Part shown: positions 1-64,000 of the stretch, one piece after another
Layout: the number at the start of each line of letters is the position of its first letter
Position numbering within the stretch: the stretch's first letter is position 1
Source: Acidimicrobiales bacterium
GTDB taxonomy: Bacteria > Actinomycetota > Acidimicrobiia > Acidimicrobiales > Bog-793
NCBI GenBank assembly: GCA_050015255.1
Contig: JBEKBT010000003.1
Location: 2,593 to 66,592, forward strand
Direction: 5' to 3'
DNA: 64,000 nucleotides
The notes under the pieces: model-generated
The model's database searches: none
What the model was told of the DNA's origin: nothing
What the model saw: the letters and a program-made list of their open reading frames with translations, nothing else
Program-made: the position numbers and the translations under genes

Positions 1-1
1 C

Positions 2-232
2 GGCTTCTGTCACCCTGCCTTCGCCCGCCTTGGCGCGATCGAGTGCCCCGTAGTGATCGCCTGCGGCGGCGAGAGCCACGACTTCACTCCGGCCGCGCTC
101 GAGCCGCTGGTGGAGCGCCTAGTTGACGGGCAGCTCGAGGTGCTCCCCGGGCTCGGCCATTTCGGGCCGCTCGAGCAGCCCGGCATCGTCGCCGAGTCGG
201 TGATCCGGGCTCTTGACCCACCCCCGGCGTAG
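2..232 (+). CDS. alpha/beta-fold hydrolase, C-terminal fragment (5' end lies outside the window)
   Basis: Hand translation of frame 2 gives ...CPVVIACGGESHDFTPAALEPLVERLVDGQLEVLPGLGHFGPLEQPGIVAESVIRALDPPPA, followed by TAG at 230-232. The GHFxPxEQP block is the usual catalytic-His region of alpha/beta hydrolases. It is absent from the ORF track because it has no start codon in the window. Confidence 0.55.
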   Translation, partial: GFCHPAFARLGAIECPVVIACGGESHDFTPAALEPLVERLVDGQLEVLPGLGHFGPLEQPGIVAESVIRALDPPPA

Positions 233-242
233 CCTGGCCTCA

Positions 243-1181
243 ATGGCTCCTGTTGCGACCGAACTAGACCTTCCGAGCACACTCTCGCCCTCGAAGATCA
301 CCGCCTTTACGAACTGCCCGCTCACGTTTCGGTTCTCGGTCATCGAGCACCTGCCGGAGCCGCCGTCGCCGGCCGCCCTGAAAGGAACGCTCGTCCACCG
401 GGCGCTCGAGCTGTTGTTCACTGACTACCGGGCCGGCTCGAGGAGCAGGTCGGCAGCACAGGCGAGCCTGGATCGTGCCTGGCAGGAGTTGCGCGCCGGC
501 GTAGAGCTCGAAGCTCTGAAGCTCGACGGGGCGGAGACGGCCGCCTTTATCGCCGATGCGCGTGAGCTCGTGAGCCGCTACTTCGAGCTCGAGGACCCGG
601 ACACAGTCCGGGCCGTCGGTCTCGAGCTGCACGTGAGCACCGACCTCGACGGCGTCACGGTGCACGGAATCATCGACCGCCTCGACGAGCTCGATGACGG
701 CAGCCTGGTCGTCGTCGATTACAAGACCGGGCGCGCCCCTCGCAGCGAGCAGTCGAGATCACGTCTGAGCGGGGTGCAGATGTACGCCCTCATGTGCGAG
801 GCGGAACGGAAGGTAAGGCCAGCGGTCGTCCGCCTTCTCTACCTGCGCGACCGGATCGTCGTCTCGGCGACACCGACAGACCAGACGATGCGCGGCACCC
901 GCCAGCGAGCCCTCGGCGTCTGGTCTGCCATCGAACGAGCGTGCAGGGAGGACGACTTCCGGCCCAACCCGTCGAGCCTGTGCCGTTTCTGTGCCTTCCA
1001 GGCATATTGCCCTTGCTTCGGAGGCGACCCGGCGCTGGCGGCTCCGGCGCTGGCGGCTCCGGCGCTGGAGGCGCCGCCATTGGCGGCGCCGGCAGTGGCC
1101 GTTCCGGCGCTGGCGGCCACGGTTCTGGCCTCTCCGACCTTGGAGGCCCCAGGCGTGAGCTCGGTGAGCCTGCCCGCCTGA
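243..1181 (+). CDS. PD-(D/E)XK / RecB-family exonuclease with a Cas4-like cysteine cluster and a C-terminal PALAA-repeat tail
   Basis: ORF 213..1181. The ATG at 243 avoids overlap with the upstream gene. Motifs seen: LSPSKITAFTNCPLTFRF, GTLVHRALE, VVVDYKTGRAP, GVQMYAL and C-terminal CRFCAFQAYCPC (3 Cys plus the N-terminal Cys, as in Cas4/AddB-type Fe-S nucleases). Its stop shares one nucleotide with the next gene's start (TGATG at 1179-1183). Confidence 0.7.
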   Translation: MAPVATELDLPSTLSPSKITAFTNCPLTFRFSVIEHLPEPPSPAALKGTLVHRALELLFTDYRAGSRSRSAAQASLDRAWQELRAGVELEALKLDGAETAAFIADARELVSRYFELEDPDTVRAVGLELHVSTDLDGVTVHGIIDRLDELDDGSLVVVDYKTGRAPRSEQSRSRLSGVQMYALMCEAERKVRPAVVRLLYLRDRIVVSATPTDQTMRGTRQRALGVWSAIERACREDDFRPNPSSLCRFCAFQAYCPCFGGDPALAAPALAAPALEAPPLAAPAVAVPALAATVLASPTLEAPGVSSVSLPA

Positions 1182-1780
1182 TGCGTCCGTCCGCCGCTCT
1201 CAAAGCCGACGCCACACCAAGCCGGGTCGAGGCCTTCGACGCTCGGGTCGACGACGTTTTCGCCCGCTTGCGCGGCAATCCGATCGCGGATCGGGTCTTC
1301 TACTCCGCTTCCGCGCTCGGTGACTTCGGTCTGTTGTGGCTCGCGCTCGGGCTCCTGCGGATCCTTCGCGGCCGCCCCGGCGACACTCGCGCGGGATTGC
1401 GAGCGATCATCGCCACTGGGATCGAATCGGTTGTCGTCAACGCCGGGCTGAAATCACTGTTCAGGAGAAGGCGCCCCAGGCCAGTGGAGGCGCATCCGCT
1501 CCCCTTCCGCCAACCGATCACTTCGAGTTTTCCGAGCGGCCACGCAACCGCAGCCTTCTGCGCGGCCACGTTGCTCGCTGACGGAAAGAAACGCGCGCCG
1601 GTCTACTACGCGCTGGCGTTGGTGGTGGCGCTCAGCCGCATCCACACGAAGATCCACCATGCCTCTGACGTCGTCGGCGGGATCGCGATCGGTCTGATTC
1701 TCGGTCGCGTGGCCAGACGCATCGCTCCTCTTCAGCGACCATCCCCGCCGACGCGCAAAAAGCGCCTGGGCCGAACCTGA
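1181..1780 (+). CDS. PAP2-family (type 2 phosphatidic acid / undecaprenyl-PP-like) phosphatase
   Basis: Internal ATG at 1181 of ORF 794..1780. Canonical PAP2 motifs SFPSGHATAA and SRIHTKIHHASDV, plus hydrophobic segments. Confidence 0.8.
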   Translation: MRPSAALKADATPSRVEAFDARVDDVFARLRGNPIADRVFYSASALGDFGLLWLALGLLRILRGRPGDTRAGLRAIIATGIESVVVNAGLKSLFRRRRPRPVEAHPLPFRQPITSSFPSGHATAAFCAATLLADGKKRAPVYYALALVVALSRIHTKIHHASDVVGGIAIGLILGRVARRIAPLQRPSPPTRKKRLGRT

Positions 1781-1781
1781 C

Positions 1782-2741
1782 TCAAACGGGCGGGTTCGCG
1801 CCTTCTGGCCCGCCTCTCGTCGCCGTCGTGGCACCGATCGCAGCCGCGGCCCCCTGAACAGGCGCGACCGCTGCCGGCGAGGACGGGGATGCGCTCGAGG
1901 TCGGCGGAGTCGGCTGGGGCGGTGGCACAGCGAACGGCGTGACCTCGTCGGCTGAGCCGCGGCGAAAGAACTCGAGCAGCTCGATCGGGATGGGGAAAAT
2001 CAGAGTCGAATTGTGCTCGGTCGCGACTTCGGCAAGGGTCTGCAAGGACCGCAACTGCATCGAACCGGGAGCCGACGCCAGCGTCGTGGCCGCCTCCGAC
2101 AGCTCTCTCGAGGCCTCGAGCTCGCCGGTGGCGGCGATCACCTTGGCCCGGCGCTCGCGTTCGGCCTCGGCCTGGCGGGACATCGCCCGCACGAGCTCGG
2201 GCGGGAGGGAGATGTCGCGGATCTGGACCTCGTGCACCTCGACGCCGAAACCTTGAGTGGACAGCGCGATCTGCGCTTTCAGCTCGTTGTTGATGTCCTC
2301 TCGGTGCGCGAGGAGATTGTCCAGCTCGTGGCGACCGATTATCGAGCGCAGGCTCGTCATCGCGATGCGCTGGCTCGCAAGACGGAAGTTGTCCACCCCG
2401 ACGACGGCCCTGACGGGGTCGTCGACTCGGTAATAGACGACGGCATCGACCTGCAAGGTGACGTTGTCAGCCGTGATCGCAGACTGCGGGGGGATGTCGA
2501 CCACTTCGACCCGGAGATTCACCTTGACGACCCGGTCGACCCCCGGAATGCGGAATATCAGGCCGGGGCCCTTGGCCTGCGCCCGGATCCGCCCGAAGCG
2601 GAAGAACACCGCCCGCTGGTACTCCGTCACCACCGTCAAGCACGAGCGAAGGAAGATAATGCCGACCAGCACGAGGACGACGACGCCTCCGATGATCCCG
2701 CCGACGAGGGGATCCGAAGCCAGAATGCCTGGTAACACCAT
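1782..2741 (-). CDS. SPFH/band-7 (stomatin/prohibitin-like) membrane protein with a Pro/Ala/Ser-rich tail
   Basis: ORF 1782..2891. The likely start is the ATG at 2741 (MVLPGILASD..., followed by a TM helix). The SPFH core reads EYQRAVFFRFGRI...IPPQSAITADNVTLQVDAVVYYRV...ERERRAKV. Confidence 0.85.
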   Translation of the reverse strand: MVLPGILASDPLVGGIIGGVVVLVLVGIIFLRSCLTVVTEYQRAVFFRFGRIRAQAKGPGLIFRIPGVDRVVKVNLRVEVVDIPPQSAITADNVTLQVDAVVYYRVDDPVRAVVGVDNFRLASQRIAMTSLRSIIGRHELDNLLAHREDINNELKAQIALSTQGFGVEVHEVQIRDISLPPELVRAMSRQAEAERERRAKVIAATGELEASRELSEAATTLASAPGSMQLRSLQTLAEVATEHNSTLIFPIPIELLEFFRRGSADEVTPFAVPPPQPTPPTSSASPSSPAAVAPVQGAAAAIGATTATRGGPEGANPPV

Positions 2742-2858
2742 GGTGCCAGTGTGCCACTTCCTCCCGTCACGAGCAGACGGATCGCCTTGGAAACGGAGAA
2801 TCGAAACAGAGTCCGCGAGCGGTTGGCCCCTTCGCCCACTCCGGCTACCGTCAGTCCC

Positions 2859-3779
2859 GTGACCACACTGGCTGAGCGACTCGGTTACCACGCGGAGGAC
2901 CGCCTGCTCGTGCTGAGCTGCGCCGAGCTAGGAGTGTTCCACGCCGGGAACGTCGCCATCTACGAGGCGTTGCGCAAAGGGACCGCCACGACCGCGACCT
3001 TGATGGTGCCGGCGCCGTGGGCACGCGGTGCCGCGGCTCAGTACCGGGGAGAAGACGTCGGCGTGGGCCTCACGCTCAATGCCGAGCATGACCTGTATCG
3101 CTGGGGACCGATCACCCAGGCGCCGTCGCTGCTCGACGGTGACGGCGGCTTCCCGCGGACGGCAGCCGACCTTTGGGACCACGCCGACCTCGACGAGGTA
3201 CGCCGGGAGTGCCGCGCTCAGCTCGAGCGGGCGATCTACTGGGGCTTTGATGTGAGCCATCTCGACGCTCATCTGGACGCCGTCCAGCTCAAGCCCGAGT
3301 TCTTCGACGTCTTCTTGGACCTGGCGGAGGATTTCCGCTTACCTCTGCGGCTGCCAGATGCCGGGGCCCAACGGCTCGCCGGCTTCCCCTTCCGGGCCCT
3401 CGCCGCTGAGCGCGGCGTGGTCTCTCCGGACCGTGTCATCCTGACAACCGGCTCAACCGGCGCTCTGCGTGGCCCAGGCGGCGCTAGAGGCACCACCGGG
3501 CCGGTCAGCTCCGATGCCCTCGCGGCAACGGGCGACGGATCGAGCACCGGGGCGCAACTGGGCTCGCTCATTGCCGACCTCGGGCCCGGCGTGACCGAGG
3601 TCTGCTTGCGACCGGCGCTCGACACCCTCGAGCTGCGTGCGGCAGCACCCGACTGGCGGGAACGCACGGTCGACCATGACCTGCTCTCGGCCGGAGGAGC
3701 TCTGGCCGAGGCGGTGGAGGAGGGACAGGTGAAGCTGCTCGGCTACCGGGCCCTTCGCGAGCTCATGCGCGCCGCCTGA
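2859..3779 (+). CDS. YdjC/ChbG-family carbohydrate deacetylase-like protein
   Basis: ORF 2751..3779, with an in-frame GTG at 2859. LGYHAEDRLLVLSCAELGVFHAGNVAI, LTLNAEHDLYRWGP and GFDVSHLDAHLD resemble the YdjC family. The start codon is uncertain. Confidence 0.6.
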   Translation: MTTLAERLGYHAEDRLLVLSCAELGVFHAGNVAIYEALRKGTATTATLMVPAPWARGAAAQYRGEDVGVGLTLNAEHDLYRWGPITQAPSLLDGDGGFPRTAADLWDHADLDEVRRECRAQLERAIYWGFDVSHLDAHLDAVQLKPEFFDVFLDLAEDFRLPLRLPDAGAQRLAGFPFRALAAERGVVSPDRVILTTGSTGALRGPGGARGTTGPVSSDALAATGDGSSTGAQLGSLIADLGPGVTEVCLRPALDTLELRAAAPDWRERTVDHDLLSAGGALAEAVEEGQVKLLGYRALRELMRAA

Positions 3780-3790
3780 GCCTCCCGGCC

Positions 3791-3876
3791 ATCAGACCCC
3801 GCCGGCGATCAGATCCTGCCGGCGATCGGCTCCCGCGGTGATGAGATCCCGCCGGACGTCGGCTCGTCCCGGCACG
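3791..3876. repeat. imperfect ~17-nt tandem repeat (about 5 units) in a convergent intergenic region
   Basis: Units: ATCAGACCCCGCCGGCG / ATCAGATCCTGCCGGCG / ATCGGCTCCCGCGGTG / ATGAGATCCCGCCGGACG / TCGGCTCGTCCCGGCACG. They lie between the stop codons at 3779 and 3893. Confidence 0.6.
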
Positions 3877-3892
3877 CGGCCGGCGGCCACGA

Positions 3893-4279
3893 TCAGAACT
3901 CGGTGATCGCCAAGGTGTCGGCTTGGAGCTGCTTGTACTCCGCCGAGCTCGTGATCGGCAGCATCGCCAGAAGCTTTGCCATGTTGCCGGTGACCTTCAC
4001 CCGACCCTGCATGAAGGCGGCGTTGGCGTCGAGCTCACCCTTTTGGATGCGCATGGCGTCCTCGTAGTTCTGGGTGAGCGTCACCTCAGGATCAGGCAGC
4101 TCGCCGAGCTTTGACTCCAGGAGCTTGCCGTTCTCGAGCACCCAGTAGTAGTGGATGTCGCCGTCGGGTCCGCCGGTGATCACGTACTGCAGCCTGGCGG
4201 AAGCCCCCGGTCGCTCCGGCTGTCCCTCGGCGAGCTTCTTGCCCTCGTCGAGCCACTCCTGGGTCAGCCACTTGGCCAT
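3893..4279 (-). CDS. SCP2 (sterol carrier protein 2-like) domain protein
   Basis: 128 aa. The sequence EDAMRIQKGELDANAAFMQGRVKVTGNMAKLLAM is the typical SCP2 C-terminal signature. Confidence 0.8.
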   Translation of the reverse strand: MAKWLTQEWLDEGKKLAEGQPERPGASARLQYVITGGPDGDIHYYWVLENGKLLESKLGELPDPEVTLTQNYEDAMRIQKGELDANAAFMQGRVKVTGNMAKLLAMLPITSSAEYKQLQADTLAITEF

Positions 4280-4349
4280 GTCGACCTCCTAGGTGTGCCG
4301 GTGGCATTTCCACCGCCACGCTTGCCTACACAGTGTCCGCGGGCGGATG

Positions 4350-5219
4350 CTACCGGCTGGTAGCCAGCCGCACTCCGGCGAACAGGTCGTCCTCGGGAAT
4401 GTCAGTCGCAACGAGGCTTTGCGCCAGGATGTACTCGTCGTAGGGGTGGATGGTGCGCATGATCTCGGGCGGCAGCCCGAACCAGTACTTCGACGACGGA
4501 TCGACCTGTGTCGCGTGCGCGAGCAGTGCCAGCCGGCGGATGTCCTCGAAACCTGTCAGGTCGATCGAGGTCGTGATCTCGTCCTCGTTGCCCGGGCGCT
4601 CCAGCCAGTCCTCGTCGAAGGGTGACTCGAGGCCGAGCTCGAGAAACTTCGCGTGTGTGGCCACGATCCGCGCCCTCGACCAGACCGAGTAGTAGAGCTT
4701 TGCAGACTGGTAGGGCTCCCCCGCCTCCGGGAAGGCCGCGGCATCGCCGGCGGCGGCGAAGGCCGCGACCGAGATGTCGTGAACCCGGATGTGGTCGGGG
4801 TGAGGGTAGTGCTCGTGGTCGTCGCCGTAGGTGATGACGACCTGGGGTCGCACGCGGCGGATCTCGGCCACGAGGCGCCCGACGGTCTCCTCCAGCGGGC
4901 GTGCGGCGAAGGCACGCGGGTCCGCGTTCGCCTCTGTGCCCGCCATGCCCGAGTCGCGATAGCCGAGCAGGACCAGCTCGTCGTAGCCGATGATCTCGAC
5001 GGCTTGATCGAGCTCGCGCCGACGGATCCGGGCGATGTCGGCGCGAACCTCGGCGGTGTCCATGAGAGGATTGAGGATGTCGCCTTCTTCGCCACCGGTA
5101 CAGGTCACGAGAACGGTGTGTACACCTTCGGCGTGATACTTGGCGATTGTCCCGGCACACTTTGAGGCTTCGTCGTCGGGATGTGCGTGCACGGTCAGGA
5201 TGCAGAGCTGGTCGTCCAT
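4350..5219 (-). CDS. mca: mycothiol S-conjugate amidase (LmbE/PIG-L deacetylase family)
   Basis: 289 aa. VHAHPDDEA, VTCTGGEEGDILNP, YPHPDHIRVHDISVAAFAAAGD and GEPYQSAKLYY closely track my memory of mycobacterial Mca. The MshB paralogue cannot be fully excluded. Confidence 0.75.
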   Translation of the reverse strand: MDDQLCILTVHAHPDDEASKCAGTIAKYHAEGVHTVLVTCTGGEEGDILNPLMDTAEVRADIARIRRRELDQAVEIIGYDELVLLGYRDSGMAGTEANADPRAFAARPLEETVGRLVAEIRRVRPQVVITYGDDHEHYPHPDHIRVHDISVAAFAAAGDAAAFPEAGEPYQSAKLYYSVWSRARIVATHAKFLELGLESPFDEDWLERPGNEDEITTSIDLTGFEDIRRLALLAHATQVDPSSKYWFGLPPEIMRTIHPYDEYILAQSLVATDIPEDDLFAGVRLATSR

Positions 5220-5243
5220 GGCTGGTCACGCTAACGGCACAGG

Positions 5244-5262
5244 CGAGCAACGAGGTTGCTCG
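5244..5262. promoter_or_regulatory. perfect 8-bp inverted repeat (CGAGCAAC-GAG-GTTGCTCG) in the mca/pspA divergent intergenic region
   Basis: Read directly from the sequence. It lies 42 nt upstream of the pspA ATG (5304) and 25 nt from the mca start (5219). It is a candidate operator; no binding protein is known. Confidence 0.35.
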
Positions 5263-5303
5263 ACAGGCCTTATGCTGGGATTAAGAAATCAGAGGGAGCA
5301 CAT

Positions 5304-6182
5304 ATGGGTGTGATGAAGCGCCTGACGAACATCGTCCAGGCCAAGGCAAACAAGGTTCTCGACAAGGCCGAGGACCCCCGTGAGACGCTTGATCTCTCTT
5401 ATGAGAAACAGATCGAGCAACTCCAACAGGTAAAGCGCGGGCTCGCCGATGTCGCCACGGCCAAAAAGCGCATCGAGCTCCAGGCTCAGCAGCTGCAGCA
5501 GGCGGCCGCCAAGCTTCAGAACCAGGCACGTCAGGCACTCACGCAAAATCGCGAGGACCTGGCCACCGAGGCTCTCACCCGGCGCTCCGGGATCGCTACT
5601 CAGCTCGAGGGCCTGAAGACCCAGCATGATCAACTGGCACAACAGCAGGAGCGACTCGAGGCGACCACCCAGCAGCTCCAGGCGCGCGTCGAGGCCTTCC
5701 GCACCCAGAAGGAGACGCTGAAAGCCTCCTACACGGCCGCCCAGGCGCAGACGAAGATCGGCGAGGCGGTCTCAGGCATCTCGGAGTCGATGAGCGACAC
5801 CGGCCTCGCGATGCAGCGGGCCCAGGACAAGATCGCCCAGATGCAGGCACGAGCTAGCGCAGTGGACGAGCTTCTCGCCTCGGGCACACTCACGGACCTG
5901 TCCGGGTCGTCCGACCCCATTCAGGCGGAACTCGACAGGACGGCCGCCTCGGGGGACGTGCAGCTGCAACTCGCTCAGATGAAGAGCCAGCTCAACCAGC
6001 CCGCCACCGCACCGAGCGGTGAGCTCGGCGCGGGCAATGCCCCAGCGGGAGCCTCCGACGAGCCGGTCGACGGAGAGGTCGTGCCGGACCAGCCGTCGGC
6101 TGCGGCGGCACCGGCAGCTCCCCCAGCTCCCCCAGCTCCCGCGGACCCCTTCAGCTTGGACGACGCGGGGGCCGGGTCATGA
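5304..6182 (+). CDS. pspA: PspA/IM30/Vipp1-family membrane-stress protein with an Ala/Pro-rich tail
   Basis: ATG at 5304 preceded by AGAGGGAG. MKRLTNIVQAKANKVLDKAEDPRETLDLSYEKQ... is the canonical PspA N-terminus, and the body is a long coiled coil. Confidence 0.9.
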   Translation: MGVMKRLTNIVQAKANKVLDKAEDPRETLDLSYEKQIEQLQQVKRGLADVATAKKRIELQAQQLQQAAAKLQNQARQALTQNREDLATEALTRRSGIATQLEGLKTQHDQLAQQQERLEATTQQLQARVEAFRTQKETLKASYTAAQAQTKIGEAVSGISESMSDTGLAMQRAQDKIAQMQARASAVDELLASGTLTDLSGSSDPIQAELDRTAASGDVQLQLAQMKSQLNQPATAPSGELGAGNAPAGASDEPVDGEVVPDQPSAAAAPAAPPAPPAPADPFSLDDAGAGS

Positions 6183-6457
6183 TCGTCCGTATACTGGGAG
6201 AAGGCCAGTTCGAGCTCGAAGAAAGTCAGGTCGCCTCGCTGGAAACTCTTGACAAGCAACTGTTGGCCGCCCTCGAAGCCGATGACGAGCCGACTTTCCA
6301 CGAGGTGCTCAGCCGGTTGGTTGAAAAAGTTCGGACGGAGGGAGACCCGGTCACGCCGGATCGTTTCGTGCCGTCCGATCTGGTGGTGCCGTCCGAAAAC
6401 GCGTCCCTCGCCGAGCTGCGCGACTTTCTCGCATCAGAGGACGCCGGGGAGTCTTGA
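6179..6457 (+). CDS. PspA-associated small protein (PspAA-like)
   Basis: 92 aa acidic protein (MIVRILGEGQFELEE...). ATGA overlap with the pspA stop and TTGA overlap with the htpX start. The family name is from memory of published Psp-neighbourhood analyses. Confidence 0.65.
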   Translation: MIVRILGEGQFELEESQVASLETLDKQLLAALEADDEPTFHEVLSRLVEKVRTEGDPVTPDRFVPSDLVVPSENASLAELRDFLASEDAGES

Positions 6458-7413
6458 GCCAGTTGTCGACACGTACTCGTTTTCCTGCTGATCGCGGACT
6501 CACGGCCCGCATGATGCTGACAGTCTTCCTGCTGGGGCTGCTTTACGCCGTTTTCGTCACGGTGCTCTTCCTGGTCGGGGTCAAGCTCGTCTTCATCCTC
6601 GTCATCGCCTTCGCGCTGCTCTTCGTCCAGTACTTCTATTCGGACCGGATCGCGTTGTACTCGATGAAGGGCAAGATCGTCACCCGCGAGCAGGCCCCCC
6701 AGCTGCACGGGGTGGTCGACCGCCTCTGCGCGATGGCCGACATGCCCAAGCCCCGAGTCGCGATCGCGGACGTCGACATGCCGAACGCGTTCGCGACCGG
6801 TCGCGACCAGAAGCACGCCGTCCTCTGTGTCACGACGGGCATCCTGCGACGCCTGGACGAGCCCGAGCTCGAGGCCGTGCTGGCCCACGAGCTGTCTCAC
6901 GTCGCGCATCGCGACGTCGCCGTGATGACCATCGCCAGCTTTCTCGGGATCCTGGCCGGCTTGCTCACCCGCGTGCTCCTCTACGCCGGGCTGTTCGGCG
7001 GCTTCGGCGGGGGAGGCAACAGGGGTCGAAGCGGCGGAGGGGGCATGGGCGGAGGCGGTCAGTTGGCCATTATCGAGCTGGGAATGCTCCTTTTCTCCGC
7101 AGTGATCTACGCCATCAGCTTCCTCCTCATCCGCACCCTCTCCCGTTACCGGGAGCTGGCGGCGGACCGGTCAGGGGCGATCCTCATCGGCCAGCCCCGG
7201 TTGTTAGCTCAAGCGCTCGTAAAAGTGACAGGTGAGATGTCGCGCATCCCCTCCCGCGACCTGCGGTCGGCGGAGCACTTCAACGCCTTCTTCTTCGCTC
7301 CCGCCTTCGCCAAGGGGACCAGCCTCTCGACACTGTTCTCGACCCACCCCACCCTCGAGCGCCGCCTGCAGCAGCTGACCCAGCTCGAGGCCCAGATGGG
7401 CCGCGCGGCGTGA
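6454..7413 (+). CDS. htpX: HtpX-type M48 zinc metalloprotease (membrane)
   Basis: HELSHVAHRD zinc motif, NAFATG, a C-terminal STHPTLERR motif, 4 hydrophobic segments and a Gly-rich insert (GGFGGGGNRGRSGGGGMGGGG). Confidence 0.9.
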   Translation: MSQLSTRTRFPADRGLTARMMLTVFLLGLLYAVFVTVLFLVGVKLVFILVIAFALLFVQYFYSDRIALYSMKGKIVTREQAPQLHGVVDRLCAMADMPKPRVAIADVDMPNAFATGRDQKHAVLCVTTGILRRLDEPELEAVLAHELSHVAHRDVAVMTIASFLGILAGLLTRVLLYAGLFGGFGGGGNRGRSGGGGMGGGGQLAIIELGMLLFSAVIYAISFLLIRTLSRYRELAADRSGAILIGQPRLLAQALVKVTGEMSRIPSRDLRSAEHFNAFFFAPAFAKGTSLSTLFSTHPTLERRLQQLTQLEAQMGRAA

Positions 7414-8018
7414 AGCTGTTCGACGTCCTCCTGGGTCGGACCAAGCCTGCCCAGCCCGACCTCGACCATCTCTTCGGACTCCCGGGCGCTCAGATCACAC
7501 TCGAGGCCTCTCTCGGCCTGCGCCCCACAGGCCAGGCTGGAGTCTGCTTCAAGCCGGCCACGGGACAGGAGTTCGCGCAGACGGCCACAGAGGTAGAGCA
7601 GCTGCTCGACCTCGGCGAGGGCGTGAAGATCCACGAGGAATCCGATTCCTACGGGTACCGGTGGGCCGTGATCGAGGACGACGACTTCGGCGATCTCATC
7701 AACGAGGTCCATGTCGTCAACACGACGCTCGAGGACCATGGCTGGGGACCGCAGCTTCTGTGCTCGGTCTTCGGTTTCGCACCGATCCCAGGCGGGGCAT
7801 CCGACCCCGCGGCGGCAACCGGCGCGCCCAAAGTGGCCGGGACCTACCTCGTCTACCTCTACAAGCGGGGCACTTTCTACCCGTTCGTCCCGCTCGCGGC
7901 CGCCGAGAAACGCGACTCGGAACGCGAGCGCCTGCTGAACGTGACCTTGGCCACCGACCTCGCGATGGAGCCCGACCTCGAGCGCTGGTTCCCTCTGTGG
8001 GGGCTGCCCGTCCACTGA
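7410..8018 (+). CDS. conserved hypothetical protein, PspA-operon member (PspAB-like)
   Basis: 202 aa. GTGA overlap with the htpX stop. Protein-like composition (YGYRWAVIEDDDFGDLINEVHVVNTTLEDHGWGPQLLCSVF). The family name is recalled, not verified. Confidence 0.55.
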   Translation: MKLFDVLLGRTKPAQPDLDHLFGLPGAQITLEASLGLRPTGQAGVCFKPATGQEFAQTATEVEQLLDLGEGVKIHEESDSYGYRWAVIEDDDFGDLINEVHVVNTTLEDHGWGPQLLCSVFGFAPIPGGASDPAAATGAPKVAGTYLVYLYKRGTFYPFVPLAAAEKRDSERERLLNVTLATDLAMEPDLERWFPLWGLPVH

Positions 8019-8036
8019 CGGCGCCGCGAGAACGCA

Positions 8037-8088
8037 GGCTCACCGGGGCGGGCCCACAGCCGGGAGCGGCGGGCTCACCGGGGCGGGC
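8037..8088. repeat. 17-nt direct repeat GGCTCACCGGGGCGGGC, two copies 35 nt apart
   Basis: Copies at 8037-8053 and 8072-8088. The second copy contains the stop codon (8075-8077) of the minus-strand gene. Confidence 0.6.
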
Positions 8089-9214
8089 GACGCTCGCCCG
8101 TAGGGACGAGGGCGCCGTCGCGCCGGAACGGGTCCCACGCCGGGGGCGCGCTCTTGAGGTAGGCGACGACGACACCGCAGATCATTGCCGGGTCGAGATC
8201 TGTCTCCCCGTCCGGCTCTGGCCGCATCCTGGTCACGAGGGACCCGACGCCGTCGGCTGCCCACCGCACGCCGGAGGGCTCGGCTGCGCTCAACTGCTCG
8301 GCCAACGGCGCCAGGTCCGGCCGGCGCGGCACCTGCCGGCTCACGTAACGGACCCAGCCCTCATAGCGCAGGTAGAGCTCGCAGCGGCCCTCGTGAAAGG
8401 CCAGGATCCGGGAGGCCGGCGTCGCGCTGTGCAGCGCCACCTCGTGCAGCGCAACGGCGCCGAGGCGCCCGGTTGCAGCCGCTGAGCCCGGTGTAGGCAC
8501 GGCGCCGGCCAACCGCGTGACGACGGCGAGATCGACCTCGGGCACCTCGTCTATCCGCACCAGGCCGGCGCGAAGGTCATCCAGAGAGGCGGCCAAGACG
8601 GCGTCCTCTTGCTCCCAGTATCGCCGGAAGTGCTCCGTGTGCTCGATCAGCTCGACCGCCCGCTCGAGCACGGCGCGGTAGCGGGGCCCGGACCAGCTGC
8701 CCGGCCGTTCCCCGACGCTGCCCGGCTCAGAGGCCTCGACGGCCTGCTCCCCGATCGGACCGACCGCAAAAGCGATCCGCGCCGCCTGGCGGGACCGCAC
8801 GACGCCGAAATCGCCGCAGGAGACCACCTCGACAAGCAAGCCCTCGTGGCGCAGGGCCACATCGGGCTCGGCCATGGAGAACACGGAAACGACCCCGTCC
8901 TCGTCGAAGTGGTCGTTCGTGACCGCCTCGGCCCGGCTCACAGCCGCGATCGCCGACCTGATCCCGACGCCGCCCGAGCGGCCTCGGCCACCCCGCCCGG
9001 GCGCGCCGTCACCTGGCGCGACCTCGCCCCGCGTCGCGTGCAGGAAGGCGAAGACGATCTGGGCGGAAAGGTCGCGCGCCAGTGCCGGCGGCGTCGGGCT
9101 CTGCGGCCAGTGGGAAAGCGTCAGCACCGAACCAGGACGCGCGGCGCCGTCCACGAGCACGTGCGGGCGGCCTTTCAGCTCCTCGACCGGCACGTAGGGA
9201 AGGGCCCGGCTCAC
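8075..9214 (-). CDS. conserved hypothetical protein (379 aa)
   Basis: Long ORF with non-random composition and a start 56 nt downstream of xthA on the same strand. No motif I can name with confidence. Confidence 0.55.
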   Translation of the reverse strand: MSRALPYVPVEELKGRPHVLVDGAARPGSVLTLSHWPQSPTPPALARDLSAQIVFAFLHATRGEVAPGDGAPGRGGRGRSGGVGIRSAIAAVSRAEAVTNDHFDEDGVVSVFSMAEPDVALRHEGLLVEVVSCGDFGVVRSRQAARIAFAVGPIGEQAVEASEPGSVGERPGSWSGPRYRAVLERAVELIEHTEHFRRYWEQEDAVLAASLDDLRAGLVRIDEVPEVDLAVVTRLAGAVPTPGSAAATGRLGAVALHEVALHSATPASRILAFHEGRCELYLRYEGWVRYVSRQVPRRPDLAPLAEQLSAAEPSGVRWAADGVGSLVTRMRPEPDGETDLDPAMICGVVVAYLKSAPPAWDPFRRDGALVPTGERRPPR

Positions 9215-9270
9215 CGATCGACCTTCGTCTGCCGGCCCATCGGACAGGTCGGCTCTGCGGACGTCCGCAC

Positions 9271-10062
9271 TCAGATGCCGAGGTCGACGAAGAGCGGGGC
9301 ATGATCAGAGGGCGGGTTGTCGCTCCCCATGCCTTTTCTCGCTTCCCGATCGATGAGCGCGTAGCGCACCGCGCCGGCAAGCGCCCTCGAGACGAGCGCG
9401 AGGTCGATGCGCATCCCGTGCCCTTTGTGAAAGTCGCCGGCACGATAGTCCCACCAGGAATAGAGCCCGTCGACGTCGGGATAGACGAGGCGGAAGGCGT
9501 CCACGAGCCCCCAGTCCTCGAGCTCGCGCAGGGCCGCCCGCTCCGGCTCGCTGACATGGGTGGCGCCCGCGAACTGCGAGATGTCCCACACGTCGCGGTC
9601 CTCCGGCGCGACGTTGAAGTCGCCGCAGACGGCCACCGCCTGATCTGCCGTCGTGTTCGCCGCGAGGTCGTCGCGAAGCCGCTTCAGCCAGGCGAGCTTG
9701 AGCTCGTACTGCTCGCTGCCGACGGCACGGCCGTTGGGCACATAGACGCTGGCGACCCGAACCCCCCCGCACGTCGCCGTGAGGATGCGGCACTCCTCGA
9801 TCGCGTCGGGAAGCTCCGCCGAGAAACCGGCCCGGGCCTTCTCGATCCCGACCCGCGACAAGATGGCGACGCCGTTCCAACGGCCGTTGCCGTGATGGGC
9901 GGACTCGTAGCCCAGGGCCGCGAACGCCAGGGCGGGAAAAGCGGCATCGGGCATCTTCGTCTCCTGCAGGCACAAGACGTCGGGCTGTGCGTAGCAGAGC
10001 CACTCCTCGAGCTTGCCGAGACGTGCCTTCAGGGAGTTGACGTTCCAGGTCGCGATGCGCAT
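9271..10062 (-). CDS. xthA: exodeoxyribonuclease III (AP endonuclease)
   Basis: MRIATWNVNSLKARL...DVLCLQETK...GDFNVAP...SDHAPL is the canonical EEP/ExoIII motif series. 263 aa. Confidence 0.9.
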   Translation of the reverse strand: MRIATWNVNSLKARLGKLEEWLCYAQPDVLCLQETKMPDAAFPALAFAALGYESAHHGNGRWNGVAILSRVGIEKARAGFSAELPDAIEECRILTATCGGVRVASVYVPNGRAVGSEQYELKLAWLKRLRDDLAANTTADQAVAVCGDFNVAPEDRDVWDISQFAGATHVSEPERAALRELEDWGLVDAFRLVYPDVDGLYSWWDYRAGDFHKGHGMRIDLALVSRALAGAVRYALIDREARKGMGSDNPPSDHAPLFVDLGI

Positions 10063-10176
10063 CCCGACAGCGTCGCCTGTCGGCGCCCACGACGCAACGC
10101 GGCCCGGTGCTGGGCCCCGGGCGCCTATGGGCTACAGGCCGGGGCAGGCCGCCGGGGAGCAGCGGCGCGCTGGCTG

Positions 10177-10222
10177 CCCACCTGGGTCACGGCCCACCTG
10201 GGTCACGGCCGATGGGTCACGG
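10177..10222. repeat. 16-nt tandem repeat CCCACCTGGGTCACGG (2 full copies plus 1 degenerate copy) overlapping a stop codon
   Basis: Copies at 10177-10192 and 10193-10208, with a degenerate copy at 10209-10222. The stop codon of the 767-aa gene (10217-10219) lies inside the last copy. Confidence 0.65.
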
Positions 10223-12520
10223 CAGGGAGGGACAGCTGACCGACTGGGCACCCGAATTGACGGGGAAGAGGGCGGAGTCGATCGTGCCGCAGACGACGAA
10301 GCCGACGACGTCCCACACCGTGTCGGTCGCCTGGAGCAGGTGGGGAGGGTTCAGGTACGAGAGCCGCGTGTCGTAGGAGAGCACCTGGTTGTAACCGACC
10401 CCGTTCGACATGCCGTTGAACCCGGGGTAGTAGTTGATGTTCGTGCCGTTCTCGATCAGGTTGCCTTCAACGGCGCCGCTCTCGAAATCCGGCACATAGG
10501 TCGACCCGTTCAGGGTCACGATGGCGGCGTCGGTGACGACGCCGTGCTGACCGTCACCGTACGCATTGGAGATGTCGCAGGACCAGGGCACGACGTTGGA
10601 GATCCCGGGGGGGGGAGTCGTCTCGGTCCCGTCGTCGGTGCAGATCGGGCCGTTGCCGCCGTTCGGGTGCGCGATCAACAGGTCCTCGTCCGCCAGCAGG
10701 CCCAGGACGTCGCTCGTACCCGCCTGGTTGCATGCTGGCACCGAGGACGGATTGGCGTCCGACGCGCCCCCGGAGCCGTCGGCGCACTGGTAGGTGAGAT
10801 CGCGGGAAACGACTATGTCGCCGGAGGCGGCGAGGGTGATCTGGCCGTGGAGCTCGCCCTCGATAATGGCGTCACCCTCGGTGCACTGGCTCGAGCTGGC
10901 GGAAAGGTTGTAGTAGTAGGGGTTGATGCAGGTCGCGGTGCTCGGCAGCGCGAGGTGCGAGGGGTCGACGATGCTCACCGACGGCGGCGTCTGCCAGTCG
11001 GAGTTCGCCCCTGAGGACTGCTCCGACTGGACGTAGATGACGCCGCTCTGGTTGAGGCTGGGGTTGTCAACAGGCACCGGGAGGCCTGTCACCCAGGGCT
11101 GTGACGGGCTGAAGGAGCCGCACTGGGCAGGTGCTCCCGTGCTGTAGTGGGGCTCTGTCTGCTCGCTGAGGGGGCTCCAGACGTTCATCGTGCCCCCCTT
11201 TACGAACTCGATCATCGTGGGGCCGGTGTAGAGGCAGCCGTTCCCCTTGGTCCCGTCCACATAGGAGATGAGGCCGGCCGTCGTCGAGGGGAGGTGCTGT
11301 TGGCCGCCGAGTTGCGTACTGGTGCCCGAAGGCAAGAGGGGCTGTCCCCCGCAGCCGTCATAGAAGTCGTCCACCCAGCCCTGGGGCAGGTTACCGGGCG
11401 TCAGTGCCCCTTTCCAGTTGTCCCGGTAGGACCAGGGGGAGGTCGGGGCGCCGGAGATCAGCGGCGGGTTGCCGTTGAACTGCGGATCGCCGCACAGCCA
11501 GAACTGGTCGTTCGTGTACGCCGTGCCGTTGAAGACGACCGAGCTGTTGTAGATGCCGACTCCGTAGGCCGAGCACGGGCGGACACCTGAGGGGATCTGG
11601 ATCGTCGCGCCCGCATTGGGCCAGCCCGGTGTCGAGGGCACGTTGTAGGTGATCCCCGACGTGTCGTAGTACGGCCCGTAGTAGGGGGTCCCGGCGCTGG
11701 CGGTGGCCGAGGAGTCGCCGTTTATGTCCGGGTTGGGGACCGATCCGATCGAATCGACGAAGGTGTTCTCGTCATAGGTGTGGTACTTGCACAGCGCGTC
11801 GCTCAGCGACATCGGCCCGTAGGTCGTCGTGTTGCCGTTCTGGTCGGTGTAGTTGTACTCGATCTGCACCTGGTTCATCGGCTCCGAGGTCGCCGACCCG
11901 CCCGCGGGGGTGACGGTGACGTTCGGAAGCACGCCCGGCTCGTTCGGGTCGGACAGCTCGTACTCGGAGTAGTACGAGTCGGTCAGGATGCCGGACAGCT
12001 TGAAGCTCACGAGCAGCGACCGGTATGACCAGGCACCTGGCGCTCCCGCCCGACCGGTCACCTCGATGACCATCTGACCGGCGCTGCCTCCTGACTGCAC
12101 CGTCAGGCGGCTCGGATCGGGCACGTAGTGGAACCACTCGTCGGAGCTGCCGATCTGCTTCCAGCCGGTCAGCGCCGTGTCGCCGTCGGGGGTGCCGTAG
12201 TTGTAGGCGTAATAGGAGGGCACGTTGTCGAGGTAGTTCCGGTACTCCTGCACGCCCGCTTCGGCCGCCGCCAGAGCAGCCTCACTCGAGGCGGACTGGT
12301 TCGTGGCGGCATTCTCGGCATTGACCTGCGTCGCCAGGACCGGGACGAGGATCGAGACGAGCAGCACGACGAGGATCGCCAGCACGAGCGCCTGCCCGGA
12401 CTCGTCCCGGGCGAGCCCGGCGCGCCGGGCGAGCCCGGTTGCCGCTGCACGGCGAAGCCTCCCCAGCCGGCCGTTGTTCTCACCTCGAGCATTCCTGCTC
12501 AGCGCTGACATGGTCGTCAT
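10217..12520 (-). CDS. large PilX-N-terminal-domain-like pseudopilin / putative pilus tip protein (767 aa)
   Basis: The N-terminus RDESGQALVLAILVVLLVSILVPVLA resembles the PilX_N hydrophobic segment and has no Glu5. The remainder is Gly/Ser/Thr/Pro/Asn-rich with several Cys, typical of secreted adhesin-like proteins. It starts 4 nt after the preceding pilin gene. Confidence 0.65.
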   Translation of the reverse strand: MTTMSALSRNARGENNGRLGRLRRAAATGLARRAGLARDESGQALVLAILVVLLVSILVPVLATQVNAENAATNQSASSEAALAAAEAGVQEYRNYLDNVPSYYAYNYGTPDGDTALTGWKQIGSSDEWFHYVPDPSRLTVQSGGSAGQMVIEVTGRAGAPGAWSYRSLLVSFKLSGILTDSYYSEYELSDPNEPGVLPNVTVTPAGGSATSEPMNQVQIEYNYTDQNGNTTTYGPMSLSDALCKYHTYDENTFVDSIGSVPNPDINGDSSATASAGTPYYGPYYDTSGITYNVPSTPGWPNAGATIQIPSGVRPCSAYGVGIYNSSVVFNGTAYTNDQFWLCGDPQFNGNPPLISGAPTSPWSYRDNWKGALTPGNLPQGWVDDFYDGCGGQPLLPSGTSTQLGGQQHLPSTTAGLISYVDGTKGNGCLYTGPTMIEFVKGGTMNVWSPLSEQTEPHYSTGAPAQCGSFSPSQPWVTGLPVPVDNPSLNQSGVIYVQSEQSSGANSDWQTPPSVSIVDPSHLALPSTATCINPYYYNLSASSSQCTEGDAIIEGELHGQITLAASGDIVVSRDLTYQCADGSGGASDANPSSVPACNQAGTSDVLGLLADEDLLIAHPNGGNGPICTDDGTETTPPPGISNVVPWSCDISNAYGDGQHGVVTDAAIVTLNGSTYVPDFESGAVEGNLIENGTNINYYPGFNGMSNGVGYNQVLSYDTRLSYLNPPHLLQATDTVWDVVGFVVCGTIDSALFPVNSGAQSVSCPSLP

Positions 12521-12524
12521 CTCC

Positions 12525-13397
12525 TCACTCCGGACAAGCCACGGAGGTCGACGTTGTTGTGGTGGTCGAGGTCGGCGTTGTCGCCGAGCCCCGCAAGAAC
12601 ACGACCGTGTCCAAGGTCGTCGGCTGGTCGGCGGCGTAGCCCTCGGTCGGGGTCTGCGGCCCCGCCAGGAACGTGACGTGAATGCCGACCGCGGCGATCT
12701 CGTTGATGGCGCAAGCCGGGACGGGATTCTCGATCGCGAGTGGCGTCAGGGCGGTTCCCACATAGTCGTAGTAGGTGAAGACCGGGCTCGTCTGGGTGCT
12801 GAGGGCGTAGTAGGTCGCGACCGTCCTCTGTGTGGATGATCCCGGTGTGCACGGCGAGGCCGGATGGAACGCCGTCGGAGCGTCGACAGCGGGAGTCACC
12901 GACGACCACGGCAGCGGCGGGCTTCCCGCGCCATTGGCCGGTCCGGACGCGGGCACGTCGAAGGTGATGTCGAATTGGGCGTCGTCGTGGACGGCACCGC
13001 TCGGCCTGAACCAGAGCGCATCGAGATTCGTGCAGTTCGAGCCGTAGGTGCTCGTGTTGAACCCTGCCGATGCCACTACGTCGAGCTCGGTCGGAGACGG
13101 CCCCACCTGCGCCCCGCCCGCGTCGTAGACGGCGAGCACCTGGCTCGCGCCGCGTAGGTACTGAACGAGTGTCTGGCCAGACTCGGTCTCCTGCCGGACA
13201 GCTGTGACCGAGTCCTGGGTGTTGCTCGCCTGCTGGTTGAACGAGATGAACAGCGAGGTGACGATCGTGAAAACGACGCTCAGGATGGCAAGGACGGTGA
13301 TGAGCTCGAGGGCGGTGAAGCCGCGCTCGCAGGCCATGGGGCCACGACGCGCCGCCTGGGGCCACCGCCGCTCGAGGGACCGCTGCAGGCTGTTCAT
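12525..13397 (-). CDS. prepilin-type N-terminal cleavage/methylation domain protein (pseudopilin)
   Basis: Class III signal ...CERG|FTALELITVLAILSVVF (Gly-1, Phe+1, Glu+5). The ATG at 13397 overlaps the upstream stop (ATGA). An alternative ATG at 13337 gives the classic short leader MACERG. Confidence 0.75.
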   Translation of the reverse strand: MNSLQRSLERRWPQAARRGPMACERGFTALELITVLAILSVVFTIVTSLFISFNQQASNTQDSVTAVRQETESGQTLVQYLRGASQVLAVYDAGGAQVGPSPTELDVVASAGFNTSTYGSNCTNLDALWFRPSGAVHDDAQFDITFDVPASGPANGAGSPPLPWSSVTPAVDAPTAFHPASPCTPGSSTQRTVATYYALSTQTSPVFTYYDYVGTALTPLAIENPVPACAINEIAAVGIHVTFLAGPQTPTEGYAADQPTTLDTVVFLRGSATTPTSTTTTTSTSVACPE

Positions 13398-14902
13398 GAC
13401 GCGGTCACCGGGAGGAGGCTCATCGAGCTGCACGCCGATTGCGCGGGTACCGGCGTCGGAGGAGGCGAACCTGCGCACCAGCCCTTCGGCGTCACCCACA
13501 CGTAGGCGGGGCTGACCGTCCCGCCGTTGTCGTGCGACAGGAGGTACTCCCCGAGCGGCACGCTTGTCTGACTGGTACTGGTGAGTGCGGAGAGGTTGAG
13601 CGTGATCGGAACGCCGCCCCCGGCGACCTCGGTGGCCGTCAGTGTGCTGGCAGATCCCGACACCACCTTCAGCTCCAGGGGATAGACGGGCAGATAGACC
13701 GAGACCGCGTTGCCGCTGACCGTGTCGATGACACACGGGCTCGGCGCGGGGGCGTACGACCCGTACGCAGACGGTGCACTGTCCGGCTGGTCACCGGTCC
13801 AGAGCCCGGTCACGCCCGACCACGGGAACAGCAGGAGCGAGCTGAACGGCGTGGAGCCGTAGGCGGGCCAGATGTTGCTCGAGCCGTACGCCGTGATGAG
13901 GGAGTTGTAGACCGAGATCGGGATGACGCTCGAGCTGACCGGCGGCGACACCGGCGAGGTCGGGGCTGTCGTGCAGCTGCTGCCCGGATGGGTGTACCCG
14001 AAGGTGACCGGCGTGCCGATGTCCATGAGCACGGTTACCACGTCGGGCACACCGGGCTGCAGTGAGGAGACAGGCACTGAGAGTGGGCCGTTCGGGTTGG
14101 AGTCGGCGTGCTCGTCGCTGGAGACGAGTGCCGGTGGGCCTAGGTTGCCGGCGAAGGAGATCGTGTAGTCGTAGTTGCCGTTTGCGTTGCTGACTGCGTC
14201 GAGGTTCTGGAACACGATGCAGCCGTTGCTGCCCGAGTCCTCGGATTCACTCGTCGTCGTGCCCGACGGGACCGCCGGTGGGGAGCCGGCGCCGGTCCAC
14301 TTGCCGGTCGCGGTCGCGTTCACGTCCTCGCCCGTCAAAAGGGTCGTCCCGTTGGCGCTGAGGATGCGAACAGCCAGCTCACCTGCGAATTGCTGCACTG
14401 CGCCCGCCTCGGCGGGCGAGATCTCCGTCGTCTGCACGATCGGTGGGGTGCCGCGCATTCTCGGCCAGGTCACGACAGCCGTCACGAGCCAGATCTGCTG
14501 GGCAACCGAGGCCCCGGAGGCACAGATCGACTGGTTGGTGCCCTGAGTGACGACCGTCCAACTCGTCGTGACCTTGAAATTGGTGACCCGCGCACCTGTC
14601 TCGCTCACCGGGAAGATGTTGGTCGCAGTGCCTGTCGGCAACGTCCCTTTCGAGGCCTCGAGCTGCAGGGTCTCGAGCTCCCGGGTGGCGACGTTGACGG
14701 CTTCGGCCCGAAGGTGCTCGGAGGCGACGCTGGTCTGGGCTTGGACCACGAACACGGTCGTCGGCACCAGGACGATGACGATCACGGCGATCGCGACCAG
14801 GAGCTCGACGAGCGTGAGGCCCTCGTCACCGCGCGAGGAGGCACCCTGCAACCCTCGCTTTCGCCATCCACTCGGTACTGCTCGGTCTCTCCCTCGCCGC
14901 AT
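13394..14902 (-). CDS. prepilin-type N-terminal cleavage/methylation domain protein, unusually large (502 aa)
   Basis: ...RGDEG|LTLVELLVAIAVIVIVL (Gly-1, Glu+5), followed by a Ser/Thr/Pro/Gly-rich extracellular body with paired Cys. Confidence 0.75.
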   Translation of the reverse strand: MRRGRDRAVPSGWRKRGLQGASSRGDEGLTLVELLVAIAVIVIVLVPTTVFVVQAQTSVASEHLRAEAVNVATRELETLQLEASKGTLPTGTATNIFPVSETGARVTNFKVTTSWTVVTQGTNQSICASGASVAQQIWLVTAVVTWPRMRGTPPIVQTTEISPAEAGAVQQFAGELAVRILSANGTTLLTGEDVNATATGKWTGAGSPPAVPSGTTTSESEDSGSNGCIVFQNLDAVSNANGNYDYTISFAGNLGPPALVSSDEHADSNPNGPLSVPVSSLQPGVPDVVTVLMDIGTPVTFGYTHPGSSCTTAPTSPVSPPVSSSVIPISVYNSLITAYGSSNIWPAYGSTPFSSLLLFPWSGVTGLWTGDQPDSAPSAYGSYAPAPSPCVIDTVSGNAVSVYLPVYPLELKVVSGSASTLTATEVAGGGVPITLNLSALTSTSQTSVPLGEYLLSHDNGGTVSPAYVWVTPKGWCAGSPPPTPVPAQSACSSMSLLPVTAS

Positions 14903-15049
14903 GACCGCAACCCCTCTTCGTTGACCCAGGCGACCTCTCGCTCCGCGACGCTGCAGACGGCACTGGCCGAGTGCGCGCCCGGCTCAGGAAACAATAGCAT
15001 TTATCGCGCGCCAAGCGCACACACCGTCACTCTAGGTGCTAAGGGACCC

Positions 15050-15463
15050 TCAGGCGAGCACGAACAGCAGATCCGCCTCGCACGCGACGCGGCCGCCGAC
15101 GGTGGCGACGCCGTGCCCGCTCCCGGCCCGGGCCGAGAGACGCCCGATCGAGACCTCGAGATCGATCGTCTCGCCCGGAACGACCTGGCGGCGGAACCGT
15201 GCCCGGTCGATGCCTCCGAACAACGGCAGACGGTCCTTGTAGCGCCCGTCGGCGAGGACCACCGCCGCAGCCAGCTGGGCGAGGGACTCGACCATCAAGA
15301 CTCCGGGCAGAACCGGATTGCCGGGAAAGTGGCCGGCGAAGAACTCCTCCTCGCCGGTCAGATGCCACCTGCCCCGCCCCGAGACGGCCGGGTCCAGCTC
15401 CACGATCTCCGAGACGAGGAGAAACGGAGCCCTGTGCGGGATGAGCTCCTCGATCGGGATCAT
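15050..15463 (-). CDS. fabZ: 3-hydroxyacyl-ACP dehydratase (hotdog fold)
   Basis: 137 aa. IPHRAPFLLV and FFAGHFPGNPVLPGVLMVESLAQ are the FabZ active-site signatures. The start overlaps the upstream stop (ATGA at 15460-15463). Confidence 0.85.
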   Translation of the reverse strand: MIPIEELIPHRAPFLLVSEIVELDPAVSGRGRWHLTGEEEFFAGHFPGNPVLPGVLMVESLAQLAAAVVLADGRYKDRLPLFGGIDRARFRRQVVPGETIDLEVSIGRLSARAGSGHGVATVGGRVACEADLLFVLA

Positions 15464-17274
15464 CTCGTGCTCGCCGTCGTTCGTGGGGACCTCCTCCCCA
15501 CGACCGGCTTCGGTGCCGGCACCACCTCACCCCCCACGGTGGGCTTGGGCGACGTCGACGACTTGCGGGCGGTCGTCTTCCTGACGGCGAGATTGTCCCC
15601 TCCGGCCTTTTTCGGCGGCGCCTTTGCAGCCGGCGCCTTTGCAGCCGGCGTCGTTGTCGCCCGCGCCCTCTCCGCTGGCAGTTCCTCCGGTCGGGCCTTC
15701 ACTGCCGCCTTTTTCGCTTGGGCCTTTACCGCCGCCGCCTTGCCGGCCCGGGTCCTGCCGACCACAGCCTTCTCCGCCACCGTCTTGTTCGCCGGTCGCC
15801 CTACCGGGACACTCCTGGGCGCGGCCTTCTTCGCGGCCAGGTTGATCGCCGCCGCCTTCTGGGTCGGGGTCTTCTGCGTCGCCGCCGCCTTCTGCGGCGA
15901 TGACTTCTGCGTCGCCGCCGCCTTGGTCGAGGTCTTCTGCGCCGCCGCCGCCTTGGTCGAGGTCTTCTGCGTCGAGGCTCTCGGCGTCGCGGCCCTCGGC
16001 GTCGCGGCCCTCGCCGCCGTCGCCTGCGGCGCGGGCGCCTTCCCAGCCGCCACCTTCTCCCTGGCGGTCCTTTCCGGCACGGCTTTGCCCGACACGGCTC
16101 TCTCCGGCACGGCTTTGCCCGGCAAGGCTCTCTCCGGCACGGCTTTCCCGGGCACGGCTCTCTTCGGCACGGCTTTTCCGGGCACGGCCTTCTCGGGCAC
16201 AGCCTTTTCAGGCACGGCCTTCTTCGCCGTCGGCTTCCTCGCCGGCTCCACGGCACCAGAGTCCGAGCCCTCCGCACGCTTGCGTGGCGGCCGGGCGAGG
16301 CGGACCTCGGCGGCGACGGTCTCTTCGCGGGGATGGCCCGACACCCGGGCCGTTCCCGGCAAGGCGAGCTCCGCGCCACGCCGTTGGGGATCGAGGGCGG
16401 TCAGCACGAATTCCCGACGCTGGTGGCGCTTGAGCACCTCCCGGGCACTGCGCGGCGGCGGATCGCCGAGGTTGGCAAGCGGGACATAACAGCGCATCTC
16501 ACCCACGCGCACGACCGCACCGTGGGACGTGTAGCTCTCGACCTCACCCTCGAGCTGCTCACCGAGGCGGTGCTCGGCGATGAACGAGATGAAAGCCAAG
16601 GGGTCGTTCACCGCCAGCGGGGTCGGGGTGGGCTTGTGCCGGTCACCGGAACCGACCACCGCCTTTGCCGGTGCCGTCCCGCCACCGTTCGTGTGGCGCC
16701 TCGAGGCTCCCGTGGAGGATGCTGCGACCTGCGACTTGCGGGCAGGTTTGACGACCTCCTTCGTCGCCACGGCGATCGCCTTGCTGACGCGTTTTTTCGC
16801 CTGCTCTGTCTCTCGGACGGCCTGGTGGCTGCGCGGGCCTCGAACCGGTTGGCGGGGGCTGAAGATCCATCCGATGCCGGGCACGGGCGTGGCGCCGAGA
16901 AGGCGTCTCCGCTCGAAAAGCCAGGGATGCTCGCCGTGGAACTCCTGGAACGAGTCGTTGGACAACACCGTCCCGTCGACCTTCTCGGCGACACGCAACA
17001 AGAAGGCGTCGCCGCGCCCGATGGCGCCGGCTGGGGGATGCACGTACTCGCCGCGCAGCTCAGCATCTTCGAAACGCGCCAGCTCTGAGGGGTCGATCCG
17101 GTGGGCGAAGGTGGCGTCGACGATGACGGTGATCTCGGCGTCGGGATGGTCGCGCCTCAGCTCGGCGACGGCCTCCTCGAGCTGCGCCAGGCTCGGTGAG
17201 GAGCGGCCTTCTGTGGCGATGTTGGATCCGTCGACGATGATGTGCTCGATGGGCATGTCCCTGTAGTCAAGCAC
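15460..17274 (-). CDS. Zc3h12a-like NYN ribonuclease + S1 RNA-binding domain + ~260-aa Lys/Ala/Pro-rich histone-H1-like tail (604 aa)
   Basis: Residues ~8-140 read IIVDGSNIA...ITVIVDA...GRGDAFLLRVAEKVDGTVLSNDSFQEF...W...RRLL, which aligns with my memory of the Regnase/Zc3h12a NYN core. Residues ~225-305 read GEQLEGEVESYTSHGAVVRVGEMRCYVPLANL (S1 fold). Residues 345-604 are KAVPE/KAAA/QKT repeats. Confidence 0.8.
   Translation of the reverse strand: MLDYRDMPIEHIIVDGSNIATEGRSSPSLAQLEEAVAELRRDHPDAEITVIVDATFAHRIDPSELARFEDAELRGEYVHPPAGAIGRGDAFLLRVAEKVDGTVLSNDSFQEFHGEHPWLFERRRLLGATPVPGIGWIFSPRQPVRGPRSHQAVRETEQAKKRVSKAIAVATKEVVKPARKSQVAASSTGASRRHTNGGGTAPAKAVVGSGDRHKPTPTPLAVNDPLAFISFIAEHRLGEQLEGEVESYTSHGAVVRVGEMRCYVPLANLGDPPPRSAREVLKRHQRREFVLTALDPQRRGAELALPGTARVSGHPREETVAAEVRLARPPRKRAEGSDSGAVEPARKPTAKKAVPEKAVPEKAVPGKAVPKRAVPGKAVPERALPGKAVPERAVSGKAVPERTAREKVAAGKAPAPQATAARAATPRAATPRASTQKTSTKAAAAQKTSTKAAATQKSSPQKAAATQKTPTQKAAAINLAAKKAAPRSVPVGRPANKTVAEKAVVGRTRAGKAAAVKAQAKKAAVKARPEELPAERARATTTPAAKAPAAKAPPKKAGGDNLAVRKTTARKSSTSPKPTVGGEVVPAPKPVVGRRSPRTTASTR
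15911..16225. repeat. in-frame tandem DNA repeats encoding the basic tail
   Basis: Five 30-nt periods at 16071-16220 encoding (KAVPE/G)x10. A 30-nt duplication at 15911-15940 and 15941-15970 (QKTSTKAAAx). A 15-nt duplication at about 15979-16008 (AATPR). Confidence 0.75.
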
Positions 17275-17286
17275 CCCCCACCCGCG

Positions 17287-20200
17287 TCAGCCCGGAACGC
17301 AGCCCACCGATTGCTCGAGAAGGTCCTCGTGCTCCAGCTGATGGATGGCGCCGGAGCCCGTCGCCGGGCTCCCCGACGGGGCGCGGCTCACGTGCCGGAG
17401 CTGGTACCTGGTGCCCAACAGCCGGTGCAGACGGCCGTGGACGAACGACCAGGCGCCCATGTTCTCCGGCTCCTCTTGCAGCCAGACGACCTCGGTCGCG
17501 CCCGGATAGGCGGCCAGGAGACCGGTGATCTGCCGCTCGGGCCAGGGATAGAGCTGCTCGACGCGGGCCACGGCGATGGGCGCGCCTCCTGCCTCGGAGA
17601 TGCGGTCCCGGCGCGCCATGGCGTCGTAGGCCACCTTGCCGCTGCACAGCACGAGACGGCAGACCTCTTCCCGGTTGACAGCCTCGTCGTCGAGCACCTC
17701 GCGCCAGGCACCTTGGGCGAACTCGGCGACGGGGGAACGCGCTTGGCGGGCGCGCAGCAACGACTTCGGCGTCATCACGATCAGCGGCCGGCGCATGCTC
17801 CGGTGAGCCTGGGCCCGGAGGAGGTGGAAGTACTGCGCGGCCGTCGTCGGCTGGGCGACAGTCAGGTTGTCGCCCGCGCAGATCGTCAGGAAACGCTCCA
17901 GGCGCGCCGAGGAGTGCTCCGGCCCCTGGCCTTCGTAACCGTGGGGAAGCAGCAGCGTGAGGGCAGAGCTCTGCCCCCACTTCTCCCCCGCAGAAACGAG
18001 GAAGTTGTCGATCACGACCTGGGCACCGTTGGCGAAGTCACCGAATTGTGCCTCCCAGGCCACGAGCGCCTTGGAGCTCTCGACCGAGTAGCCATACTCG
18101 AAGCCGAGCGCGGCGAACTCCGACAAGAGCGAGTCGTAGACCATGAAACGCCCCGGCGGGCGCTCCCCCGGCGCAACGCCGAGGCCCTGTCGCAGGTTCG
18201 AGAGCGGCGTGTACTCAGCCCCGGTCTCGTAGTCGAAGAGCACCGAATGGCGCTGGCTGAAAGTGCCGCGGCGGGTGTCCTGGCCGGCGAGCCGCACGTC
18301 GTAGCCGTCGATGAGAACGCTGCCGAAGGCGAAGGCCTCGCCGAGGGCCCACTCGACCTCCCCCGCCTCGTAGAGCTCCGCGCGCTGGCGGAGCTGACGG
18401 GCGAGCTTGGGGTGGACCTTGAAGGCGGCCGGAAGCTCGTGGAGGGTCGCCGCGAGCAGATCGAGTGTCGAGCGGTCGACGCCCCCCACGACGTGCGACA
18501 GCGGCGGAGGCTCCTCTGTGGAGGGAGCCGGGAGGCGCACTATGCGGGGCGGCGCCGCGGCACGGGTCTCGTCGAGCGCCGCCTGAAGCCTGGCCGAGAA
18601 GTCATCGAGGGCGCGCTCTGCCTCCTCGATGGTGATGTCACCACGCTTGACGAGGGTCTCGGTGTAGAGCTTGCGAACAGAGCGGTGCTGGTCGATCTGC
18701 TTGTACATGAGGGGCTGGGTGTAGCTCGGGTCGTCACCCTCGTTGTGGCCGTGCAGCCGGTAGCAGACCATGTCGATCACGACGTCCTTGTGGAACTGCT
18801 GGCGGAAGGCGACCGCCAGCCGGCCGACGCGCACGCAGGCCTCCGGGTCGTCACCGTTCACGTGGAAGATCGGCGCCTGCACGGTCTTGGCGACGTCCGT
18901 CGGGTACATCGAGGAACGGGCGGCCGCGATGGGGGTCGTGAAACCGAGCTGATTGTTGATCACCAGGTGCACGGTCCCCCCGGTGCGGTAACCGCGCAGC
19001 TGGGAGAGCTCCAGGGTCTCGGCCACGACACCCTGGCCCGCGAAGGCGGCGTCGCCGTGGACAAGCACGGGCAGCACGGGGTAGCGCCCGACGTCTTGGC
19101 GCTGGTCCTGGCGGGCGCGGGCGATCCCTTCGACGACGGGGTCGACCGCCTCGAGGTGGGACGGATTCGAGGCGAGCGTCACGGGCAGTTCTATGCCGTT
19201 GCGGGCGGCGAACTTCCCGCTCGCACCCTTGTGGTACTTGACGTCGCCCGAGCCCTGAACGCTCTCGGGATCGAGGTTGCCCTCGAACTCGGCGAAGATC
19301 TCCCTGTAGGACTTGCCCACGATGTTGGCGAGCACGTTCAGGCGGCCGCGGTGGGCCATGCCGAGCACGGCCTCTTCGATGGCGGACTGGGCGGCCTCGT
19401 CCAAGATGGCGTCCAGCAGGGGGATTGCCGACTCGGCCCCTTCGAGGCCGAAGCGTTTCTGGCCCACATAGCGGGTGTGCAAGAAGCGCTCGAAGGCCTC
19501 CGCGGCGTTCAGGCGCTCGAGCACGTGGTGCTGCTCCTCGGGCGGGCAGGTGCCGGGAACGCCCTCGACGTGGCGCTGGATCCATCTCTTCTCTTCGGGA
19601 TCCTCGATGTGCATGTACTCGATGCCGATGGTCCTGCAGTAGGCGTCGCGCAAGATATCGAGGAGCTTGCCCAAAGGGAGCTCTGTTTCCTCGCCGAGGC
19701 CCTCGACGACAAAGCTCCGGTCGAGGTCGAAGATGGTGATGCCGTACGTCAGCGGGTCGAGCTCGGGATGGAGCGCCGGGGCCATGGTTCCGAGCGGGTC
19801 GAGGTTGGCGATGAGGTGGCCGCGCACTCGGTACATGTTCACGAGCTGCTGAACCTTCGCCTGCCTGACGAGCCTGCCGTGGACGCCGTCGCTCGATCCG
19901 ACCGGGTTGATGTCCTTGTGCCAGCGTGCCGGGTTGTAAGGGACGGCGAGGGAAGAGAACACCTCGTCGTAAAAGCCGTGCTCGCCCACCAACAGCTCGT
20001 GCACCCGGGTGAGGAAGAGCGCCGAGTGGGCGCCCTGGATGATGCGGTGGTCGTAGGTGGAAGTGATCGTGACGACCTTGCTCAGTCCGAGCTCGGCGAG
20101 CACCTCGGGGTCGCTAGCGGCGAACTCGGCCGGATAGCCGAGCGCTCCCACCCCGATGATGGCGCCCTGGCCGGACATCAGGCGCGGGACGGACTGGGTG

Positions 20201-20991
20201 GTCCCGAGCATTCCGGGGTTCGTGAGCGTGACCGTGACGCCGGCGAAGTCGTCCACCGACAGCCTGTTCGTGCGCACCTTGCGCACGATGTCCTCATAGG
20301 CGTGCAGGAACTGGGAGAACTCGAGCGTGTCGGCCCCTCGCACGCAAGGCACGTACAGGGTGCGGCCACCGTCCGGACGCTCGTAGTCGATGGCGATCCC
20401 GAGCCCGACGTGCTCGTGGCGGATCAGCCCGGGCGTGCCGGTCTCTTCGATCTGGGGCACGAACGACGAGTTCATCTCCGGGACCGCCCCGAGGGCCTTG
20501 ACCACTGCCCAGGCGATCAGGTGCGTGAAGCTGACCTTGCCCCCGGTCGTGCGCCCGAGATGATCGTTGATCACGACGCGATTGACCTCGAGAAGCTTGG
20601 CAGGCACGGGATGAACGCTCGTGGCCGTGGGGATCTTCAGGCTCGCGCTCATGTTCTCCACGACACGCGCCGCCGCCCCGCGCAGGGGCACAGCGGGCTG
20701 CCCGGCGGGAGCCGCTGCCTGGACGGGCTCGCCGCCGTGCTCGGGGGGCGCCTCGCTCGGAGCGGCCACGGGCGCGGGCCCACGAGCGGCCACGGCCTCT
20801 GGGCCATCGTGCTCCGGGCCGGGCCCGGCCGTCTCTGGAGCGCGCGTGAGGCGATAGTCGGCGAAGAATTCGCGCCAGCTCTCGCTCACTGACTGGGGGT
20901 CGGCGAGGTAGGACTCGTACATCTCCTCGACGAGCCAGGCGTTCGTCCCGTAAGCACCCGCGAGCCCGTCGGCGCTCGATCGGTCCACCAT
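17287..20991 (-). CDS. kgd: multifunctional 2-oxoglutarate decarboxylase/dehydrogenase E1 with a fused succinyltransferase-like segment (actinobacterial Kgd/OdhA type)
   Basis: Internal ATG at 20991 (MVDRSSADGLAGAYGTNAWLVEEMYESYLADPQSV...), 1235 aa. It has an E2-like catalytic segment (DHRIIQGA) and E1 ThDP motifs. Confidence 0.9.
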   Translation of the reverse strand: MVDRSSADGLAGAYGTNAWLVEEMYESYLADPQSVSESWREFFADYRLTRAPETAGPGPEHDGPEAVAARGPAPVAAPSEAPPEHGGEPVQAAAPAGQPAVPLRGAAARVVENMSASLKIPTATSVHPVPAKLLEVNRVVINDHLGRTTGGKVSFTHLIAWAVVKALGAVPEMNSSFVPQIEETGTPGLIRHEHVGLGIAIDYERPDGGRTLYVPCVRGADTLEFSQFLHAYEDIVRKVRTNRLSVDDFAGVTVTLTNPGMLGTTQSVPRLMSGQGAIIGVGALGYPAEFAASDPEVLAELGLSKVVTITSTYDHRIIQGAHSALFLTRVHELLVGEHGFYDEVFSSLAVPYNPARWHKDINPVGSSDGVHGRLVRQAKVQQLVNMYRVRGHLIANLDPLGTMAPALHPELDPLTYGITIFDLDRSFVVEGLGEETELPLGKLLDILRDAYCRTIGIEYMHIEDPEEKRWIQRHVEGVPGTCPPEEQHHVLERLNAAEAFERFLHTRYVGQKRFGLEGAESAIPLLDAILDEAAQSAIEEAVLGMAHRGRLNVLANIVGKSYREIFAEFEGNLDPESVQGSGDVKYHKGASGKFAARNGIELPVTLASNPSHLEAVDPVVEGIARARQDQRQDVGRYPVLPVLVHGDAAFAGQGVVAETLELSQLRGYRTGGTVHLVINNQLGFTTPIAAARSSMYPTDVAKTVQAPIFHVNGDDPEACVRVGRLAVAFRQQFHKDVVIDMVCYRLHGHNEGDDPSYTQPLMYKQIDQHRSVRKLYTETLVKRGDITIEEAERALDDFSARLQAALDETRAAAPPRIVRLPAPSTEEPPPLSHVVGGVDRSTLDLLAATLHELPAAFKVHPKLARQLRQRAELYEAGEVEWALGEAFAFGSVLIDGYDVRLAGQDTRRGTFSQRHSVLFDYETGAEYTPLSNLRQGLGVAPGERPPGRFMVYDSLLSEFAALGFEYGYSVESSKALVAWEAQFGDFANGAQVVIDNFLVSAGEKWGQSSALTLLLPHGYEGQGPEHSSARLERFLTICAGDNLTVAQPTTAAQYFHLLRAQAHRSMRRPLIVMTPKSLLRARQARSPVAEFAQGAWREVLDDEAVNREEVCRLVLCSGKVAYDAMARRDRISEAGGAPIAVARVEQLYPWPERQITGLLAAYPGATEVVWLQEEPENMGAWSFVHGRLHRLLGTRYQLRHVSRAPSGSPATGSGAIHQLEHEDLLEQSVGCVPG

Positions 20992-21148
20992 CGCAGCGGA
21001 TGCTACCGGCGGGCGATCATCTGGTCTCCCAGAGGCGACGACGACCCTCCCCGCGGGCTCGAGAGCCACCCCGGCGCTAGCGTGGGGGGGTGATCGCTGT
21101 ACCGCCACCGGTCGCGCGAACAGCCGGGCCGGACCTCGGGGAGCGAGC

Positions 21149-21382
21149 GTGAGCACGACCCGCGCTGTGGTGCGCGGCGTCGAGCCCGGCAACGACGTGC
21201 GCTGCGTGCGCTGCGGCAAGCAGATCAAGTTCGCCGCCCGCACTCACCCCCGCCAGGTGATCGCGAACATCTATCTCGACGGCGCCTGGAACCGCGTCGA
21301 CCACTTCCACGAGGAGTGCTACCTCGAGGCGAACGAGCCCTACGGACCGATCGACGCCCTCGGTGGCCAGATCAACAGCTGA
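21149..21382 (+). CDS. small conserved hypothetical protein (77 aa, CxxC)
   Basis: GTG start, divergent from kgd. Protein-like sequence VRCVRCGKQIKFAARTHPRQVIANIYLDGAWNRVDHFHEECY. Confidence 0.5.
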   Translation: MSTTRAVVRGVEPGNDVRCVRCGKQIKFAARTHPRQVIANIYLDGAWNRVDHFHEECYLEANEPYGPIDALGGQINS

Positions 21383-21496
21383 GGATCACCTCGCGAGGCT
21401 CCGCTCCCGGCTGAGGCACACGCCTGGGCGCGCCCGGCCCGCCTCGGCCGCGCTCCGGCTCGCGTCCCCGCAAGCGCATCGCAGGAGGACACCAAC

Positions 21497-22429
21497 TTGA
21501 GGATCGCCGTGACCGGCGCCGGCGGCTTCATCGGCAGCGCTCTCGTCCGGGCTCTTCGCCAACGTGGCGACGAGGTCCACCCTGTCGTCCGCCGTCCGCC
21601 AGGCCAAGGCGAGGTGGGCGTCGAGCTTGCCCTGGGACGACTCGACACGACGCGGCTCCCCGGCCAGAGCCTGGAAGGGATCGACGCCGCAGTCCACCTG
21701 GCCGGGGCCCCGATCACGACGCGCTGGAGCGCGAAGCACCTCGAGGAGATCCGTGCGAGCCGTGTCGCGCTCGGCAACCTTCTCGCCCGGTCGCTCGCCT
21801 CGCTCGAGCACCCACCGGGCGTGCTGGTCTCCGGCTCGGCAGTCGGCATCTACGGCGATCGTGGGGACGCACTCTTAGACGAGACGAGCGCCCAAGGGAC
21901 CGGGGTGCTCGCCGACCTGTGCCGCTCCTGGGAGGCGAGCACCGCGCCGGCGGCCGAGCACGGCATCCGGGTCGTCACCATCCGTACCGGCATCGTGCTC
22001 GGTGGCACCGGAGGCGCCGAGGGCGGGATCCTTCGGGCCGAGGTCCCCATTTTCAAGCTCGGCCTCGGCGCTCGCCTCGGCGACGGCCGGCAGTGGACGA
22101 GCTGGATCGCGCTCGACGACGAGATCGCCGTGATCCTCCGCGCCATCGACGACCCGGGGCTCGTCGGAGCAGTGAACGCGACATCGCCCAACCCGATCCG
22201 CAACGCGGAGCTGACCGACGCCATCGCGGCCGCTCTCGGACGGCGCGCCAGGCTTGCGATCCCGGCCTCGCTCCTGCGGCTCGCGCTCGGCCGCGGTGCC
22301 GCCGACGAGCTGCTGCTCGCCAGCCAGCGGGTGCTGCCGAAAAAGCTGACCGACGCCGGCTACGTGCCCGCCTATTCCCGGCTACAGGACGCCTTGGCCG
22401 AGGCGCTCGGGCGACGAGGGTCGCACTGA
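21497..22429 (+). CDS. TIGR01777/YfcH-type NAD-dependent epimerase-like SDR with a DUF1731-like C-terminus
   Basis: TTG start. MRIAVTGAGGFIGSAL Rossmann motif, and a tail LPKKLTDAGYVPAYSRLQDAL typical of this family. Confidence 0.8.
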   Translation: MRIAVTGAGGFIGSALVRALRQRGDEVHPVVRRPPGQGEVGVELALGRLDTTRLPGQSLEGIDAAVHLAGAPITTRWSAKHLEEIRASRVALGNLLARSLASLEHPPGVLVSGSAVGIYGDRGDALLDETSAQGTGVLADLCRSWEASTAPAAEHGIRVVTIRTGIVLGGTGGAEGGILRAEVPIFKLGLGARLGDGRQWTSWIALDDEIAVILRAIDDPGLVGAVNATSPNPIRNAELTDAIAAALGRRARLAIPASLLRLALGRGAADELLLASQRVLPKKLTDAGYVPAYSRLQDALAEALGRRGSH

Positions 22430-22442
22430 GAAGAGGAGGCCG

Positions 22443-23186
22443 TCAGTCCAGGTTCGCGCCGTAGCGACGGACATGGTCGTTGACGGCGTAGTAGGCGTCG
22501 ATGGACTCGCCGGCGTCTCCCCAGAAACCCTCCTGCACGTCGTAGCTGACAAGGCCCTCGGCGACGTAGTGGTTGTTCACGTCGGTGATCTCGAGCTCGC
22601 CGCGCCCCGACGGACGCAGAGTGCGGATCACGTCGAAGACACTGGGGTCATAGAGGTAGACGCCCGTGACGCAGTAGGTGCTCGGCGGGTCGTCCGGTTT
22701 CTCGACGATGCGCACGATCCTGCCCGACTCGTCGAGCTCGGGCACGCCGAGATGGCGAAGGTGGTCGAAATCCTTGACTTCGGCCAGGACCAGGCGGGCC
22801 CCTTTCGGCTCCTCGGCGAACCGGTCCACCGAGGACACGAACGAGCGGCCGAAGATATTGTCAGCCAGCATGACGACGGCGGCGGCGGCGCCGACGAACT
22901 GCGCTGCCAGCCCCAGAGCCTCGGCTATGCCCCCCGCCCGTTCCTGGTAGGCGTAAAGGAGGCGTTCCACACCGAACTCCTGGCCGTTGGACAAGAGCCT
23001 GAGGAACTCGCCCGCGTGCGTGCCCCCTGTCACGACCATGATCTCGGTGACGCCTGCTTTCACGAGCGCCTCTATGCCGTAGCTGATCATGGGCCGGTCG
23101 CCGATGGGCAGCAGGTGCTTGTTCGTGATGCGGGTGAGTGGATGGAGCCGGCTGCCCGTTCCGCCGGCAAGGATCACGCCCCTCAT
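22443..23186 (-). CDS. sugar-phosphate nucleotidyltransferase (short RmlA / glucose-1-phosphate thymidylyltransferase-like)
   Basis: MRGVILAGGTGSRLHPLTRITNKHLLPI is the canonical NTP-transferase signature. 247 aa. The start overlaps the upstream stop (ATGA at 23183-23186). Confidence 0.85.
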   Translation of the reverse strand: MRGVILAGGTGSRLHPLTRITNKHLLPIGDRPMISYGIEALVKAGVTEIMVVTGGTHAGEFLRLLSNGQEFGVERLLYAYQERAGGIAEALGLAAQFVGAAAAVVMLADNIFGRSFVSSVDRFAEEPKGARLVLAEVKDFDHLRHLGVPELDESGRIVRIVEKPDDPPSTYCVTGVYLYDPSVFDVIRTLRPSGRGELEITDVNNHYVAEGLVSYDVQEGFWGDAGESIDAYYAVNDHVRRYGANLD

Positions 23187-25555
23187 GGCTTGACGTAGCT
23201 CACGGTCGCCGATGCGTCGATCAGCACTCCGTCGGTGAGGTCGGTGGCTTTGTAGGTGACTTTCTGGACCAGGGTGTCACTCACCTGAAAGATCGCCACT
23301 CCCTTCGCGTTCGTGGTCAGATACAACGGCTTGATCTCGGTCTTCACCGCGCTCGGCGCGGTCGCGGTCGCGGTCGCGGCCGCCGTCGCGACAAGGATCA
23401 CTCGCTTGGCGCCGATTGGCAAGCCGAGCGCCGTGCGCAAGGTGACCTTGATCCACGACGACGCCGTGCTCATTGCCTTGACACGGGCCAGCACGGCGGT
23501 GACCGAAGACCTCGTCGGGGAGGCGTACGAGGCGCCTCCGCTCTCGGGCAGGGCGCACAACTCGGCGACGAGACCGCCTCCCAAGGGATTGGCGGCAACG
23601 GGCGTGCCCAGGCCAGTGGCGAAGTCGTAGCCGGGCGTGGCCGGGTACTGCCACAGATCCGGGAACTGAGCCAAGTGGTTGTCGCCCTTTGTGACCTCGT
23701 CGAAGGCGCTCGCGTACTCGCTCGGGCCCTCGCCGGCGATGAAGTACAAAGACGGGTTCAAGAACCCGACCGGGTGGGCGCTACAGGTCGGCCAAGCATC
23801 TGCAAGGGCGGCCAACGCCGCCCACAGCGGTGCCGCGATGCTCGTGCCACCGAAGTAGCTCCAGCCCCCCATGGCACCCAGGTAGATCAAGAGGCCGGTG
23901 CTCGGATCGGCGTCCCCTGCGACGTCGGGGACCTCCCGGCAGTACCCGGTCGGCATGCCGCAGGGCTTGTTCGAGGAGTAGGCCTTGATGACCTGCAGCG
24001 CCGCTGGAGCGTCGGACTGGTAAGCAGGCATTGCCCAGTCCGAGGATATGCCGCCGCCGCTGGCCCCGGCGTCGTCGTTCCAGACGGTCTGCGTCGGTGG
24101 CACGGCGGGCGCGGTCGCTGTCGGCGCTGAGCCGAGCGCGGTCAGCGACGTGCCCCCCACGTCGGTCACATACGGCTGGCTCCCAGGATCGTCGACGGCA
24201 GGCGTGCCGATGGGGTTGTTGCTCGTGTCGGTGCAGTCGGTCGAGCCGTCGTCGCCGGCGGCGGCCACGACGGTTTGTCCCTGCGCCGCCGCCTCTTCGA
24301 ACAGGTTGGCCTCGGCCGCCACGGCCGCGCTCCCGCCCGCTTGTGCCTCGCATTCGCCCCACGAGGTCGAGATCACCTGGGCGCGGTCCTGGGTGACGAT
24401 CGCGTTGTAGACATCGAGCGGGCCCGTGGTGTTGTTCGGGCCCTCGTACACGTCGATCTTCGCCCCGGGAACAAGGCTGCTGATCTCCTCAACGTCCCCG
24501 GTCGACTCGACGTATCCGCCGGTGCCGCTGCCGAGGCCCTCCTGCGAGCCGTCGACGGTGATGACGTTCAGCAGCGGCGGCGAAGCCATGGCGGCACCCT
24601 GGGTCGTACCGAAGTAGCACTCGTCGTAGGTCTGCACGTCCGCCTGGCTGAAGGGCTGGAGCTCGAAGACCGCTACCGTCTCGCCGGCGCCGAGGTCACC
24701 GGCCTCGTAGAGCCCCGAGAACCCGTAGGCCGAGGCGAGCTCGTCGGCGGTGTAAGGACCGCTAGGCGAAGCCCCGCTGCTTGCTTGCGTGCAGGGCTGC
24801 GGGCCACCCCCGGCGGCGGTGGCCGTGCTCGTCCTGGCCGAACCTGGCGCGCGCGCTCTGGCGGCCGGGCCTTGGCCCAAAAGATCCTGCGAGTGAGCGA
24901 GCGCCAGGTCGTCGAGACCGGCTATCGCCTCGATCCCGCCGGCGAGAGCAGCTGGGACCCGCGGGGCGGAGAGGTTCGCGTAGACCTGGACGCCAGAACC
25001 GAGGCGATAGCGCACGAGCGTCGTATCGAAGGCGCGCTCGGCAGCCGACACCGTCGAGGAGGCCTTGATGATCAGGTGGTTGCTGCTCACCGGGCCAACG
25101 TGCAGACCGAGCCTTCTGAGGGCGGCGATCGTCGAGCTTATTGTCGAAGCCGTCGCTCCGAAGACCGATCCGAAGACACCGGGGCGAAGATAGCTGCCAA
25201 ACCCGACAGAGCCGGGAGTCGAGACCTCGCTCGCGAATTTCGCCAGCGCGGCCGGGTCGCGGGGGCGCAGGGCGACATCGATCTCGATCGGCTGCGATCC
25301 AGGGGCCGGGCCGAGCGGGACCGCCGCCGGCGACAACTGGGGCACGGAGCCGACGCGAACGAACCGCGCCGCGCCTCGGGGCGATCCGGCCCTCGCAACC
25401 GAGGCCGTCGCGGAGCCGGCGAGGGCGGCCGACCCGGCGAGGGCGGCCGACCCGGCGAGGGCGGCCAGGCACGCCACGGCAACGGTGCGCAAGCCCCGCC
25501 TGTTGCGCCAGCGCAGGGAAGGCCACGAGCACACCGGTCTGTCACCTTCGTGCAT
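23183..25555 (-). CDS. secreted S53 (sedolisin/kumamolisin-type) serine peptidase with a pro-domain and a C-terminal Ig-like domain
   Basis: Internal ATG at 25555. Signal segment, then a pro-kumamolisin-like activation region (VALRPRDPAALAKFASEVSTPGS...YLRP), then GGTSIAAPLWAALAAL around the catalytic Ser. The C-terminal ~110 aa are beta-rich. Confidence 0.75.
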   Translation of the reverse strand: MHEGDRPVCSWPSLRWRNRRGLRTVAVACLAALAGSAALAGSAALAGSATASVARAGSPRGAARFVRVGSVPQLSPAAVPLGPAPGSQPIEIDVALRPRDPAALAKFASEVSTPGSVGFGSYLRPGVFGSVFGATASTISSTIAALRRLGLHVGPVSSNHLIIKASSTVSAAERAFDTTLVRYRLGSGVQVYANLSAPRVPAALAGGIEAIAGLDDLALAHSQDLLGQGPAARARAPGSARTSTATAAGGGPQPCTQASSGASPSGPYTADELASAYGFSGLYEAGDLGAGETVAVFELQPFSQADVQTYDECYFGTTQGAAMASPPLLNVITVDGSQEGLGSGTGGYVESTGDVEEISSLVPGAKIDVYEGPNNTTGPLDVYNAIVTQDRAQVISTSWGECEAQAGGSAAVAAEANLFEEAAAQGQTVVAAAGDDGSTDCTDTSNNPIGTPAVDDPGSQPYVTDVGGTSLTALGSAPTATAPAVPPTQTVWNDDAGASGGGISSDWAMPAYQSDAPAALQVIKAYSSNKPCGMPTGYCREVPDVAGDADPSTGLLIYLGAMGGWSYFGGTSIAAPLWAALAALADAWPTCSAHPVGFLNPSLYFIAGEGPSEYASAFDEVTKGDNHLAQFPDLWQYPATPGYDFATGLGTPVAANPLGGGLVAELCALPESGGASYASPTRSSVTAVLARVKAMSTASSWIKVTLRTALGLPIGAKRVILVATAAATATATAPSAVKTEIKPLYLTTNAKGVAIFQVSDTLVQKVTYKATDLTDGVLIDASATVSYVKP
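25416..25466. repeat. 18-nt tandem repeat (about 3 copies) encoding AALAGS x3 inside the protease signal peptide
   Basis: CCGGCGAGGGCGGCCGAC at 25416-25433 and 25434-25451, with a partial third copy. Confidence 0.7.
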
Positions 25556-25664
25556 CCCCACGTCTTTCTGTTTCCTGTGATGGCGAACCGGGTCGGCGCG
25601 AGCGTAGTCGCCGCCTGGGCCCGGGAATGAGCACGCCGAGGTCACGGTCGCAAGCGGCATCCGG

Positions 25665-26540
25665 TCAGATGTCGAGGAACTTCCTGACCGCCATGGCCGA
25701 GCCGAGGGCACCGATCACCGCTCCCATGACGATGACGAACAGCTCGGTGATGATCACGTCGTGGCCGGGCACGACGGCGGAGGAGAACTCCCTGAAGTGC
25801 CTTATCAGCGTCTGGATGCCGAGATCCCCGAGCAGCACGATGCCGGCGGCCACGATCGCTCCGATCAGTCCCTGCACGAGGCCCTCGACCATGAACGGCA
25901 AACGGATGAACCAGCTCGTCGCACCGACGAGGCGCATGACGCCGACTTCCCGCCTCCGGGAGAAGATCGCCATCCGGATGGCGTTCAAGATGAGCACCAG
26001 AGCCGAGACCAACAGCACGAGCGCGATCACGAGCAGCACCATTTGCAAGACATTGCTCACCGAGGTCAGCGTGTGCGCCGCCTGGGACGGATAGGTGGTC
26101 TTGAAGACGGCGGGAAGATGCTGGAAGATGCTCGCGACGCTGGCCGCCGCCGCCGGATCCGTCAGGGTGCACTGGAACACGGGCGGGGTCGTCTGCGGCG
26201 TCAGCACGCTGCAGACGGTCTGGCCACTGATCCGGCAGGCCAGTTCGTAGGACAGCTCGTGGTCCAGGTAGTCGAACTTGCGGATCTGCGGCGTCGCCCC
26301 GATCGTGGTCGCCAGTGTCGCTATCTCGGCCGCGGAGGCCGTCGGCTGCACGAAGACCTGCAGGTCCACGTTCTGGTTCAGCTCCACAAGCTCGTTGTTC
26401 ACTGCTTGGCGCATCAGCAGGGCAGTGCCGACGAGAGACAACGAGACGGCGACGGTAAGGACGGCCGCGATCGCCATCAACCGGTTCCGCCACAGGTTCG
26501 TCACGGTCTCGCGGGCGACATAACCCGGTGAAATGGGCAT
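25665..26540 (-). CDS. ftsX: cell-division ABC transporter permease FtsX
   Basis: 291 aa. N-terminus ETVTNLWRNRLMAIAAV, a large extracellular loop and 3 C-terminal TM segments. Its start shares one nucleotide with the ftsE stop. Confidence 0.85.
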   Translation of the reverse strand: MPISPGYVARETVTNLWRNRLMAIAAVLTVAVSLSLVGTALLMRQAVNNELVELNQNVDLQVFVQPTASAAEIATLATTIGATPQIRKFDYLDHELSYELACRISGQTVCSVLTPQTTPPVFQCTLTDPAAAASVASIFQHLPAVFKTTYPSQAAHTLTSVSNVLQMVLLVIALVLLVSALVLILNAIRMAIFSRRREVGVMRLVGATSWFIRLPFMVEGLVQGLIGAIVAAGIVLLGDLGIQTLIRHFREFSSAVVPGHDVIITELFVIVMGAVIGALGSAMAVRKFLDI

Positions 26541-27364
26541 CAGCGCTTGCCTCTTCGCGCCCGGACGGCTTCCTGGCGGCTGGTGACCGGCTCGTCGAGG
26601 TCGTCGAGATCAAGCTCGGCCGACCCCGCGCGCATCGCGGAGATGGACACAGCCGGGATACCCCGGGTGCTCGACACCGTCGGGTCGAGACCGTAGATCC
26701 CCCGCGCCTGGTCACGAATGACAGCGCCGTGGTCGATCTCGATCACCCGACGGCGCATGGAGTCGACAATCGTGGAGTCGTGGGTGGCCATCACGACCGT
26801 GGTCCCGGTGCGGTTGATCCGATCGAGCAGGGACATGATGCCCTGGCTCGTCGTGGGGTCGAGGTTGCCGGTGGGCTCGTCGGCGAGGATGATGAGCGGG
26901 CGATTCACGAAGGCCCGCGCGATCGCAACTCGCTGCTGCTCGCCTCCCGAAAGCTCGTCCGGAAGGCGCTCGCCCTTCTGGCCGAGGCCCACCAGCTCCA
27001 GAACTTGCGGCACCTGCGTCGATATCACGTGCCGGGGCCGGCCGATGACCTCGAGGGCAAAGGCCACGTTCTCGAACACGGTCTTGCTGGGCAGGAGGCG
27101 GAAGTCCTGGAACACGCAACCGAGATTGCGGCGCAGATAGGGAACTCTCCAGTTCGAGAGCTGCCCGATCTCCTTGCCCGCCACCCAGATCTCGCCGCAG
27201 TCGGCAACCTCCTCGCGCAGCAAGAGCTTGAGCATCGTGGTCTTGCCCGAGCCCGAGGCCCCGACAAGGAACACGAACTCACCTTTCAAGATCTCGAGCG
27301 AGACCTCCCGCAATGCCACAACAGAGCCCTTGTAGGACTTCGTGACGTTCTCGAAGCGGATCAT
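26540..27364 (-). CDS. ftsE: cell-division ATP-binding protein FtsE with a ~50-aa C-terminal extension
   Basis: ATG at 27364 ([13 protein letters not shown]). Walker [10 protein letters not shown], signature [14 protein letters not shown] and Walker [13 protein letters not shown]. Confidence 0.9.
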
Positions 27365-27457
27365 CGGACCTCTTCTTCTCCGCACTGCAACACGAAATCC
27401 CCTTCTCCAAGGCTACCAGCCGGCCTTGCCACAAGGCGGTAGCGCCGCCCGGCGCGC

Positions 27458-28612
27458 TCAGGACCCCTCATGTTCCCTGCGGAATCTCAAGAACGCGATC
27501 ATGAAGTCGTCGAGATCACCGTCCAGCACGACCTCGACGTTCCCGGTCTCGTAGCCGCTGCGCAAGTCCTTGACGAGCTGGTAGGGGGCAAGGACGTAGG
27601 AACGGATCTGGCTTCCCCAAGCGACCTCGCTCAAGGGCCCAGAAATAGTCTCCAGTTCCTTCCTGCGCTCGGCGCGCTGACGCTCGGCGAGCTTGGCAGC
27701 GAGGATCTGCAAGGCTTTCGCCTTGTTCTGATACTGGCTGCGCTCATTCTGACAAGAGGTGACGATGCCGGTCGGGAGGTGGGTTATGCGCACGGCCGAG
27801 TCCGTCACGTTCACGTGCTGGCCCCCCGCTCCTGAGGAGCGGTAGGTGTCGATGCGCAAGTCTTTCTCGTCGATCTCGACCTCGTCGGAGAGATCCTCGA
27901 GGAACGGGGCCACGTCGAGCGAGGCGAAGCTCGTCTGGCGCCGGTGCTGGGAGTCGAAGGGCGACATCCTGACAAGGCGGTGCACACCGCGCTCGGCGGC
28001 GAGCAGCCCGTAGGCGTAGCGCCCGCGCACGATGAACGTCGCCGACAAGATGCCGGCCTCTCCCCCCTCGGACACCTCGTCGACCTCGACGCTGAAGCCT
28101 CGGCGCTCGGCCCAGCGCAGGTACATGCGGAGCATCATCTCGGCCCAGTCCTGGGCGTCGGTCCCCCCGGCACCGGCGTGGATCTCGGCTACCGCGTCCC
28201 TCTCGTCGTGCTCACCTGAGAACAAGCTACGCAGCTCCAGGTCGTCGAGCGCCCTGGCGACGGCCGCCGCGGAGTCCTCGAGCTCGCCCTCGAGCGCTGC
28301 GAGCTCGGCTCCGCCTTCATCTACGGCCATGGCATGCAGGTCCTCGGCATCGCCAAGCTGCATGTCGAGGGCGCGCAGGGTCTCGACGTCGTCTCGGACC
28401 CGTCCGTACTCCGAAGTCACCCTCCGCGCCTGATCGGGGTCCGACCACAGGTCCGGCTCGGCGATGGACTTCTCGAGCACCGCCATGCGCGCTATCGAGT
28501 CGTCGAGCCTCAGGTACGCCTTTGCCGCGTCAAGGCGGACGCGAAGCGACGCCAGAACGTCGCCGAGATCAGGGCGCGGGCCTTCGGGAGGGCCGTCGGG
28601 TATTCGAGCCAC
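27458..28612 (-). CDS. prfB: peptide chain release factor 2 (uninterrupted ORF, no programmed +1 frameshift)
   Basis: GGQ motif (SSGAGGQHVNVTDSAVRITHLPTG) and RF2-type N-terminal coiled coil. It starts 6 nt after the secA stop. Confidence 0.9.
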   Translation of the reverse strand: MARIPDGPPEGPRPDLGDVLASLRVRLDAAKAYLRLDDSIARMAVLEKSIAEPDLWSDPDQARRVTSEYGRVRDDVETLRALDMQLGDAEDLHAMAVDEGGAELAALEGELEDSAAAVARALDDLELRSLFSGEHDERDAVAEIHAGAGGTDAQDWAEMMLRMYLRWAERRGFSVEVDEVSEGGEAGILSATFIVRGRYAYGLLAAERGVHRLVRMSPFDSQHRRQTSFASLDVAPFLEDLSDEVEIDEKDLRIDTYRSSGAGGQHVNVTDSAVRITHLPTGIVTSCQNERSQYQNKAKALQILAAKLAERQRAERRKELETISGPLSEVAWGSQIRSYVLAPYQLVKDLRSGYETGNVEVVLDGDLDDFMIAFLRFRREHEGS

Positions 28613-28618
28613 GATCGC

Positions 28619-31537
28619 TCAGCTCGCGCCGTGGCAGACCTTGAATTTGCGGCCGCTGCCGCACCAGCACGGCTCGTTGCGGCCGACCTTGGCCGGAGGG
28701 CCGCCGACGATCCGGGTACCGGTGGGCGAGATCGGCCCGGCGGGGGGACGCCGGTGGCCTGCCCCGCCACCACCGCCGCTGCCCCGGGACGGTGCACCCT
28801 GCTTTTGAGGCCGGCCGGACGGACCGGCACCCGCGGGCGACACCGGAGCGCGCGGGGCACCCGGTTGCGCTCCCCCGGCCCCCGATCGGGGCCCGACAGG
28901 AGCTGGGGCACCTGGCGGTGGTCCCGAAAGAACGGCTGGAGGCGTCTCGGGCTGGACTCCGTCAACCTCGGTGGCGGGCATCTCGGGCAGCTCGCCGAGG
29001 CCTGTGACGGGGTCATTCGCGGCCACGAAGTCCGCTTGCGCATAATTGGGGTCCTCGGCGGGAGCAGCGATGACTTGGACGTGCATCACATAGCGCAGAT
29101 AGTCGTCGTCGATCGAGTCCATCAGCTTGCCGAACATCTCGAAGCCCTCGCGTTGCCAGGCCACGAGCGGGTCCGTCTGCGCGATGCCGCGCAGGTGGAT
29201 GCCCTCGTTCAAGTAGTCCATCTCGACGAGGTGCTCGCGCCAGCGCTGGTCGATGATCTGCATAAGGACGTTGCGCTCGACCTCGCGTGCGGTCTCTGCA
29301 CCGCCGGGGAAGGTCGTCTCCCGCTCGTCGTAGAGCGCCAGGGCCTCGGCGAGGATGCTCTCGGTGAGCTGCTGCACATCGGTCGCTGCCTCGAGGTCTT
29401 CGACGGTGAACCTCGTCGGGTAGTACTGAGTCAGCTCGACCACGAGGCTCTCGAGGTCCCAGTCCTCGGGGAAGTTGTTGGGGCAGCAGTTGGCCACGAC
29501 GCGGCCCACCATGTCCGTCAGCAGGTCCTCGGTATGGGCCTTGAGGTCCTCGCCGTCGATGATCTGCAGCCGGCGGGCGTAGATCACCTTGCGCTGCTCG
29601 TTCCTCACCTCGTCGTACTTGAGCAGCTCTTTGCGGGTCTCGGCGTTGCGCCCCTCGACGGTGTGCTGGGCCCGCTCGATCGCCTTTGTGACCATGCGGG
29701 CCTCGATGGGCACGTCCTCGGGCAGGGCACGGCCCATGACCCAGCTGACCGCGCCGGTGGCGAAGAGCCGCATCAGCTCGTCCTCGAGGGACAGGTAGAA
29801 CCGGCTCTCGCCCGGATCGCCCTGGCGCCCGGAACGGCCACGGAGCTGATTGTCGATGCGGCGGCTCTCGTGGCGCTCGCTCCCGAGCACATAGAGGCCA
29901 CCGAGCACCCGGACCTCGTCGGCCTCGGCGGCGCACTGCTTCTTGAACCTCTCCAGCAGCGACTTGTAGCGCGCCCGGCCCTCGTCCGAGTCGAGGTCGA
30001 GCCCCTCGGCGCGGACCTCGTCACGGGCAAGGCCCTCGGGGTTGCCCCCGAGCACGATGTCGACCCCGCGTCCTGCCATGTTCGTGGCGACCGTGATCGC
30101 GTGGAGGCGTCCTGCCTGAGCGACGATCACGGCCTCCTGGGCGTGGTGCTTGGCGTTCAGCACGTGGTGGGGGATGCCCTGCTTTTCCAAGAGCAGGGAG
30201 AGCTCCTCGGACTTTGCCACCGACGCCGTGCCGACGAGCACGGGCTGGCCCCGCTCGTAGCGGTCTTTCAGGTCCTCGACGACCGCCTCGAACTTGACGG
30301 CCTCGGTCTTGAAGATCAGGTCCGCCTCGTCGGTTCGGATCATCGGGCGATGTGTCGGGATCGGCACGACATGCAGCTGGTAGGTCGAGGCGAACTCGGC
30401 CGCCTCGGTCTCGGCGGTGCCGGTCATCCCGGCGAGCTTCTCGTACATCCGGAAGTAGTTCTGGAGCGTGATGGTCGCCCAGGTGTGGTTCTCGTCCTGG
30501 ATCCGGACTCGCTCTTTTGCCTCCACGGCCTGGTGCAGGCCATCGGACCAGCGGCGGCCCTCCATTATCCGGCCCGTGAACTCGTCGACGATCTTCACCT
30601 CGCCGTCGGCCACCAGGTAGTCCTTGTCCCGGTGGTAGAGCTCCTTGGCCTGGAGGGCCTTCTCGAGCTGATGGACGTAGTTCACCGCCACCGAGTCGTA
30701 CATGTTGTCGGCGCCGAGCTGGCGCTCGACCTTGGCGATGCCGGCCTCGGTCGGCACGACTGTGCGCTTCTCCTCGTCCACCTCGTAGTCGAGGTCGCGA
30801 CGCAAGGTCCGCACGATGCTCGCGAACTGGTAGTAGAGCTTCGTCGAGTCGTTCGAGGGGCCGGAGATGATGAGCGGCGTGCGGGCCTCGTCGATGAGGA
30901 TGGAGTCGACCTCGTCGACGATTCCGTACACGTGCCCGCGCTGGACCATGTGCTCGCGGCGGCCGGCCATGTTGTCGCGCAGGTAGTCAAAGCCCATCTC
31001 GGTGTTGGTCCCGTAGGTCACGTCCGCCCGGTAGGCGGCCGCCTTGGCGGCAAAGTCGTCCACCTCGGGAGTCACGAGCCCGACGGTCAGTCCGAGAAAC
31101 CGGTAGATCTGGCCCATCCACTCGGCGTCGCGCCGGGCCAGGTAGTCGTTGACGGTGATGACATGCACCCCGCGGCTGGTAAGCGCGTTCAGGTAGACGG
31201 GAAGAGTCGACACGAGCGTCTTGCCCTCACCGGTCTTCATCTCGGCGATCCACCCGAAATGCAGGGCCATGCCGCCCATGAGCTGGACGTCGAAGTGGCG
31301 CTGGCCGATGGTGCGAACCCCCGCCTCGCGCACGACGGCGTAGGCCTCGACCAGCAGGTCGTTGAGGTCCTCGCCCCGCTCGAGGCGCTCTCTGAACTCG
31401 ACGGTCCTACGGGCCAGCTCCTCGTCGGACAAGGCCTGCATCTCGGGTTCGAGCACGTTGATGGAAGGCACGATCGCAGCAAGACTGCGCACCTTCTTGC
31501 TCTCGCCCGCGCGAAGGACCTTGGCGAAGACACTCAC
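28619..31537 (-). CDS. secA: preprotein translocase ATPase SecA
   Basis: 972 aa. MKTGEGKT Walker A, DEVDSILIDEARTPLIISG, and a C-terminal zinc finger CWCGSGRKFKVCHG. Confidence 0.95.
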   Translation of the reverse strand: MSVFAKVLRAGESKKVRSLAAIVPSINVLEPEMQALSDEELARRTVEFRERLERGEDLNDLLVEAYAVVREAGVRTIGQRHFDVQLMGGMALHFGWIAEMKTGEGKTLVSTLPVYLNALTSRGVHVITVNDYLARRDAEWMGQIYRFLGLTVGLVTPEVDDFAAKAAAYRADVTYGTNTEMGFDYLRDNMAGRREHMVQRGHVYGIVDEVDSILIDEARTPLIISGPSNDSTKLYYQFASIVRTLRRDLDYEVDEEKRTVVPTEAGIAKVERQLGADNMYDSVAVNYVHQLEKALQAKELYHRDKDYLVADGEVKIVDEFTGRIMEGRRWSDGLHQAVEAKERVRIQDENHTWATITLQNYFRMYEKLAGMTGTAETEAAEFASTYQLHVVPIPTHRPMIRTDEADLIFKTEAVKFEAVVEDLKDRYERGQPVLVGTASVAKSEELSLLLEKQGIPHHVLNAKHHAQEAVIVAQAGRLHAITVATNMAGRGVDIVLGGNPEGLARDEVRAEGLDLDSDEGRARYKSLLERFKKQCAAEADEVRVLGGLYVLGSERHESRRIDNQLRGRSGRQGDPGESRFYLSLEDELMRLFATGAVSWVMGRALPEDVPIEARMVTKAIERAQHTVEGRNAETRKELLKYDEVRNEQRKVIYARRLQIIDGEDLKAHTEDLLTDMVGRVVANCCPNNFPEDWDLESLVVELTQYYPTRFTVEDLEAATDVQQLTESILAEALALYDERETTFPGGAETAREVERNVLMQIIDQRWREHLVEMDYLNEGIHLRGIAQTDPLVAWQREGFEMFGKLMDSIDDDYLRYVMHVQVIAAPAEDPNYAQADFVAANDPVTGLGELPEMPATEVDGVQPETPPAVLSGPPPGAPAPVGPRSGAGGAQPGAPRAPVSPAGAGPSGRPQKQGAPSRGSGGGGGAGHRRPPAGPISPTGTRIVGGPPAKVGRNEPCWCGSGRKFKVCHGAS

Positions 31538-31612
31538 GACCTCCCATTGTAGGCTGACTCCCCTGCGTTTCCGGATCGGGACTGCGATCGTGCAGGTCGC
31601 GCGAGCGCCGTT

Positions 31613-33100
31613 TCAGCAGGCAGCCACCGGGATCAGCTTCCCGACGCGGCGCGCGGGGCCTTTTTCCACCGAGACGAGCGTGCCGGAGAGATGGTGCGGG
31701 GCGGCATGGTAAACGCGCACCCCGACGAAGGTGCCCGGGGCGAGGTCGTCGCGCGCGGGAGGAGGAAAGTGGACGAGCTTGCCCTGCCGGGTCCGGCCCG
31801 AGAGCACCTCGGGATCTTTCTTGGAGGGACCCTCCACGATGGCTTCCTCGACCCGGCCGACGCGGGCGAGGTTGCGGGCGAGCGCGGACCGCTCGACCAC
31901 CACCTTCAGCCGATCGAACCGGTCGGCGATCTCGTCGGCCGGCACATACAGCTCGGTCATCTGCGCGGCACGCGTGCCGGGCCTCGGCGAGAAGACGAAG
32001 GTGTAGGCACTGTCGTAGCCGGCTTGCGAAGCCACCTCCAAGGTGCGCTCGAAGTCCTCCTCGGTCTCACCCGGGAACCCGACGATGATGTCGGTGGTGA
32101 CGGCGAGGTCAGCGACCGCCGCCCTCGCCTCGCCAAGAAGGCCCAGGTAACGCTTGGCCGTGTAGCCGCGCCGCATGGCGGCAAGGATCCGGTCGCTGCC
32201 CGACTGCAGCGGCAGGTGGAGCTGCTCGCAGACCGTGGGGGTCTCGGCCATGGCGGCGATGGTCTCGGGCCGCAGGTCTTTCGGGTGCGGGCTGGTGAAC
32301 CGGACGCGGCGCACGCCGGGCACGGCGCCGATCTCCCGGAGCAGGTCGGCGAACACAGGTCGTGGCTTGAATGCACCCTCGCGGACCCAGCGAGCCCCGG
32401 CGAGGAAGGCCGGATCGCCGTGTCCTGCCGGCGAGCGGCGCAACTTCGCCGTCAGGTCCCTCCCGTAGGAGTTGACGTTCTGGCCGAGCAGGGTGAACTC
32501 GACCGTCCCCCGGGCGGCAAGCCCCTCGATCTCGGCCACGAGCTCGCCAAAGGGCCGGCTGACCTCTGGCCCCCGGACCTCAGGGACGATGCAGAAGGCG
32601 CAGGAATTGTTGCAGCCCACCTGGATGGTGACCCAGGCCGCATGGGGCTGGTCGTGACGGACGGCCATCGCGCTCGGGAAATCGGTCCCCTCGCCGGCGC
32701 CCGGGGCCTCAAGCACCTCGAGCACCGGCTCGCCGCTCGCGCGGGCCAGCTCCAAGAGGGCCGCAACCCGGCCCAGGTTGTGGGTGCCAAAGACGGCGTC
32801 GACATGCGGCGCCCGTTCGAGCAGCAGCTCCCGGTCCTTCTGGGCCAGGCAGCCCCCGACGGCGATCTGCAGGCCGGGGCGGCGCTCTTGGACCGACTTC
32901 AGCTGGCCGAGGTGCCCGTACAACTTGTCGTCGGCGTTCTGGCGGATGCAGCAGGTGTTGAGCACGACGATGTCGGCCTCTTCGAGGTCCTCGGTGCGAA
33001 CCATGCCTTCGGCTGCGAGCAACGAGGCGATGCGCTCGGAGTCGTGCTCGTTCATCTGGCACCCGAAGGTGCCAACCAGGAACCTGCGAGCCTCGGCCAC
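31613..33100 (-). CDS. miaB: tRNA-i6A37 methylthiotransferase (radical SAM)
   Basis: GCQMNEHDSE, NTCCIR and the radical-SAM CNNSCAFCIVP motif, plus a TRAM-like C-terminus. Confidence 0.9.
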   Translation of the reverse strand: MAEARRFLVGTFGCQMNEHDSERIASLLAAEGMVRTEDLEEADIVVLNTCCIRQNADDKLYGHLGQLKSVQERRPGLQIAVGGCLAQKDRELLLERAPHVDAVFGTHNLGRVAALLELARASGEPVLEVLEAPGAGEGTDFPSAMAVRHDQPHAAWVTIQVGCNNSCAFCIVPEVRGPEVSRPFGELVAEIEGLAARGTVEFTLLGQNVNSYGRDLTAKLRRSPAGHGDPAFLAGARWVREGAFKPRPVFADLLREIGAVPGVRRVRFTSPHPKDLRPETIAAMAETPTVCEQLHLPLQSGSDRILAAMRRGYTAKRYLGLLGEARAAVADLAVTTDIIVGFPGETEEDFERTLEVASQAGYDSAYTFVFSPRPGTRAAQMTELYVPADEIADRFDRLKVVVERSALARNLARVGRVEEAIVEGPSKKDPEVLSGRTRQGKLVHFPPPARDDLAPGTFVGVRVYHAAPHHLSGTLVSVEKGPARRVGKLIPVAAC

Positions 33101-33125
33101 CTCAGAAGGTTACGCGGCCTGTGGA

Positions 33126-34919
33126 TCAGCTTGTTTCGCGAGCGCCGGCCGTCTCACGCGCCAGCTCGAAGCGCGCCGGCGCGCCGACCGGCGCCTCTTG
33201 ATGCACGTAGCGCTTCCCACTCAGCCACGAGGCGAGCGCCGCCACCAGGCAAGCTCCGCTCGCAAAGTCGAATGCCCGGCGGAGCCCGTTCTCGAACGGG
33301 GCGGAGATCAGCGCCGGGAAGAAGCTCCGGCTCGTCAGCAACTGGGCGTGTGCAGCCGATATCTGATGGATCGACGGGCCGAGGAGGACACGGATCGGGT
33401 TGTCTCCGAGAAAGGCCGCGAACAGCAGCCCGACCGGGGGAAGATGCGAGATCCGGGCCGCGTCGGCCGGCGGCACGCCGGCGGAGATCAAGCCTGGGTA
33501 CAGGTGCGCCGGAAGCGACGCCGCCAGGCCGAGGATCATGAGGCTGAAGAACACCCCGATCGAGAGCACCATGGCCGAGTTCTGGAAGGTCGCCGCCATC
33601 CCGCTCCCGACGCCGCGCTGGCCGGGAGGAAGGCTGTTCATGACCTGGGCCCGGTTCGGCGACGCGAAGAGCCCCATCGACGCGCCGAGCGCCAGCAGCA
33701 GTACCGCGAATCCCAGATAGGAGAAGTCGACAGGAAGCACTTCCAAGAGGAGGAAGCTGAGCGCCGACAGCACCATGCCTGCGGTAGCGAAGGGCCTCGG
33801 CCCGAAGTGGTCCGAGAGGAAGCCGGAGACCGGCCCGGACACGAGAAAGCCGACCGTGAGCGGCACCATGTAGATCCCCGCCCACAGCGGCGTGGACGAG
33901 AAGCTGTAGCCGTGGAGAGGCAACCAGATCCCCTGCAGCCAGATGATGAGAATGAACATGAGCCCGCCGCGACCGAGGGACGCGAGCAGGCTGGCCAGGT
34001 TGCCGGCGGCAAACGCCTTGATCTGGAACAGCGGGAGATGGAACATCGGCTCGGCCACCCGCGTCTCGATGACGCAGAAGGCCGCGAGGACGGCGATGCC
34101 CCCGGCTAGCTCGGCCACGACGACCGGATTCGTCCAACCCATGGTGTCGTGGCCGTAGGGCTGGATGCCGTATGTGATCCCGACGAGCAACGAGATCACT
34201 CCGACAGCAAAGCTCACAGTCCCCCACCAGTCGATCCGAGCCGCCCGCTTCAGGCCCCGCTCCTCGAGCCTCAGGTAGGCCCATATCGTGCCGCCGACGC
34301 CGAAGGGAACCGAGACCAGGAACACAAGGCGCCAGTCGAGCGGACCGAGCAGGCCGCCCATCACGAGGCCGACGAAGGACCCTGATATCGCGGCCACGTT
34401 GTTGATCCCGAGCGCGAGGCCCCGCTGGCTCGCAGGGAAGGCGTCTGTCAGGATCGCCGCCGAGTTCGCCATGAGCATCGCCGCCCCGAGGCCTTGCACG
34501 ACTCTCATGCCGATCAGGTACAACGCCCCGGCAGCGCCGTACAGCCAGTCGACCGACAACAGCACCGAACCCAATGTGAACACGGCAAAGCCCAACTCGT
34601 ACATGCGGACCCTGCCGTAGATGTCCCCGATACGGCCGAACGCGACGACGAGCACGGCCGTCACGACCAGGAAGCCCATCAACATCCAGAGCAGATAGCC
34701 CACGTCGCCGGGAGCGAGAGGATCGACGCCGATCCCACGGAAGATGTCCGGGAGCGCGATCAAGGTGATGGACGAGTTGATGGTCGCCATCAGCATCCCG
34801 AGCGTCGTGTTCGAAAGGGCGATCCACTTGTAGTGGACCATCTTCGGGCTCGAAGTAGGCGCTGAGGGCAGGGTCGCGCCAGACTTGGCACCTGACCCGG
34901 CCCGCTGCAACAGTGCCAT
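33126..34919 (-). CDS. MFS transporter, 14-TMS DHA2 (EmrB/QacA-like) type
   Basis: ATG at 34919. WIALSNTTLGMLMATINSSITLIALPDIFRGIG, GRIGDIYGR, and many hydrophobic segments. Confidence 0.85.
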   Translation of the reverse strand: MALLQRAGSGAKSGATLPSAPTSSPKMVHYKWIALSNTTLGMLMATINSSITLIALPDIFRGIGVDPLAPGDVGYLLWMLMGFLVVTAVLVVAFGRIGDIYGRVRMYELGFAVFTLGSVLLSVDWLYGAAGALYLIGMRVVQGLGAAMLMANSAAILTDAFPASQRGLALGINNVAAISGSFVGLVMGGLLGPLDWRLVFLVSVPFGVGGTIWAYLRLEERGLKRAARIDWWGTVSFAVGVISLLVGITYGIQPYGHDTMGWTNPVVVAELAGGIAVLAAFCVIETRVAEPMFHLPLFQIKAFAAGNLASLLASLGRGGLMFILIIWLQGIWLPLHGYSFSSTPLWAGIYMVPLTVGFLVSGPVSGFLSDHFGPRPFATAGMVLSALSFLLLEVLPVDFSYLGFAVLLLALGASMGLFASPNRAQVMNSLPPGQRGVGSGMAATFQNSAMVLSIGVFFSLMILGLAASLPAHLYPGLISAGVPPADAARISHLPPVGLLFAAFLGDNPIRVLLGPSIHQISAAHAQLLTSRSFFPALISAPFENGLRRAFDFASGACLVAALASWLSGKRYVHQEAPVGAPARFELARETAGARETS

Positions 34920-35065
34920 CCACACACCTTTCCGGAAGCCGTCCCTCCCTCGCGACCAGAGCTTCCGGTGTGAACCGGGCACTGCGGAGTGGTGCGGCCC
35001 TCTAGAGAATCATCAGAAGGGGGCTTGTGCCGACCCAAGCTTAGGTCTTGGCCGTCCGGTGCCAT

Positions 35066-35530
35066 TCACCGACTCGGGCCGGGGCCCCGACCCTCGAACG
35101 AGGTCAGCTCGTCGCGCGCTACCGCTCGCTGTCGTCGGCCGGGGCGAAGCCCTGGCGCAACGTGTTCTCGGTCACGAACGGGCGGGCAGCACCGCGACCA
35201 CGGGGCCGAAGATCGAACTCGTCCGGACTGGGTGAGCCCCCAGGCGAGAGGGCCGGGAAGGACCTCTCCCCCGAAGTACTCCTCGACGTGGCGGTAGAGA
35301 TCCGCGTCGTCGGCCATCGCAGGCAATGCGTCCACGAAACGGAAGAGCTGGGTCCGAAGCGCAATGTTCCCCATGGCTCGCCGTATGAGCCACTCGGTCC
35401 CGGGCGTGATCCCGTAGGCCCGCGTCTTCGTGCCACTCCCGAGCTCCGCGATGCGGGCGACAAGCTCGCGCACCTCGGCTTCCGGCGGGGAGACGCCCGG
35501 GCCCTGGTCCTTCGGACGATGCCTTGGCAC
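35066..35530 (-). pseudogene. stub of a PutA-type proline dehydrogenase/P5C dehydrogenase gene (about the first 105 codons, then a frame change)
   Basis: ...NIALRTQLFRFVDALPAMADDADLYRHVEEYF matches my recollection of the N-terminal arm of long PutA-like enzymes. The continuation ARPFVTENTLRQGF appears in another frame (ORF 35119..35571). About 900 further codons would be expected and are absent. Confidence 0.4.
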
Positions 35531-35693
35531 GTGGTTCGAGGCCAGCCGCCGTCCGTAGTGCGGGCGGCCACCCGCAGGCGGCTAGCTCATCGTGCTGCTA
35601 GCTGATCGTGCGGCTGAACGGGAGACATGCCAGCGTCCCGGCTCTTGGCGTGCAGCCTCGGTACTCCGGGTCCTCCGGGGCACCTCGCCTCAG

Positions 35694-36380
35694 CTATACG
35701 TGCAGCCCGCATTCGGTCTTGGCGGTGCCCGCCCACCGGCCCTCGCGGGGGTGCCGGCCCTCCGGCACAGGGACGGTCGTGGGAGCGCATCCGATCGAGA
35801 CGTAGCCGAGGTAGTTGAGCGGGTGGCGAGGCAGGTCATGGGCCGCGACGTACGCGTCCACGTCGTCGTCGTCCCAGGCGGCGACCGGGTTCACCTTCAC
35901 CATCTTGCGTCTCGGGTCCCACGCGATCACCGGCGCCGTGGCCCGCTCCGGGGTGTCGACCCGCTTGAGGCCCGTGATCCAGGCGCTACGGCCCTGCAGC
36001 GCCTTGGCCAAAGGAGCCACCTTGCGCAGCTCGCAGCAGCGGCTCGAGCCACACGGGAACTCGTCCGGTGATATCTCGGGATGGGTGACGACGAGGTTGA
36101 GGTCGTAGCGGCGGCGAAGGCGCTCGACGTAGGCGAGAGTCTCGGGGAAGTGGAACCCGGTGTCGAGGAAGATCACCTCGATGGCAGGGTCGACACGAAC
36201 GGCCATGTCGAGCAGCGCTGCGTCCTGGAACGAAGCCGCCAGGGCCACGCGCCCAGGGAACCGGTTCACGGTCCACTCGACGATCTCGACCGGATCCGCC
36301 TCGTCGAGGCGCGTTGAGGCCTCCTCGAGCTCCGCGAGCAGTTCCACTGACGGCTCGTAGTCCTCGGACTCGACCTCCAT
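35694..36380 (-). CDS. cysH: phosphoadenosine/adenosine phosphosulfate reductase
   Basis: ATG at 36380 preceded by GGAGGA. Motifs: FLDTGFHFPET, CCELRKVAPL and C-terminal ECGLHV. Confidence 0.85.
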   Translation of the reverse strand: MEVESEDYEPSVELLAELEEASTRLDEADPVEIVEWTVNRFPGRVALAASFQDAALLDMAVRVDPAIEVIFLDTGFHFPETLAYVERLRRRYDLNLVVTHPEISPDEFPCGSSRCCELRKVAPLAKALQGRSAWITGLKRVDTPERATAPVIAWDPRRKMVKVNPVAAWDDDDVDAYVAAHDLPRHPLNYLGYVSIGCAPTTVPVPEGRHPREGRWAGTAKTECGLHV

Positions 36381-36568
36381 GTTCCTCCGTCTTGGTCTGT
36401 CGGGCGCGACAAAATCACGATCCGTCACCAAACTTATCGCCTCCCCGGTATGTGGCGATGACACCCGTACTGAGCAGGGCAGCAATATAGCGAAAATGTG
36501 ACGTTCGGCCCTTCCAGCACAAAGAAGAAGCGAGTTACCTAGACCAAACCGAGTGAAATGAGGACCAT

Positions 36569-38281
36569 ATGTCGAGCCCGGGCCGGTCCGGTTGGGTTGA
36601 CCTGCCAGAGGAGTTGATGTCGGCGCGCAGTCGTGAGCTGCTCGACTGCGCCGCAATCAACAAGGACACCGCCTTCGGTGAGAACGAGCGCACGGCACTC
36701 GGGCTTCGGGGCCTCTTGCCGTGGAGGATAACGACCATCGAGGAGCAGGTCGCCCTCGAGCTCGAGCATCTCCGCCGGAAGGCCGATGACCTCGAGAAGT
36801 ACATCGGTCTCGCCGCTCTGCAGAACAGAAACGAGACTTTGTTCTACCGCATGCTCGTCGATCATCTCGAGGAGCTCGCCCCTATCATCTATACGCCGAC
36901 GGTAGGGCGTGCCTGCCGGGAGTACAGCCACGTCTTCCGCCGGCCGCGCGGAGTGTGGATCACCCCGGACGATATCGAGCGCATCCCGGAGCTTCTCGGC
37001 AACGCCGGACAACCCGGCGTGCGGCTGATAGTTGTCACGGACAACGAGCGCATCCTCGGCCTCGGCGACCAGGGAGCCGGAGGCATGGGCATTCCCGTCG
37101 GCAAGCTGGCGCTCTACGTCGCGGGGGCCGGTCTCCATCCACTGCTGACCCTGCCGGTTTCGCTCGACTGCGGGACGGACAACGAGGAGCTGCTGCGGGA
37201 CCCTCTTTACCTCGGCTATCCCGAGCGCCGGCTGCGCGGCGAGGCGTACGACGCCTTCGTCGACGCCTTCGTCGACGCGGTCAAACAGGTGTACCCCGAC
37301 GCCCTCATCCAGTGGGAGGACTTCAAGCAGCACAACGCGATCCGGCTGCTCGACCACTACCGCCACCGGATCCCGTGCTTCAACGACGACATCCAGGGAA
37401 CCGCCAGCGTCGTCAGCGGAGGCATCCTCGCGGCACTTCGATACCGAGGCGAGAAGCTCTCGGCCCAACGCCTGGTGCTGCTTGGAGCCGGTGCCGCGGG
37501 CATCGGCATCGCCCGACTGGTCCAGTCCATCATGCGCGCAGAAGGAGCCACCGAGCAGGAGGCTCGGCGGGCGGTGGTGATGCTCGACTCACAGGGTCTG
37601 CTTTTCGAGGGGCGTGACGCAGTGCAGGACGACAAGCGTCCCTTCGCCCTCACCAGTGACGACCTCAGCCAGTTCGGTTTCGAGGCGGGCGACAGGTACG
37701 ACCTCGAGACAGTCGTCCGCCATGTCGCTCCGACGATCCTGATCGGGACCAGCGGCAAGCCCGGCGCCTTCGCCGAGGCGGCGGTGCGCGAGATGGCTGC
37801 CCGAACGCCGAGGCCGATCATTCTCCCGTTGTCCAACCCGACGGCAAATTCCGAGGCCACGCCCGCCGATGTGCTCGCTTGGACTGACGGCCGCGCCATC
37901 GTGGCGACCGGGAGCCCATTCGACCCCGTCGAGCTCGGTGGGCGCACACATGTCATCGGACAGGCGAACAACGTCTTTGTGTTCCCGGGTGTGGGACTCG
38001 GCGCGGTCGCCAGCCGAGCCTGGGAGGTGACCGACCGCATGTTCCTCGTGGCGGCCACGACGCTAGCGGCCATGGTCCCTGCGGAGCGGATCGAGCAGGG
38101 AGCGATCTATCCGCGTCTCACCGACCTGCGGTCGATCTCGAGAGCGATCGCCGTCGCCATCGCCCGCGAGGCCCGGGCCGGGAGGGTGGCTCCGATGGCG
38201 AACGACGCCGAGATCGAGGCAGCAGTCGATGCCTGTGTCTGGTCGCCCGAGTACGACTCGTTCGACCCGAAAGTGCAGTAG
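36569..38281 (+). CDS. NAD(P)-dependent malic enzyme (large form)
   Basis: 570 aa. NKDTAFGENER, LQNRNETLFY, IYTPTVG, FNDDIQGTA and LGAGAAGIG. Confidence 0.9.
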   Translation: MSSPGRSGWVDLPEELMSARSRELLDCAAINKDTAFGENERTALGLRGLLPWRITTIEEQVALELEHLRRKADDLEKYIGLAALQNRNETLFYRMLVDHLEELAPIIYTPTVGRACREYSHVFRRPRGVWITPDDIERIPELLGNAGQPGVRLIVVTDNERILGLGDQGAGGMGIPVGKLALYVAGAGLHPLLTLPVSLDCGTDNEELLRDPLYLGYPERRLRGEAYDAFVDAFVDAVKQVYPDALIQWEDFKQHNAIRLLDHYRHRIPCFNDDIQGTASVVSGGILAALRYRGEKLSAQRLVLLGAGAAGIGIARLVQSIMRAEGATEQEARRAVVMLDSQGLLFEGRDAVQDDKRPFALTSDDLSQFGFEAGDRYDLETVVRHVAPTILIGTSGKPGAFAEAAVREMAARTPRPIILPLSNPTANSEATPADVLAWTDGRAIVATGSPFDPVELGGRTHVIGQANNVFVFPGVGLGAVASRAWEVTDRMFLVAATTLAAMVPAERIEQGAIYPRLTDLRSISRAIAVAIAREARAGRVAPMANDAEIEAAVDACVWSPEYDSFDPKVQ

Positions 38282-38295
38282 GGCGCGCCAGCCGA

Positions 38296-39285
38296 GTGAG
38301 CAATGGCCCACAGGTGGCCGTTGTCGTAGGCACCGGCGTCATCGGGACTATCTATGCTGCCGTCCTGGGTGAGCAGGGCTGGGGCGTGCGCCATCTCGTG
38401 AGGCAGGGCACCTCGAGGGCCAGACCGAAGTCGGTGGATGTCGATCTGCTCGACCTTCGCAAGGGCCACAAGCGCCATCGCAGGTGGAACCACGAGTTCT
38501 GCCTGACCGAGACGTTCCCCGCCGATGCGGAGTTCGTGCTGGTCCCTGTTCGGCTCTACCAGCTGGACGGCGTCTTGAAGGACCTCGCCGCGATGCCCGA
38601 GAAGGTGACCGCGGTGATCTTCACGACGAACTGGGCCGGCCTGAGCCCTCTCGATGAGGCACTACCGGCGGGCAACTACATCCTGGCCGATGCCATCGGC
38701 GGCGGCGCAATAACTGGCAACAAACTGACTGCCACGATCAAGCCCTTACTGCCCCTTGGTGCTGTCCACCCCGACGCTGAGACCCGGGCCGAGTCCATGA
38801 GGAATGTCTTCACGGTGGCAGGCTTGGCGCCAAAGCACGAGCAAGACATACTGCATTGGCATTGGATTCAATACGCCCTCAATGCCGCTATGTGGCCGGC
38901 ACTTGTGGAAGCCGGCACCGTCCGGGCCCTCGTCAAGGACAACGCACAATTCCAACGAATGCTGGCGACGGTCCGTGAGGCGCTGCGCGTATGTGAAGCC
39001 CGGGGTGTGCTTGTCAGAGAATACCCAGAGGCTCGCGTGTTCCTCAACGAGGGATCTGGCGTCACTGGCCGCGTCCGAAGCTGGATTATGCGTGAGGTAT
39101 ACGGGACGGCGGTCGTGCATAGTGACTATCACCGGCGCTGCATGCTTCATGCCCTGTCGGACCCCGCCGAGATAGCAACGGCTTACGGTGCCGTGCTCGC
39201 GACGGGCCACGAGCTCGGTTGCCAGATGACGGCGTTCGACAGCTTCAAGGACTCGATCACCAGGTTCCGACAAGCGCGGCGCTGA
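38296..39285 (+). CDS. ketopantoate reductase (ApbA/PanE)-family oxidoreductase-like protein
   Basis: GTG start. VAVVVGTGVIGTIYAAVL Rossmann motif and a C-terminal helical domain. GC is visibly lower in its 3' half. The family assignment is moderate. Confidence 0.6.
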   Translation: MSNGPQVAVVVGTGVIGTIYAAVLGEQGWGVRHLVRQGTSRARPKSVDVDLLDLRKGHKRHRRWNHEFCLTETFPADAEFVLVPVRLYQLDGVLKDLAAMPEKVTAVIFTTNWAGLSPLDEALPAGNYILADAIGGGAITGNKLTATIKPLLPLGAVHPDAETRAESMRNVFTVAGLAPKHEQDILHWHWIQYALNAAMWPALVEAGTVRALVKDNAQFQRMLATVREALRVCEARGVLVREYPEARVFLNEGSGVTGRVRSWIMREVYGTAVVHSDYHRRCMLHALSDPAEIATAYGAVLATGHELGCQMTAFDSFKDSITRFRQARR

Positions 39286-39324
39286 GGGTCGGGTCCGAGT
39301 GCACTTTCAGCGTCGGACGCTTGT

Positions 39325-39492
39325 TCAGTCGTTCTGGTCGAGGGTGAGCCCGCGGCGTTCGATCTCCTCGACCACCGGCTGAGGGATCGGCCGACACCCG
39401 CAGACCTCGGCGTGCTCGAGGTGCCAGCGGACACGATCCTCGAGGGAAGCCCCGGTTCCCAAGCGATGCCGCTGGTGCCACTCCCGGTTCAT
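39325..39492 (-). CDS. small conserved Cys/His protein (55 aa)
   Basis: ATG at 39492. MNREWHQRHRLGTGASLEDRVRWHLEHAEVCGCRPIP resembles a small actinobacterial family I recall (xEWHxxH...WHxxHxxxCxCRPxP). Confidence 0.5.
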   Translation of the reverse strand: MNREWHQRHRLGTGASLEDRVRWHLEHAEVCGCRPIPQPVVEEIERRGLTLDQND

Positions 39493-39731
39493 ACGGACCA
39501 AGCTACCGCCGGCCGCGTTCACCGTCGACAAGCCCGAGACTGCCACCCGTCGGGAGGGCCGCCTGACCCGCCCCGACGTTGCCACCGGTTGAGCGCGTTG
39601 CCGCGCGCCCTGATAACGCGTCGCGGTCCTGGCATCCTTGCGGCGGGGGACGAAAACGTGGCTTTCGTGCCGTAAAGGTCGGTGGCGGCGTAAGGAGTAA
39701 ACGACTGGTGGATGAAAAAGGAGGGGGAGCT

Positions 39732-40100
39732 ATGGGAGATAGGGAGATCCCGGTCGAAACATTCGACGCTCTGTTGCGCGACCTCGTCACGTGGGACCTC
39801 GTGGTCCCAGTCGCAGGAGACGAGGCGCGGGCGTGGCATCTAGTCCCGCGGGCTCAACAGCGCCTGGCGGAGCTGACCATTGCCCGAGGACCGTGGCCCG
39901 CCGAGCGTACGGCCTACCTGGGCCGGCGATGTGCCAACTGCGGCCGCAGAGAGCTGACCTGGATGCGATTCGGTACTTATGTCTGCGATCCGTGCTGGCA
40001 GCAGCGTCTCGCCCGCACGCAAGACGACGAGCCCGCAAAGGCGGCCCCGGCGGGACGAGGCCCTCGCTGGGCCCGCCGTCATCGAGAACGAATCGCCTGA
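39732..40100 (+). CDS. hypothetical protein with a CxxC...CxxC zinc-ribbon and a basic tail (122 aa)
   Basis: ATG at 39732 preceded by AAAGGAGGGGGAG. CANCGRRELTWMRFGTYVCDPCW. Confidence 0.5.
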   Translation: MGDREIPVETFDALLRDLVTWDLVVPVAGDEARAWHLVPRAQQRLAELTIARGPWPAERTAYLGRRCANCGRRELTWMRFGTYVCDPCWQQRLARTQDDEPAKAAPAGRGPRWARRHRERIA

Positions 40101-40110
40101 GCGACGCCGG

Positions 40111-40545
40111 TCACTCCTCCAGCGCTCCGGTCGGGCTGGTCACCCCGTTGTACTGCGGCACGGTCCTGTGGTAGTCGCCGTCGAACAAAGGCGACGTGAT
40201 CAGGAAGTCGGCCGTTGCGCGGTTGCACGCGGCCGGAATGTTCCACACGACCGCAATGCGGAGGAGTGCCTTCACGTCGGGGTCATGCGGCTGCGGCTCG
40301 AGCGGATCCCAGAAGAAGAGCAGCAGGTCGATCTCGCCTTCGGCGATCTTGGCCCCGAGCTGGAGGTCGCCACCGAGCGGGCCACTGTGCAAGCGATGTA
40401 TCGGGAGCCCGATCTCGGCTTCGAGCACCGCACCGGTAGAGCTGGTGGCGATGAGCTCGTGGTGCGAGAGGAGCTCTCTATTGGCACGTGCCCACTCGAC
40501 CAGATCCCACTTCTTGTTGTCATGGGCGACGAGGGCGATCCGCAT
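40111..40545 (-). CDS. mgsA: methylglyoxal synthase
   Basis: ATG at 40545. [12 protein letters not shown]...ATSSTG...[12 protein letters not shown]...LLFFWDPL...[11 protein letters not shown] is the canonical MgsA series. Confidence 0.85.
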
Positions 40546-41182
40546 CGGAGCCGCCGAAGATGGTCGTGATCGTCTTGTCGGATAAGCGGTAACGGAAGGA
40601 TCGGTCACGTCACTGTTCTAGCAAGGAAAGACGCTCTTCCACGCCGGTTCTCCTTCTCTTGCGGTTAATTGCATGTAAATCCACGCGGAGGTCTTCGTGG
40701 AAGACCAGCCCCGGCCCCCCGCCGTCCTGCTGCCTCACGAGAAGGTCGCCTTCGAGCTGCGCTCGTACGAGACGGCCGGCCCCCGTCACCGGGTTGCGCC
40801 GCCTCGAGTCGGTCCCGCCCCGAAGTCTCGCCGTCGTGCCCACGTCACCGCCCATGGCTGGCGCAGAGAGTGCGACCCTGGCCGCGAGGTCGTAGTCTCT
40901 CGGCGGGCGGAGGGGTGAGAGATGCGCTGCATGGCACGTGGAGTCGAGAGTCGCCCACGGGCAATCTCTGGCTACCTCACACTCGCCTGCTCAACTACCC
41001 AAGACTTCGCGACGGCGAGCGTAACAGCGTCGCAAGAATATGGAGGAAGTTTCGTCTTATGTTGTCATCGTCGCTGCCGAGGACGACAACACTTTGAATC
41101 TCCCGCAGCCCATAATTAGCTCCGTAGCCGGCCGACTGCAGGTCCCGATGGGGACATTGGAAACACCCATCGGAGCGACGGG

Positions 41183-42217
41183 GTGACGCTGCCAACCGCA
41201 ACCTCTCACGGCCTCCCCGGAGAGTCCGTGATTCGCCGGCGCCAGGGGCCCGCGACCCGTCGCCTCAGGCTCGCGTTCGTCGCGGGCACGCTCGTGCTCG
41301 GTGTCGCCGGCACCGCCGGCATCGTGCAGTACGCGCGGACCTACTGGCTCTACCGCGGCTTCAGCGCGCCGCGCAACCCGGCCACGGTTGTCAGCCGCGG
41401 GGGCAAGCGCGTCGAGCGGGTCAAGGTGGGTCGAGGCACACAGGAGGTGATCTACGTTCGAAGTGCGGCCATCGGCAACCGGAGCGAGGCCGTCTACGTG
41501 TACTTGCCGCCGGGCTACTTCCACCACCCGAAAGAGCGGTACCCCGTCTACTACGCGCTGCACGGCAGCCCCGGCGAGGCGATCGACTTCGACCGGGTCC
41601 TCGACATGGGGGTGGCCGAGGACGTCCTGATCGCCGAGCACAAGATCCGCCCGATGATCATCGTCAGCCCGACCGGGGCTCCGTCGCCCTTTGCCGACGA
41701 CGAGTGGGCGAACGGGGTGCGACGCGGGCAGGACTGGGCGACCTACGTCTCGCGTGACGTCGTCAGGGCGATCGACCGTCGCTTCCGGACGATCCGGAAA
41801 GGGTCGGACCGTGCGATCGCCGGTCTCTCCGAAGGTGGCTACGGAGCACTCAACATCGCCATCCACAACCCTGGTGAGTTCCGTGTCGTCGAGAGCTGGT
41901 CCGGCTACATGCTGGCTGACAAGGTGACCGCCGTGTGGGGGGCCCATCCCTCGGCGTCCTTGCTCGCCTACAACAGTCCTCTGCTGCAGGTGAGGCACGT
42001 CGCTCGCGAGTTGCGACGTGACCAGTCGTACTTCTGGTTCTACTGCGGCAGCGGTGACACGCTCGCCACACAGAACGTCCTTTTCGCCAGAGCGCTCCAC
42101 AAACTGGCGATCCCTCACAAGTTCCAGGTCCGCCCCGGAGGCCATTCGTGGAAGTTGTGGCGTCCGATGGTCAACAGTGCGCTCATCGTCGCATCGGAGC
42201 ACTTCGCCGGTGGCTGA
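41183..42217 (+). CDS. membrane-anchored or secreted esterase-family alpha/beta hydrolase (esterase D / PF00756-like)
   Basis: GTG start. N-terminal TM/signal segment (LRLAFVAGTLVLGVAGTAG), YVYLPPGY...YPVYYALHG, and nucleophile elbow GLSEGGYGAL. Confidence 0.7.
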   Translation: MTLPTATSHGLPGESVIRRRQGPATRRLRLAFVAGTLVLGVAGTAGIVQYARTYWLYRGFSAPRNPATVVSRGGKRVERVKVGRGTQEVIYVRSAAIGNRSEAVYVYLPPGYFHHPKERYPVYYALHGSPGEAIDFDRVLDMGVAEDVLIAEHKIRPMIIVSPTGAPSPFADDEWANGVRRGQDWATYVSRDVVRAIDRRFRTIRKGSDRAIAGLSEGGYGALNIAIHNPGEFRVVESWSGYMLADKVTAVWGAHPSASLLAYNSPLLQVRHVARELRRDQSYFWFYCGSGDTLATQNVLFARALHKLAIPHKFQVRPGGHSWKLWRPMVNSALIVASEHFAGG

Positions 42218-44483
42218 CCCCCTCGCCCCGAGGTCCGTCCTGCTGAAGACGGTGCGGGCGGTGGCATTGCCCATCGCCGTGCCGATCGTGATGCTGGTCA
42301 CCACCGGCTGTCTGTACTGGGCGCGGGCCGCGGTGACAGGGGTTCCGGGCCCGCGGGTCGCCGACGCGCTCCCGTTGGACGAGCTGGCCGGACACGGGTC
42401 CATCCCCCTTCTCGTCTACGTGGCGAGCTATCTCCTCGTCGGTTGCCTGCTCGGTCTGTTGGCGAAGTGGCTGGGAACCGACCGGTTGACGGCAGGGATC
42501 GCTCTGGCAGCAGGGGCGGGAGTCGTCACCTTCGGCCTCGATTCGCTCTCACTGTTCATCGTGCGCCAGACGGGCTACGGGCAGGCGCTGACCGCAGCAG
42601 GTCACCTGCAAACGGTCTACCTCACCGCCCTGGCCGTCGGAATCGGTGGGGCCCTGCTCGGTCGCGAGCGCGGGGTCCGTGCCCGGATCACGACCGTGTT
42701 GGCCTGGGCGGTCGGCCTTGCAGGCCTGCTCGACCTGGTCTCGGCCATCGCCCCTCGCTTCACGGACCGCCTGCAGGTGCTCGACAGCCTCGTCACCACC
42801 ACCGTGCCTCCCGTCGCCAATGCCCTCGTCGTGCCGGTCGGAGTCGTCCTGTTGTTCAGCGCACGACGCCTCGCAAGGGGGAGCCGCCGTGCCTGGCGAC
42901 TCGCCGTCGCGTTGCTCGCCGCCTCCTCCGTGCTGCACCTGTTGAAAGGCCTCGACTACGAAGAGGCGATCGCGACGGGCCTGCTCGCCCTTGCCCTCGT
43001 CGCCAAACGGCGGGACTTCTCCGCCCCCGGCAGCCCTGAAGGGCAGCCAAGAGCGCTGTTGCGCCTCGTCATGGCGCTGGCCGTGGCTTTCGTCTATGGC
43101 TTCTTCGCCCTCTTCGTGAACCGGACGGCCTCAGGCCTGCCCTTCGACTTCGTCGCAGGCGTGCGGGGTGCCGCTCGGGCCATGGTCGGTCTGGCGCCCC
43201 GCAACGGCCAGTACCTCAACGGCGACTTCGCCGCCTGGTTCTCCTGGTCGGTCGTGTCGATCGTCGCGATCGGTGTCGGATGGTCAGTCGCGGCGTGGGT
43301 CGCTCCCTGGCGCGATCTGCTCTCGAGCGATGCGCTGCGGCGAAACAGGGCGTGTGAGCTCGTACGGCAGTGGGGCACGGACTCCTTGGCGTCTTTTTCC
43401 CTGCGCCACGACAAGTCGCACCTCATCTTCTCGGTCACGGACGACGAACCAGGCAAGGAGCCAGGCGGTGAGCCGGCGGGGGAGGTCCTCTTCGCCTATC
43501 GAGTCGTTCGGGGAGTGGCGCTCCTCACCGGCGATCCGATCGGTCCACCGGCCGCCGTCGGTCCCGCCATGGAAAGATTCGTGGCGGAGGCACACCGGCG
43601 GGGATGGTACGTCGCCTTGCTCGGAGCCTCCGAGCGGTACCTCGATGTGTACCGCGCCGCCGGCCTGAAGGCGCTCTATCACGGCGACGAGGCCGTCGTG
43701 AACGTCCCGGCTTTCTCACTCGAGGGTGGTGCGATGCGAACGGTACGTCAGGCCGTGCACCGGGTGGAGCGCTGGGGCTACCGCTCCGAGGTGGTCTTCG
43801 TCGGCGACGTCTCCCCCGAGCTCCGCTCAGAGCTCCTGGCCGTGGAGCTCGACTGGCTAAAGGGCCGTCGCCGCACTGGTTTTGTCATGCAGCTCGACGA
43901 CCTGTTCTCCCTCGGCGGCCACGACGCCCTGTTCGTGGTCGGGCGCTCCCCCGAGGGGCGAGTCGGCGGCTTCCTCCATGCGGCTGTCTGTGGCGCCAGC
44001 GCCTCGCTGTCGCTCTCGTCGGTGCCGCGACGAGACGACACGCCGAACGGCTTGGCGGCCTGGCTCATCACCGAGACCATCCGCTGGGCCGACGCGCACA
44101 GCTTCGAGAGCCTTTCGCTCAACTTCGCACCGTTCGCCGGCCTGCTCCGCGACGACGCCGGGCTGTCGGCGCTGCAGCGCCTCGAGCGGGAGGCACTTCT
44201 CGTCCTCAAGCGGCGGCTGGAGCTCCAGCTGGACAACCTCAGCATGTTCAACCGCAAGTTCAGTCCCACATACCAACGCCGCTACGTGGTCTACGAGCGG
44301 CGTTCGGACCTTCCCCGGGTGGCCATAACCGCCATGGCCGCGGAGGGGTACCTGCCCTTCTCCGCCCTGGCCCGGGGAAGAAACTGGGACCGGCGACCAG
44401 CCGGTACGTGCCGGGACGAGGTGCCCTTCCCGTCCGAGCTCGACCTCAAAGAGCCGCGGTCCGAGGAATTGCTGTCTGGATGA
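42210..44483 (+). CDS. MprF-like aminoacyl-phosphatidylglycerol synthase (N-terminal polytopic domain + C-terminal DUF2156/LPG-synthase domain)
   Basis: The GTG at 42210 overlaps the esterase stop by 8 nt. The N-terminal half has about 8-10 TM segments. C-terminal motifs: LLTGDPIGP, MRTVRQAVHRVER, GFVMQL, LNFAPF and NRKFSPTYQRRYVVYE. Confidence 0.8.
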   Translation: MADPLAPRSVLLKTVRAVALPIAVPIVMLVTTGCLYWARAAVTGVPGPRVADALPLDELAGHGSIPLLVYVASYLLVGCLLGLLAKWLGTDRLTAGIALAAGAGVVTFGLDSLSLFIVRQTGYGQALTAAGHLQTVYLTALAVGIGGALLGRERGVRARITTVLAWAVGLAGLLDLVSAIAPRFTDRLQVLDSLVTTTVPPVANALVVPVGVVLLFSARRLARGSRRAWRLAVALLAASSVLHLLKGLDYEEAIATGLLALALVAKRRDFSAPGSPEGQPRALLRLVMALAVAFVYGFFALFVNRTASGLPFDFVAGVRGAARAMVGLAPRNGQYLNGDFAAWFSWSVVSIVAIGVGWSVAAWVAPWRDLLSSDALRRNRACELVRQWGTDSLASFSLRHDKSHLIFSVTDDEPGKEPGGEPAGEVLFAYRVVRGVALLTGDPIGPPAAVGPAMERFVAEAHRRGWYVALLGASERYLDVYRAAGLKALYHGDEAVVNVPAFSLEGGAMRTVRQAVHRVERWGYRSEVVFVGDVSPELRSELLAVELDWLKGRRRTGFVMQLDDLFSLGGHDALFVVGRSPEGRVGGFLHAAVCGASASLSLSSVPRRDDTPNGLAAWLITETIRWADAHSFESLSLNFAPFAGLLRDDAGLSALQRLEREALLVLKRRLELQLDNLSMFNRKFSPTYQRRYVVYERRSDLPRVAITAMAAEGYLPFSALARGRNWDRRPAGTCRDEVPFPSELDLKEPRSEELLSG

Positions 44484-45358
44484 GGACGGCCGCGGGTCTC
44501 CTCCTCGCTGTGGTCTCCGCGATGATGCTCAATTGGGGCTTCTTCGTGCAGCACGGCGCCTCCAACAAGCTGCCGGCCCTCTCCTTGCGGCACCCGTGGA
44601 CGGCCCTCCGGCTCCTGTTCACCAACGGCCGCTGGCTTCTCGGCTACGTCGTCGGTCTCGCCGGCTGGGGCCTTTACATCGCGGCGCTGCTCTTCGCCCC
44701 GATATCGCTCGTACAGGCGACTTCTGCCGGTGGGATAGGCCTGCTCGCCCTTTTCGTCTGGCGCGTCGCCCGCGTGCGGTTCTCCCGTGTCGAGCAGGTC
44801 GCCATCGGGGCCTGCGTGGCTGGACTCGCGCTGGTCTGCATCTCGTTTGCCGCCGGAGTGCCGAGGCCGGTGGTCGCGGGAACACGGACGGTCGCGATCT
44901 GGTTGGGTGTCATGCTGGTGGCTGCGGGCGTGGCCTGGCGGCCCGGTTCACGTTTCATGCGACCCGGAGCCGGCCTGGGGGTCGCTGCCGGGCTGTGCTA
45001 CGCGGCGGGCGACGTGTCCACAAAGGGGGCCGTCAGCGGCGTCGGCCTCTTCCTCGTACCTGTGCTGGTCGCCTGCCACGTGATCGGGTTCGTGGCGCTG
45101 CAACTCGCCTTCCAACGGGGCGGGGCGCTTGCCACCGCGGGGATGTCGACCTTGTTGAACAACGCCCTGCCGATCATGGCCGGGATCGTCGCCTTCCACG
45201 AGCGGCTGCCGGCGGCGCCCTTCGGCGTGGTGCGGGCCGCGGGTTTCGTCGTGGTGGTTCTGGGTGCCGCAATGCTCGCCAGGCCGGAGCGGCCAGCTCT
45301 CCAGGCCCTGGAGGACGGATCGGCCTCGACCGTGGCCTCCCCGGGCCCGCCGGGCTGA
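44480..45358 (+). CDS. polytopic membrane protein (DMT/EamA-like topology, 292 aa)
   Basis: The ATG at 44480 overlaps the mprF-like stop (ATGA). About 9-10 hydrophobic segments. No diagnostic motif. Confidence 0.65.
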   Translation: MRTAAGLLLAVVSAMMLNWGFFVQHGASNKLPALSLRHPWTALRLLFTNGRWLLGYVVGLAGWGLYIAALLFAPISLVQATSAGGIGLLALFVWRVARVRFSRVEQVAIGACVAGLALVCISFAAGVPRPVVAGTRTVAIWLGVMLVAAGVAWRPGSRFMRPGAGLGVAAGLCYAAGDVSTKGAVSGVGLFLVPVLVACHVIGFVALQLAFQRGGALATAGMSTLLNNALPIMAGIVAFHERLPAAPFGVVRAAGFVVVVLGAAMLARPERPALQALEDGSASTVASPGPPG

Positions 45359-45625
45359 ACCGTGCCCGGCTACGAGGGTGCGGCCCCGGCCGGGAATCGG
45401 GCGCGCCCGGTGTTGCTGGCCGCGTGCAACTCGAGCGTCCGCCCCCGGCCAGAGCTGAAGGGCCCGCGGGAGGAGCGAAATCACGTTCTTCTGGTCGGGT
45501 CTTTCGCCTCTGTTTGCGTTGTGGGCGACTGCGGACAATCAGGATCAGAAGGTTGTGGAGGGACCACTCCAAGACCCTGACGTACAGAGCGGCATGGCCT
45601 GGAAGCCTGAAGATCGGAGGACACC

Positions 45626-45877
45626 ATGATCGCCGCTATGTCCAGCACAGTCGCAGGTGTGATCGGAGTGGCGCTCCTGCTGGCCGCCGTCGTGGTCGGC
45701 CTCGTGGTCGGGCCGAAGTGGTGGAACTGGCGGTCGTTCGTCGCCCTGACCCTCGTTCTGTTCATCCCGTTGATGATGTCCTTCTTCATCCCGTTGCCCA
45801 TCGTGATCATTCTCAATGTCGTCATAAGTCACGGCATCTGGCAGAGAAAGCACGGTGCGCCCCCAGTGGAGGCATGA
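45626..45877 (+). CDS. small membrane protein (83 aa, 3 predicted TM)
   Basis: ATG preceded by GGAGGA. Hydrophobic sequence, and lower GC than its neighbours. Confidence 0.5.
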   Translation: MIAAMSSTVAGVIGVALLLAAVVVGLVVGPKWWNWRSFVALTLVLFIPLMMSFFIPLPIVIILNVVISHGIWQRKHGAPPVEA

Positions 45878-45931
45878 GCGGATCGAGGTGATCAGGCCGA
45901 ACCGCATCGGGCCTTTGTAGCCGGCCCGCCG

Positions 45932-49272
<3,341 letters not shown>

Positions 49273-49273
<1 letters not shown>

Positions 49274-50430
49274 CAGGAGGTGGCCTCGATCAGGGAACGG
49301 AACTCCTCGAACAGGTAGCGGGCATCGTGTGGGCCAGGGCCTGCCTCGGGGTGGTACTGCACGCCGAACGCCGCCAGATGGTCGCAGCGGATGCCCTCGA
49401 CGACACCATCGTTCAAGTTGACATGGGTCACCCGAGTGGCGGTGGCGCCTCTGTCGGGCAGGGAGGCCGCTTCGACGGCGTAGTTGTGGTTCTGGCTCGT
49501 GATCTCGACCCGGCCCGTGTCCAGCCGCCGAACGGGGTGGTTGCCCCCGTGGTGCCCGAAGGCAAGCTTGAAGGTTCGAGCCCCGAGCGCCGCGCCGAGC
49601 AGCTGGTGGCCGAGGCAGATGCCGAATACGGGCACCTTCCCGAGGAGCTCGCAGATCGTGCCGACCAGCGTTCCCAATGCAGCGGGGTCGCCGGGCCCGT
49701 TGGACAAGAGCACGCCGTCGGGCTCCAGTTCCAGGGTCCTCGCGGCCGGGAACGAGGCCGGGACGACTGTGATGCTGGCGAGTTTGCCGAGGGATCGCAG
49801 CATGGTCTCTTTCACGCCGAAGTCGTAGGCCACCACCCGAAGCCTCCCCGAGCCTCGCTCGTAAGGCGTCCCGGTTGTCACGCCCGAGACGAGGTCGCGC
49901 CCTGTCGTGCCCGGCTCTGCCGCCGCGGCCGCGCGGAGCTGGGACTCGTCGGCGGTACCGAAGGCGCAGCCCAGGGCGCCGACCTCACGCAGGTGCCTCG
50001 TGAGCCTGCGCGTGTCGACACCTGATATCCCAGGAACACTGTTTCGGACAAGGAAGTCCTCCAGCGACCCGGCGGCGCGCCATGACGACGGCCGCGACGT
50101 TAGATCGCGCACCACGATGCCCCGGCACCACGGGCGGCGAGCCTCGTCGTCGGACGGGCTCACGCCGTAGTTGCCGATGTGGGGATAGGTGAAGGCGACG
50201 ACCTGCCCGGCGTAGCTCGGGTCTGTGACTACCTCCTGGTAGCCGCTGAGCACGGTGTTGAACACGACCTCTCCGTGAGCCAGGCCCCCTGGCGGCGGTG
50301 CCCCGACGGCCTCACCTTCGAACACCTCCCCATCGGCGAGAACCAGCAGCGCCCTGGAGCGCTCCCTGTCGGTGCGGCTCCATCGGCCGGAATCGTCGGT
50401 GCCGCCGTTTGGGTCAGTCCGTGTTGGCAA
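49273..50430 (-). CDS. carA: carbamoyl-phosphate synthase small (glutaminase) subunit
   Basis: [13 protein letters not shown]..., VTDPSYAGQ, and the GATase triad region GICLGHQLL...HNY. The only plausible start is the TTG at 50430 (17-nt overlap with the upstream gene), so the start is uncertain. The stop shares one nucleotide with the carB start. Confidence 0.85.
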
Positions 50431-50980
50431 TTGCGATCCATCCCGCCCAACGATTTGCTTCCCTCCCGAGGCGGACGTTGTCCATGCCCATGCCGGTGAG
50501 CCACACGTCTGGTGCCTCAAAGCCGTACATGGCCAGATCACACACAATAGGTGGCTTCTTCAGCTTCTTCACCAGCACAATACGCTCAACCTGCAGGGCG
50601 CCATATCCGTACAGATGCCGCTCGGTGAAATCGGTGGTGCCGCCTCCGTCGACAAGGTCGTCGAGCAGAACGACGTGCCGGTTCGTCAGCTCCCTGTAAT
50701 CAGGGGGAAGGTCGGTAACAAGCCGAGGCTGGCCACCCTCGCGGCTTGAGCCATAGCGGCTGACGATCATGGACTGAACATTCGGGTGGAAATAAGGATC
50801 ATGATGCTGGATCGCCCGCATCAACTTTGCGGTGAAAGGCTGGGCGCCATTGAGCAAACTTACGAAGAGGGTGTCTGTACCCTTATAGTTGCGCGTGATG
50901 TCCACTGCCATCTCGGCTATCCGAGCATCGACCTCAGACTCGGTGTAGAGGATCTCTTTGTACAGAGGCGTCTCGCTCAT
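50414..50980 (-). CDS. type I phosphoribosyltransferase (HGPRT-like)
   Basis: 188 aa. PRPP loop VVLLDDLVDGGGT, VSRYGSS...G, and GMGMDN near the C-terminus. Clearly lower GC by eye than carAB. Confidence 0.75.
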   Translation of the reverse strand: MSETPLYKEILYTESEVDARIAEMAVDITRNYKGTDTLFVSLLNGAQPFTAKLMRAIQHHDPYFHPNVQSMIVSRYGSSREGGQPRLVTDLPPDYRELTNRHVVLLDDLVDGGGTTDFTERHLYGYGALQVERIVLVKKLKKPPIVCDLAMYGFEAPDVWLTGMGMDNVRLGREANRWAGWIAIANTD

Positions 50981-51063
50981 ACTTGGTTCTCCACTTCGGG
51001 CACGTCACTCCCCACCTGGCGGGATCTCGACCGTTCTGTCCTGAGTGCTGGCAACATTAGGCA

Positions 51064-51300
51064 GTGGCTCGTCATCGTGACGTCCAGGCATTCGATGAGC
51101 GGTCGGCCGACTACGAGAGCGGGCGCCTCGGCGGGTGCCATAAGCGAATCGCCGAGTGGACCGCGGACATCGCGCTTGCCCATCACCCGACGCCGTTGCA
51201 TGTCTTGGATGTCGGGTGCGGCACGGGCTATCTCCTCCGCCAGCTTGCCCTCCGCTGTGTGATCGGCTCCGCCCGCTCTTGCGGGCTGTCGCTCCCGTGA
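51064..51300 (+). pseudogene. N-terminal stub of a class I SAM-dependent methyltransferase
   Basis: 78 codons. VLDVGCGTGYLLRQLA (motif I), after which the ORF ends 10 nt before the convergent ftcD stop. The remaining ~150-200 codons of a normal enzyme are absent. Confidence 0.5.
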
Positions 51301-51310
51301 CCGCTGGGCG

Positions 51311-52759
51311 CTAGCCGAGCTCGCGGACCGCGGCCTCGAGGTCGGCCATGTCCGCCCCCCGCTCCCGCAGGTCGCCGAGGTTGATGACCACGTTGGCGAG
51401 TGAGCCCTCCCGGGCGGCGTTGAGCAGTGCGAGGGCCGTGCTCCAGTCGCTCTTCATGACCGGTCGGACCCTGTCGGCCAGATCCCGGAGCTCGCGCGCA
51501 CAGCTCCAGGCGAGCCGCGCAGTGTCGAGCGGCACCTCAGCGGCGTGCCGGATGGCGGCCGTCCAGGCCTGCTCCGCCTCTGGCCCGGGCTGGCTCTTCG
51601 TCGTCCGGCGCGCCGTGATCGTGTCCGCGTACGCCTGCGCGTCCTCCTCGACCAAGCCGAGAAAGCGGCTCCGGGCAGCGGTCAGCTGTTGGCGGGCCGC
51701 GTCCGGCGCGGCATCGTCGCTGCCGGCCGAGTAGGCGAGCACCATCTCGCCGAGGGCGGCGCCCATGGCGCCGGCGGCCGCGGCCGCGCTTCCGCCGCCG
51801 GGCGTGGGGGTTCGCGCGGCCAACCGGGCGGTGAAATCGGAGAGGGACTCCGCCCGAGGCTGGCTGCCCCGCACCTTGCGCTCGAGGACGGTGCTGCGGT
51901 CGAAGCTGTTGAGTTGCAGGTAGTACTCGGCGGCATCGAACAGGGCGTCCTCGGGCACCAGGCCTACGACCTCGGTCTCCTCCACGCCCGCCCCGAAGCG
52001 GGCCGCCTCGCGCCGCACGGCCTCGACGGCACGGTGGATCGGGGTTCTTCGGTAGTCGGTCAGATTCATCGAGACCTGCGCACGCTGGCGCTCGCGGATA
52101 TCGAACCCCAGCGCCTTGACCTCGGCCAGGCCGCCGTCGCGGCTTCGGACTGCCTTTGCCACCTTCTTGGCGACCGCGACGTCGGGGGTCGTCAGGTAGG
52201 CGTTGTAGGCGATGAGGATCGGCCGGGCGCCGATGGCGACCGCGCCAGCGGTCGGGTGCACCCGCGGCTCGCCCATGTCCGGGCGCCGAGCGGGGTCGGT
52301 CCCAATCGTGTCCCGGATACCCTCGAATTGCCCGGCGCGCACCTTCGCCAGATCCTGGCGCTCGGGCAGCCGGGCGGCCTCGCCGTAGAGGTAGACCGGA
52401 ATGTGCAGCTCCTCCCACACCCAGGTGCCGAGCTCGATGGCGAGGGCCACGGCCTGCTCGGTGGTGGCGTCGCCCAGCGGCACGAAGGGGACGACGTCGG
52501 TAGCGCCCATGCGGGGATGCTCACCATGGTGGCTCGTGAGGTCGATGAGCGCCGTCGCCACCCGCATCATGTTCTTCACCGCGTCCACGAGCGCCGGTCC
52601 CTCACCGACGAGCGTAACCACGCAGCGGTTGTGGTCGGCGTTCCGCTCGACGTCGAGCAGCGTCACCCCTGGTCTTTCCTGCGCCTGGGCCACGATCCGG
52701 GCGATCTTCGTCTCGTCCCGGCCCTCTGAGAAGTTGGGGACGCATTCGAACGAGCTCAC
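51311..52759 (-). CDS. ftcD: fused glutamate formimidoyltransferase + formimidoyl-THF cyclodeaminase (FTCD-like)
   Basis: FECVPNFSEGRD...RCVVTLVG... (transferase, about aa 1-300). The C-terminal ~180 aa contain TPTPGGGSAAAAAGAMGAALGEMV (cyclodeaminase family). Confidence 0.8.
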   Translation of the reverse strand: MSSFECVPNFSEGRDETKIARIVAQAQERPGVTLLDVERNADHNRCVVTLVGEGPALVDAVKNMMRVATALIDLTSHHGEHPRMGATDVVPFVPLGDATTEQAVALAIELGTWVWEELHIPVYLYGEAARLPERQDLAKVRAGQFEGIRDTIGTDPARRPDMGEPRVHPTAGAVAIGARPILIAYNAYLTTPDVAVAKKVAKAVRSRDGGLAEVKALGFDIRERQRAQVSMNLTDYRRTPIHRAVEAVRREAARFGAGVEETEVVGLVPEDALFDAAEYYLQLNSFDRSTVLERKVRGSQPRAESLSDFTARLAARTPTPGGGSAAAAAGAMGAALGEMVLAYSAGSDDAAPDAARQQLTAARSRFLGLVEEDAQAYADTITARRTTKSQPGPEAEQAWTAAIRHAAEVPLDTARLAWSCARELRDLADRVRPVMKSDWSTALALLNAAREGSLANVVINLGDLRERGADMADLEAAVRELG

Positions 52760-52784
52760 GTGAGACCTCCAGGATCTGCCCCCA

Positions 52785-54250
52785 TTAGGCGGACAGCGGC
52801 GAGACTAGTCGGGCGTCTTGGTCGAACCCCAGGCGACGAGGTTCCTCTTCGACGACCACGTCGGCTCGGTTCGAGAGGGCGGGCAGGCAGCCCTCCGAGA
52901 CGACGAGACTCTCCACATCCAGCGTGGACCTGATGTGCACCAGGCGCAGGTCCTCGGCCGTAAAGGGCCGCAGGGTGTCGAGCATGGCGCGGATGGCGTC
53001 GCGCTCGTTCGGGAGGGTAAGGGGCAGGCGCATGTCCTCCGGAAAGCAGGCCGCGATGGCGTTCACAGCGGTCACCTCGAGGTCGACCTTCTCGACCAGC
53101 TGCGGCGTGGTGACATCGACGAAGCCGAGGCCGCAGGCGTTGCCCTCCGAGGCCCTTCTTGCCGAACAGGTGCTTCCGGGCCACCTGGTCGATGCAGGTG
53201 CGGGGACCAGGCGGCTCCCGGCCTGCTCGATCACCTGGGCTACGCCCATGCGCTCGGCGAGCTCCTTGTCGCGAAACGACGTCTGGACCCAGAACTCGAC
53301 CTTGAAGTGACGGCCGTCGATCCGAGCGGCGATCGCCCTTAGCTGGTCGAGCGACAGGTGCGGGCAGCCGAGGAGCGCGAACTCGATGGGGCCTGCGTCG
53401 GCCGAGAGCATCTCGCGCTGCTCGTCGAGATCCTTCGCCGTGACGACAAAACCGTCACCGGGCGGGTCCCCGTGGAACGCGGCCTCGAGCGTCGGGGCCT
53501 CGGGTGTCAGGCCGACGACGTGGTACATGGGCACGTTTCCCCCGTGTTGCGCTCGGCGCCCAGGTTCATGTGCGCCTCCGGGGTCATGGCCGATATGCCG
53601 GTGAACACCGGGATGAAGGCGGTCTGGATGCCGGTGATGCGGGGCACGGCGTAGCCGAGAAGGTGGTACTCGAACTCGTCGCTGAGCGTGGGCTCGACGT
53701 GCACGTGCACCTGGCCCTTGCGGTTCTCCTCGAGCAGCAGGCCGTAGACCGGCACGCGGCCGGTCACCGCGGCGCACAGCGCGCTCTGGGCCGACTCGCG
53801 GTTGGTACGTGCTCCGTAGACCGAGTTCATGTAAGGGGTAGCGCTGGACTACGAGTAGGCCGTGACCTCGCCGAAGTAAGGCACGTTGCCTTGCAGATAG
53901 GGCGTGCAGTTGTAGGTCAGCTGAGCGCCCAGAGTCCTGTACGCCGCTTCAGTCCGCTCCATTGTGCTCATGTCCTCAGGCGTCAGCCCGGGAACGTGCC
54001 GGAAGAACTCGAGGCAGAAGCCAGGGTTCACCGTGGGCGGGACCTTGCACACGGCGCCGCCGGCTACGAGGCGCTCCGCGAACCAGATGTCCGCGTCCTG
54101 GTTGCTCAAAGCGACGTGGGCCCTGGTGATGTCGCACATCTGCTCGACGTCGAACGCCCGGCCGATGGCGACGAGCACCTCCATGGCGAGGGTGGTCCCT
54201 GCGCCATGAGCGCCCTCGAGCATCTCGGCATCCTGTGCCGTGAGCTTCAT
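52785..54250 (-). pseudogene. aconitase-X (DUF521) family gene interrupted by an in-frame TAG and at least one frameshift, with an unassigned 3' segment
   Basis: Segment 1 (54250-53852): [18 protein letters not shown]...GEVTAYS, then TAG at 53849-53851, continuing in the same frame as SSATPYMNSVYGARTNRE... to 53507. It then shifts to the frame of ORF 52785..53777 at a C5 run (53539-53543): ...GGNVPMYHVVGLTPEA...LGCPHLSL.... A possible further shift pair lies at about 53140-53205. Its start overlaps the hutU stop (ATGA). Confidence 0.6.
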
Positions 54251-55926
54251 GTCGCCTCTCCCGCCCCACCGTGCTCGTGCATCGGGACCCGCAAACCGTG
54301 GGCGGCGGCGACCTGCATGGCCTCCGGATAGCCGGCGTCGACGTGCCGGATGACGCCGCTGCCCGGGTCGTTGGTGAGGACCCGCTCGAGCTTCTCGGCG
54401 GCGAGCGCCGAGCCGTCGGCGACGGTCACCTGCCCGGCGTGGATGGAACGCCCGATCCCGACCCCGCCTCCGTGGTGGATCGACACCCACGAGGCACCCG
54501 AGGCGGTGTTGAGCATCGCGTTCAAGAGCGGCCAGTCGGCTATGGCGTCGGATCCGTCGTTCATGCCCTCGGTCTCGCGGTAGGGCGAAGCGACAGATCC
54601 GCAGTCGAGGTGATCGCGTCCGATGACGATCGGCGCCTGCAGCGTCCCGCGGGCGACCATGTCGTTGAAGCGCAGACCGAGCCGGTCGCGCTCGCCGTAG
54701 CCGAGCCAGCAGATCCGCGCCGGCAGCCCCTGGAACTGCACCCGTTCGCCGGCCATCCTGATCCAGCGGCCCAGCGATTCGTTGTCAGGAAACTCCTCGA
54801 GCACAGCCTGGTCGGTGGCGGCAATGTCGCCCGGGTCACCGGACAGCGCAGCCCACCGGAACGGGCCCTTGCCCTGGCAGAACAGGGGCCGGACGTAGGC
54901 GGGAACGAAACCGGGGAAGTCGAAGGCCCGCTCGCAGCCGCCGATCTTCGCCTCGGCGCGGATCGAGTTGCCGTAGTCGAACACTTCGGCCCCGCCGTCG
55001 AGGAAGCCGATCATCGCCTCGACGTGCCGTGCCATCGATTCCCTGGCCATTTTGGTGAGCCCTTCCGGGTCCTTGGCCCGCAGCTCGGCCATCTCGTCCA
55101 CGCTCACGCCCCGCGGGACGTACATGAGCGGGTCGTGCGCCGAGGTCTGGTCGGTGACGACGTCGATCTCCGCCCCGATCGCGAGCAGGTGGGGCACGAC
55201 GTCGGCCGCGTTGCCGAGGATTCCGATCGACAGCGCCTGACGGCCGCGCTTTGCCTCCATTGCCCGCTCGAGGGCGTCGTCGACCCCGTCGGCGAGGACG
55301 TCGAGGTAGCCGGTGTCCAAGCGCCGCTGGATCCGCGACGGATCGACCTCGACGCACAGCACGGCGCCCCCGTTCATCGTCACCGCCATTGGCTGGGCGC
55401 CGCCCATGCCGCCCAGCCCGGCGGTGAGGGTGATCGTGCCGGCAAGGCTGCCGCCGTGGAGCTTCTCCGCGATGGCGGCGAAGGTCTCGTAGGTTCCCTG
55501 CAAGATGCCCTGGGTCCCTATGTAGATCCATGATCCGGCTGTCATCTGGCCGAACATGGTGAGCCCGAGGGCGTCCAGGCGACGGAACTCCTCCCAGGTA
55601 GCCCACTGCGGCACCAGATTGGCATTGGCGATCAGGACGCGGGGGGCCCACTCATGGGTCCGGAAGACACCCACCGGCTTGCCGGACTGCACGAGCAGCG
55701 TTTCTTCGGGCCCGAGCTCGCGCAGGCTGGCGACGATGGCGTCGTAGGCGGCCCAGCTACGGGCCGCCTTGCCTCCGCCCCCGTAAACGATCAGCTGATC
55801 GGGGTGCTCGGCGATGTCGGGGTCGAGGTTGTTCATCAGCATGCGCATCGCCGCTTCCTGCGGCCAGCCCTTGCACGAGAGCTGGCTGCCGTGGGGCGCG
55901 CGCACGGTGCGAGGTCCGCTTGTCAC
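54247..55926 (-). CDS. hutU: urocanate hydratase
   Basis: [50 protein letters not shown] is the canonical HutU N-terminus. The GTG at 55926 gives 559 aa; the TTG at 55974 is an alternative start. Confidence 0.9.
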
Positions 55927-55930
55927 GGCG

Positions 55931-56345
55931 TCACCGCCCGGCCGATGCCGTAGAGCGAGCCGAGACTTCGGCAACCGCGCCAGCGGCCGCCTTCACCGGC
56001 GGCATCACGTCGACACCGAGGTGCAAGAGCCAGTAGAGGCCACTCGCCACGATCAGGCCAAGGATCCAGGAGATGTCCCCGCCCCGAGGTGGGAGACCAT
56101 CGGCCCGGTGTAGAAGGTCGTGCTCATGAACGGGATCTCGACCCCGATCGCGACCAGGTAGGCGACCATCGTGCGCCAGTCGAGCCGGCCGTAGGTCCCG
56201 TCCGGGGTGAAGATCGAGTCGATGTCGTACTGCTCCTTGCGCACGAAGTAGAAGTCCGTGAGGTTGATCGCCGTCCACGGGATCAAGAAGTAGGCACGAG
56301 CGGTGCTCGATCTGCAGGCTGCTGGTGTAGTTCTGCTGAGCGTCC
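55931..56345 (-). pseudogene. 3' remnant of an NCS1 (nucleobase/hydantoin/allantoin-type) permease gene, frameshifted
   Basis: Frame A (ORF 56053..56286): FLIPWTAINLTDFYFVRKEQYDIDSIF...RLDWRTMVAYLVAIGVEIPFMSTTFYTGPMVSHLG. Frame B (ORF 55931..56404): GGDISWILGLIVASGLYWLLH. Together these resemble the last ~110 aa of NCS1 transporters. About 350 N-terminal codons are missing. Confidence 0.5.
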
Positions 56346-56610
56346 ATCACACACCGCCTCCTTACTTCGACGCTGGACGCGGCTAGGCAGGGGGCTGGAT
56401 ACACATATTCGCCCGCGGGCCTACCGCCGGGTAAATGGTCGAGGGTCCTGTGTGTCCCGGCATCTCACCGCTACTGGGGGCCGAGGGACCTTCGCCGCTA
56501 GATGAGTAATCGCAACGGTTCACACGTGCATGCTCGTTCTACCAGATCGCGGCTTTCGGCACAAGAAGACACCGGAGCCCGACGAGGGCGTCTTGGCGGC
56601 CTCTGTAGCG

Positions 56611-56629
56611 TTATCCACAGGCTGTGGAT
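56611..56629. promoter_or_regulatory. TTATCCACA (perfect E. coli-type DnaA-box 9-mer) forming a 7-bp palindrome ATCCACA-GGC-TGTGGAT
   Basis: Read directly from the sequence. It lies in a ~580-nt apparently non-coding, lower-GC stretch about 300 nt upstream of the M48 protease gene. Confidence 0.3.
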
Positions 56630-56923
56630 GAAGCCTCAGCACGCCGTTGCTGCCAGTCCCTGCCGGCTTGTGCAAAGACAGACGACCGCCCGATAGTGCT
56701 ACCTGCTATTTCAACCCAGCCGGCAGGTCGCGATATCACCTCGAGACGGGAGCACAGCACAGCCGCAGCCATCGCCGGCCAAGACGCCACGCGACAGCGC
56801 GCGCGACGGCCCCGGGGGCGCAGGAGACGGCTCGAGCTTGGTTCGCGAAAGGTGGCCGGCGCGGACCTCACCTGGACAGCCGCTCCGGAGTCGGTGCGCC
56901 TCCCATGCCGTAGGATTCGGCGC

Positions 56924-57862
56924 GTGTACACCCAGATAACCAGCAACAAACGCCGAAGCGTCATCTTGATCTGCCTGTTTTTCCTAGTCTGGGTGGCCAT
57001 CGGAGCAGCCTGCGGCTTCATTTTCGATGCCGTCTCTGCGCCGGTCAACGACGGCTCGAGACCGGTCCTGACCGGCATGGCGATCTGCGGTTTCCTGGCC
57101 GTGTGCGGGATCCTCTATTCCTGGAACTCCGGAGCCGGGCTGGTACTCCGGGTCTCAGGGGCCGTGCCGGCCGACCCAGCCCAGTACCCGCAGCTGCATG
57201 ACATCGTGGAGGCCCTGGCCATCGGCGACGGGATCCCCAAGCCCGCCGTCTATGTGATCAACGACCCCTCGCCCAACGCCTTCGCCACCGGAATCAGCCC
57301 GGACAAGGCAGCCATAACCTTCACGACCGGGCTACTGGCCATAATGAACCGCGAGGAACTGGAGGGCGTGGCCAGCCACGAGATAAGTCACATCAAGAAT
57401 CACGACATCCGTCTCCTGCTGCTGGTGGGCGCCATGGTCGGCCTGGCAGCAATGCTGGCCAGCATCCTGTGGAGGAGCGCCTTCTATGCCGGAGGCGGGC
57501 GCGGCAACAACAGGGGCAATGCGATCGTGCTCGTTGTCTTGGCCGCTGCCGCCATGCTCGCATTGGTGGGCTTCATCTTGGGCCCACTTACTCGCCTGGC
57601 GCTCTCACGCCGGCGCGAGTCGTTGGCCGATGTCAGCGGTGTGGAGCTGACCCGTAACCCAGCAGGGCTGTTGAGCGCGCTCAAGAAACTGCAGCAGAAC
57701 GACAAGCCGTTCAAGAAGATGAACCATGCCACCGCTGCGATGTGCATCGACGACCCGCTGCAGCACCACGATGCCTGGTACCACCACCTCTACGACACCC
57801 ACCCTCCCATCGAGGAGCGGATCGCCACGCTCGAGAAACTCGCCTCGGGCCAGTCGGTCTGA
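56924..57862 (+). CDS. M48-family zinc metalloprotease (second HtpX-like paralogue)
   Basis: GTG at 56924 (VYTQITSNKRRSVILICLFF...). PNAFATG, HEISHIKNHD and THPPIEERI. Lower GC than the window average. Confidence 0.85.
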   Translation: MYTQITSNKRRSVILICLFFLVWVAIGAACGFIFDAVSAPVNDGSRPVLTGMAICGFLAVCGILYSWNSGAGLVLRVSGAVPADPAQYPQLHDIVEALAIGDGIPKPAVYVINDPSPNAFATGISPDKAAITFTTGLLAIMNREELEGVASHEISHIKNHDIRLLLLVGAMVGLAAMLASILWRSAFYAGGGRGNNRGNAIVLVVLAAAAMLALVGFILGPLTRLALSRRRESLADVSGVELTRNPAGLLSALKKLQQNDKPFKKMNHATAAMCIDDPLQHHDAWYHHLYDTHPPIEERIATLEKLASGQSV

Positions 57863-57887
57863 CCGGCCTGCCAGCCCGTCGGCGATC

Positions 57888-58556
57888 TCAGCTGGCCTGT
57901 GGAGGTCCCCCGGAACCAACGGCCGGCGGGGGCCCCTCGGTGCCACCGGCAGGCGGCGGGCCCGAGGATGCCGGGCCGGCTGCACCTGGGCCAGCACCTG
58001 GAAAGCTCACCTGAGGCACGGAGCGGCTTTCTTCGTCGGTGGCGAAGTAAGCCACAGGCTTGAAACCGAACGGTCCTGCGATCAAGTTGCGGGGAAAGGT
58101 CTGCAGAGCGATGTTGTAGTCCCGGGCACTCGTGTTGTAGTAGCGGCGGGCGTACTCGATCTTGTCCTCGGTGGCAGTCAGCGTCTCTTGCAGTTGTAGG
58201 AAGCTCTCGACCGCCCGCAGCTGGGGGTAGTTCTCTGCGACGGCGAACAACGAGCGCAGCGTCCCCGTCAGGGCGTTCTCGGCAGGGGCGATCTTGCTCG
58301 GGTCGCCCGTTGCACCCGCCGCGACTGCGTTCGCCCGGGCCTGGGTGACCGCCTCGAAAGTCCCCTGCTCGTGGGTGGCGTAACCCTGCACGGTCGACAC
58401 CAGATTGGGAATGAGATCGTGGCGGCGTTTCAGCTCGATGTCGATCTCGGACCACGCCTCCTGGGTCCGATTGCGCTTCTTGACGAGGTCGTTGTAGGCG
58501 GCCCACAGGCCGAGGGCGAGAAGTACGACGACGATGACGACGATCAGCACAACCAT
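57888..58556 (-). CDS. LemA-family membrane protein with a Gly/Pro-rich tail
   Basis: ATG at 58556 (TM helix MVVLIVVIVVVLLALGLWAAYN). EIDIELKRRHDLIPNLV, AENYPQLRA and RRYYNTSARDYN are canonical LemA motifs. Confidence 0.85.
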   Translation of the reverse strand: MVVLIVVIVVVLLALGLWAAYNDLVKKRNRTQEAWSEIDIELKRRHDLIPNLVSTVQGYATHEQGTFEAVTQARANAVAAGATGDPSKIAPAENALTGTLRSLFAVAENYPQLRAVESFLQLQETLTATEDKIEYARRYYNTSARDYNIALQTFPRNLIAGPFGFKPVAYFATDEESRSVPQVSFPGAGPGAAGPASSGPPPAGGTEGPPPAVGSGGPPQAS

Positions 58557-58808
58557 TGTGGAGGTGGATCTCCTCGGAGCTTGGCTAGCGTGAACTCTAT
58601 CGGCTGTGCCGCCGCGCGGCCACGGGGTGGACCTCCGACCGCCCCGACGGCCATGGGCCAGCGCGCCCGTGCCGTGAGCAGCCCCTCTCCACATCCCAGG
58701 CCAAGTCGGTCAGTACTCCTTTCAATCTGAGCGGGGTGAGATTCTCAGAGTTCGCAGTTGCGCTGCGACCCGGCGGCACTGCGAGCGGAGACGCACCCTG
58801 TCCCGCAG

Positions 58809-59792
58809 CTAGAGCGACACAGCAGCGCCGCTGCCGAGCGCTTCAAGGGTCGCTGTGCGACCCAGTTCGATCATTTCCGAAGCCCGGTGAAAATCGATCG
58901 TGCGACAGGCGTCCTTGGAGATCGTTATGAGAACATCGGGTGGATTGGAGGCCAACCGGTGCCTGGTGAGCTCGCTCTGCATCGTTTCGAGCGACTGGTT
59001 GACCACGTCGAACTTGCTGAGACGGGCAGGCAGGGACTCGACTGCTGCGCCGGCTGGCGACGTGGCCTCGTCACCCACCGGAACCGAGCTTGATGCTCCA
59101 CCGAAACGGCTCATCACCGACCGGACCAAGTCGCGGTCGATCAGATGAGCCGGGCCTTTGCGGAAGCGCTCGATCCATTCTTCGATCGGACGCTCTTCAG
59201 CGGTCTCCCCGGCAGAACCTCCGTGGGGCATTCCACTGCGCTCTCCGCCGAGATCGATAGCGATTGTCACATCGGCCGCGGACGAGGCGACCGGCGCGAG
59301 CGGAACCGGGTCCATCACGCCACCGTCGACGAGTAGTCGGCCGTTCAACATCACCGGCGTGAACACGCCCGGGATGGCGATCGACGCCCGCATCGCCACC
59401 TCCAGCGGCCCTCGTTGGAACCACACGGCCTTGCGCGCGAACAGATCGGTGGCCACGGCGGTGAAGGTCACTGGAAGGTCCTCGATCAAGACATCGCCAA
59501 CGAGTTCGTGCACATGGGCGAAGATCTTCTCGGCCCTGATCACACCGGGCGCGGAGAGCGAGGGATCCAAGAGACGCAGCACGTCGACCTGGGTGAGGCC
59601 ACAAATCCAGTCCGTGTACTCGTGGAGCTTTCCCGCGGCATAGAGCCCGCCGACCAGGGCGCCCATCGAGGCGCCGGAGACAGCGACAATCTCGATGCCT
59701 CGCTCCTCGAGCACCTGGATTGCGCCAATGTGCGCGTAACCGCGGGCACCTCCGCTCCCCAGCGTCAGCGCGGCGCGTGTTCTGTGCTCCAT
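58809..59792 (-). CDS. patatin-like phospholipase (RssA-like)
   Basis: LGSGGARGYAHIGAIQVLEE (oxyanion GGxR), GASMGA (GxSxG) and VDGGVMDPVP (catalytic Asp). Confidence 0.85.
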   Translation of the reverse strand: MEHRTRAALTLGSGGARGYAHIGAIQVLEERGIEIVAVSGASMGALVGGLYAAGKLHEYTDWICGLTQVDVLRLLDPSLSAPGVIRAEKIFAHVHELVGDVLIEDLPVTFTAVATDLFARKAVWFQRGPLEVAMRASIAIPGVFTPVMLNGRLLVDGGVMDPVPLAPVASSAADVTIAIDLGGERSGMPHGGSAGETAEERPIEEWIERFRKGPAHLIDRDLVRSVMSRFGGASSSVPVGDEATSPAGAAVESLPARLSKFDVVNQSLETMQSELTRHRLASNPPDVLITISKDACRTIDFHRASEMIELGRTATLEALGSGAAVSL

Positions 59793-60072
59793 TCATCCCT
59801 CCTAGGTACGCGGGCCACTGCCACCGTCACGAAATGTCACTTGACCCGGTCGCTGTGCGAGACGCAGCCATGGTAATCCACCGAAATCGGGTTTTATCCC
59901 CCTGTTGTCCTCTAGGAAGGCACAATCTGACCCGCTTATGATGGGGCGGAGAGGTCTAGTGGGAGCGGTCCCGGTCGGACGGAAAACGCTTCCACCAGCG
60001 CAGCCAGCAACGGGGACCGGCTAGACGGCGGTGGTCCCCTGCTGGCTGTGGCCGATGTGACATTGTTGCTTT

Positions 60073-60702
60073 GTGGCCGACATGCTCCTCGAGGACGTGC
60101 GCTCCGCCGAGTTACGGCGCCCGGACGAGCGCACGGTGGCCTGGAGCGAGTGGGGACCCAGCTGACGGTGATCCCTTGCCGCGGCCTGCCTGGGCGCGGC
60201 ATCGGGGGCAGCGGCGGGGGCCCTCGTGTGCTGGCTCTGGCCCCTCGCCATCCCGACCGGTCAAAGCAGCGACAGTGGTCGTCGGCGCGGCACCGTTGAC
60301 CGAGGACGAGATGGGCGGTCTCATCGGCTCAACGCCGAGTCCCACTGGCTGATCCCGGTCGGAGACCTGGATGGGTTCCGACGGCTGCTAGAGCGGCTCC
60401 CTGCGAGTCTGCTCAAGGACCCGATCGGCGGTTTCCTGGCCGCCATGGACAAAGCCCCAGAAACAGACCGAGTTGTCATGGGAGACCCGGACTGGCAGGC
60501 GAGGCATGCTCTGGCGACTCGGGAGGCGCTTCGGGCTGGTGTCGACGGTTGGTTCGACGAGGCGATCGCTCTGGAGAGGGCTTGGAGCGAGATCGACCTG
60601 AGCGCGGTTGGCACGTCCCTGACCTGGTGGCTCGCCGGCAGCGACGCCAACGTCCCGCTGTCAGCGGCCCACAATCCGATCCCTCCGGGCCCGCCTCCTT
60701 AG
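60073..60702 (+). pseudogene. heavily degraded alpha/beta hydrolase gene (at least 4 frame changes plus an internal deletion)
   Basis: Pieces in three frames: VADMLLEDVRSAELRRPDERTVAWSEWGP (stop at 60163); DGDPL...; GLPGRGIGGSGGGPRVLALAPRHPDR (nucleophile elbow, frame of ORF 60048..60299); VKAATVVVGAAPLTEDEMGGLIG (frame of ORF 60071..60352); LNAESHWLIPVGDLDG...WWLAGSDANVPLSAAH (frame of ORF 60226..60702). The total span of ~210 codons compares with ~280-300 expected. Confidence 0.5.
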
Positions 60703-60744
60703 GCCACGAGCTGGCGACCCCTCATCGCCGCCACCGGAGCTGCC

Positions 60745-63216
60745 TCAGAGATCTTCCAGGATCTGGTGCAGTCTCAGCGTGACCTCTCCATAGTCCATAT
60801 GTCGATCAAATCTAACCGGGTCCCCAATGCGGACCGTGACCTTACTATGGCGCTTCGGCCACTTCGAGTGCAGGGGCACCGTCCCGAATAGACCGATCGT
60901 CTTCAGCGGTACCACGGGAGCATCCAGGTCCACGGCGAGCAGCCCTATGCCCGATTTGAACGGCTGCAGGACACCATCGGTGCTCAAGCGGCCCTCGGGC
61001 GCGATAACGACGCTCCAACCTTCATCCACGAGAGTCCCAACATACTCCATACTGGGCATATAAGGCTCAGAACGGGCGAAACCAAAGCCAGCGAAGCAGA
61101 GCCTGATGATAAAGGCCAGCACTTTATGCTGCCGCATCACATCGTCCGCCGCCGCGACTGTCAAACGCTTCCGGATACGTCTTGGTAACGCCTGATACAC
61201 CGCTGGCCCGTCGAAGTCATCGCTGTGGTTGAAGATGTACAAAGCCGGTGTGGCCAGATCGTCGAGCTTGTCGCGCCCTTCGACACTCATTCTGACCCAG
61301 ATTCCCACTATCGACCGCACAACCACTTCGCGAGTGGCGTCCCCCAACAGTCGCACCCAACGCCGGTACGGCCAGGAGGGCCGAGGAATGGGCCGCTCGG
61401 CCGGGCCGCCAGCGGCCACCAACCGCCTCAAGTCCCCCACGGTCGTGCTCTTGGTCACGTCCTCTTCCGGGACGCTGATGCCCAGTTGATCCTCAATCAA
61501 GGTGACAACCGTCAGCCTTCGCAGCGAGTCGAGGCCTAGGTCGGCCAATCGATCCGACTCCTTGATCTCTTTTCGTGGCTCGTCCAAGCTTTCCCGAATG
61601 ATGTTGTCCAGTACCTCTTCCTCCGGGGCCCTCTCCGGCGCCTTCGGCTCCTCCTCCTGACCGGTCTGATTCGCCCATTGCTGAACCTTCTTCCGGTCCG
61701 TCTTCCGCATTCGGTTGAGAGGAAATTTCGCGTCCGGCCAACGACGCCAGGCACTTATGTGCTGAAACGACTCCAACTGGCCGTTGATTGCGTCAATTGC
61801 CTGGCTGATCTCGCTATCGGAGCCGTCAGAAATGACGACGGCCACGACCTCCTCGCCATCGGGTCGCCTAACGCCAACGACGCAGACCGCAGAAAGAATC
61901 GGATAGTTGGCGGCGACAAGCTCGATGTCCTCAGGAAAGACCTTGAGGCCGCTGCTCAACACGATGGCGAACTTGAGCCGCCCCTCAATGTACAACCAGC
62001 CATCTCGCAACTGCCCAGCATCACCCGTTCTGAACCAGCCGTCCGCGGTAAACGCGTCACGGGAGGCTGTCGGACTCTGCCAGTACTCCTTGAAGACGGT
62101 GGGCCCTTTGGCTTGGATCTCCCCGTCCTCACCAATACGCAGGTCCACGTTGTCGAGCGCACGGCCCGGCGAGTCGAGACGGCGCTCGTGTAAGGGGTTC
62201 ATCGTCAAAATGGGCCCGGTCTCTGTGAGACCGTAACCCTGCAGCGCCCGGACCCCCATGCTCTCCCACGCCCTGCCGACCTCGACAGGAATCGGCGCCC
62301 CTCCGGTGATGACGAGGTCCAACCTGCGCCCCAGCTGTGAGTGCACACTCCTGAACAGTTGCCGACGGAGCGCGAACGGCAGCACAGCGGCCAACTTCGA
62401 AGCCGTCGCCAGAGCCCTGGCCTTGCCGTCAGCCGCGGCGACTTGTTGTATTCGTTTGAGCAGTAGAACCAGGAGCTGCGGAACGGCAAGGATCGTGGTT
62501 ATGTGGTATTCCTGCAGGGCGCGGCCCATAGCGATCGGCGAGACGCTCGGCACATAGAAGATACTGGCGCCGTGCGCCAGAGGTGCGACCGTGCCGCCCG
62601 TTATCTCGTACATGTGGGAAAGCGGCAACACGGACAGGAACCGCCAGTCTGGGCCGACGTTCAACACCCGAAGTGCGGCCTCGGCGTCGGCCAAGATGTT
62701 CTTCTGGCTCAGGACGACGCCCTTGGGTTCGGCAGTGGTACCTGAAGTGAACACGATCACCGCTGGGCAGTCACCGCTCAACTCAGTGGCCGGGGCCGTG
62801 GCCGGATACTCGGCAATACGCTCGTCAAGCTCGTCGAGCAAGTTGACGATGGGAAGGTTGTCGAGCTCGGGGTGCATATGCTGGTTCCGAAAGACCAGCT
62901 TCGGTCCGGTCTCGTCGATGAACCTCAGCGTCGTTGCCGGATTGCTGCCTGCGTCGATCGGCACCAGAATCGCACCAAGAAGCTGGGTGCCCAGAAACAG
63001 TTCTACCCAAGCGGGCGAGTTGTTGGCGACGACTGCGACTCGGTCTCCCGGCTGAACATCACGAGCCAGGAGGAAGTTCGCCGTTTGATAGGTCCGTTGC
63101 TGTAGCCCGCGATAGTTGAGCCTTTCAATCTGGAGGAATGGCCGTATAGTCATCGCCAGCCGTTCGTCGTGATTCGCAAAACTGGCTACAAAGTCGCCGA
63201 AATGGCGGCTGGTCAT
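60745..63216 (-). CDS. tri-domain protein: fatty-acid adenylating (ANL) domain + acyl carrier domain + PlsC/LPLAT-type glycerolipid acyltransferase domain (823 aa)
   Basis: ANL domain, aa 1-515: VFTSGTTAEPKG, QGYGLTETG, WFRTGDAG, GRLKFAIVLSSGLKVFPEDIE. Carrier domain, aa ~535-600: LADLGLDS(564)LRRL, with the Ser codon at 61525-61527. LPLAT domain, aa ~615-823: FNHSDDFD (NHx4D), FGFARS, IAPEGRLS, VVPL. Lower GC than the window average. Confidence 0.85.
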   Translation of the reverse strand: MTSRHFGDFVASFANHDERLAMTIRPFLQIERLNYRGLQQRTYQTANFLLARDVQPGDRVAVVANNSPAWVELFLGTQLLGAILVPIDAGSNPATTLRFIDETGPKLVFRNQHMHPELDNLPIVNLLDELDERIAEYPATAPATELSGDCPAVIVFTSGTTAEPKGVVLSQKNILADAEAALRVLNVGPDWRFLSVLPLSHMYEITGGTVAPLAHGASIFYVPSVSPIAMGRALQEYHITTILAVPQLLVLLLKRIQQVAAADGKARALATASKLAAVLPFALRRQLFRSVHSQLGRRLDLVITGGAPIPVEVGRAWESMGVRALQGYGLTETGPILTMNPLHERRLDSPGRALDNVDLRIGEDGEIQAKGPTVFKEYWQSPTASRDAFTADGWFRTGDAGQLRDGWLYIEGRLKFAIVLSSGLKVFPEDIELVAANYPILSAVCVVGVRRPDGEEVVAVVISDGSDSEISQAIDAINGQLESFQHISAWRRWPDAKFPLNRMRKTDRKKVQQWANQTGQEEEPKAPERAPEEEVLDNIIRESLDEPRKEIKESDRLADLGLDSLRRLTVVTLIEDQLGISVPEEDVTKSTTVGDLRRLVAAGGPAERPIPRPSWPYRRWVRLLGDATREVVVRSIVGIWVRMSVEGRDKLDDLATPALYIFNHSDDFDGPAVYQALPRRIRKRLTVAAADDVMRQHKVLAFIIRLCFAGFGFARSEPYMPSMEYVGTLVDEGWSVVIAPEGRLSTDGVLQPFKSGIGLLAVDLDAPVVPLKTIGLFGTVPLHSKWPKRHSKVTVRIGDPVRFDRHMDYGEVTLRLHQILEDL

Positions 63217-63527
63217 GTGCCCATCCTGTAGGCGACGGCGACCGCGTAGTCACCGTGATGAGAAATCGACACGGCAAACTCTTGTGCTCCGATTCGGGCG
63301 TGGGGCTTGCCAGAGGCGTCGTGACTGATAACAATGTCAGTCCACTTGTCGGGTGCAGTTGCAGCAGCCTTCACGACCGCTTCTTTGGCCGCCCATAATC
63401 CCGCCAGATGTTCGAGCTGCTGGCCGTTTATCTCCGATGGGCTGAAGGCCCTCTGCATCAATTTGCCGGCGCTGACCTCGAGTCGTTCTCGAAATTCGGG
63501 TATGAAGACCAGGTCAATTCCAACCAT
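63213..63527 (-). CDS. AcpS-type holo-(acyl carrier protein) synthase / 4'-phosphopantetheinyl transferase (104 aa)
   Basis: MVGIDLVFIPEF..., AFSPSE, LAGLWAAKEAVVKA and VSISHHGDYAVAVA follow the AcpS pattern. The stop overlaps the start of the tri-domain gene (ATGA at 63213-63216). Confidence 0.8.
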   Translation of the reverse strand: MVGIDLVFIPEFRERLEVSAGKLMQRAFSPSEINGQQLEHLAGLWAAKEAVVKAAATAPDKWTDIVISHDASGKPHARIGAQEFAVSISHHGDYAVAVAYRMGT

Positions 63528-63895
63528 GCGCCATTCTATGCCGTACTCGGTCTCGGGGATCCAGGAGGTTCGGATGCCTCCGAGAAGGACGCCCCCGGTC
63601 GAAGCCGGGCGCGACGCCTTCGACTGAGCGCAGAGGGAAAGCGCCAGTCCGGGAGGATGCAGCCCACCAGGTCTCCGATGCGGTCCACGATTGCCGGCGA
63701 TGCCTCGAGGGCCTCCTGGGCTTCGGAAAGGTCGTCGTTGTTCCCCGAATGTTCCCGGCCCTGGCTCTGCGCAGGACCGGCCTTTTCAGCGGGCTTTCAA
63801 AGTCCCGCCCTAGCTCCGCCCTGCAGACAGAGGCTCCAAAGCTTCGGGACGATACGCGAAGCCGACGCTCCCCGGCTTCGTGGGAGCATGAAGAC

Positions 63896-64000
63896 AATGA
63901 GGTTGCGCGCCGTCGTGCCCGTCGTCTTGGTCCTGACTCTCGCCGCGTGCGGCAGTTCCCCGACAGTCTCGACCAAGTCGGTCCGCTTCCCGTTCATGGC
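63896..64000 (+). CDS. putative lipoprotein, N-terminal fragment (continues beyond the window)
   Basis: Hand translation: (MKT)MRLRAVVPVVLVLTLAACGSSPTVSTKSVRFPFM. This has a signal peptide with lipobox LAAC. GGGAG lies 10 nt upstream of the ATG at 63896; there is an alternative ATG at 63887. Confidence 0.5.

Follow-up and report, generated by a model that had tools for sequence, protein, structure and literature searches.

The occurrence of three large pilin-like genes in a peat-bog Acidimicrobiales genome, with no pilus genes beside them, raises the question of whether they serve a pilus encoded elsewhere or form a pilin-like surface or secretion structure of unknown type, the two options left by the original prediction. 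The genes are consecutive and tightly packed on the minus strand of the 64,000-nt stretch analyzed here (the window), in the order g1 (13394..14902, 502 aa), g2 (12525..13397, 290 aa) and g3 (10217..12520, 767 aa). Read directly, the junctions are an ATGA overlap of the g1 stop with the g2 ATG and a 4-nt gap (GGAG) between the g2 stop and the g3 start, as first described; the lengths of g1 and g3 also stand, and the 291 aa given earlier for g2 arose because the stop codon was counted. The flanking genes, named as fabZ and xthA, are indeed FabA/FabZ-like (15050..15463) and exonuclease III-like (9271..10062). The 147-nt intergenic region 5′ of g1 (14903..15049, minus strand) is locally AT-rich (GATAAATGCTATTGTTTCC) and, we infer, is probably the promoter region of the trio; a search of it for a sigma-70 consensus or a terminator found neither, and it matched no Rfam family. 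The encoded proteins are rich in Ser, Thr, Gly, Pro and Asn (together 41-45%, versus 26-28% in Kgd and SecA from the same window) and contain Cys (6, 4 and 14 residues in predicted mature g1, g2 and g3), in agreement with the earlier description of their bodies. The predicted mature forms have masses of 48, 27 and 76 kDa and a pI of about 4.1-4.3; at a pI of 4.05 and with 14 Lys+Arg versus 66 Asp+Glu, mature g3 is strongly acidic.

The claim that no pilus machinery occurs in the 64 kb was borne out. Pfam scans of the ~30 largest ORFs of the window returned housekeeping genes only, and tblastn with actinobacterial PilA/B/C/D/M/N/O/T queries gave no match in the window, nor was such a gene present in the 10 kb past its right end, so that ~74 kb were covered in all. 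By motif scan, all six frames of the 64 kb together contain no more than two class III signals. In other Actinomycetota, homologues of the trio are collinear with it inside type IVa pilus clusters of the canonical order pilB-pilT-pilC-pilA-[m1-m2-m3]-pilD-pilM-pilN-pilO. One locus (L035) holds a full cluster, pilB-pilT-pilC-pilA-trio-pilD-pilM, and two others (L017 and L018) read pilA-pilA-[451-455 aa]-[223-239 aa]-[657-666 aa]-PilD-PilM-PilN-PilO; pilus machinery genes adjoin the trio in 11 of the 12 short-form loci with usable flanks. Each window protein is related to its cluster-embedded counterpart: g1 to those of L017 and L018 (tblastn, E about 1e-10), g2 to the middle gene (hhalign, probability 98.9%, E=1.8e-17) and g3 to the third gene, with similarity that spans the entire protein (tblastn, E=5e-21). 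Because these homologues are collinear inside type IVa clusters, we read the trio as an I-J-K-like set comprising a PilV/GspI-like, a J-placed and a PilX/GspK-like pilin. It is likely to be the core minor-pilin (pilus-tip) set of an actinobacterial type IVa pilus, encoded away from the assembly genes. The trio is thus a larger version of a known type of system and not a new surface structure, and the second of the two original options is superfluous. The first option, a minor-pilin or tip-adhesin module for a pilus encoded elsewhere, gains support from these collinear homologues together with a ComZ/GspK-like fold of g3, invariant signals and purifying selection.

The detachment of the trio is specific to the Acidimicrobiales-type clade, where it goes together with enlargement and duplication. 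Fourteen of the 15 non-redundant loci of this enlarged clade that have 4 kb or more of flank on each side lack a machinery gene within 10 kb. These loci and the silent ~74 kb here, the larger size of the proteins relative to their cluster-embedded homologues and their stable position among housekeeping genes would fit a lineage that lost the type IVa machine and kept the trio as membrane-anchored or cell-wall-spanning surface proteins, perhaps as a short stub that consists of the tip only, or as an adhesin complex at the surface, with the N-terminal helix as anchor. We consider such independence from a pilus unlikely, since Gly-1 and Glu+5 are strictly kept in g1 and g2 across deep divergence, a pattern to be expected only where processing and packing into a filament are still important. 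A further locus of the same clade, L048, whose third protein is 44% identical to its L002 counterpart and 36% identical to g3, argues against it as well: here PilD (A24_N_bact + A24) and a 192-aa type IVa-like pilin, a candidate major pilin, adjoin the trio, and PilD is likewise adjacent in L017, L018 and other loci. Minor-pilin operons distant from the assembly machine are moreover common, an example being fimU-pilVWXY1E of Pseudomonas aeruginosa. Gram-positive cases have also been noted (PMC3244431). Like the trio, such operons are self-contained, and their loci are free of ATPase, platform, peptidase and alignment genes; unlike them, the trio normally lies within the cluster in other Actinomycetota. 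It is improbable that the enlarged trio, sometimes present in two tandem copies, has become an autonomous surface structure after loss of the machine; if it had, the proteins would make up a tip complex that lacks a filament, reaches the surface by a different route of anchoring or extrusion, and evolves as an adhesin in its own right. Returning to the trio as a detached set of a type IVa pilus, we infer that the prepilin peptidase and the assembly machine are encoded elsewhere in this genome. Type IVa pilus genes have been reported in another order of Acidimicrobiia (PMC12008989). Counting against this reading are the ~74 kb and the 14 related loci free of machinery genes, and a PilM profile search whose best 120 matches were from Frankiales and Mycobacteriales only.

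The N-terminal signals of g1 and g2 are canonical, as originally proposed, each with Gly-1, Glu+5 and some 20 hydrophobic residues behind a charged leader. In g1, a 28-aa basic leader precedes the class III signal (14753..14833, minus strand; SSRGDEG↓LTLVELLVAIAVIVIVLV), in which cleavage is predicted at RGDEG↓LTLVELL; residues 27-46 are matched by PF07963 (E=7.7e-5) and TIGR02532 above the Pfam and TIGR cut-offs, and every g1 homologue with an intact N-terminus keeps both residues, down to 30% identity. The signal leads into a pilin module, modelled by AF2 (pLDDT 77) as a helix of residues 31-84 and a small sheet, followed from residue ~173 to 502 by about three beta-sandwich domains that resemble SpaC (6m48, E=5.8e-7), PitA, GBS52 and other Ig/CnaB-like pilus domains in a Foldseek comparison with the PDB. 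On this model, g1 is a modular pilin in which independently folding domains are added to the pilin module. One homologue contains a CarboxypepD_reg match. Assignment to the PilV or GspI family would take a TIGR02523 or TIGR01707 score higher than the curated cut-off, and g1 lies below (gspI, E=0.034, 14.7 bits versus a cut-off of 44). Its homologues in L017 and L018 match PilV (TIGR02523) with E=2e-7 and 31 bits, under the curated cut-off of 52, and also match GspI under the cut-off. The likeness of g1 to PilV/GspI at the I position is therefore one of resemblance and positional equivalence, with no formal membership.

In g2, a 26-aa basic leader is followed by the class III signal (13254..13334, minus strand; MACERG↓FTALELITVLAILSVVFTIV; predicted cleavage CERG↓FTALELI, Glu at +5), and the protein has a conserved C-terminal poly-Thr stretch of which the last residue is a Cys. 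The internal Met of MACERG varies among relatives, so translation likely starts at the upstream ATG at 13397. PF07963 and TIGR02532 (E=6e-5) match g2 above their cut-offs at a position equivalent to that in g1, and G26, T28 and E31 are invariant in all 12 sequences aligned. The g2 profile also matches the alpha-1 helix of solved pilins (E=7e-5 to 1e-2). It is by gene order alone that g2 is placed, as a putative minor pilin, at the middle, J position.

The third protein retains the Gly at -1 and lacks Glu5, as K-type pilins do, and its N-terminus is of the PilX_N-like hydrophobic kind first ascribed to it. After a basic leader, g3 has the site DESG↓QALVLAILVV, a hydrophobic helix and the motif ALAAAEAGVQEYRNYLD, which is conserved throughout the g3 family (5108 cluster representatives). 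Its N-terminal signature (12236..12397, minus strand) comprises G42↓Q43, the hydrophobic helix and the nearly invariant motif A82-LAAAEAG-xxxY93. The characteristic PilX_N-type motif, G↓xALxxAL...A(L)AAAEAG, is visible. Of the two HMMs suggested at the outset, PF07963 thus recovered g1 and g2, and PF14341 (PilX_N) matched 16 of 64 g3-family members (best E=6.2e-6) and not the window g3 itself at E<=1. The AF2 model of g3 (pLDDT 84, pTM 0.82) has a long helix (residues 41-99) and then beta-strands, within a large beta- and Cys-rich body, so that the pilin fold of a long N-terminal helix plus beta-strands is seen in the models of both g1 and g3. Structure prediction for the C-terminal bodies, also suggested at the outset, thus yielded Ig/CnaB-like domains for g1 and, for g3, a single significant match in the PDB, ComZ (6qvi; E=2.9e-5, probability 0.96), with TM-scores of only 0.19-0.27. 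We classify g3 as a K-type tip pilin, which has no Glu5, is encoded last by the largest gene and carries an extra domain within the pilin fold; the first two features are direct observations, and the predicted extra domain derives from the whole-model match to ComZ.

ComZ of Thermus thermophilus is a tip pilin of the GspK-like kind into which a beta-solenoid is inserted; the protein binds DNA and has a neighboring minor pilin as its partner (PMC6561018). Both ComZ and g3 join a GspK-like pilin domain to a very large beta-structure module and lack a canonical Glu5, and in both systems (ComZ-PilA2 and g3/g2) a smaller minor pilin is encoded adjacent and a tip location has been proposed. This sole significant structural match favors the idea that the trio is a pilus tip for DNA capture in natural transformation instead of adhesion. 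We regard this as unlikely: the strong acidity of mature g3 argues against DNA binding, the TM-scores are low, and neither comEA nor comEC was found nearby in the Pfam scans of the window. Nor has g3 any detectable sequence similarity to ComZ, which was absent from the matches of a profile search over PDB sequences, leaving the likeness at the level of the fold. The two proteins also differ in that g3 is about 210 aa longer and that ComZ serves as a DNA receptor in a diderm. In GspK the insertion is alpha-helical, in contrast to the predicted beta-rich one of g3.

The signals and the cluster context also bear on which machine the trio would serve. The type IV pili so far studied in Actinobacteria are of the Tad type (PMC6916266), the JGI label of one homologue is TadG, and g1 and g2 have weak NCBIfam similarity to ComGE and ComGF, all of which could point to a Tad (type IVc) or Com-type machine of Actinomycetota. 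This too is improbable, as the homologues sit within PilB/PilT/PilC/PilM/PilN/O clusters, which are type IVa, and the signals are of the GFTLxE type, unlike those of the Flp/TadE type. Membership among the Tad pseudopilins (TadE/TadF/TadG) finds no support, with neither the trio nor the 64 g3-family members matching TadE (PF07811) or Tad (PF13400).

The trio is under purifying selection, with dN/dS of 0.17-0.46 versus 0.09-0.15 for the neighboring xthA and fabZ. Detachment from the machinery and a dN/dS 2-3 times that of the housekeeping neighbors might suggest decaying relics of a lost pilus cluster, a reading that the data on selection and conservation largely refute and that is highly improbable. 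The values are well under 1, and more than 20 loci, at 29-93% identity, keep their reading frames intact, with exceptions that are apparent frameshifts in some long-read assemblies (e.g., L001 and L050). Neither Gly-1 nor Glu+5 varies in the g1 and g2 families, even at 28-30% identity, Cys positions are likewise invariant, and translational coupling is kept. A comparison of synteny, as had been advised, showed the trio collinear in relatives and, in Acidimicrobiales, set in a conserved housekeeping neighborhood at one of three alternative positions; it is tandemly duplicated in some of these genomes, with the paralogous trios retained in L014. The proteins were originally called far larger than typical minor pilins, which holds against Gram-negative models and not against actinobacterial homologues of about 450, 230 and 530-670 aa, relative to which the window proteins are 10-25% larger. 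Large size is thus normal for the actinobacterial minor-pilin family.

The trio shares its three-gene order with GspI-GspJ-GspK of type II secretion and PilV-PilW-PilX of type IVa pili. As in those sets, canonical class III signals with Glu5 are present in the first two proteins, whereas the third, which is the largest, has no Glu5 and begins with a PilX_N/GspK-like segment; PilV and GspI are matched by the cluster homologues of g1, and the role we propose is to cap and prime the filament. The trio differs in having no H-type (FimU/GspH) gene and no PilY1, in proteins 2-4 times larger and in that only the generic N_methyl domain, and no family-level HMM, reaches its curated cut-off; because the host is a monoderm, no secretin is expected. 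In the proposed mechanism, the N-terminal hydrophobic helix would insert each protein into the membrane, where a PilD-type prepilin peptidase would cut after the conserved Gly. We speculate that g3 enters the filament first, as its cap, because it has no Glu5 and a bulky beta-rich body, and that g2 and g1 follow below, packed by their alpha-1 helices. This tip complex would then prime polymerization of a major pilin by PilB/PilC/PilMNO components whose genes lie elsewhere in the genome. At the pilus tip, g3 would display its large acidic modules, presumably rich in disulfides, and g1 its Ig-like stalk. From their composition and fold, our best guess is that these modules most likely act as an adhesin. 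A comparable arrangement is the PilA-PilB-PilC tip complex of Streptococcus sanguinis, formed by three operon-encoded minor pilins of which one lacks Glu5 (PMC9934059, PMC8179133). That type IVa pilus also belongs to a monoderm, two of its pilins exceed 50 kDa and carry modules, including an Ig-like domain, grafted on a pilin module, and the complex is modelled as presenting adhesive modules at the tip. The S. sanguinis proteins have no sequence homology to the trio, their Glu5-less subunit is small and I-like, their modules are vWA and lectin domains, and their genes lie inside the pil locus, unlike the detached trio. The Verru_Chthon cassette proteins C/D (TIGR02599, TIGR02596) and the HpsC pseudopilins are, like the trio, large pseudopilin-like proteins encoded in cassettes away from machinery; they belong to other phyla, and their weak N-terminal HMM similarity to the trio (22 bits versus a curated cut-off of 70, and 20 versus 256) is confined to the alpha-1 helix.

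The three genes lie on the minus strand of the window, which has a GC content of about 67%, in the order g1 (13394–14902, 502 aa), g2 (12525–13397, 290 aa), and g3 (10217–12520, 767 aa). Direct reading of the junctions shows that the g1 stop and the g2 ATG overlap as ATGA and that four bases, GGAG, separate the g2 stop from the g3 ATG. The arrangement given in the original prediction therefore stands, as do its sizes for g1 and g3; g2 has 290 rather than 291 residues. An internal Met of g2 varies among relatives, supporting the overlapping ATG as the start of this gene. g3 is identical to hypothetical protein ABR972_01160 (NCBI locus tag) from an Acidimicrobiales MAG. Both g1 and g2 exceed the curated cut-offs of PF07963 and TIGR02532 and carry visible class III signals with Glu at +5, and g3 lacks Glu5, all as had been described; the N-termini read RGDEG/LTLVELL in g1, CERG/FTALELI in g2, and DESG/QALVLAILVV in g3 (slash, predicted cleavage site). 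The description of the proteins as Ser/Thr/Gly/Pro/Asn-rich and Cys-containing also holds, with 41–45% of these five residues in the trio versus 26–28% in Kgd and SecA from the same window. The predicted mature forms of g1, g2, and g3 have masses of 48, 27, and 76 kDa, pI values of 4.1–4.3, and 6, 4, and 14 Cys; such even counts are compatible with disulfide-bonded exported proteins. No Rfam family, riboswitches included, was detected in or around the trio, and searches for sigma-70 promoter and intrinsic terminator consensus sequences found none.

Judged by homology, the trio is the minor-pilin set of the actinobacterial type IVa pilus, an assignment that follows from its resemblance to counterparts inside pilus gene clusters and from the PilV and GspI matches of g1 homologues. 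An exhaustive search with the g3-family profile returned 5108 representatives of clusters at 50% identity at E ≤ 1e-3 and 944 at E ≤ 1e-30. Most of these are 520–660 aa long, and one cluster of this type, from Cryptosporangiaceae and other Actinomycetota, bears the JGI label PilX. The surroundings of such shorter forms decide the matter. In L017 and L018, two short-form loci fetched for comparison, the order is pilin, pilin, a 451- to 455-aa N_methyl protein, a 223- to 239-aa N_methyl protein, a 657- to 666-aa g3 homologue, PilD (Peptidase_A24), PilM, PilN, PilO, and aro genes, and a third locus, L035, holds a whole cluster of pilB (T2SSE and MshEN), pilT, pilC (T2SSF), pilA, the trio, pilD, and pilM. 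Against their positional counterparts, g1 aligns over more than 400 residues (tblastn E ~1e-10), g3 aligns over its full length (tblastn E = 5e-21), and g2 is matched by hhalign with a probability of 98.9% (E = 1.8e-17). The best NCBIfam matches of the g1 cluster homologues are PilV and GspI, at scores under the curated cut-offs, and the gene order of the trio is that of I-J-K (PilV-PilW-PilX). The main proposal of the original prediction, a minor-pilin or tip-adhesin module serving a pilus encoded elsewhere, is thus supported by homologues standing in the same order inside type IVa clusters. The trio represents the minor-pilin tip complex of type IV pili in a variant form that is detached, enlarged, and at times duplicated, and it brings no new kind of machine to light. 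In other bacteria it is common for a minor-pilin operon to stand apart from the assembly genes, and the orphan state alone is therefore unsurprising.

Conservation of the processing and packing signals is strict. A first search recovered 83 g3-family proteins, each of them of metagenome or Acidimicrobiales MAG origin, and 51 g1-family proteins, and a scan of genome contigs with a single protein query found only close relatives at 70–86% identity. All g1 homologues with an intact N-terminus and 12 of 12 g2 homologues have Gly-1 and Glu+5, a pattern that extends down to ~28–30% identity, and basic leaders of 25–30 aa are likewise conserved. In the g3 family, Gly42 and the hydrophobic helix are constant, and the motif ALAAAEAG..Y.N is nearly invariant. 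The proposed HMM check gave a mixed outcome: PF07963 matches g1 and g2, and PF14341 (PilX_N) matches 16 of 64 aligned g3-family members but not g3 of the window. DUF4900 matches 9 of the 64, and a literature search on this domain gave no results; beyond these weak matches to PilX_N and DUF4900, which only a minority of its members show, the g3 family has no match in curated family libraries. Compared with six relatives, dN/dS is 0.17–0.46 for the trio and 0.09–0.15 for xthA and fabZ on its two sides; one value for g1 (0.97 against locus L021) departs from the other five, probably reflects a frameshift or faulty alignment, and was set aside. The trio genes are functional and are evolving faster than their neighbours, as expected of surface proteins. 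The C-terminus of g2 (12525–12590) has a Thr-rich run (e.g., TSTTTTTSTSV) that ends all g2 homologues and is followed by a nearly invariant Cys 2–3 residues from the end; this tail may serve as a glycosylated linker that ends in a disulfide.

The predicted structures are consistent with a K-type subunit having a ComZ-like fold. The confident g3 model (pLDDT 84, pTM 0.82) consists of a single long N-terminal helix (residues 41–99) and a large beta-rich body, and its sole significant match in a PDB fold search is ComZ of Thermus thermophilus (E = 2.9e-5, probability 0.96), with low TM-scores of 0.19–0.27. In ComZ, a GspK-like pilin, the pilin fold is interrupted by a large beta-solenoid; ComZ binds the adjacent minor pilin PilA2, and the pilus tip has been argued to be the only fitting place for it (PMC6561018). 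The likeness to g3 would be one of fold and not of sequence, as the g3-family profile had no match among PDB sequences; the g1- and g2-family profiles matched PDB sequences only at the alpha-1 helix. In the g1 model (pLDDT 77), beta-sandwich domains come after a pilin module and match the Ig/CnaB-like domains of Gram-positive pilus proteins such as SpaC, PitA, and GBS52, which makes g1 a modular pilin in the sense of Streptococcus sanguinis PilB and PilC (PMC8179133, PMC9934059).

Separation of the trio from the pilus machinery goes largely with the enlarged form, defined here by a g3 gene of at least 2.25 kb when loci are sorted by the length of the g3 homologue. Machinery adjoins the trio in 11 of 12 short-form loci with usable flanks. 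The lone exception, L025, has its trio (7936–11632) between relA and hisS-aspS, a relA/hisS placing repeated on the P0076 contig, which indicates that detachment is not confined to the enlarged clade. The enlarged form comprises the window and ~22 other non-redundant loci, and no pilus machinery adjoins the trio in 14 of the 15 loci whose flanks extend 4 kb or more on each side. Synteny, a suggested check, proved conserved: homologues of g1, g2, and g3 co-occur in unchanged order in every sufficiently long related locus that was retrieved, and in the enlarged clade they share a housekeeping neighbourhood of kgd, an NYN/S1 protein, a fabZ-like gene, xthA, DUF6687, and PspAB/HtpX/PspA. Within it the trio takes one of three positions, before fabZ (L049), between fabZ and xthA (the window), or after xthA (L004, L016, and L050). 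L014 carries two divergent tandem trios (7649–17940), one on each side of xthA, whose g3 proteins are 54% (after xthA) and 35% (the other trio) identical to that of the window. The closer L014 trio sits after xthA, whereas the window trio holds the other position. The order Band_7, YdjC, PIG-L, PspA, HtpX (M48), PspAB, DUF6687, and xthA (window 1782–10131) is kept in the divergent loci L004, L016, L049, and L050 and makes a stable synteny anchor for this Acidimicrobiales lineage.

The claim that the 64 kb hold no Pil machinery was confirmed by three approaches: Pfam scans of ~30 of the largest ORFs gave housekeeping functions only (among them Kgd, SecA, PrfB, FtsEX, CarB, hut genes, a PspA/HtpX cluster, exonuclease III, and a FabA/FabZ-like dehydratase), a six-frame motif scan found class III signals only in g1 and g2, and tblastn with actinobacterial PilA, PilB, PilC, PilD, PilM, PilN, PilO, and PilT gave no match. 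The next 10 kb past the right end, reached through an exact copy of an 823-aa protein, also contain no pilus genes. That protein (60745–63216, minus strand), an AMP-binding/PP-binding/acyltransferase fusion, occurs exactly in 59 blocks of a public collection, one of them a contig of more than 1 Mb, indicating repeated sampling of the window population or of very close relatives. A search of 5.8 billion proteins with a PilM profile made from seven related loci was uninformative, since the 120 matches listed were all Frankiales, Mycobacteriales, or other Actinomycetota, with no Acidimicrobiales among them, and a literature search on Acidimicrobiales with pilB or pilT returned nothing specific.

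The enlarged-clade exception is L048, an 833-kb MAG contig whose third trio protein is 44% identical to its counterpart in locus L002 and 36% identical to g3. The stretch at 12703–16851, beside its enlarged-type trio, holds a lipoprotein-like 161-aa gene and, following the trio, a PilD with an A24_N_bact domain, a 628-aa Wzy_C membrane protein, and a 192-aa pilin whose N-terminus, RADEG/FTLIELLVVLLIIG, is typical of type IVa; genes for a prepilin peptidase and for a major-pilin-like protein thus do occur in members of the enlarged clade. The Wzy_C domain is also that of the pilin O-glycosylases PglL/TfpO, and by analogy the L048 pilins may be O-glycosylated. We infer that the pilus machine is encoded elsewhere in the window genome, which is indirectly supported by the strictly kept processing and packing motif, by L048, and by type IVa pilus genes reported from another Acidimicrobiia order (PMC12008989). 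To a stand-alone tip complex, working with no filament, we assign a small probability.

For a tip complex on a filament, the established behaviour of I-J-K complexes and that of S. sanguinis PilABC (PMC9934059) suggest that g3, lacking Glu5, would be first in and would cap the filament, with g2 and g1 stacked below it. The complex would prime polymerisation of the major pilin and show its bulky modules at the tip, and a monoderm envelope without a secretin would place no channel limit on large tip modules. We weakly favour adhesion over DNA capture as the putative role, since mature g3 is predicted from its sequence to be very acidic (14 Lys+Arg versus 66 Asp+Glu). This analysis assigns a function to a very large and essentially unannotated actinobacterial family, and it shows that a conserved I-J-K-like tip set of three genes belongs to the type IVa pili of Actinomycetota, with a ComZ-like K subunit and an Ig-stalked subunit at the I position. 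As of a 2019 review, Tad pili were the only ones experimentally studied in this phylum (PMC6916266). The idea that minor-pilin tip complexes form the working end of type IV filaments is thereby extended to Actinomycetota, and the findings suggest that in peat-bog Acidimicrobiales pilus-tip adhesins are surface determinants that evolve fast and become duplicated.

Two other window proteins deserve mention. Upstream of fabZ, a protein with NYN ribonuclease and S1 domains (15460–17274, minus strand) has a Lys/Ala/Pro-rich C-terminal half of ~250 aa with repeats such as KAVPEKAVPEKAVPGKAVP and AATQKTSTKAAA and a weak likeness to the histone-H1-like HC2 (26 bits against a cut-off of 40). A sedolisin/kumamolisin-type protease of ~840 aa (23183–25714, minus strand; Pro-kuma_activ and Peptidase_S8) is probably another secreted protein, and its codon-position GC values (GC1 0.64, GC2 0.59) are nearer to those of the pilin genes than to those of the housekeeping genes.

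Follow-up and report, generated by a model that had tools for sequence, protein, structure and literature searches.

Do the genes at the right-hand end of this stretch of Acidimicrobiales DNA (the window, 64,000 nucleotides in all) form one locus for the repair of membrane lipids, or have separate units come to lie side by side? The original prediction saw in positions 56346-64000 a low-GC, Lands-cycle-like locus in which a phospholipase and an acylation module would take apart and rebuild the same lipids. To our knowledge, the re-acylation of lysophospholipids in bacteria is understood almost only through the LplT/Aas system of Gram-negative bacteria. In monoderm actinobacteria, lysolipids arise from the cell's own lipases, from lipoprotein maturation and from foreign phospholipases. 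With confidence and doubt about evenly balanced, we read the right end as a mosaic of units and not as one co-functional locus; it would comprise an acpS/tri-domain cassette, a cytoplasmic patatin, an HtpX-like M48/LemA pair and three deletions or pseudogenes, and its coherent unit would be the Aas-like acpS/tri-domain operon. All of the genes originally listed (M48, LemA, patatin, dead hydrolase, AcpS, tri-domain, lipoprotein) are present, among the following features:

55934..56362, minus strand: remnant of an NCS1 (cytosine/purine/allantoin) permease, a pseudogene at the left edge of the region
56924..57862, plus strand: HtpX-like M48 zinc metalloprotease, 312 aa, second copy (HEISH motif, Pfam Peptidase_M48)
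57888..58556, minus strand: LemA family protein (Pfam LemA, 188 bits) with one N-terminal transmembrane helix, residues 1-26
58809..59792, minus strand: patatin-like phospholipase (RssA/PlpD-like, Pfam Patatin), predicted to be cytoplasmic
60073..60675, plus strand: alpha/beta hydrolase pseudogene, oriented against its neighbours (tblastn fragments in several frames)
60745..63216, minus strand: tri-domain enzyme, 823 aa, with ANL adenylation, PP-binding (acyl carrier) and PlsC/LPLAT acyltransferase domains
63213..63527, minus strand: AcpS-type 4'-phosphopantetheinyl transferase (PPTase; Pfam ACPS, TIGR00556)
63665..63739, minus strand: remnant of a BTAD/cyclase/AAA_16/TPR regulator
63888..64000, plus strand: 5' part of a lipoprotein gene, cut short by the window's right edge

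Base composition, core genes and decayed genes

The lower GC content of the right end is real. It is 0.635 in positions 56346-64000 against 0.677 in positions 1-56345, every equal-sized stretch elsewhere in the window is higher (487 of 487, the lowest at 0.658), and the right-hand genes can be told from the rest of the window by GC (Mann-Whitney, p=0.02) as well as by GC3 (p=0.012). The shift had been placed at about 56.3 kb, and in this respect the prediction fails, since the best single change point is 60750, with a GC of 0.610 to its right. The drop comes chiefly from acpS and the tri-domain gene (about 61% GC over 60.75-63.5 kb), whose per-gene values are 0.568 and 0.607 against a mean of 0.672 (sd 0.031) for the window's other genes; M48, patatin and LemA stand at 0.643, 0.644 and 0.667. 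The acpS and tri-domain genes alone are clear outliers, 56.3-60.7 kb being merely mildly lower, and the base composition marks the acpS/tri-domain cassette instead of a 7.6-kb locus.

The second HtpX-like M48 protease and the convergent LemA gene lie 25 bp apart, tail to tail, the other M48/HtpX-like copy being found at 6325-7413. The protease scores 108.7 bits on Peptidase_M48 (PF01435, E 4e-31) and 285.6 bits on its best NCBIfam HtpX model, under the cut-off of 355, and the HtpX equivalog cut-offs are likewise unreached; its HEISH152 zinc site and four hydrophobic segments identify it as HtpX-type. Its homologs (75-95% identical) are 312-323 aa long, so that a start at 56624, which gives an ORF of 412 aa, lies too far upstream. 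Both M48 and LemA belong to the core gene set; they are found in hundreds of MAGs at 75-85% identity with the convergent pairing kept, and the pair recurs with other neighbours in loci L108, L164 and L165. It adjoins a tri-domain gene in only one other lineage (L108/L155), where it lies directly downstream of a 62% identical copy in inverted orientation. Comparison of these neighbourhoods shows that M48-LemA is a self-standing conserved pair, independent of the lipid genes, and its inclusion in a lipid locus does not hold up against neighbours that differ so much from one case to the next.

The decayed genes were read against L091, a metagenome contig 95-97% identical to the window, in which the hydrolase is an intact 299-aa Abhydrolase_1 protein. 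Only through this ortholog could the pseudogene be resolved; the translated frames of 59.9-60.7 kb gave no Pfam or NCBIfam match even at E<=10. Nucleotide alignment confirms that the window copy is wrecked, by a +1 frameshift, an internal deletion of ~190 bp, two -1 frameshifts and a 3' deletion of ~115 bp that removes the catalytic His. The suggestion that it was once a lysophospholipase is not borne out, its similarities being generic (COG0596-type, PcaD/BphD-like). The gene occurs only in the window's clade, and three of four near-identical strains have a decayed copy, L086 and L092 with a different, larger deletion of ~530 bp. The intact L091 permease is a 495-aa Transp_cyt_pur protein, of which the window matches residues 375-495 (with a frameshift) and, weakly, 10-42; compared with L091 and L092, the window lacks ~1030 bp at position 56296. 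Of the regulator, 25 aa remain at 88% identity, where L091 has ~3.4 kb extra, a large regulator gene, between window positions 63664 and 63836. On these alignments the hydrolase, permease and regulator are strain-level gene losses, bystanders to the rest. The truncated lipoprotein gene is 95% identical to residues 1-37 of the L091 protein (340 aa), which has a signal peptide and the lipobox LAAC, as does the L086 ortholog; the orthologs begin MKTMRLRAVVPVVLALTLAAC, containing the lipobox, and the family has no Pfam or NCBIfam match.

A tri-domain enzyme that resembles Aas

The tri-domain protein matches Pfam AMP-binding at residues 17-379 (E 9e-67), PP-binding at 536-598 and Acyltransferase at 644-771, and has no transmembrane segment. 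Across 20 homologs the adenylation motif TSGTTAxPKG157-166 (TSGTTAEPKG in the window), K505, the carrier serine S564 in GLDSL, and the acyltransferase motifs H664x4D669 (H664SDDFD669 in the window) and P740EG are invariant. The acpS and tri-domain genes share 4 bp, the stop of the former overlapping the start codon of the latter. The acpS product is a single ACPS domain above the model cut-offs (PF01648, 52.7 bits against 25; TIGR00556, 70.1 bits against 45.35), which makes it an AcpS-type PPTase; the AcpS equivalog cut-offs are not reached. The tri-domain gene (dN/dS 0.14), acpS (0.12) and the patatin (0.21 against L091) are all under purifying selection. Homologs of the tri-domain protein number more than 3,400 database matches at E<=1e-10, the best 120 of which are nearly all about 820 aa long. 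A contig scan with the full-length alignment picked up the generic ANL motif DGWF[RK]TGD and returned mostly ordinary acyl-CoA synthetases, leaving only L001 and the distant L002-L012 as useful; an alignment of the C-terminal part alone was used instead for the metagenome scan, and it worked.

Escherichia coli Aas is a 2-acyl-GPE acyltransferase/acyl-ACP synthetase and a peripheral protein, and LplT is an MFS lysophospholipid flippase (PMC11416262). The tri-domain enzyme shares with Aas a fatty-acid-activating ANL domain (30% identical, E 5e-26) and a PlsC-type acyltransferase (E 2e-7), both detectably homologous, and it too is without a transmembrane helix; acyl transfer through an ACP phosphopantetheine thioester, as we propose for it, would be a further likeness. 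Taken alone, the acyltransferase domain finds its best matches in Aas-type 'acyl-[ACP]--phospholipid O-acyltransferase' models (E 9e-12 and 2e-10; the AGPAT value is 1e-7), but its scores on them, 43.5 and 39.3 bits, are far below the cut-offs, as are those of the whole protein (147 against 1349 and 138 against 1221 bits; PRK08043, PRK06814 and PRK08633 were the NCBIfam Aas models used). The differences are equally clear. The domain order is ANL-ACP-LPLAT, permuted with respect to the LPLAT-ANL order of Aas; the ACP is fused in cis, whereas Aas recruits it from the cell's pool; the gene often comes with a dedicated AcpS-type transferase; and the host, an actinobacterium of Gram-positive type (Acidimicrobiales), lacks an outer membrane.

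We infer the enzyme's substrate, the direction of lipid flow and any coupling to the patatin, like the mechanism as a whole, from domain chemistry and gene context. The translationally coupled AcpS-type transferase would convert the internal carrier to its holo form at Ser564. The FadD13-like ANL domain would then adenylate a free fatty acid and load it in cis onto the Ser564 carrier, from which the C-terminal PlsC-type domain (H664x4D, PEG) would move the acyl chain to a lyso-glycerolipid at the cytoplasmic face of the membrane. The tri-domain enzyme would in effect be a self-contained Aas with a permuted domain order and its own ACP, and it probably re-acylates lysolipids. In most relatives, a co-encoded MFS transporter or MprF-type flippase-like protein would move lipid across the membrane. 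The window's clade would have lost this partner, and one subclade, which includes the window, has a downstream cytoplasmic patatin instead. This patatin could supply lysolipid and fatty acid for a Lands-type cycle of deacylation and reacylation.

Gene neighbours, mobility and the patatin

Of the 33 non-redundant relatives that could be evaluated, 19 have an AcpS gene immediately before the tri-domain gene on its upstream side, and the decay of acpS in L081/L082 and in L084 indicates that the dedicated transferase is dispensable. On the downstream side, the comparison covered 44 non-redundant loci whose sequence runs on for 1.3 kb or more. The next gene on the same strand encodes an MFS transporter in 15 of the 44 and a flippase-like protein (PF03706/TIGR00374) in seven; these partners lie within about 170 bp of the tri-domain gene (7-170 bp in the many apparent operons with an MFS transporter), with an overlap in one case, and the type of partner tracks the tri-domain phylogeny. 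Such a next gene in relatives mirrors the aas-lplT arrangement, and, for the acylation module, the original view of a functional analogue of lplT-aas built from different parts stands as a prediction that draws on Aas homology and on these neighbours. The partners themselves differ from the E. coli system. The MFS protein is not an LplT ortholog, a candidate identity that we rejected on a pairwise E of 0.12 and the failure to match NF008397, on which E. coli LplT scores 579 bits; in other clades a flippase-like protein replaces it; and no transporter or other membrane partner adjoins the window's copy, whose neighbours are acpS, the lipoprotein gene, the hydrolase pseudogene and the patatin.

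The cassette has probably moved horizontally within the Acidimicrobiales, because its GC lies below that of its hosts and it occupies different chromosomal sites in close relatives. In every clade at least 70% identical to the window's, the tri-domain gene has a GC of 0.58-0.615 against 0.64-0.67 in the flanks, and the flanks differ from clade to clade; those of the window and L091, of L081, of L083 and of L084 are wholly different. In clades that are 50-62% identical, the GC of the gene tracks that of the genome, and in one lineage the genes around it are holA...rpsT-lepA. A low GC content does little by itself to establish horizontal transfer, and a search around the region for island border marks (a tRNA gene, an Rfam match, an integrase or meaningful flanking repeats) found none.

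The patatin has intact catalytic motifs (GGARG14, GASMG40, DGG156) and neither a signal peptide nor a transmembrane helix. It scores 72.3 bits on PF01734 (cut-off 27.7) and 201 bits on NCBIfam RssA, under the cut-off of 272, and the best solved structure is PlpD (E 1e-32). Patatins of this kind are widespread in the Acidimicrobiales, usually without a lipid-gene neighbour. A patatin gene lies beside one for an LPLAT-type acyltransferase in three settings: in the window's clade; in the 78% identical L081 clade, where patatin and tri-domain gene are 182 bp apart and both flanks are different; and in L160, where an 82% identical patatin ortholog lies beside a non-orthologous acyltransferase of PlsC type. 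The linkage to the tri-domain gene itself occurs in one monophyletic subclade only and reflects a single evolutionary event. In the window the two genes are probably not co-transcribed, because 950 bp and an opposite-strand (pseudo)gene lie between them. A Ser-Asp-dyad patatin next to an enzyme of activation and acylation recalls the eukaryotic Lands cycle (PLA2, acyl-CoA synthetase and LPLAT), but the carrier here is a fused ACP, not CoA, and the linkage is confined to one bacterial subclade. A role for the patatin as a CBASS-like defence effector was considered and rejected, as PADLOC gave no match for any gene of the region. The hydrolase beside the patatin in L161 and the window's hydrolase pseudogene are different genes with generic fold similarity only.

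Repair, biosynthesis or chance adjacency

It is tempting to speculate that the acpS/tri-domain operon and its MFS or flippase-like partner form an unrecognised lysophospholipid-repair system of Gram-positive-type Actinomycetota, rewired to a patatin in the window's lineage as a bacterial Lands cycle; we hold this extended reading only tentatively, as rather less probable than not. If true, it would provide a counterpart of LplT/Aas with a cis-fused carrier, its own PPTase and interchangeable membrane partners, and, in the window's lineage, a true Lands cycle in a bacterium, with acyl chains remodelled from within. The family is in any case a candidate for lysolipid handling in monoderm actinobacteria, being widespread, combining activation, carrier and transfer in one polypeptide, and usually co-encoded with a putative lipid transporter. 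The fused carrier may also make the enzyme convenient for studying how an ANL domain hands acyl chains over to an acyltransferase of PlsC type. For the window itself the practical result is more modest: its units should be annotated separately and the three pseudogenes or deletions marked.

Alternatively, the tri-domain enzyme may be biosynthetic, an ElbD-like protein without the reductase that activates a particular fatty acid on its own carrier to build a specialised membrane lipid, such as an extra-acylated or head-group-acylated glycerolipid, which its partner would export to the outer leaflet, much as MprF exports lysyl-PG. MprF is a lysyl-PG synthase fused to a flippase domain, and a flippase of this type classically exports newly made lipid. 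In seven lineages the tri-domain gene is likewise paired with a gene whose product matches the MprF flippase-domain family (76 bits on TIGR00374, cut-off 43), again a lipid-modifying enzyme with a flippase, and such a partner would fit a biosynthetic role as well as repair; the two are, however, separate polypeptides here, and the enzyme, a putative acyltransferase that depends on acyl-ACP, differs from a synthase that uses aminoacyl-tRNA. Specialised pathways typically have a PPTase of their own. ElbD of Myxococcus xanthus has an ACS-ACP-AGPAT-like core in the same order behind an N-terminal fatty-acyl reductase (FAR) domain, and ElbD-like homologues lacking FAR have been reported, uncharacterised, in other phyla outside the myxobacteria (PMC9131029); fusions of a FAAL-like domain with a lysophospholipid acyltransferase have been noted as PKS/NRPS-independent oddities (PMC8460268). 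Verrucomicrobiota, Acidobacteriota, Nitrospirota and Proteobacteria have tri-domain proteins that are too short, at ~860-925 aa, to include a reductase. In the window, however, the ORF begins with the ANL domain at residue 17 and has no FAR/Re domain, the upstream gene is acpS, and there are no elbB (HAD), elbC or elbE (NAD-epimerase) neighbours and no evident link to ether lipids. The acyltransferase domain also scores better on Aas-type than on AGPAT-type models, the partner alternates between MFS and flippase-like proteins, the sole characterised MFS pairing (LplT/Aas) is that of a lysolipid importer, and the linkage to a lysolipid-producing patatin in the window's subclade fits remodelling better. 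We regard this biosynthetic alternative as fairly unlikely.

That the whole 7.6 kb is one co-regulated locus for membrane repair or envelope stress, in which the acylation module acts together with M48, LemA, the patatin and a former lysophospholipase, we consider improbable. All of the genes are present and adjacent, and the arrangement is syntenic in L091 and L092, but synteny at 95-97% identity carries no weight. The M48/LemA pair beside the tri-domain gene of L108/L155, and the Bax1-I/YccA-like membrane protein that follows the patatin in L081, could be taken as hints of such a grouping. Against it, M48 and LemA keep their convergent pairing as core genes beside unrelated genes; the genes lie on both strands and converge, which precludes a single operon; the hydrolase, confined to the window's clade, was inactivated independently in three of four strains and so is not needed; and around most related tri-domain and patatin genes the other members are missing. 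What survives of the single Lands-cycle-like locus originally predicted is the Aas-like acylation module and the patatin/LPLAT adjacency; M48-LemA, the hydrolase and the comparison with most relatives, in which the genes are scattered (an outcome that the original prediction had itself listed as refuting) and the patatin linkage arose once, speak against the remainder.

Chance adjacency, with a GC that varies locally in an ordinary way, through amino-acid composition or low expression, in a part of the chromosome that is plastic and decaying, and the patatin independent of the tri-domain gene, is a very improbable account, to which three strain-level deletions, the lack of mobile-element hallmarks in the region, usually unrelated patatin neighbours and a tri-domain GC3 only ~1 sd below the window mean lend some colour, but the GC deficit recurs at different loci in every clade at least 70% identical and not in deeper ones, patatin and tri-domain gene are still adjacent at 78% identity with both flanks changed, patatin is independently paired with a PlsC-type acyltransferase in L160, and family-wide operons with AcpS and membrane partners show that the cassette is a functional unit.

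Base composition and gene content of the right end

The original prediction treated positions 56346-64000 as a single lower-GC locus for Lands-cycle-like membrane repair, and every gene that it named is indeed present in the window. The fall in GC is also genuine. In a 2-kb sliding profile GC stays at 0.65-0.72 over roughly the first 56 kb and at 0.61-0.66 over the rest of the window. The region averages 0.635 against 0.677 for positions 1-56345, and none of 487 equal-sized windows elsewhere lies below 0.658. The strongest single change point is nevertheless at 60750, not 56.3 kb, with a GC of 0.610 to its right. Set against the remaining 38 gene-like ORFs of the window (mean GC 0.672, sd 0.031), the main carriers of the fall are acpS and the gene for an 823-aa ANL-ACP-acyltransferase (the tri-domain gene), while the 56.3-60.7 kb stretch is only about one sd low. 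Low GC is thus a mark of this two-gene cassette and not of a 7.6-kb locus. Elsewhere in the window, GC falls below 0.625 in a single 1-kb stretch, which belongs to a phosphoribosyltransferase-domain gene at 50414-51004 (-), with a GC of 0.572.

Features of the right end, with GC per gene; L091 and L092 are loci of relatives
55934-56362 (-), NCS1 (Transp_cyt_pur) permease remnant, with a deletion of about 1030 bp at 56296 relative to L091 and L092
56924-57862 (+), M48 protease, GC 0.643
57888-58556 (-), LemA, one N-terminal transmembrane helix, convergent on M48 with stop codons 25 bp apart, GC 0.667
58809-59792 (-), patatin, GC 0.644
60073-60675 (+), alpha/beta hydrolase pseudogene
60745-63216 (-), tri-domain protein: AMP-binding 17-379 plus C-terminal subdomain, PP-binding 536-598, PlsC-type acyltransferase 644-771; GC 0.607
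63213-63527 (-), acpS, 104-aa AcpS-type transferase, 4-bp overlap with the tri-domain start codon, GC 0.568
63665-63739, regulator remnant of 25 codons, in a gap (63664-63836) relative to L091:3913-7663
63888 (+), start of a lipoprotein gene, whose orthologs have a signal peptide with lipobox LAAC

The cassette in relatives

The tri-domain family is large, with more than 3,400 database matches at E<=1e-10. Nearly all of the best 120 of these are about 820 aa long with the identical three domains, and their sources, where named, are Acidimicrobiales or Actinomycetota MAGs. Several homologs (L001; proteins P0025, P0053 and P0062) have public labels of Candidatus Saccharimonadales or Saccharibacteria; the one fetched locus, L001, has a GC of about 0.62 and an Acidimicrobiales-type MFS partner, and such labels probably reflect mis-binned contigs.

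We retrieved 68 loci from metagenomes with a probe specific for the C-terminus, added loci from exact-protein look-ups, scored neighbours by tblastn and collapsed the set at 97% identity into 49 clusters. Of the 33 clusters that could be evaluated, 19 have an AcpS gene immediately upstream. Downstream sequence of 1.3 kb or more is available for 44 clusters. Here the next same-strand gene is one orthologous MFS transporter in 15 (for example L089:12468-13769), a flippase-like protein in seven (for example L087:12479-13492; PF03706; TIGR00374 at 76 bits, cut-off 43), a patatin in three, M48/LemA in one and something else in 18. In a neighbour-joining tree the type of partner tracks the tri-domain phylogeny: flippase-like partners are found in basal branches and in one crown clade, MFS partners form a single large clade, and the window falls in a third, whose members are at least 70% identical and have no membrane partner.

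Within the clades at least 70% identical to the window protein, the tri-domain gene has a GC of 0.58-0.615 against flanks of 0.64-0.67 in each, and the flanks vary by clade; in the clades 50-62% identical the gene tracks genome GC, with values from 0.41 to 0.67. A cassette that has moved within the order would fit this pattern, and a purely gene-intrinsic bias would not. No tRNA, integrase or repeats were found at the cassette borders, so horizontal transfer is something that we infer.

In one 57% identical lineage (L089:8878-15951 and L090) the order is holA / tri-domain / MFS / rpsT / lepA, a housekeeping context in which GC equals that of the flanks. The acpS gene itself is decayed in some lineages: in L081/L082 (9747-9989; 78% identical clade) it is a pseudogene with a recognisable N-terminal part of 31 aa, the remainder having been deleted or frameshifted, and in L084 (9897-10004; 71% identical clade) a 35-codon stub is all that is left, so the dedicated PPTase is dispensable.

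A predicted role in lysolipid re-acylation

An alignment of 20 homologs (51-78% identity) shows no variation in the P-loop, K505, the carrier Ser564 (GLDSL), H664x4D669 or P740EG; the adenylation and HX4D acyltransferase domains are intact, and the carrier domain has its serine. No transmembrane segment was found in the tri-domain protein, whose nearest solved ANL relative is the peripheral-membrane FadD13. Comparison of the window with L091, a near-identical metagenome contig, shows purifying selection on the tri-domain gene (dN/dS 0.14) and acpS (0.12).

The most likely reading of these features is a single pathway. AcpS, the coupled PPTase, would convert the carrier to its holo form, the ANL domain would load free fatty acid onto it in cis, and the acyltransferase would use this acyl group to acylate a lysolipid on the cytoplasmic side of the membrane. 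In most relatives the MFS or flippase-like partner would then move lipid across the membrane. In the subclade of the window, both lysolipid and fatty acid may come from the cytoplasmic patatin encoded downstream. Membrane proteins of two unrelated kinds, each tied to lipid translocation, recur in operons with the cassette, and the proposed combination of lysolipid re-acylation and lipid movement is that of Aas/LplT in Gram-negative bacteria (PMC11416262). E. coli Aas is homologous to both catalytic domains (ANL, 30% identity, E 5e-26; acyltransferase block, E 2e-7), and the acyltransferase domain alone draws Aas-type 'acyl-[ACP]--phospholipid O-acyltransferase' models at the top, with AGPAT behind. 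Unlike Aas/LplT, the tri-domain protein has permuted domains and a fused ACP, and the membrane partners of its relatives are non-LplT.

The main alternative, which we regard as less likely, is that the enzyme is biosynthetic rather than devoted to repair. Its architecture is that of ElbD, the multidomain ether-lipid enzyme of Myxococcus xanthus, minus the reductase; a form without the reductase is known to exist and is uncharacterised (PMC9131029; PMC8460268), the reductase-less architecture is found in several phyla, and the flippase-like partner is classically an exporter. We favor the re-acylation reading. The original interpretation holds in part: the analogy with aas-lplT gains real comparative support, and the link to the patatin gains it to a lesser degree, but M48/LemA and the hydrolase are bystanders.

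Patatin, bystanders and decayed genes

The patatin has its GGARG, GASMG and DGG motifs, lacks a signal peptide, has PlpD as its best solved relative and is under purifying selection (dN/dS 0.21, window against L091). Inside the third tri-domain clade, the window groups with L091, L086 and L081 in a monophyletic subclade with the patatin adjacent, so the linkage arose once. In L081 the two genes are 182 bp apart and both flanks are unlike those of the window, so rearrangement has not separated the pair. The patatin gene is widespread in Acidimicrobiales (60-82% identity in many MAGs), and lipid neighbours are absent in three of the four other contexts inspected. In the closest of these four (L160:471-2393; an 82% identical ortholog) a stand-alone 262-aa PlsC-type acyltransferase lies immediately downstream on the same strand, with a squalene-hopene cyclase and a DegV gene nearby; this acyltransferase shares only 26% identity with the acyltransferase domain of the tri-domain protein, and the two proteins are not orthologous. 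The window also has a 140-bp segment (58642-58781), located between LemA and the patatin, that is missing from L091 and L092 and contains no repeat or recognisable feature.

The M48 protein, one of two in the window (the first at 6325-7413), has HEISH and four hydrophobic segments. Its homologs are 312-323 aa long, placing the true start near 56924 and not at 56624 (a 412-aa ORF). It is 75-85% identical over hundreds of MAGs, and the convergent M48/LemA pairing recurs amid unrelated genes (L164, L165, L108). The sole other lineage with this pair beside the cassette has a 62% identical tri-domain gene (L108:1577-3174 and L155), with M48 129 bp downstream, LemA convergent and the module inverted relative to the window. 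Against L091, LemA (dN/dS 0.18) and hutU (0.10) are under purifying selection; the value of about 0.52 for M48 exceeds those of its neighbours but comes from 18 substitutions (11 non-synonymous and seven synonymous), too few to interpret.

The decayed genes were resolved by comparison with L091 (Ga0326727_10000145, 304 kb), which is 95-97% identical to the window and syntenic from hutU to beyond acpS. Its intact hydrolase is a 299-aa Abhydrolase_1 protein on the opposite strand, between the tri-domain gene and the patatin. Alignment with it reveals in the window copy a +1 frameshift, a deletion of about 190 bp, two -1 frameshifts and a 3' deletion of about 115 bp that removed the catalytic His, which confirms the wrecked hydrolase of the original prediction. 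In two other close strains, L086 and L092, the deletion is another one, of about 530 bp, so the gene has been lost independently. Nothing points to the former lysophospholipase that had been suggested; the protein resembles PcaD/BphD-like proteins and a PDB entry bearing a COG0596 name, similarities of a generic kind. An intact 495-aa NCS1 permease adjoins hutU in L091 and L092, and in L091 lies between hutU and M48. The regulator upstream of acpS in L091 (about 3.4 kb; BTAD, guanylate-cyclase-like, AAA_16 and TPR) is absent from the window and L086. About 17 kb from the cassette, a second membrane-lipid-modification gene of the window (41994-44483, +) encodes an 829-aa LPG_synthase_C protein, an MprF-like aminoacyl-PG synthase.

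Follow-up and report, generated by a model that had tools for sequence, protein, structure and literature searches.

What reaction could be served by a gene for a minimal phosphopantetheinyl transferase (PPTase) that overlaps a gene in which an adenylating (ANL), a carrier (ACP) and a PlsC-like acyltransferase (LPLAT) domain are joined into a single protein? This question is raised by one locus of the window, by which the whole analysed stretch of 64,000 nucleotides is meant. The reading favored here, with a probability of about 0.6, is that the pair constitutes a self-priming, CoA-independent acyl-transfer module, Aas-like with a built-in carrier and a reversed domain order.

Gene pair and domain anatomy

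The features to which the text refers are as follows.
63213..63527, minus strand: acpS-like gene, encoding a 104-aa minimal AcpS-type 4'-phosphopantetheinyl transferase, with stop TGA at 63213-63215
60745..63216, minus strand: tri-domain gene, encoding the 823-aa ANL-ACP-LPLAT protein
63213..63216, minus strand: ATGA stop/start overlap of acpS and the tri-domain gene, 4 nt, read in the sequence
61681..63168, minus strand: ANL adenylating domain, residues 17-512, with TSGTTAEPKG at 157-166, YGLTE at 328-332, TGD at 397-399 and the A10 lysine Lys505
61423..61611, minus strand: carrier (ACP) domain, residues 536-598, with attachment Ser564 at 61525-61527
60748..61383, minus strand: PlsC-like LPLAT domain, residues 612-823, with HX4D H664-D669 at 61210-61227, R715 and PEG at 740-742
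58809..59792, minus strand: patatin-like phospholipase (PF01734), about 950 bp downstream of the module on the same strand

An earlier, sequence-only reading of this DNA had described two minus-strand genes with an ATGA overlap, and this was confirmed by the ORF coordinates and by the junction, which reads ...GGC ACA TGA, with the tri-domain ATG at 63216-63214 and an AGGA 9 nt upstream of this start. Such an overlap would couple the translation of acpS and the tri-domain gene. Gene coordinates reveal the same ATGA overlap at the related loci L086, L088, L091, L092, L094, L180 and L181, and an overlap of 1 nt at L098. The low GC content noticed earlier was also borne out, since no stretch of equal length in the window is poorer in GC than the 2.8-kb module (60.2%, as compared to a window mean of 67.3% with an sd of 1.8), whose GC3 is 0.73 as compared to 0.8-0.89 in neighboring genes. 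Between 59.5 and 64 kb no Rfam family was found, the only two promoter-like sites lie on the opposite (plus) strand inside acpS, and terminator-like sites around the module are as frequent as in shuffled sequence.

Profile searches recovered the domains of the 823-aa protein in the order proposed from the letters alone, namely AMP-binding PF00501 at residues 17-379 (E 9e-67; 226 bits vs cutoff 29.9), followed by a weak AMP-binding_C match at 418-493, PP-binding PF00550 at 536-598 (E 2e-11; 44 bits vs cutoff 20.8) and Acyltransferase PF01553 at 644-771 (E 9e-16; 58 bits vs cutoff 23). All motifs quoted earlier were located where they had been placed, including the Ser564 codon. Among 24 relatives with 51-78% identity, invariant positions comprise TSGTTAxPKG, YGLTE, TGD, GRLK and A10 Lys505 in the ANL domain, DLGLDS564L with D563, S564 and L565 in the carrier, and H664, D669, R715, P740-E741-G742 and P767 in the LPLAT domain. 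Thus, the first domain carries the core motifs A3, A5, A7, A8 and the A10 lysine of the ANL superfamily, the second the conserved DSL serine of PF00550 carriers, and the third motifs I-IV and the PlsC-like fold of LPLAT/AGPAT proteins, each together with a profile match.

The nearest relatives of the ANL domain are long-chain fatty acyl-CoA synthetases, among them FadD13 as the best solved one (3R44, E 5e-44), while the FAAL 3PBK is matched with E 5e-23, and both the best solved and the NCBIfam matches are CoA ligases. Judged by sequence, the domain is hence nearer to CoA ligases than to FAALs, so that CoA might also be used. The view of the carrier as FAS-type and of the transferase as PlsC/Aas-like was upheld by NCBIfam and Foldseek. 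The best NCBIfam matches of the carrier are FAS-type acyl carrier proteins, and in the AF2 model it has helices at 535-544, 564-578 and 593-602. FAS-type ACPs are the natural substrates of AcpS-type enzymes. In NCBIfam, the LPLAT domain scores best against the corresponding part of Aas-type acyl-[ACP]--phospholipid O-acyltransferases and next against AGP acyltransferase, and its AF2 domain model (pLDDT 81) has T. maritima PlsC (5KYM) as top Foldseek match (E 2.5e-10, TM 0.65). The full-length AF2 model has pLDDT 82 and pTM 0.77. No hydrophobic segment of transmembrane grade was found in the 823-aa protein, and membrane anchoring was rejected on this ground.

Linkage of the short AcpS to the tri-domain gene

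The 104-aa protein belongs to the AcpS-type (group I) PPTases, as PF01648 is matched with E 5e-14 (52.7 bits vs cutoff 25), in agreement with the initial assignment, and TIGR00556 with 70 bits (cutoff 45). Its Mg/catalytic residues are retained, with D5, E49 and K53 conserved in at least 99% and H90 in about 100% of 112 family members. It shares with canonical AcpS of the B. subtilis/M. tuberculosis type (about 120-130 aa) the PF01648 fold family, the conserved Asp/Glu/Lys and an S-I/V-S/T-H motif. In comparison with canonical sequences, it is some 20 residues shorter due to three deletions, and unlike canonical AcpS it is found only beside tri-domain genes and scores below every NCBIfam housekeeping AcpS equivalog cutoff (59.5, 47.3 and 36.6 bits for NF000831, NF000832 and TIGR00516, with cutoffs of 124, 107 and 59.8).

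When those metagenome loci were counted whose downstream sequence allowed the check, an ANL(-ACP-LPLAT) gene was found directly downstream of the short-type acpS in 36/36, plus the more distant L160, and no short AcpS away from a tri-domain gene was found among these 37 loci. Canonical-type AcpS loci are followed by such a gene in 0/41 cases. The pair is also present in eight genomic contexts, the window included, which have no other neighbor in common. Because the tri-domain gene follows at 37/37 loci and the eight contexts are otherwise unrelated, the short AcpS is supported as a partner of the tri-domain gene rather than a chance neighbor. This pairing appears to be undescribed so far.

It could be argued that the 104-aa protein is simply the housekeeping AcpS of this genome, serving the fatty-acid-synthase ACP, and that its position is uninformative about a dedicated role. 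In some actinobacteria, fatty-acid genes do adjoin the housekeeping acpS, as with fas-acpS in mycobacteria, and neither a second PPTase nor another carrier was found within the 64-kb window or in flanks of up to 10 kb, the fused carrier being the sole carrier-like sequence in the window. Against this stand the failure at every equivalog cutoff, the unbroken linkage, and the observation that the acpS gene has the anomalous GC of the module and accompanies it across unrelated contexts and phyla, which together render a housekeeping role very improbable. A further point against it comes from a 57%-identical sub-clade (L006, L096 and L097), in which the tri-domain gene lacks an AcpS within about 8 kb. 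As no unlinked short AcpS was found, these members probably rely on another PPTase. The distant tri-domain relatives likewise have no AcpS within about 10 kb, and therefore priming by another PPTase may occur. The description as a self-contained module hence fails for this sub-clade and the distant relatives. The earlier idea of a private AcpS, present beside a housekeeping PPTase of the same genome, gains indirect support from the constant linkage of the short type and from those relatives that lack it nearby. The DSLRRL sequence in carrier helix II was considered as a reason for a special AcpS and was dropped, because DSLxR occurs throughout the family, also in members that lack an AcpS.

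Proposed function, genomic context and hosts

In the favored reading of a self-priming acyl-transfer module, the 104-aa AcpS, co-translated with its partner, would place phosphopantetheine on Ser564, and the ANL domain, whose motifs are intact, would adenylate a free fatty acid and load it as a thioester on the Ser564 arm. The PlsC-like domain with its His664/Asp669 dyad would then transfer the acyl chain to a hydroxyl of a membrane-lipid acceptor, for which a lysophospholipid seems most likely, and glycerol-3-phosphate or DHAP less likely. This reading rests on the invariant catalytic residues, the FadD13-like ANL domain, the FAS-type ACP and the Aas/PlsC-like LPLAT domain on one side, and on the AcpS linkage, i.e., the overlap, the eight contexts, the 37 loci and the retained catalytic residues, on the other. 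Given this domain anatomy, a fatty acid as substrate and a lysolipid-type acceptor are the most likely choices. Lacking membrane-spanning segments, the tri-domain protein would work from the cytoplasmic side of the membrane, presumably to salvage fatty acids, free or scavenged, and to repair or remodel membrane lipids.

A lipid role is also suggested by the neighbors in some lineages. A flippase-like (TIGR00374/MprF-type) gene is located directly downstream of the module in four lineages, one MFS family directly downstream in five, and a cyclopropane-fatty-acyl-phospholipid synthase gene adjoins it at L181. Among more remote tri-domain relatives, an MFS gene lies directly upstream in Planctomycetia (L026) and two genes upstream in Alphaproteobacteria (L029), and a patatin phospholipase gene directly upstream in a distant Melainabacteria relative (L039). 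Where a transporter or flippase-like gene lies directly downstream, the enzyme may act jointly with its product. These transporter, patatin and cyclopropane-synthase neighbors occur in a minority of lineages and are absent or non-adjacent in many. The patatin gene downstream of the module in the window is retained in same-species contigs only, and is a possible functional neighbor, not a conserved part of the module.

Against a lysolipid acceptor it can be said that G3P, DHAP and non-glycerolipid acceptors are substrates of PF01553 enzymes as well, and that the downstream MFS neighbor matches no NCBIfam lysophospholipid-transporter model. Generic MFS models scored far below cutoff, and its identification as LplT was rejected. 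A specialised-lipid or natural-product enzyme, which selects an unusual carboxylic acid or decorates a glycolipid, an aminolipid, a secreted metabolite or another non-glycerolipid acceptor, was also considered. Adenylation-carrier-offloading logic with a dedicated PPTase is typical of secondary-metabolite loci, the PF01553-fold PatA, which acylates glycolipids, is among the LPLAT fold matches, and variable context and low GC fit accessory functions. This explanation is nevertheless improbable, given that KS, C, TE and tailoring genes are missing from the vicinity in every context, PPTase and carrier are of the AcpS and FAS types instead of Sfp/PCP-type, fatty-acid ligases are the nearest relatives of the ANL domain, and one sub-clade is stably placed among the housekeeping genes holA, rpsT and lepA.

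The hosts of the module fall into two groups, one Acidimicrobiales-labelled with 58-69% GC and the other Saccharimonadales-labelled, to which several relatives belong, with 38-53% GC; the pair is common to soil actinobacteria and to the tiny Saccharimonadales bacteria. On the contig of one module, the named relatives of a marker gene are Patescibacteria-labelled only. In the tree, high-GC module copies are nested among low-GC ones with moderate bootstrap support, and modules of the window clade lie 3-8 GC points below their hosts. The module has thus apparently been transferred between Saccharimonadales and Acidimicrobiales, and the earlier suggestion of acquisition, made from the low GC, gains support from these signs of horizontal movement. 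Cultivated Saccharibacteria live on actinobacteria.

The same labels, marker gene, nested copies and GC deficit allow a more tentative proposal, which we regard as possible, that the pair is the missing route by which Saccharimonadales (Patescibacteria) convert scavenged fatty acids to their own membrane lipids, with the copy in the window being a horizontal import from them. An absence of fatty-acid synthesis has been reported for some Patescibacteria (PMC12455944), and in a host cell of this kind the AcpS would be private by necessity. The module in Saccharimonadales hence offers a testable candidate for a membrane-building route in such cells. If the self-priming mechanism holds, one soluble protein and a 104-aa helper would suffice to build a free fatty acid into a membrane lipid with no need for coenzyme A or for the cell's own ACP pool. 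Lipid engineering would thereby gain a compact part of two genes, and a first function would be provided for a multi-phylum family whose annotations have not gone beyond 'AMP-binding protein' or 'long-chain acyl-CoA synthetase'. Given how strictly the AcpS is linked and how the module has apparently passed between Saccharimonadales and Acidimicrobiales, it would exemplify a carrier enzyme that travels with its own priming enzyme.

Comparison with known systems

The architecture itself is less of a novelty than the sequence-only reading had implied and is not rare, since ANL-ACP-LPLAT proteins account for 138 of the nearest cluster representatives and form a large family from multiple phyla; a scan of genome contigs with the tri-domain query also gave at least one close relative among the matches listed. 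The domain set matches the reductase-less (FAR-less) "ElbD-like" homologues mentioned as uncharacterised in other phyla (PMC9131029) and the FAAL-like/LPLAT fusions mentioned elsewhere (PMC8460268). These passing mentions are all that the literature search returned, in line with the earlier statement that no characterised ANL-ACP-LPLAT enzyme is known.

According to a review, ElbD of Myxococcus xanthus has an N-terminal FAR-like reductase plus ACS, ACP and AGPAT-like domains, at variance with the ANL-ACP-reductase-AGPAT order given in the sequence-only reading. Its ACS and ACP domains proved active in vitro, a precedent for the loading step proposed above, and no acyltransferase activity was detected there (PMC9131029). 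By domain description, the tri-domain protein has the ElbD set minus the reductase, and it could accordingly be a reductase-less ElbD-type enzyme of de novo glycerolipid or ether-lipid synthesis, acylating DHAP or glycerol-3-phosphate in a GNPAT/GPAT-like first step. Poribacteria and Acidobacteria indeed have split elbD variants (Re / A-ACP-AT; bioRxiv 10.64898/2026.06.23.733905), the LPLAT fold matches include human GPAT1, and hosts without fatty-acid synthesis would need an acyltransferase for the first step that draws on free fatty acid. Such an enzyme is nonetheless an unlikely identity for the protein. The ANL domain starts at residue 17, which leaves no room for a reductase, NAD_binding_4 is not matched, and ElbD-length proteins or long N-terminal extensions were found in 0/150 nearest cluster representatives. 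Unlike with ElbD, no elbB/elbE/agps-like neighbors were found in the window or in any context seen, and the LPLAT domain is matched best by Aas-type proteins and PlsC rather than by GPAT. Beside the Acidobacteria relatives, FAR, elb and PPTase genes were likewise not found, and none of the literature returned by the search mentions a PPTase as part of the elb operon. A FAD oxidase near L094 was examined as AGPS, which would have been an ether-lipid link, and was rejected as GlcD/YdiJ-like.

The proposed self-priming acyl-transfer module also has other parallels. In the myxobacterial PUFA synthase Pfa3, a C-terminal AGPAT domain takes the acyl chain from an in-cis ACP into a glycerolipid; there the chain is built by PKS-like domains, whereas in the tri-domain protein it would be captured by the adenylating domain. 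In Chlamydia trachomatis, the acyl-ACP synthetase AasC (CT776) and the lysophospholipid acyltransferase CT775 are encoded side by side and convert scavenged host fatty acids to the bacterium's own phospholipids (PMC5693948), paralleling the role proposed here; these are two separate proteins that use the free ACP of the cell, with neither a fused carrier nor a dedicated PPTase. The E. coli Aas protein is a single chain that combines fatty-acid activation by an ANL domain with a PlsC-type LPLAT domain and employs an ACP-bound acyl intermediate, as proposed for the tri-domain protein. The latter scores far below the Aas models NF005959, PRK08633 and PRK06814 (147, 138 and 20 bits vs cutoffs of 1349, 1221 and 886). 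In lplT-aas, a transporter gene is directly adjacent, as in some tri-domain relatives, and the LplT-Aas cycle is a precedent for the favored reading (PMC4666226). By profile positions, the LPLAT domain of Aas is N-terminal, whereas the tri-domain protein has the reverse order of ANL and then LPLAT, and Aas borrows free ACP, whereas the tri-domain protein has a fused carrier and an attached AcpS gene.

The gene pair and its tri-domain product

The sequence-only reading had described two overlapping minus-strand genes, and this arrangement was confirmed by the open reading frames and by the junction GGC ACA TGA, in which the tri-domain ATG lies at 63216-63214, so that the genes overlap by 4 nt (ATGA), with AGGA upstream. 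The features are as follows:

63213..63527, minus strand: acpS-like gene, 104 aa (ORF reading)
60745..63216, minus strand: tri-domain gene, 823 aa (ORF reading)
61525-61527: codon of Ser564, the predicted carrier attachment site
Residues 17-379 of the 823-aa protein: AMP-binding (Pfam, E 9e-67)
Residues 418-493 of the 823-aa protein: AMP-binding_C, weak (Pfam)
Residues 536-598 of the 823-aa protein: PP-binding (Pfam, E 2e-11)
Residues 644-771 of the 823-aa protein: Acyltransferase PF01553 (Pfam, E 9e-16)

The AMP-binding, PP-binding and PF01553 matches bear out the claimed order of adenylating (ANL), carrier (ACP) and PlsC-like acyltransferase (LPLAT) domains, and each quoted motif was found at its place. 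In an alignment of 24 relatives with 51-78% identity, no variation occurs in ANL motifs A3, A5, A7, A8 and A10, in DLGLDS564L or at LPLAT positions H664, D669, R715 and P740-E741-G742; judged by sequence, the tri-domain proteins are functional enzymes under selection rather than chance matches to motifs. The isolated carrier domain scores best with FAS-type acyl carrier proteins, and the C-terminal domain with the LPLAT portion of Aas-type acyl-[ACP]--phospholipid O-acyltransferases (PRK08633, PRK06814), followed by AGP acyltransferase. The AlphaFold model of this C-terminal domain (pLDDT 81, pTM 0.81) has T. maritima PlsC as its best structural match (5KYM, E 2.5e-10, TM 0.65), followed by PatA and GPAT1, and the full-length predicted model is confident except for the linker 520-533. 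No transmembrane-grade hydrophobic segment is present in the 823-aa protein.

The best-supported reading, to which we assign a probability of roughly 0.6, is that of an Aas-like enzyme of salvage and remodelling with an in-cis carrier: AcpS would prime Ser564, the ANL domain would load a fatty acid onto the primed carrier, and the PlsC-like domain would move the acyl chain to a lysolipid-type acceptor, each chemical step as well as the substrate and acceptor being predicted from this anatomy. A role in specialised lipids appears improbable; the ANL domain is nearest to long-chain fatty acyl-CoA synthetases (NCBIfam NF004837; M. tuberculosis FadD13, 3R44, E 5e-44) and more remote from FAALs.

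Linkage of the short AcpS to the tri-domain gene

Assignment of the upstream product as an AcpS-type PPTase held, as the 104-aa protein matches PF01648 ACPS (Pfam, E 5e-14) and exceeds the cutoff of the general PPTase-domain model TIGR00556; it falls below the cutoff of every NCBIfam AcpS equivalog. Aligned with canonical AcpS sequences, it is about 20 residues shorter, through three deletions; the SISH motif is kept, as are the catalytic Asp, Glu and Lys (D5, E49 and K53).

Among close family members (identity of 50% or more), this short AcpS lies directly 5' of the tri-domain gene with an overlap of 4 nt (1 nt on contig L098), and the pair recurs in eight contexts sharing no other common neighbour, namely the window and contigs L086, L088, L091, L092, L094, L098 and L180/L181. 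A further 24 AcpS matches lie on contigs equal in length to one that bears a tri-domain match. Among the 80 loci returned by a metagenome scan with the AcpS query, an ANL(-ACP-LPLAT) gene comes directly after the AcpS gene in each of the 36 short-type loci that extend beyond it, and in 0 of 41 canonical-type loci. Pairing also extends outside the main family, since on L160 (NPID01000292.1, 34% GC, 3956-6935) a 118-aa AcpS, for which the short-AcpS model gives a higher score than the canonical model, directly precedes a distant ANL-ACP-LPLAT gene. Thus, among metagenome loci with downstream sequence, the short AcpS was not found apart from its partner. That the 104-aa protein is merely the housekeeping AcpS is accordingly very unlikely, even with no second PPTase or other carrier within the 64-kb window.

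The proposal of a module self-contained with its own AcpS stands for this lineage but not for the family overall: no AcpS was found within ~8 kb of the tri-domain gene in the sub-clade L006, L096 and L097 (57% identity), where that gene lies between holA and an MFS gene beside rpsT and lepA, nor within ~10 kb in distant relatives.

Several contigs carry irregular copies or neighbours. L116 has a second, partial AcpS-like ORF with a short ANL N-terminal fragment after a complete pair (4051-4487), and L117 has an intact short AcpS followed by just ~70 aa of ANL (3998-4488) despite 3.8 kb more contig; these could reflect partial module duplication or deletion, or an assembly artefact. On L003 (ENA ERZ25039544 contig_13117, 1.9 Mb, from the same organism), acpS has no gene call, yet its ORF is intact by six-frame scan, and the patatin gene is called in two pieces, likely owing to frameshifts, so that gene numbers taken from this contig should be treated with caution. 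On L001, three adjoining gene calls with AcnX-family matches (133, 107 and 247 aa) lie 3' of the module (17312-21906; in the window this stretch has lower coordinates), bordered by the histidine-utilisation genes for urocanase and formimidoyltransferase-cyclodeaminase; they may be a single gene broken by frameshifts or a truly multi-part AcnX.

Spread of the architecture, hosts and possible transfer

The architecture is common, and so less unique than the sequence-only reading had supposed. In a library search over 50%-identity clusters, 138 of the best 150 representatives exceed 750 aa, and our own domain HMMs find ANL-ACP-LPLAT in every one of these. Among the genome-scan matches listed, full-length relatives with 25-36% identity occur in Acidobacteriota, Verrucomicrobiota, Nitrospirota, Planctomycetia, Alpha- and Gammaproteobacteria, Melainabacteria and Clostridiales. 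The literature search found no paper devoted to the tri-domain architecture and no characterised enzyme. Passing mentions occur in a review of myxobacterial plasmalogen synthesis (PMC9131029) and in a FAAL study that lists lysophospholipid acyltransferase fusions as uncharacterised (PMC8460268), and split elbD genes (Re / A-ACP-AT) are reported from Poribacteria and Acidobacteria (bioRxiv 10.64898/2026.06.23.733905); the architecture is thus known without an established function. What is noteworthy for the module is its PPTase linkage and host distribution.

Hosts of the family fall into two classes by flank GC, 58-69% and 38-53%, and NCBI labels the family matches as Acidimicrobiales or Candidatus Saccharimonadales. 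On the Saccharimonadales-labelled L180, the named relatives of the serine hydroxymethyltransferase are all Patescibacteria or Saccharimonadales (75-81% identity). Some Patescibacteria reportedly lack fatty-acid synthesis and recycle lipids (PMC12455944), and hence the Saccharimonadales copies are the most interesting lead. L006 (CAJCJA010000040.1, 62% GC) is recorded as 'Candidatus Saccharibacteria bacterium', a label that looks doubtful; its APH-folP-holA-tri-domain-MFS synteny is that of L096/L097, whose proteins NCBI labels Acidimicrobiales.

The reported low GC was confirmed, the module having 60.2% against a window mean of 67.3% (sd 1.8), the minimum among 2.8-kb stretches of the window, and a GC3 of 0.73 against 0.8-0.89. 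Neighbour-joining with 200 bootstraps gave 100% support both to the window clade, of 7 sequences, and to a second clade of high GC with 10 sequences, among them those that lack AcpS; modules of the former lie 3-8 GC points under their own flanks, those of the latter +2 to -3 points relative to theirs. Horizontal acquisition, as the sequence-only reading had suggested, fits these data, and the GC gap may point to a donor of lower GC; the placement of both high-GC clades among low-GC sequences has a support of just 0.67-0.73. On L086 (1.9-Mb contig, 44% GC), transposase/integrase genes at 3032-4036 and 15075-17235 lie either side of an acpS/tri-domain/flippase-like trio, consistent with a mobile module.

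Gene neighbourhoods and comparison with known systems

Beyond the pair the neighbours vary, and lipid-related membrane proteins keep reappearing. A flippase-like gene (TIGR00374, related to the MprF flippase domain) is directly 3' in four lineages and one MFS transporter family in five; an MFS gene also occurs 5' of the tri-domain gene, directly adjacent in the Planctomycetia relative and two genes away in the Alphaproteobacteria one. A patatin phospholipase gene lies ~950 bp 3' in the window and directly 5' of a Melainabacteria relative. On L181 (40% GC, proteins labelled Saccharimonadales by NCBI), a cyclopropane-fatty-acyl-phospholipid synthase gene (PF02353; 12596-13708, minus strand), flanked by transposase genes, adjoins the tri-domain gene convergently. 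When the downstream MFS protein was considered as a lysophospholipid transporter, no such NCBIfam model matched, generic MFS models alone appearing far below cutoff. On L160, a DUF2298 membrane protein gene directly follows the pair, and in the window a 158-aa ORF (60226-60702, plus strand) runs convergent to the tri-domain gene; this ORF has no Pfam match on record, is conserved among contigs of the same species, has a longer version in L100 and may be what is left of a gene.

Judged by sequence, the two-gene module is real and well conserved, a variant among fatty-acid-activating acyltransferases of the Aas/ElbD kind. ElbD of Myxococcus xanthus combines an N-terminal FAR-like domain with ACS, ACP and AGPAT-like ones; in vitro it showed ACS and ACP activity, with acyltransferase activity undetected, and the ElbD-like homologues known from other phyla are unstudied and in most cases have no FAR domain (PMC9131029). 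An ElbD-like role in a GPAT/GNPAT-like first step would draw on this shared domain set and is unlikely, though less so than a specialised-lipid role; none of the best 150 representatives has an N-terminal extension big enough for a reductase domain, and no ether-lipid genes occur in the neighbourhoods examined. As for the favoured Aas-like role in salvage and remodelling, the lipid-related gene neighbours echo the E. coli lplT-aas arrangement (PMC4666226) and the Chlamydia AasC/CT775 pair (PMC5693948).
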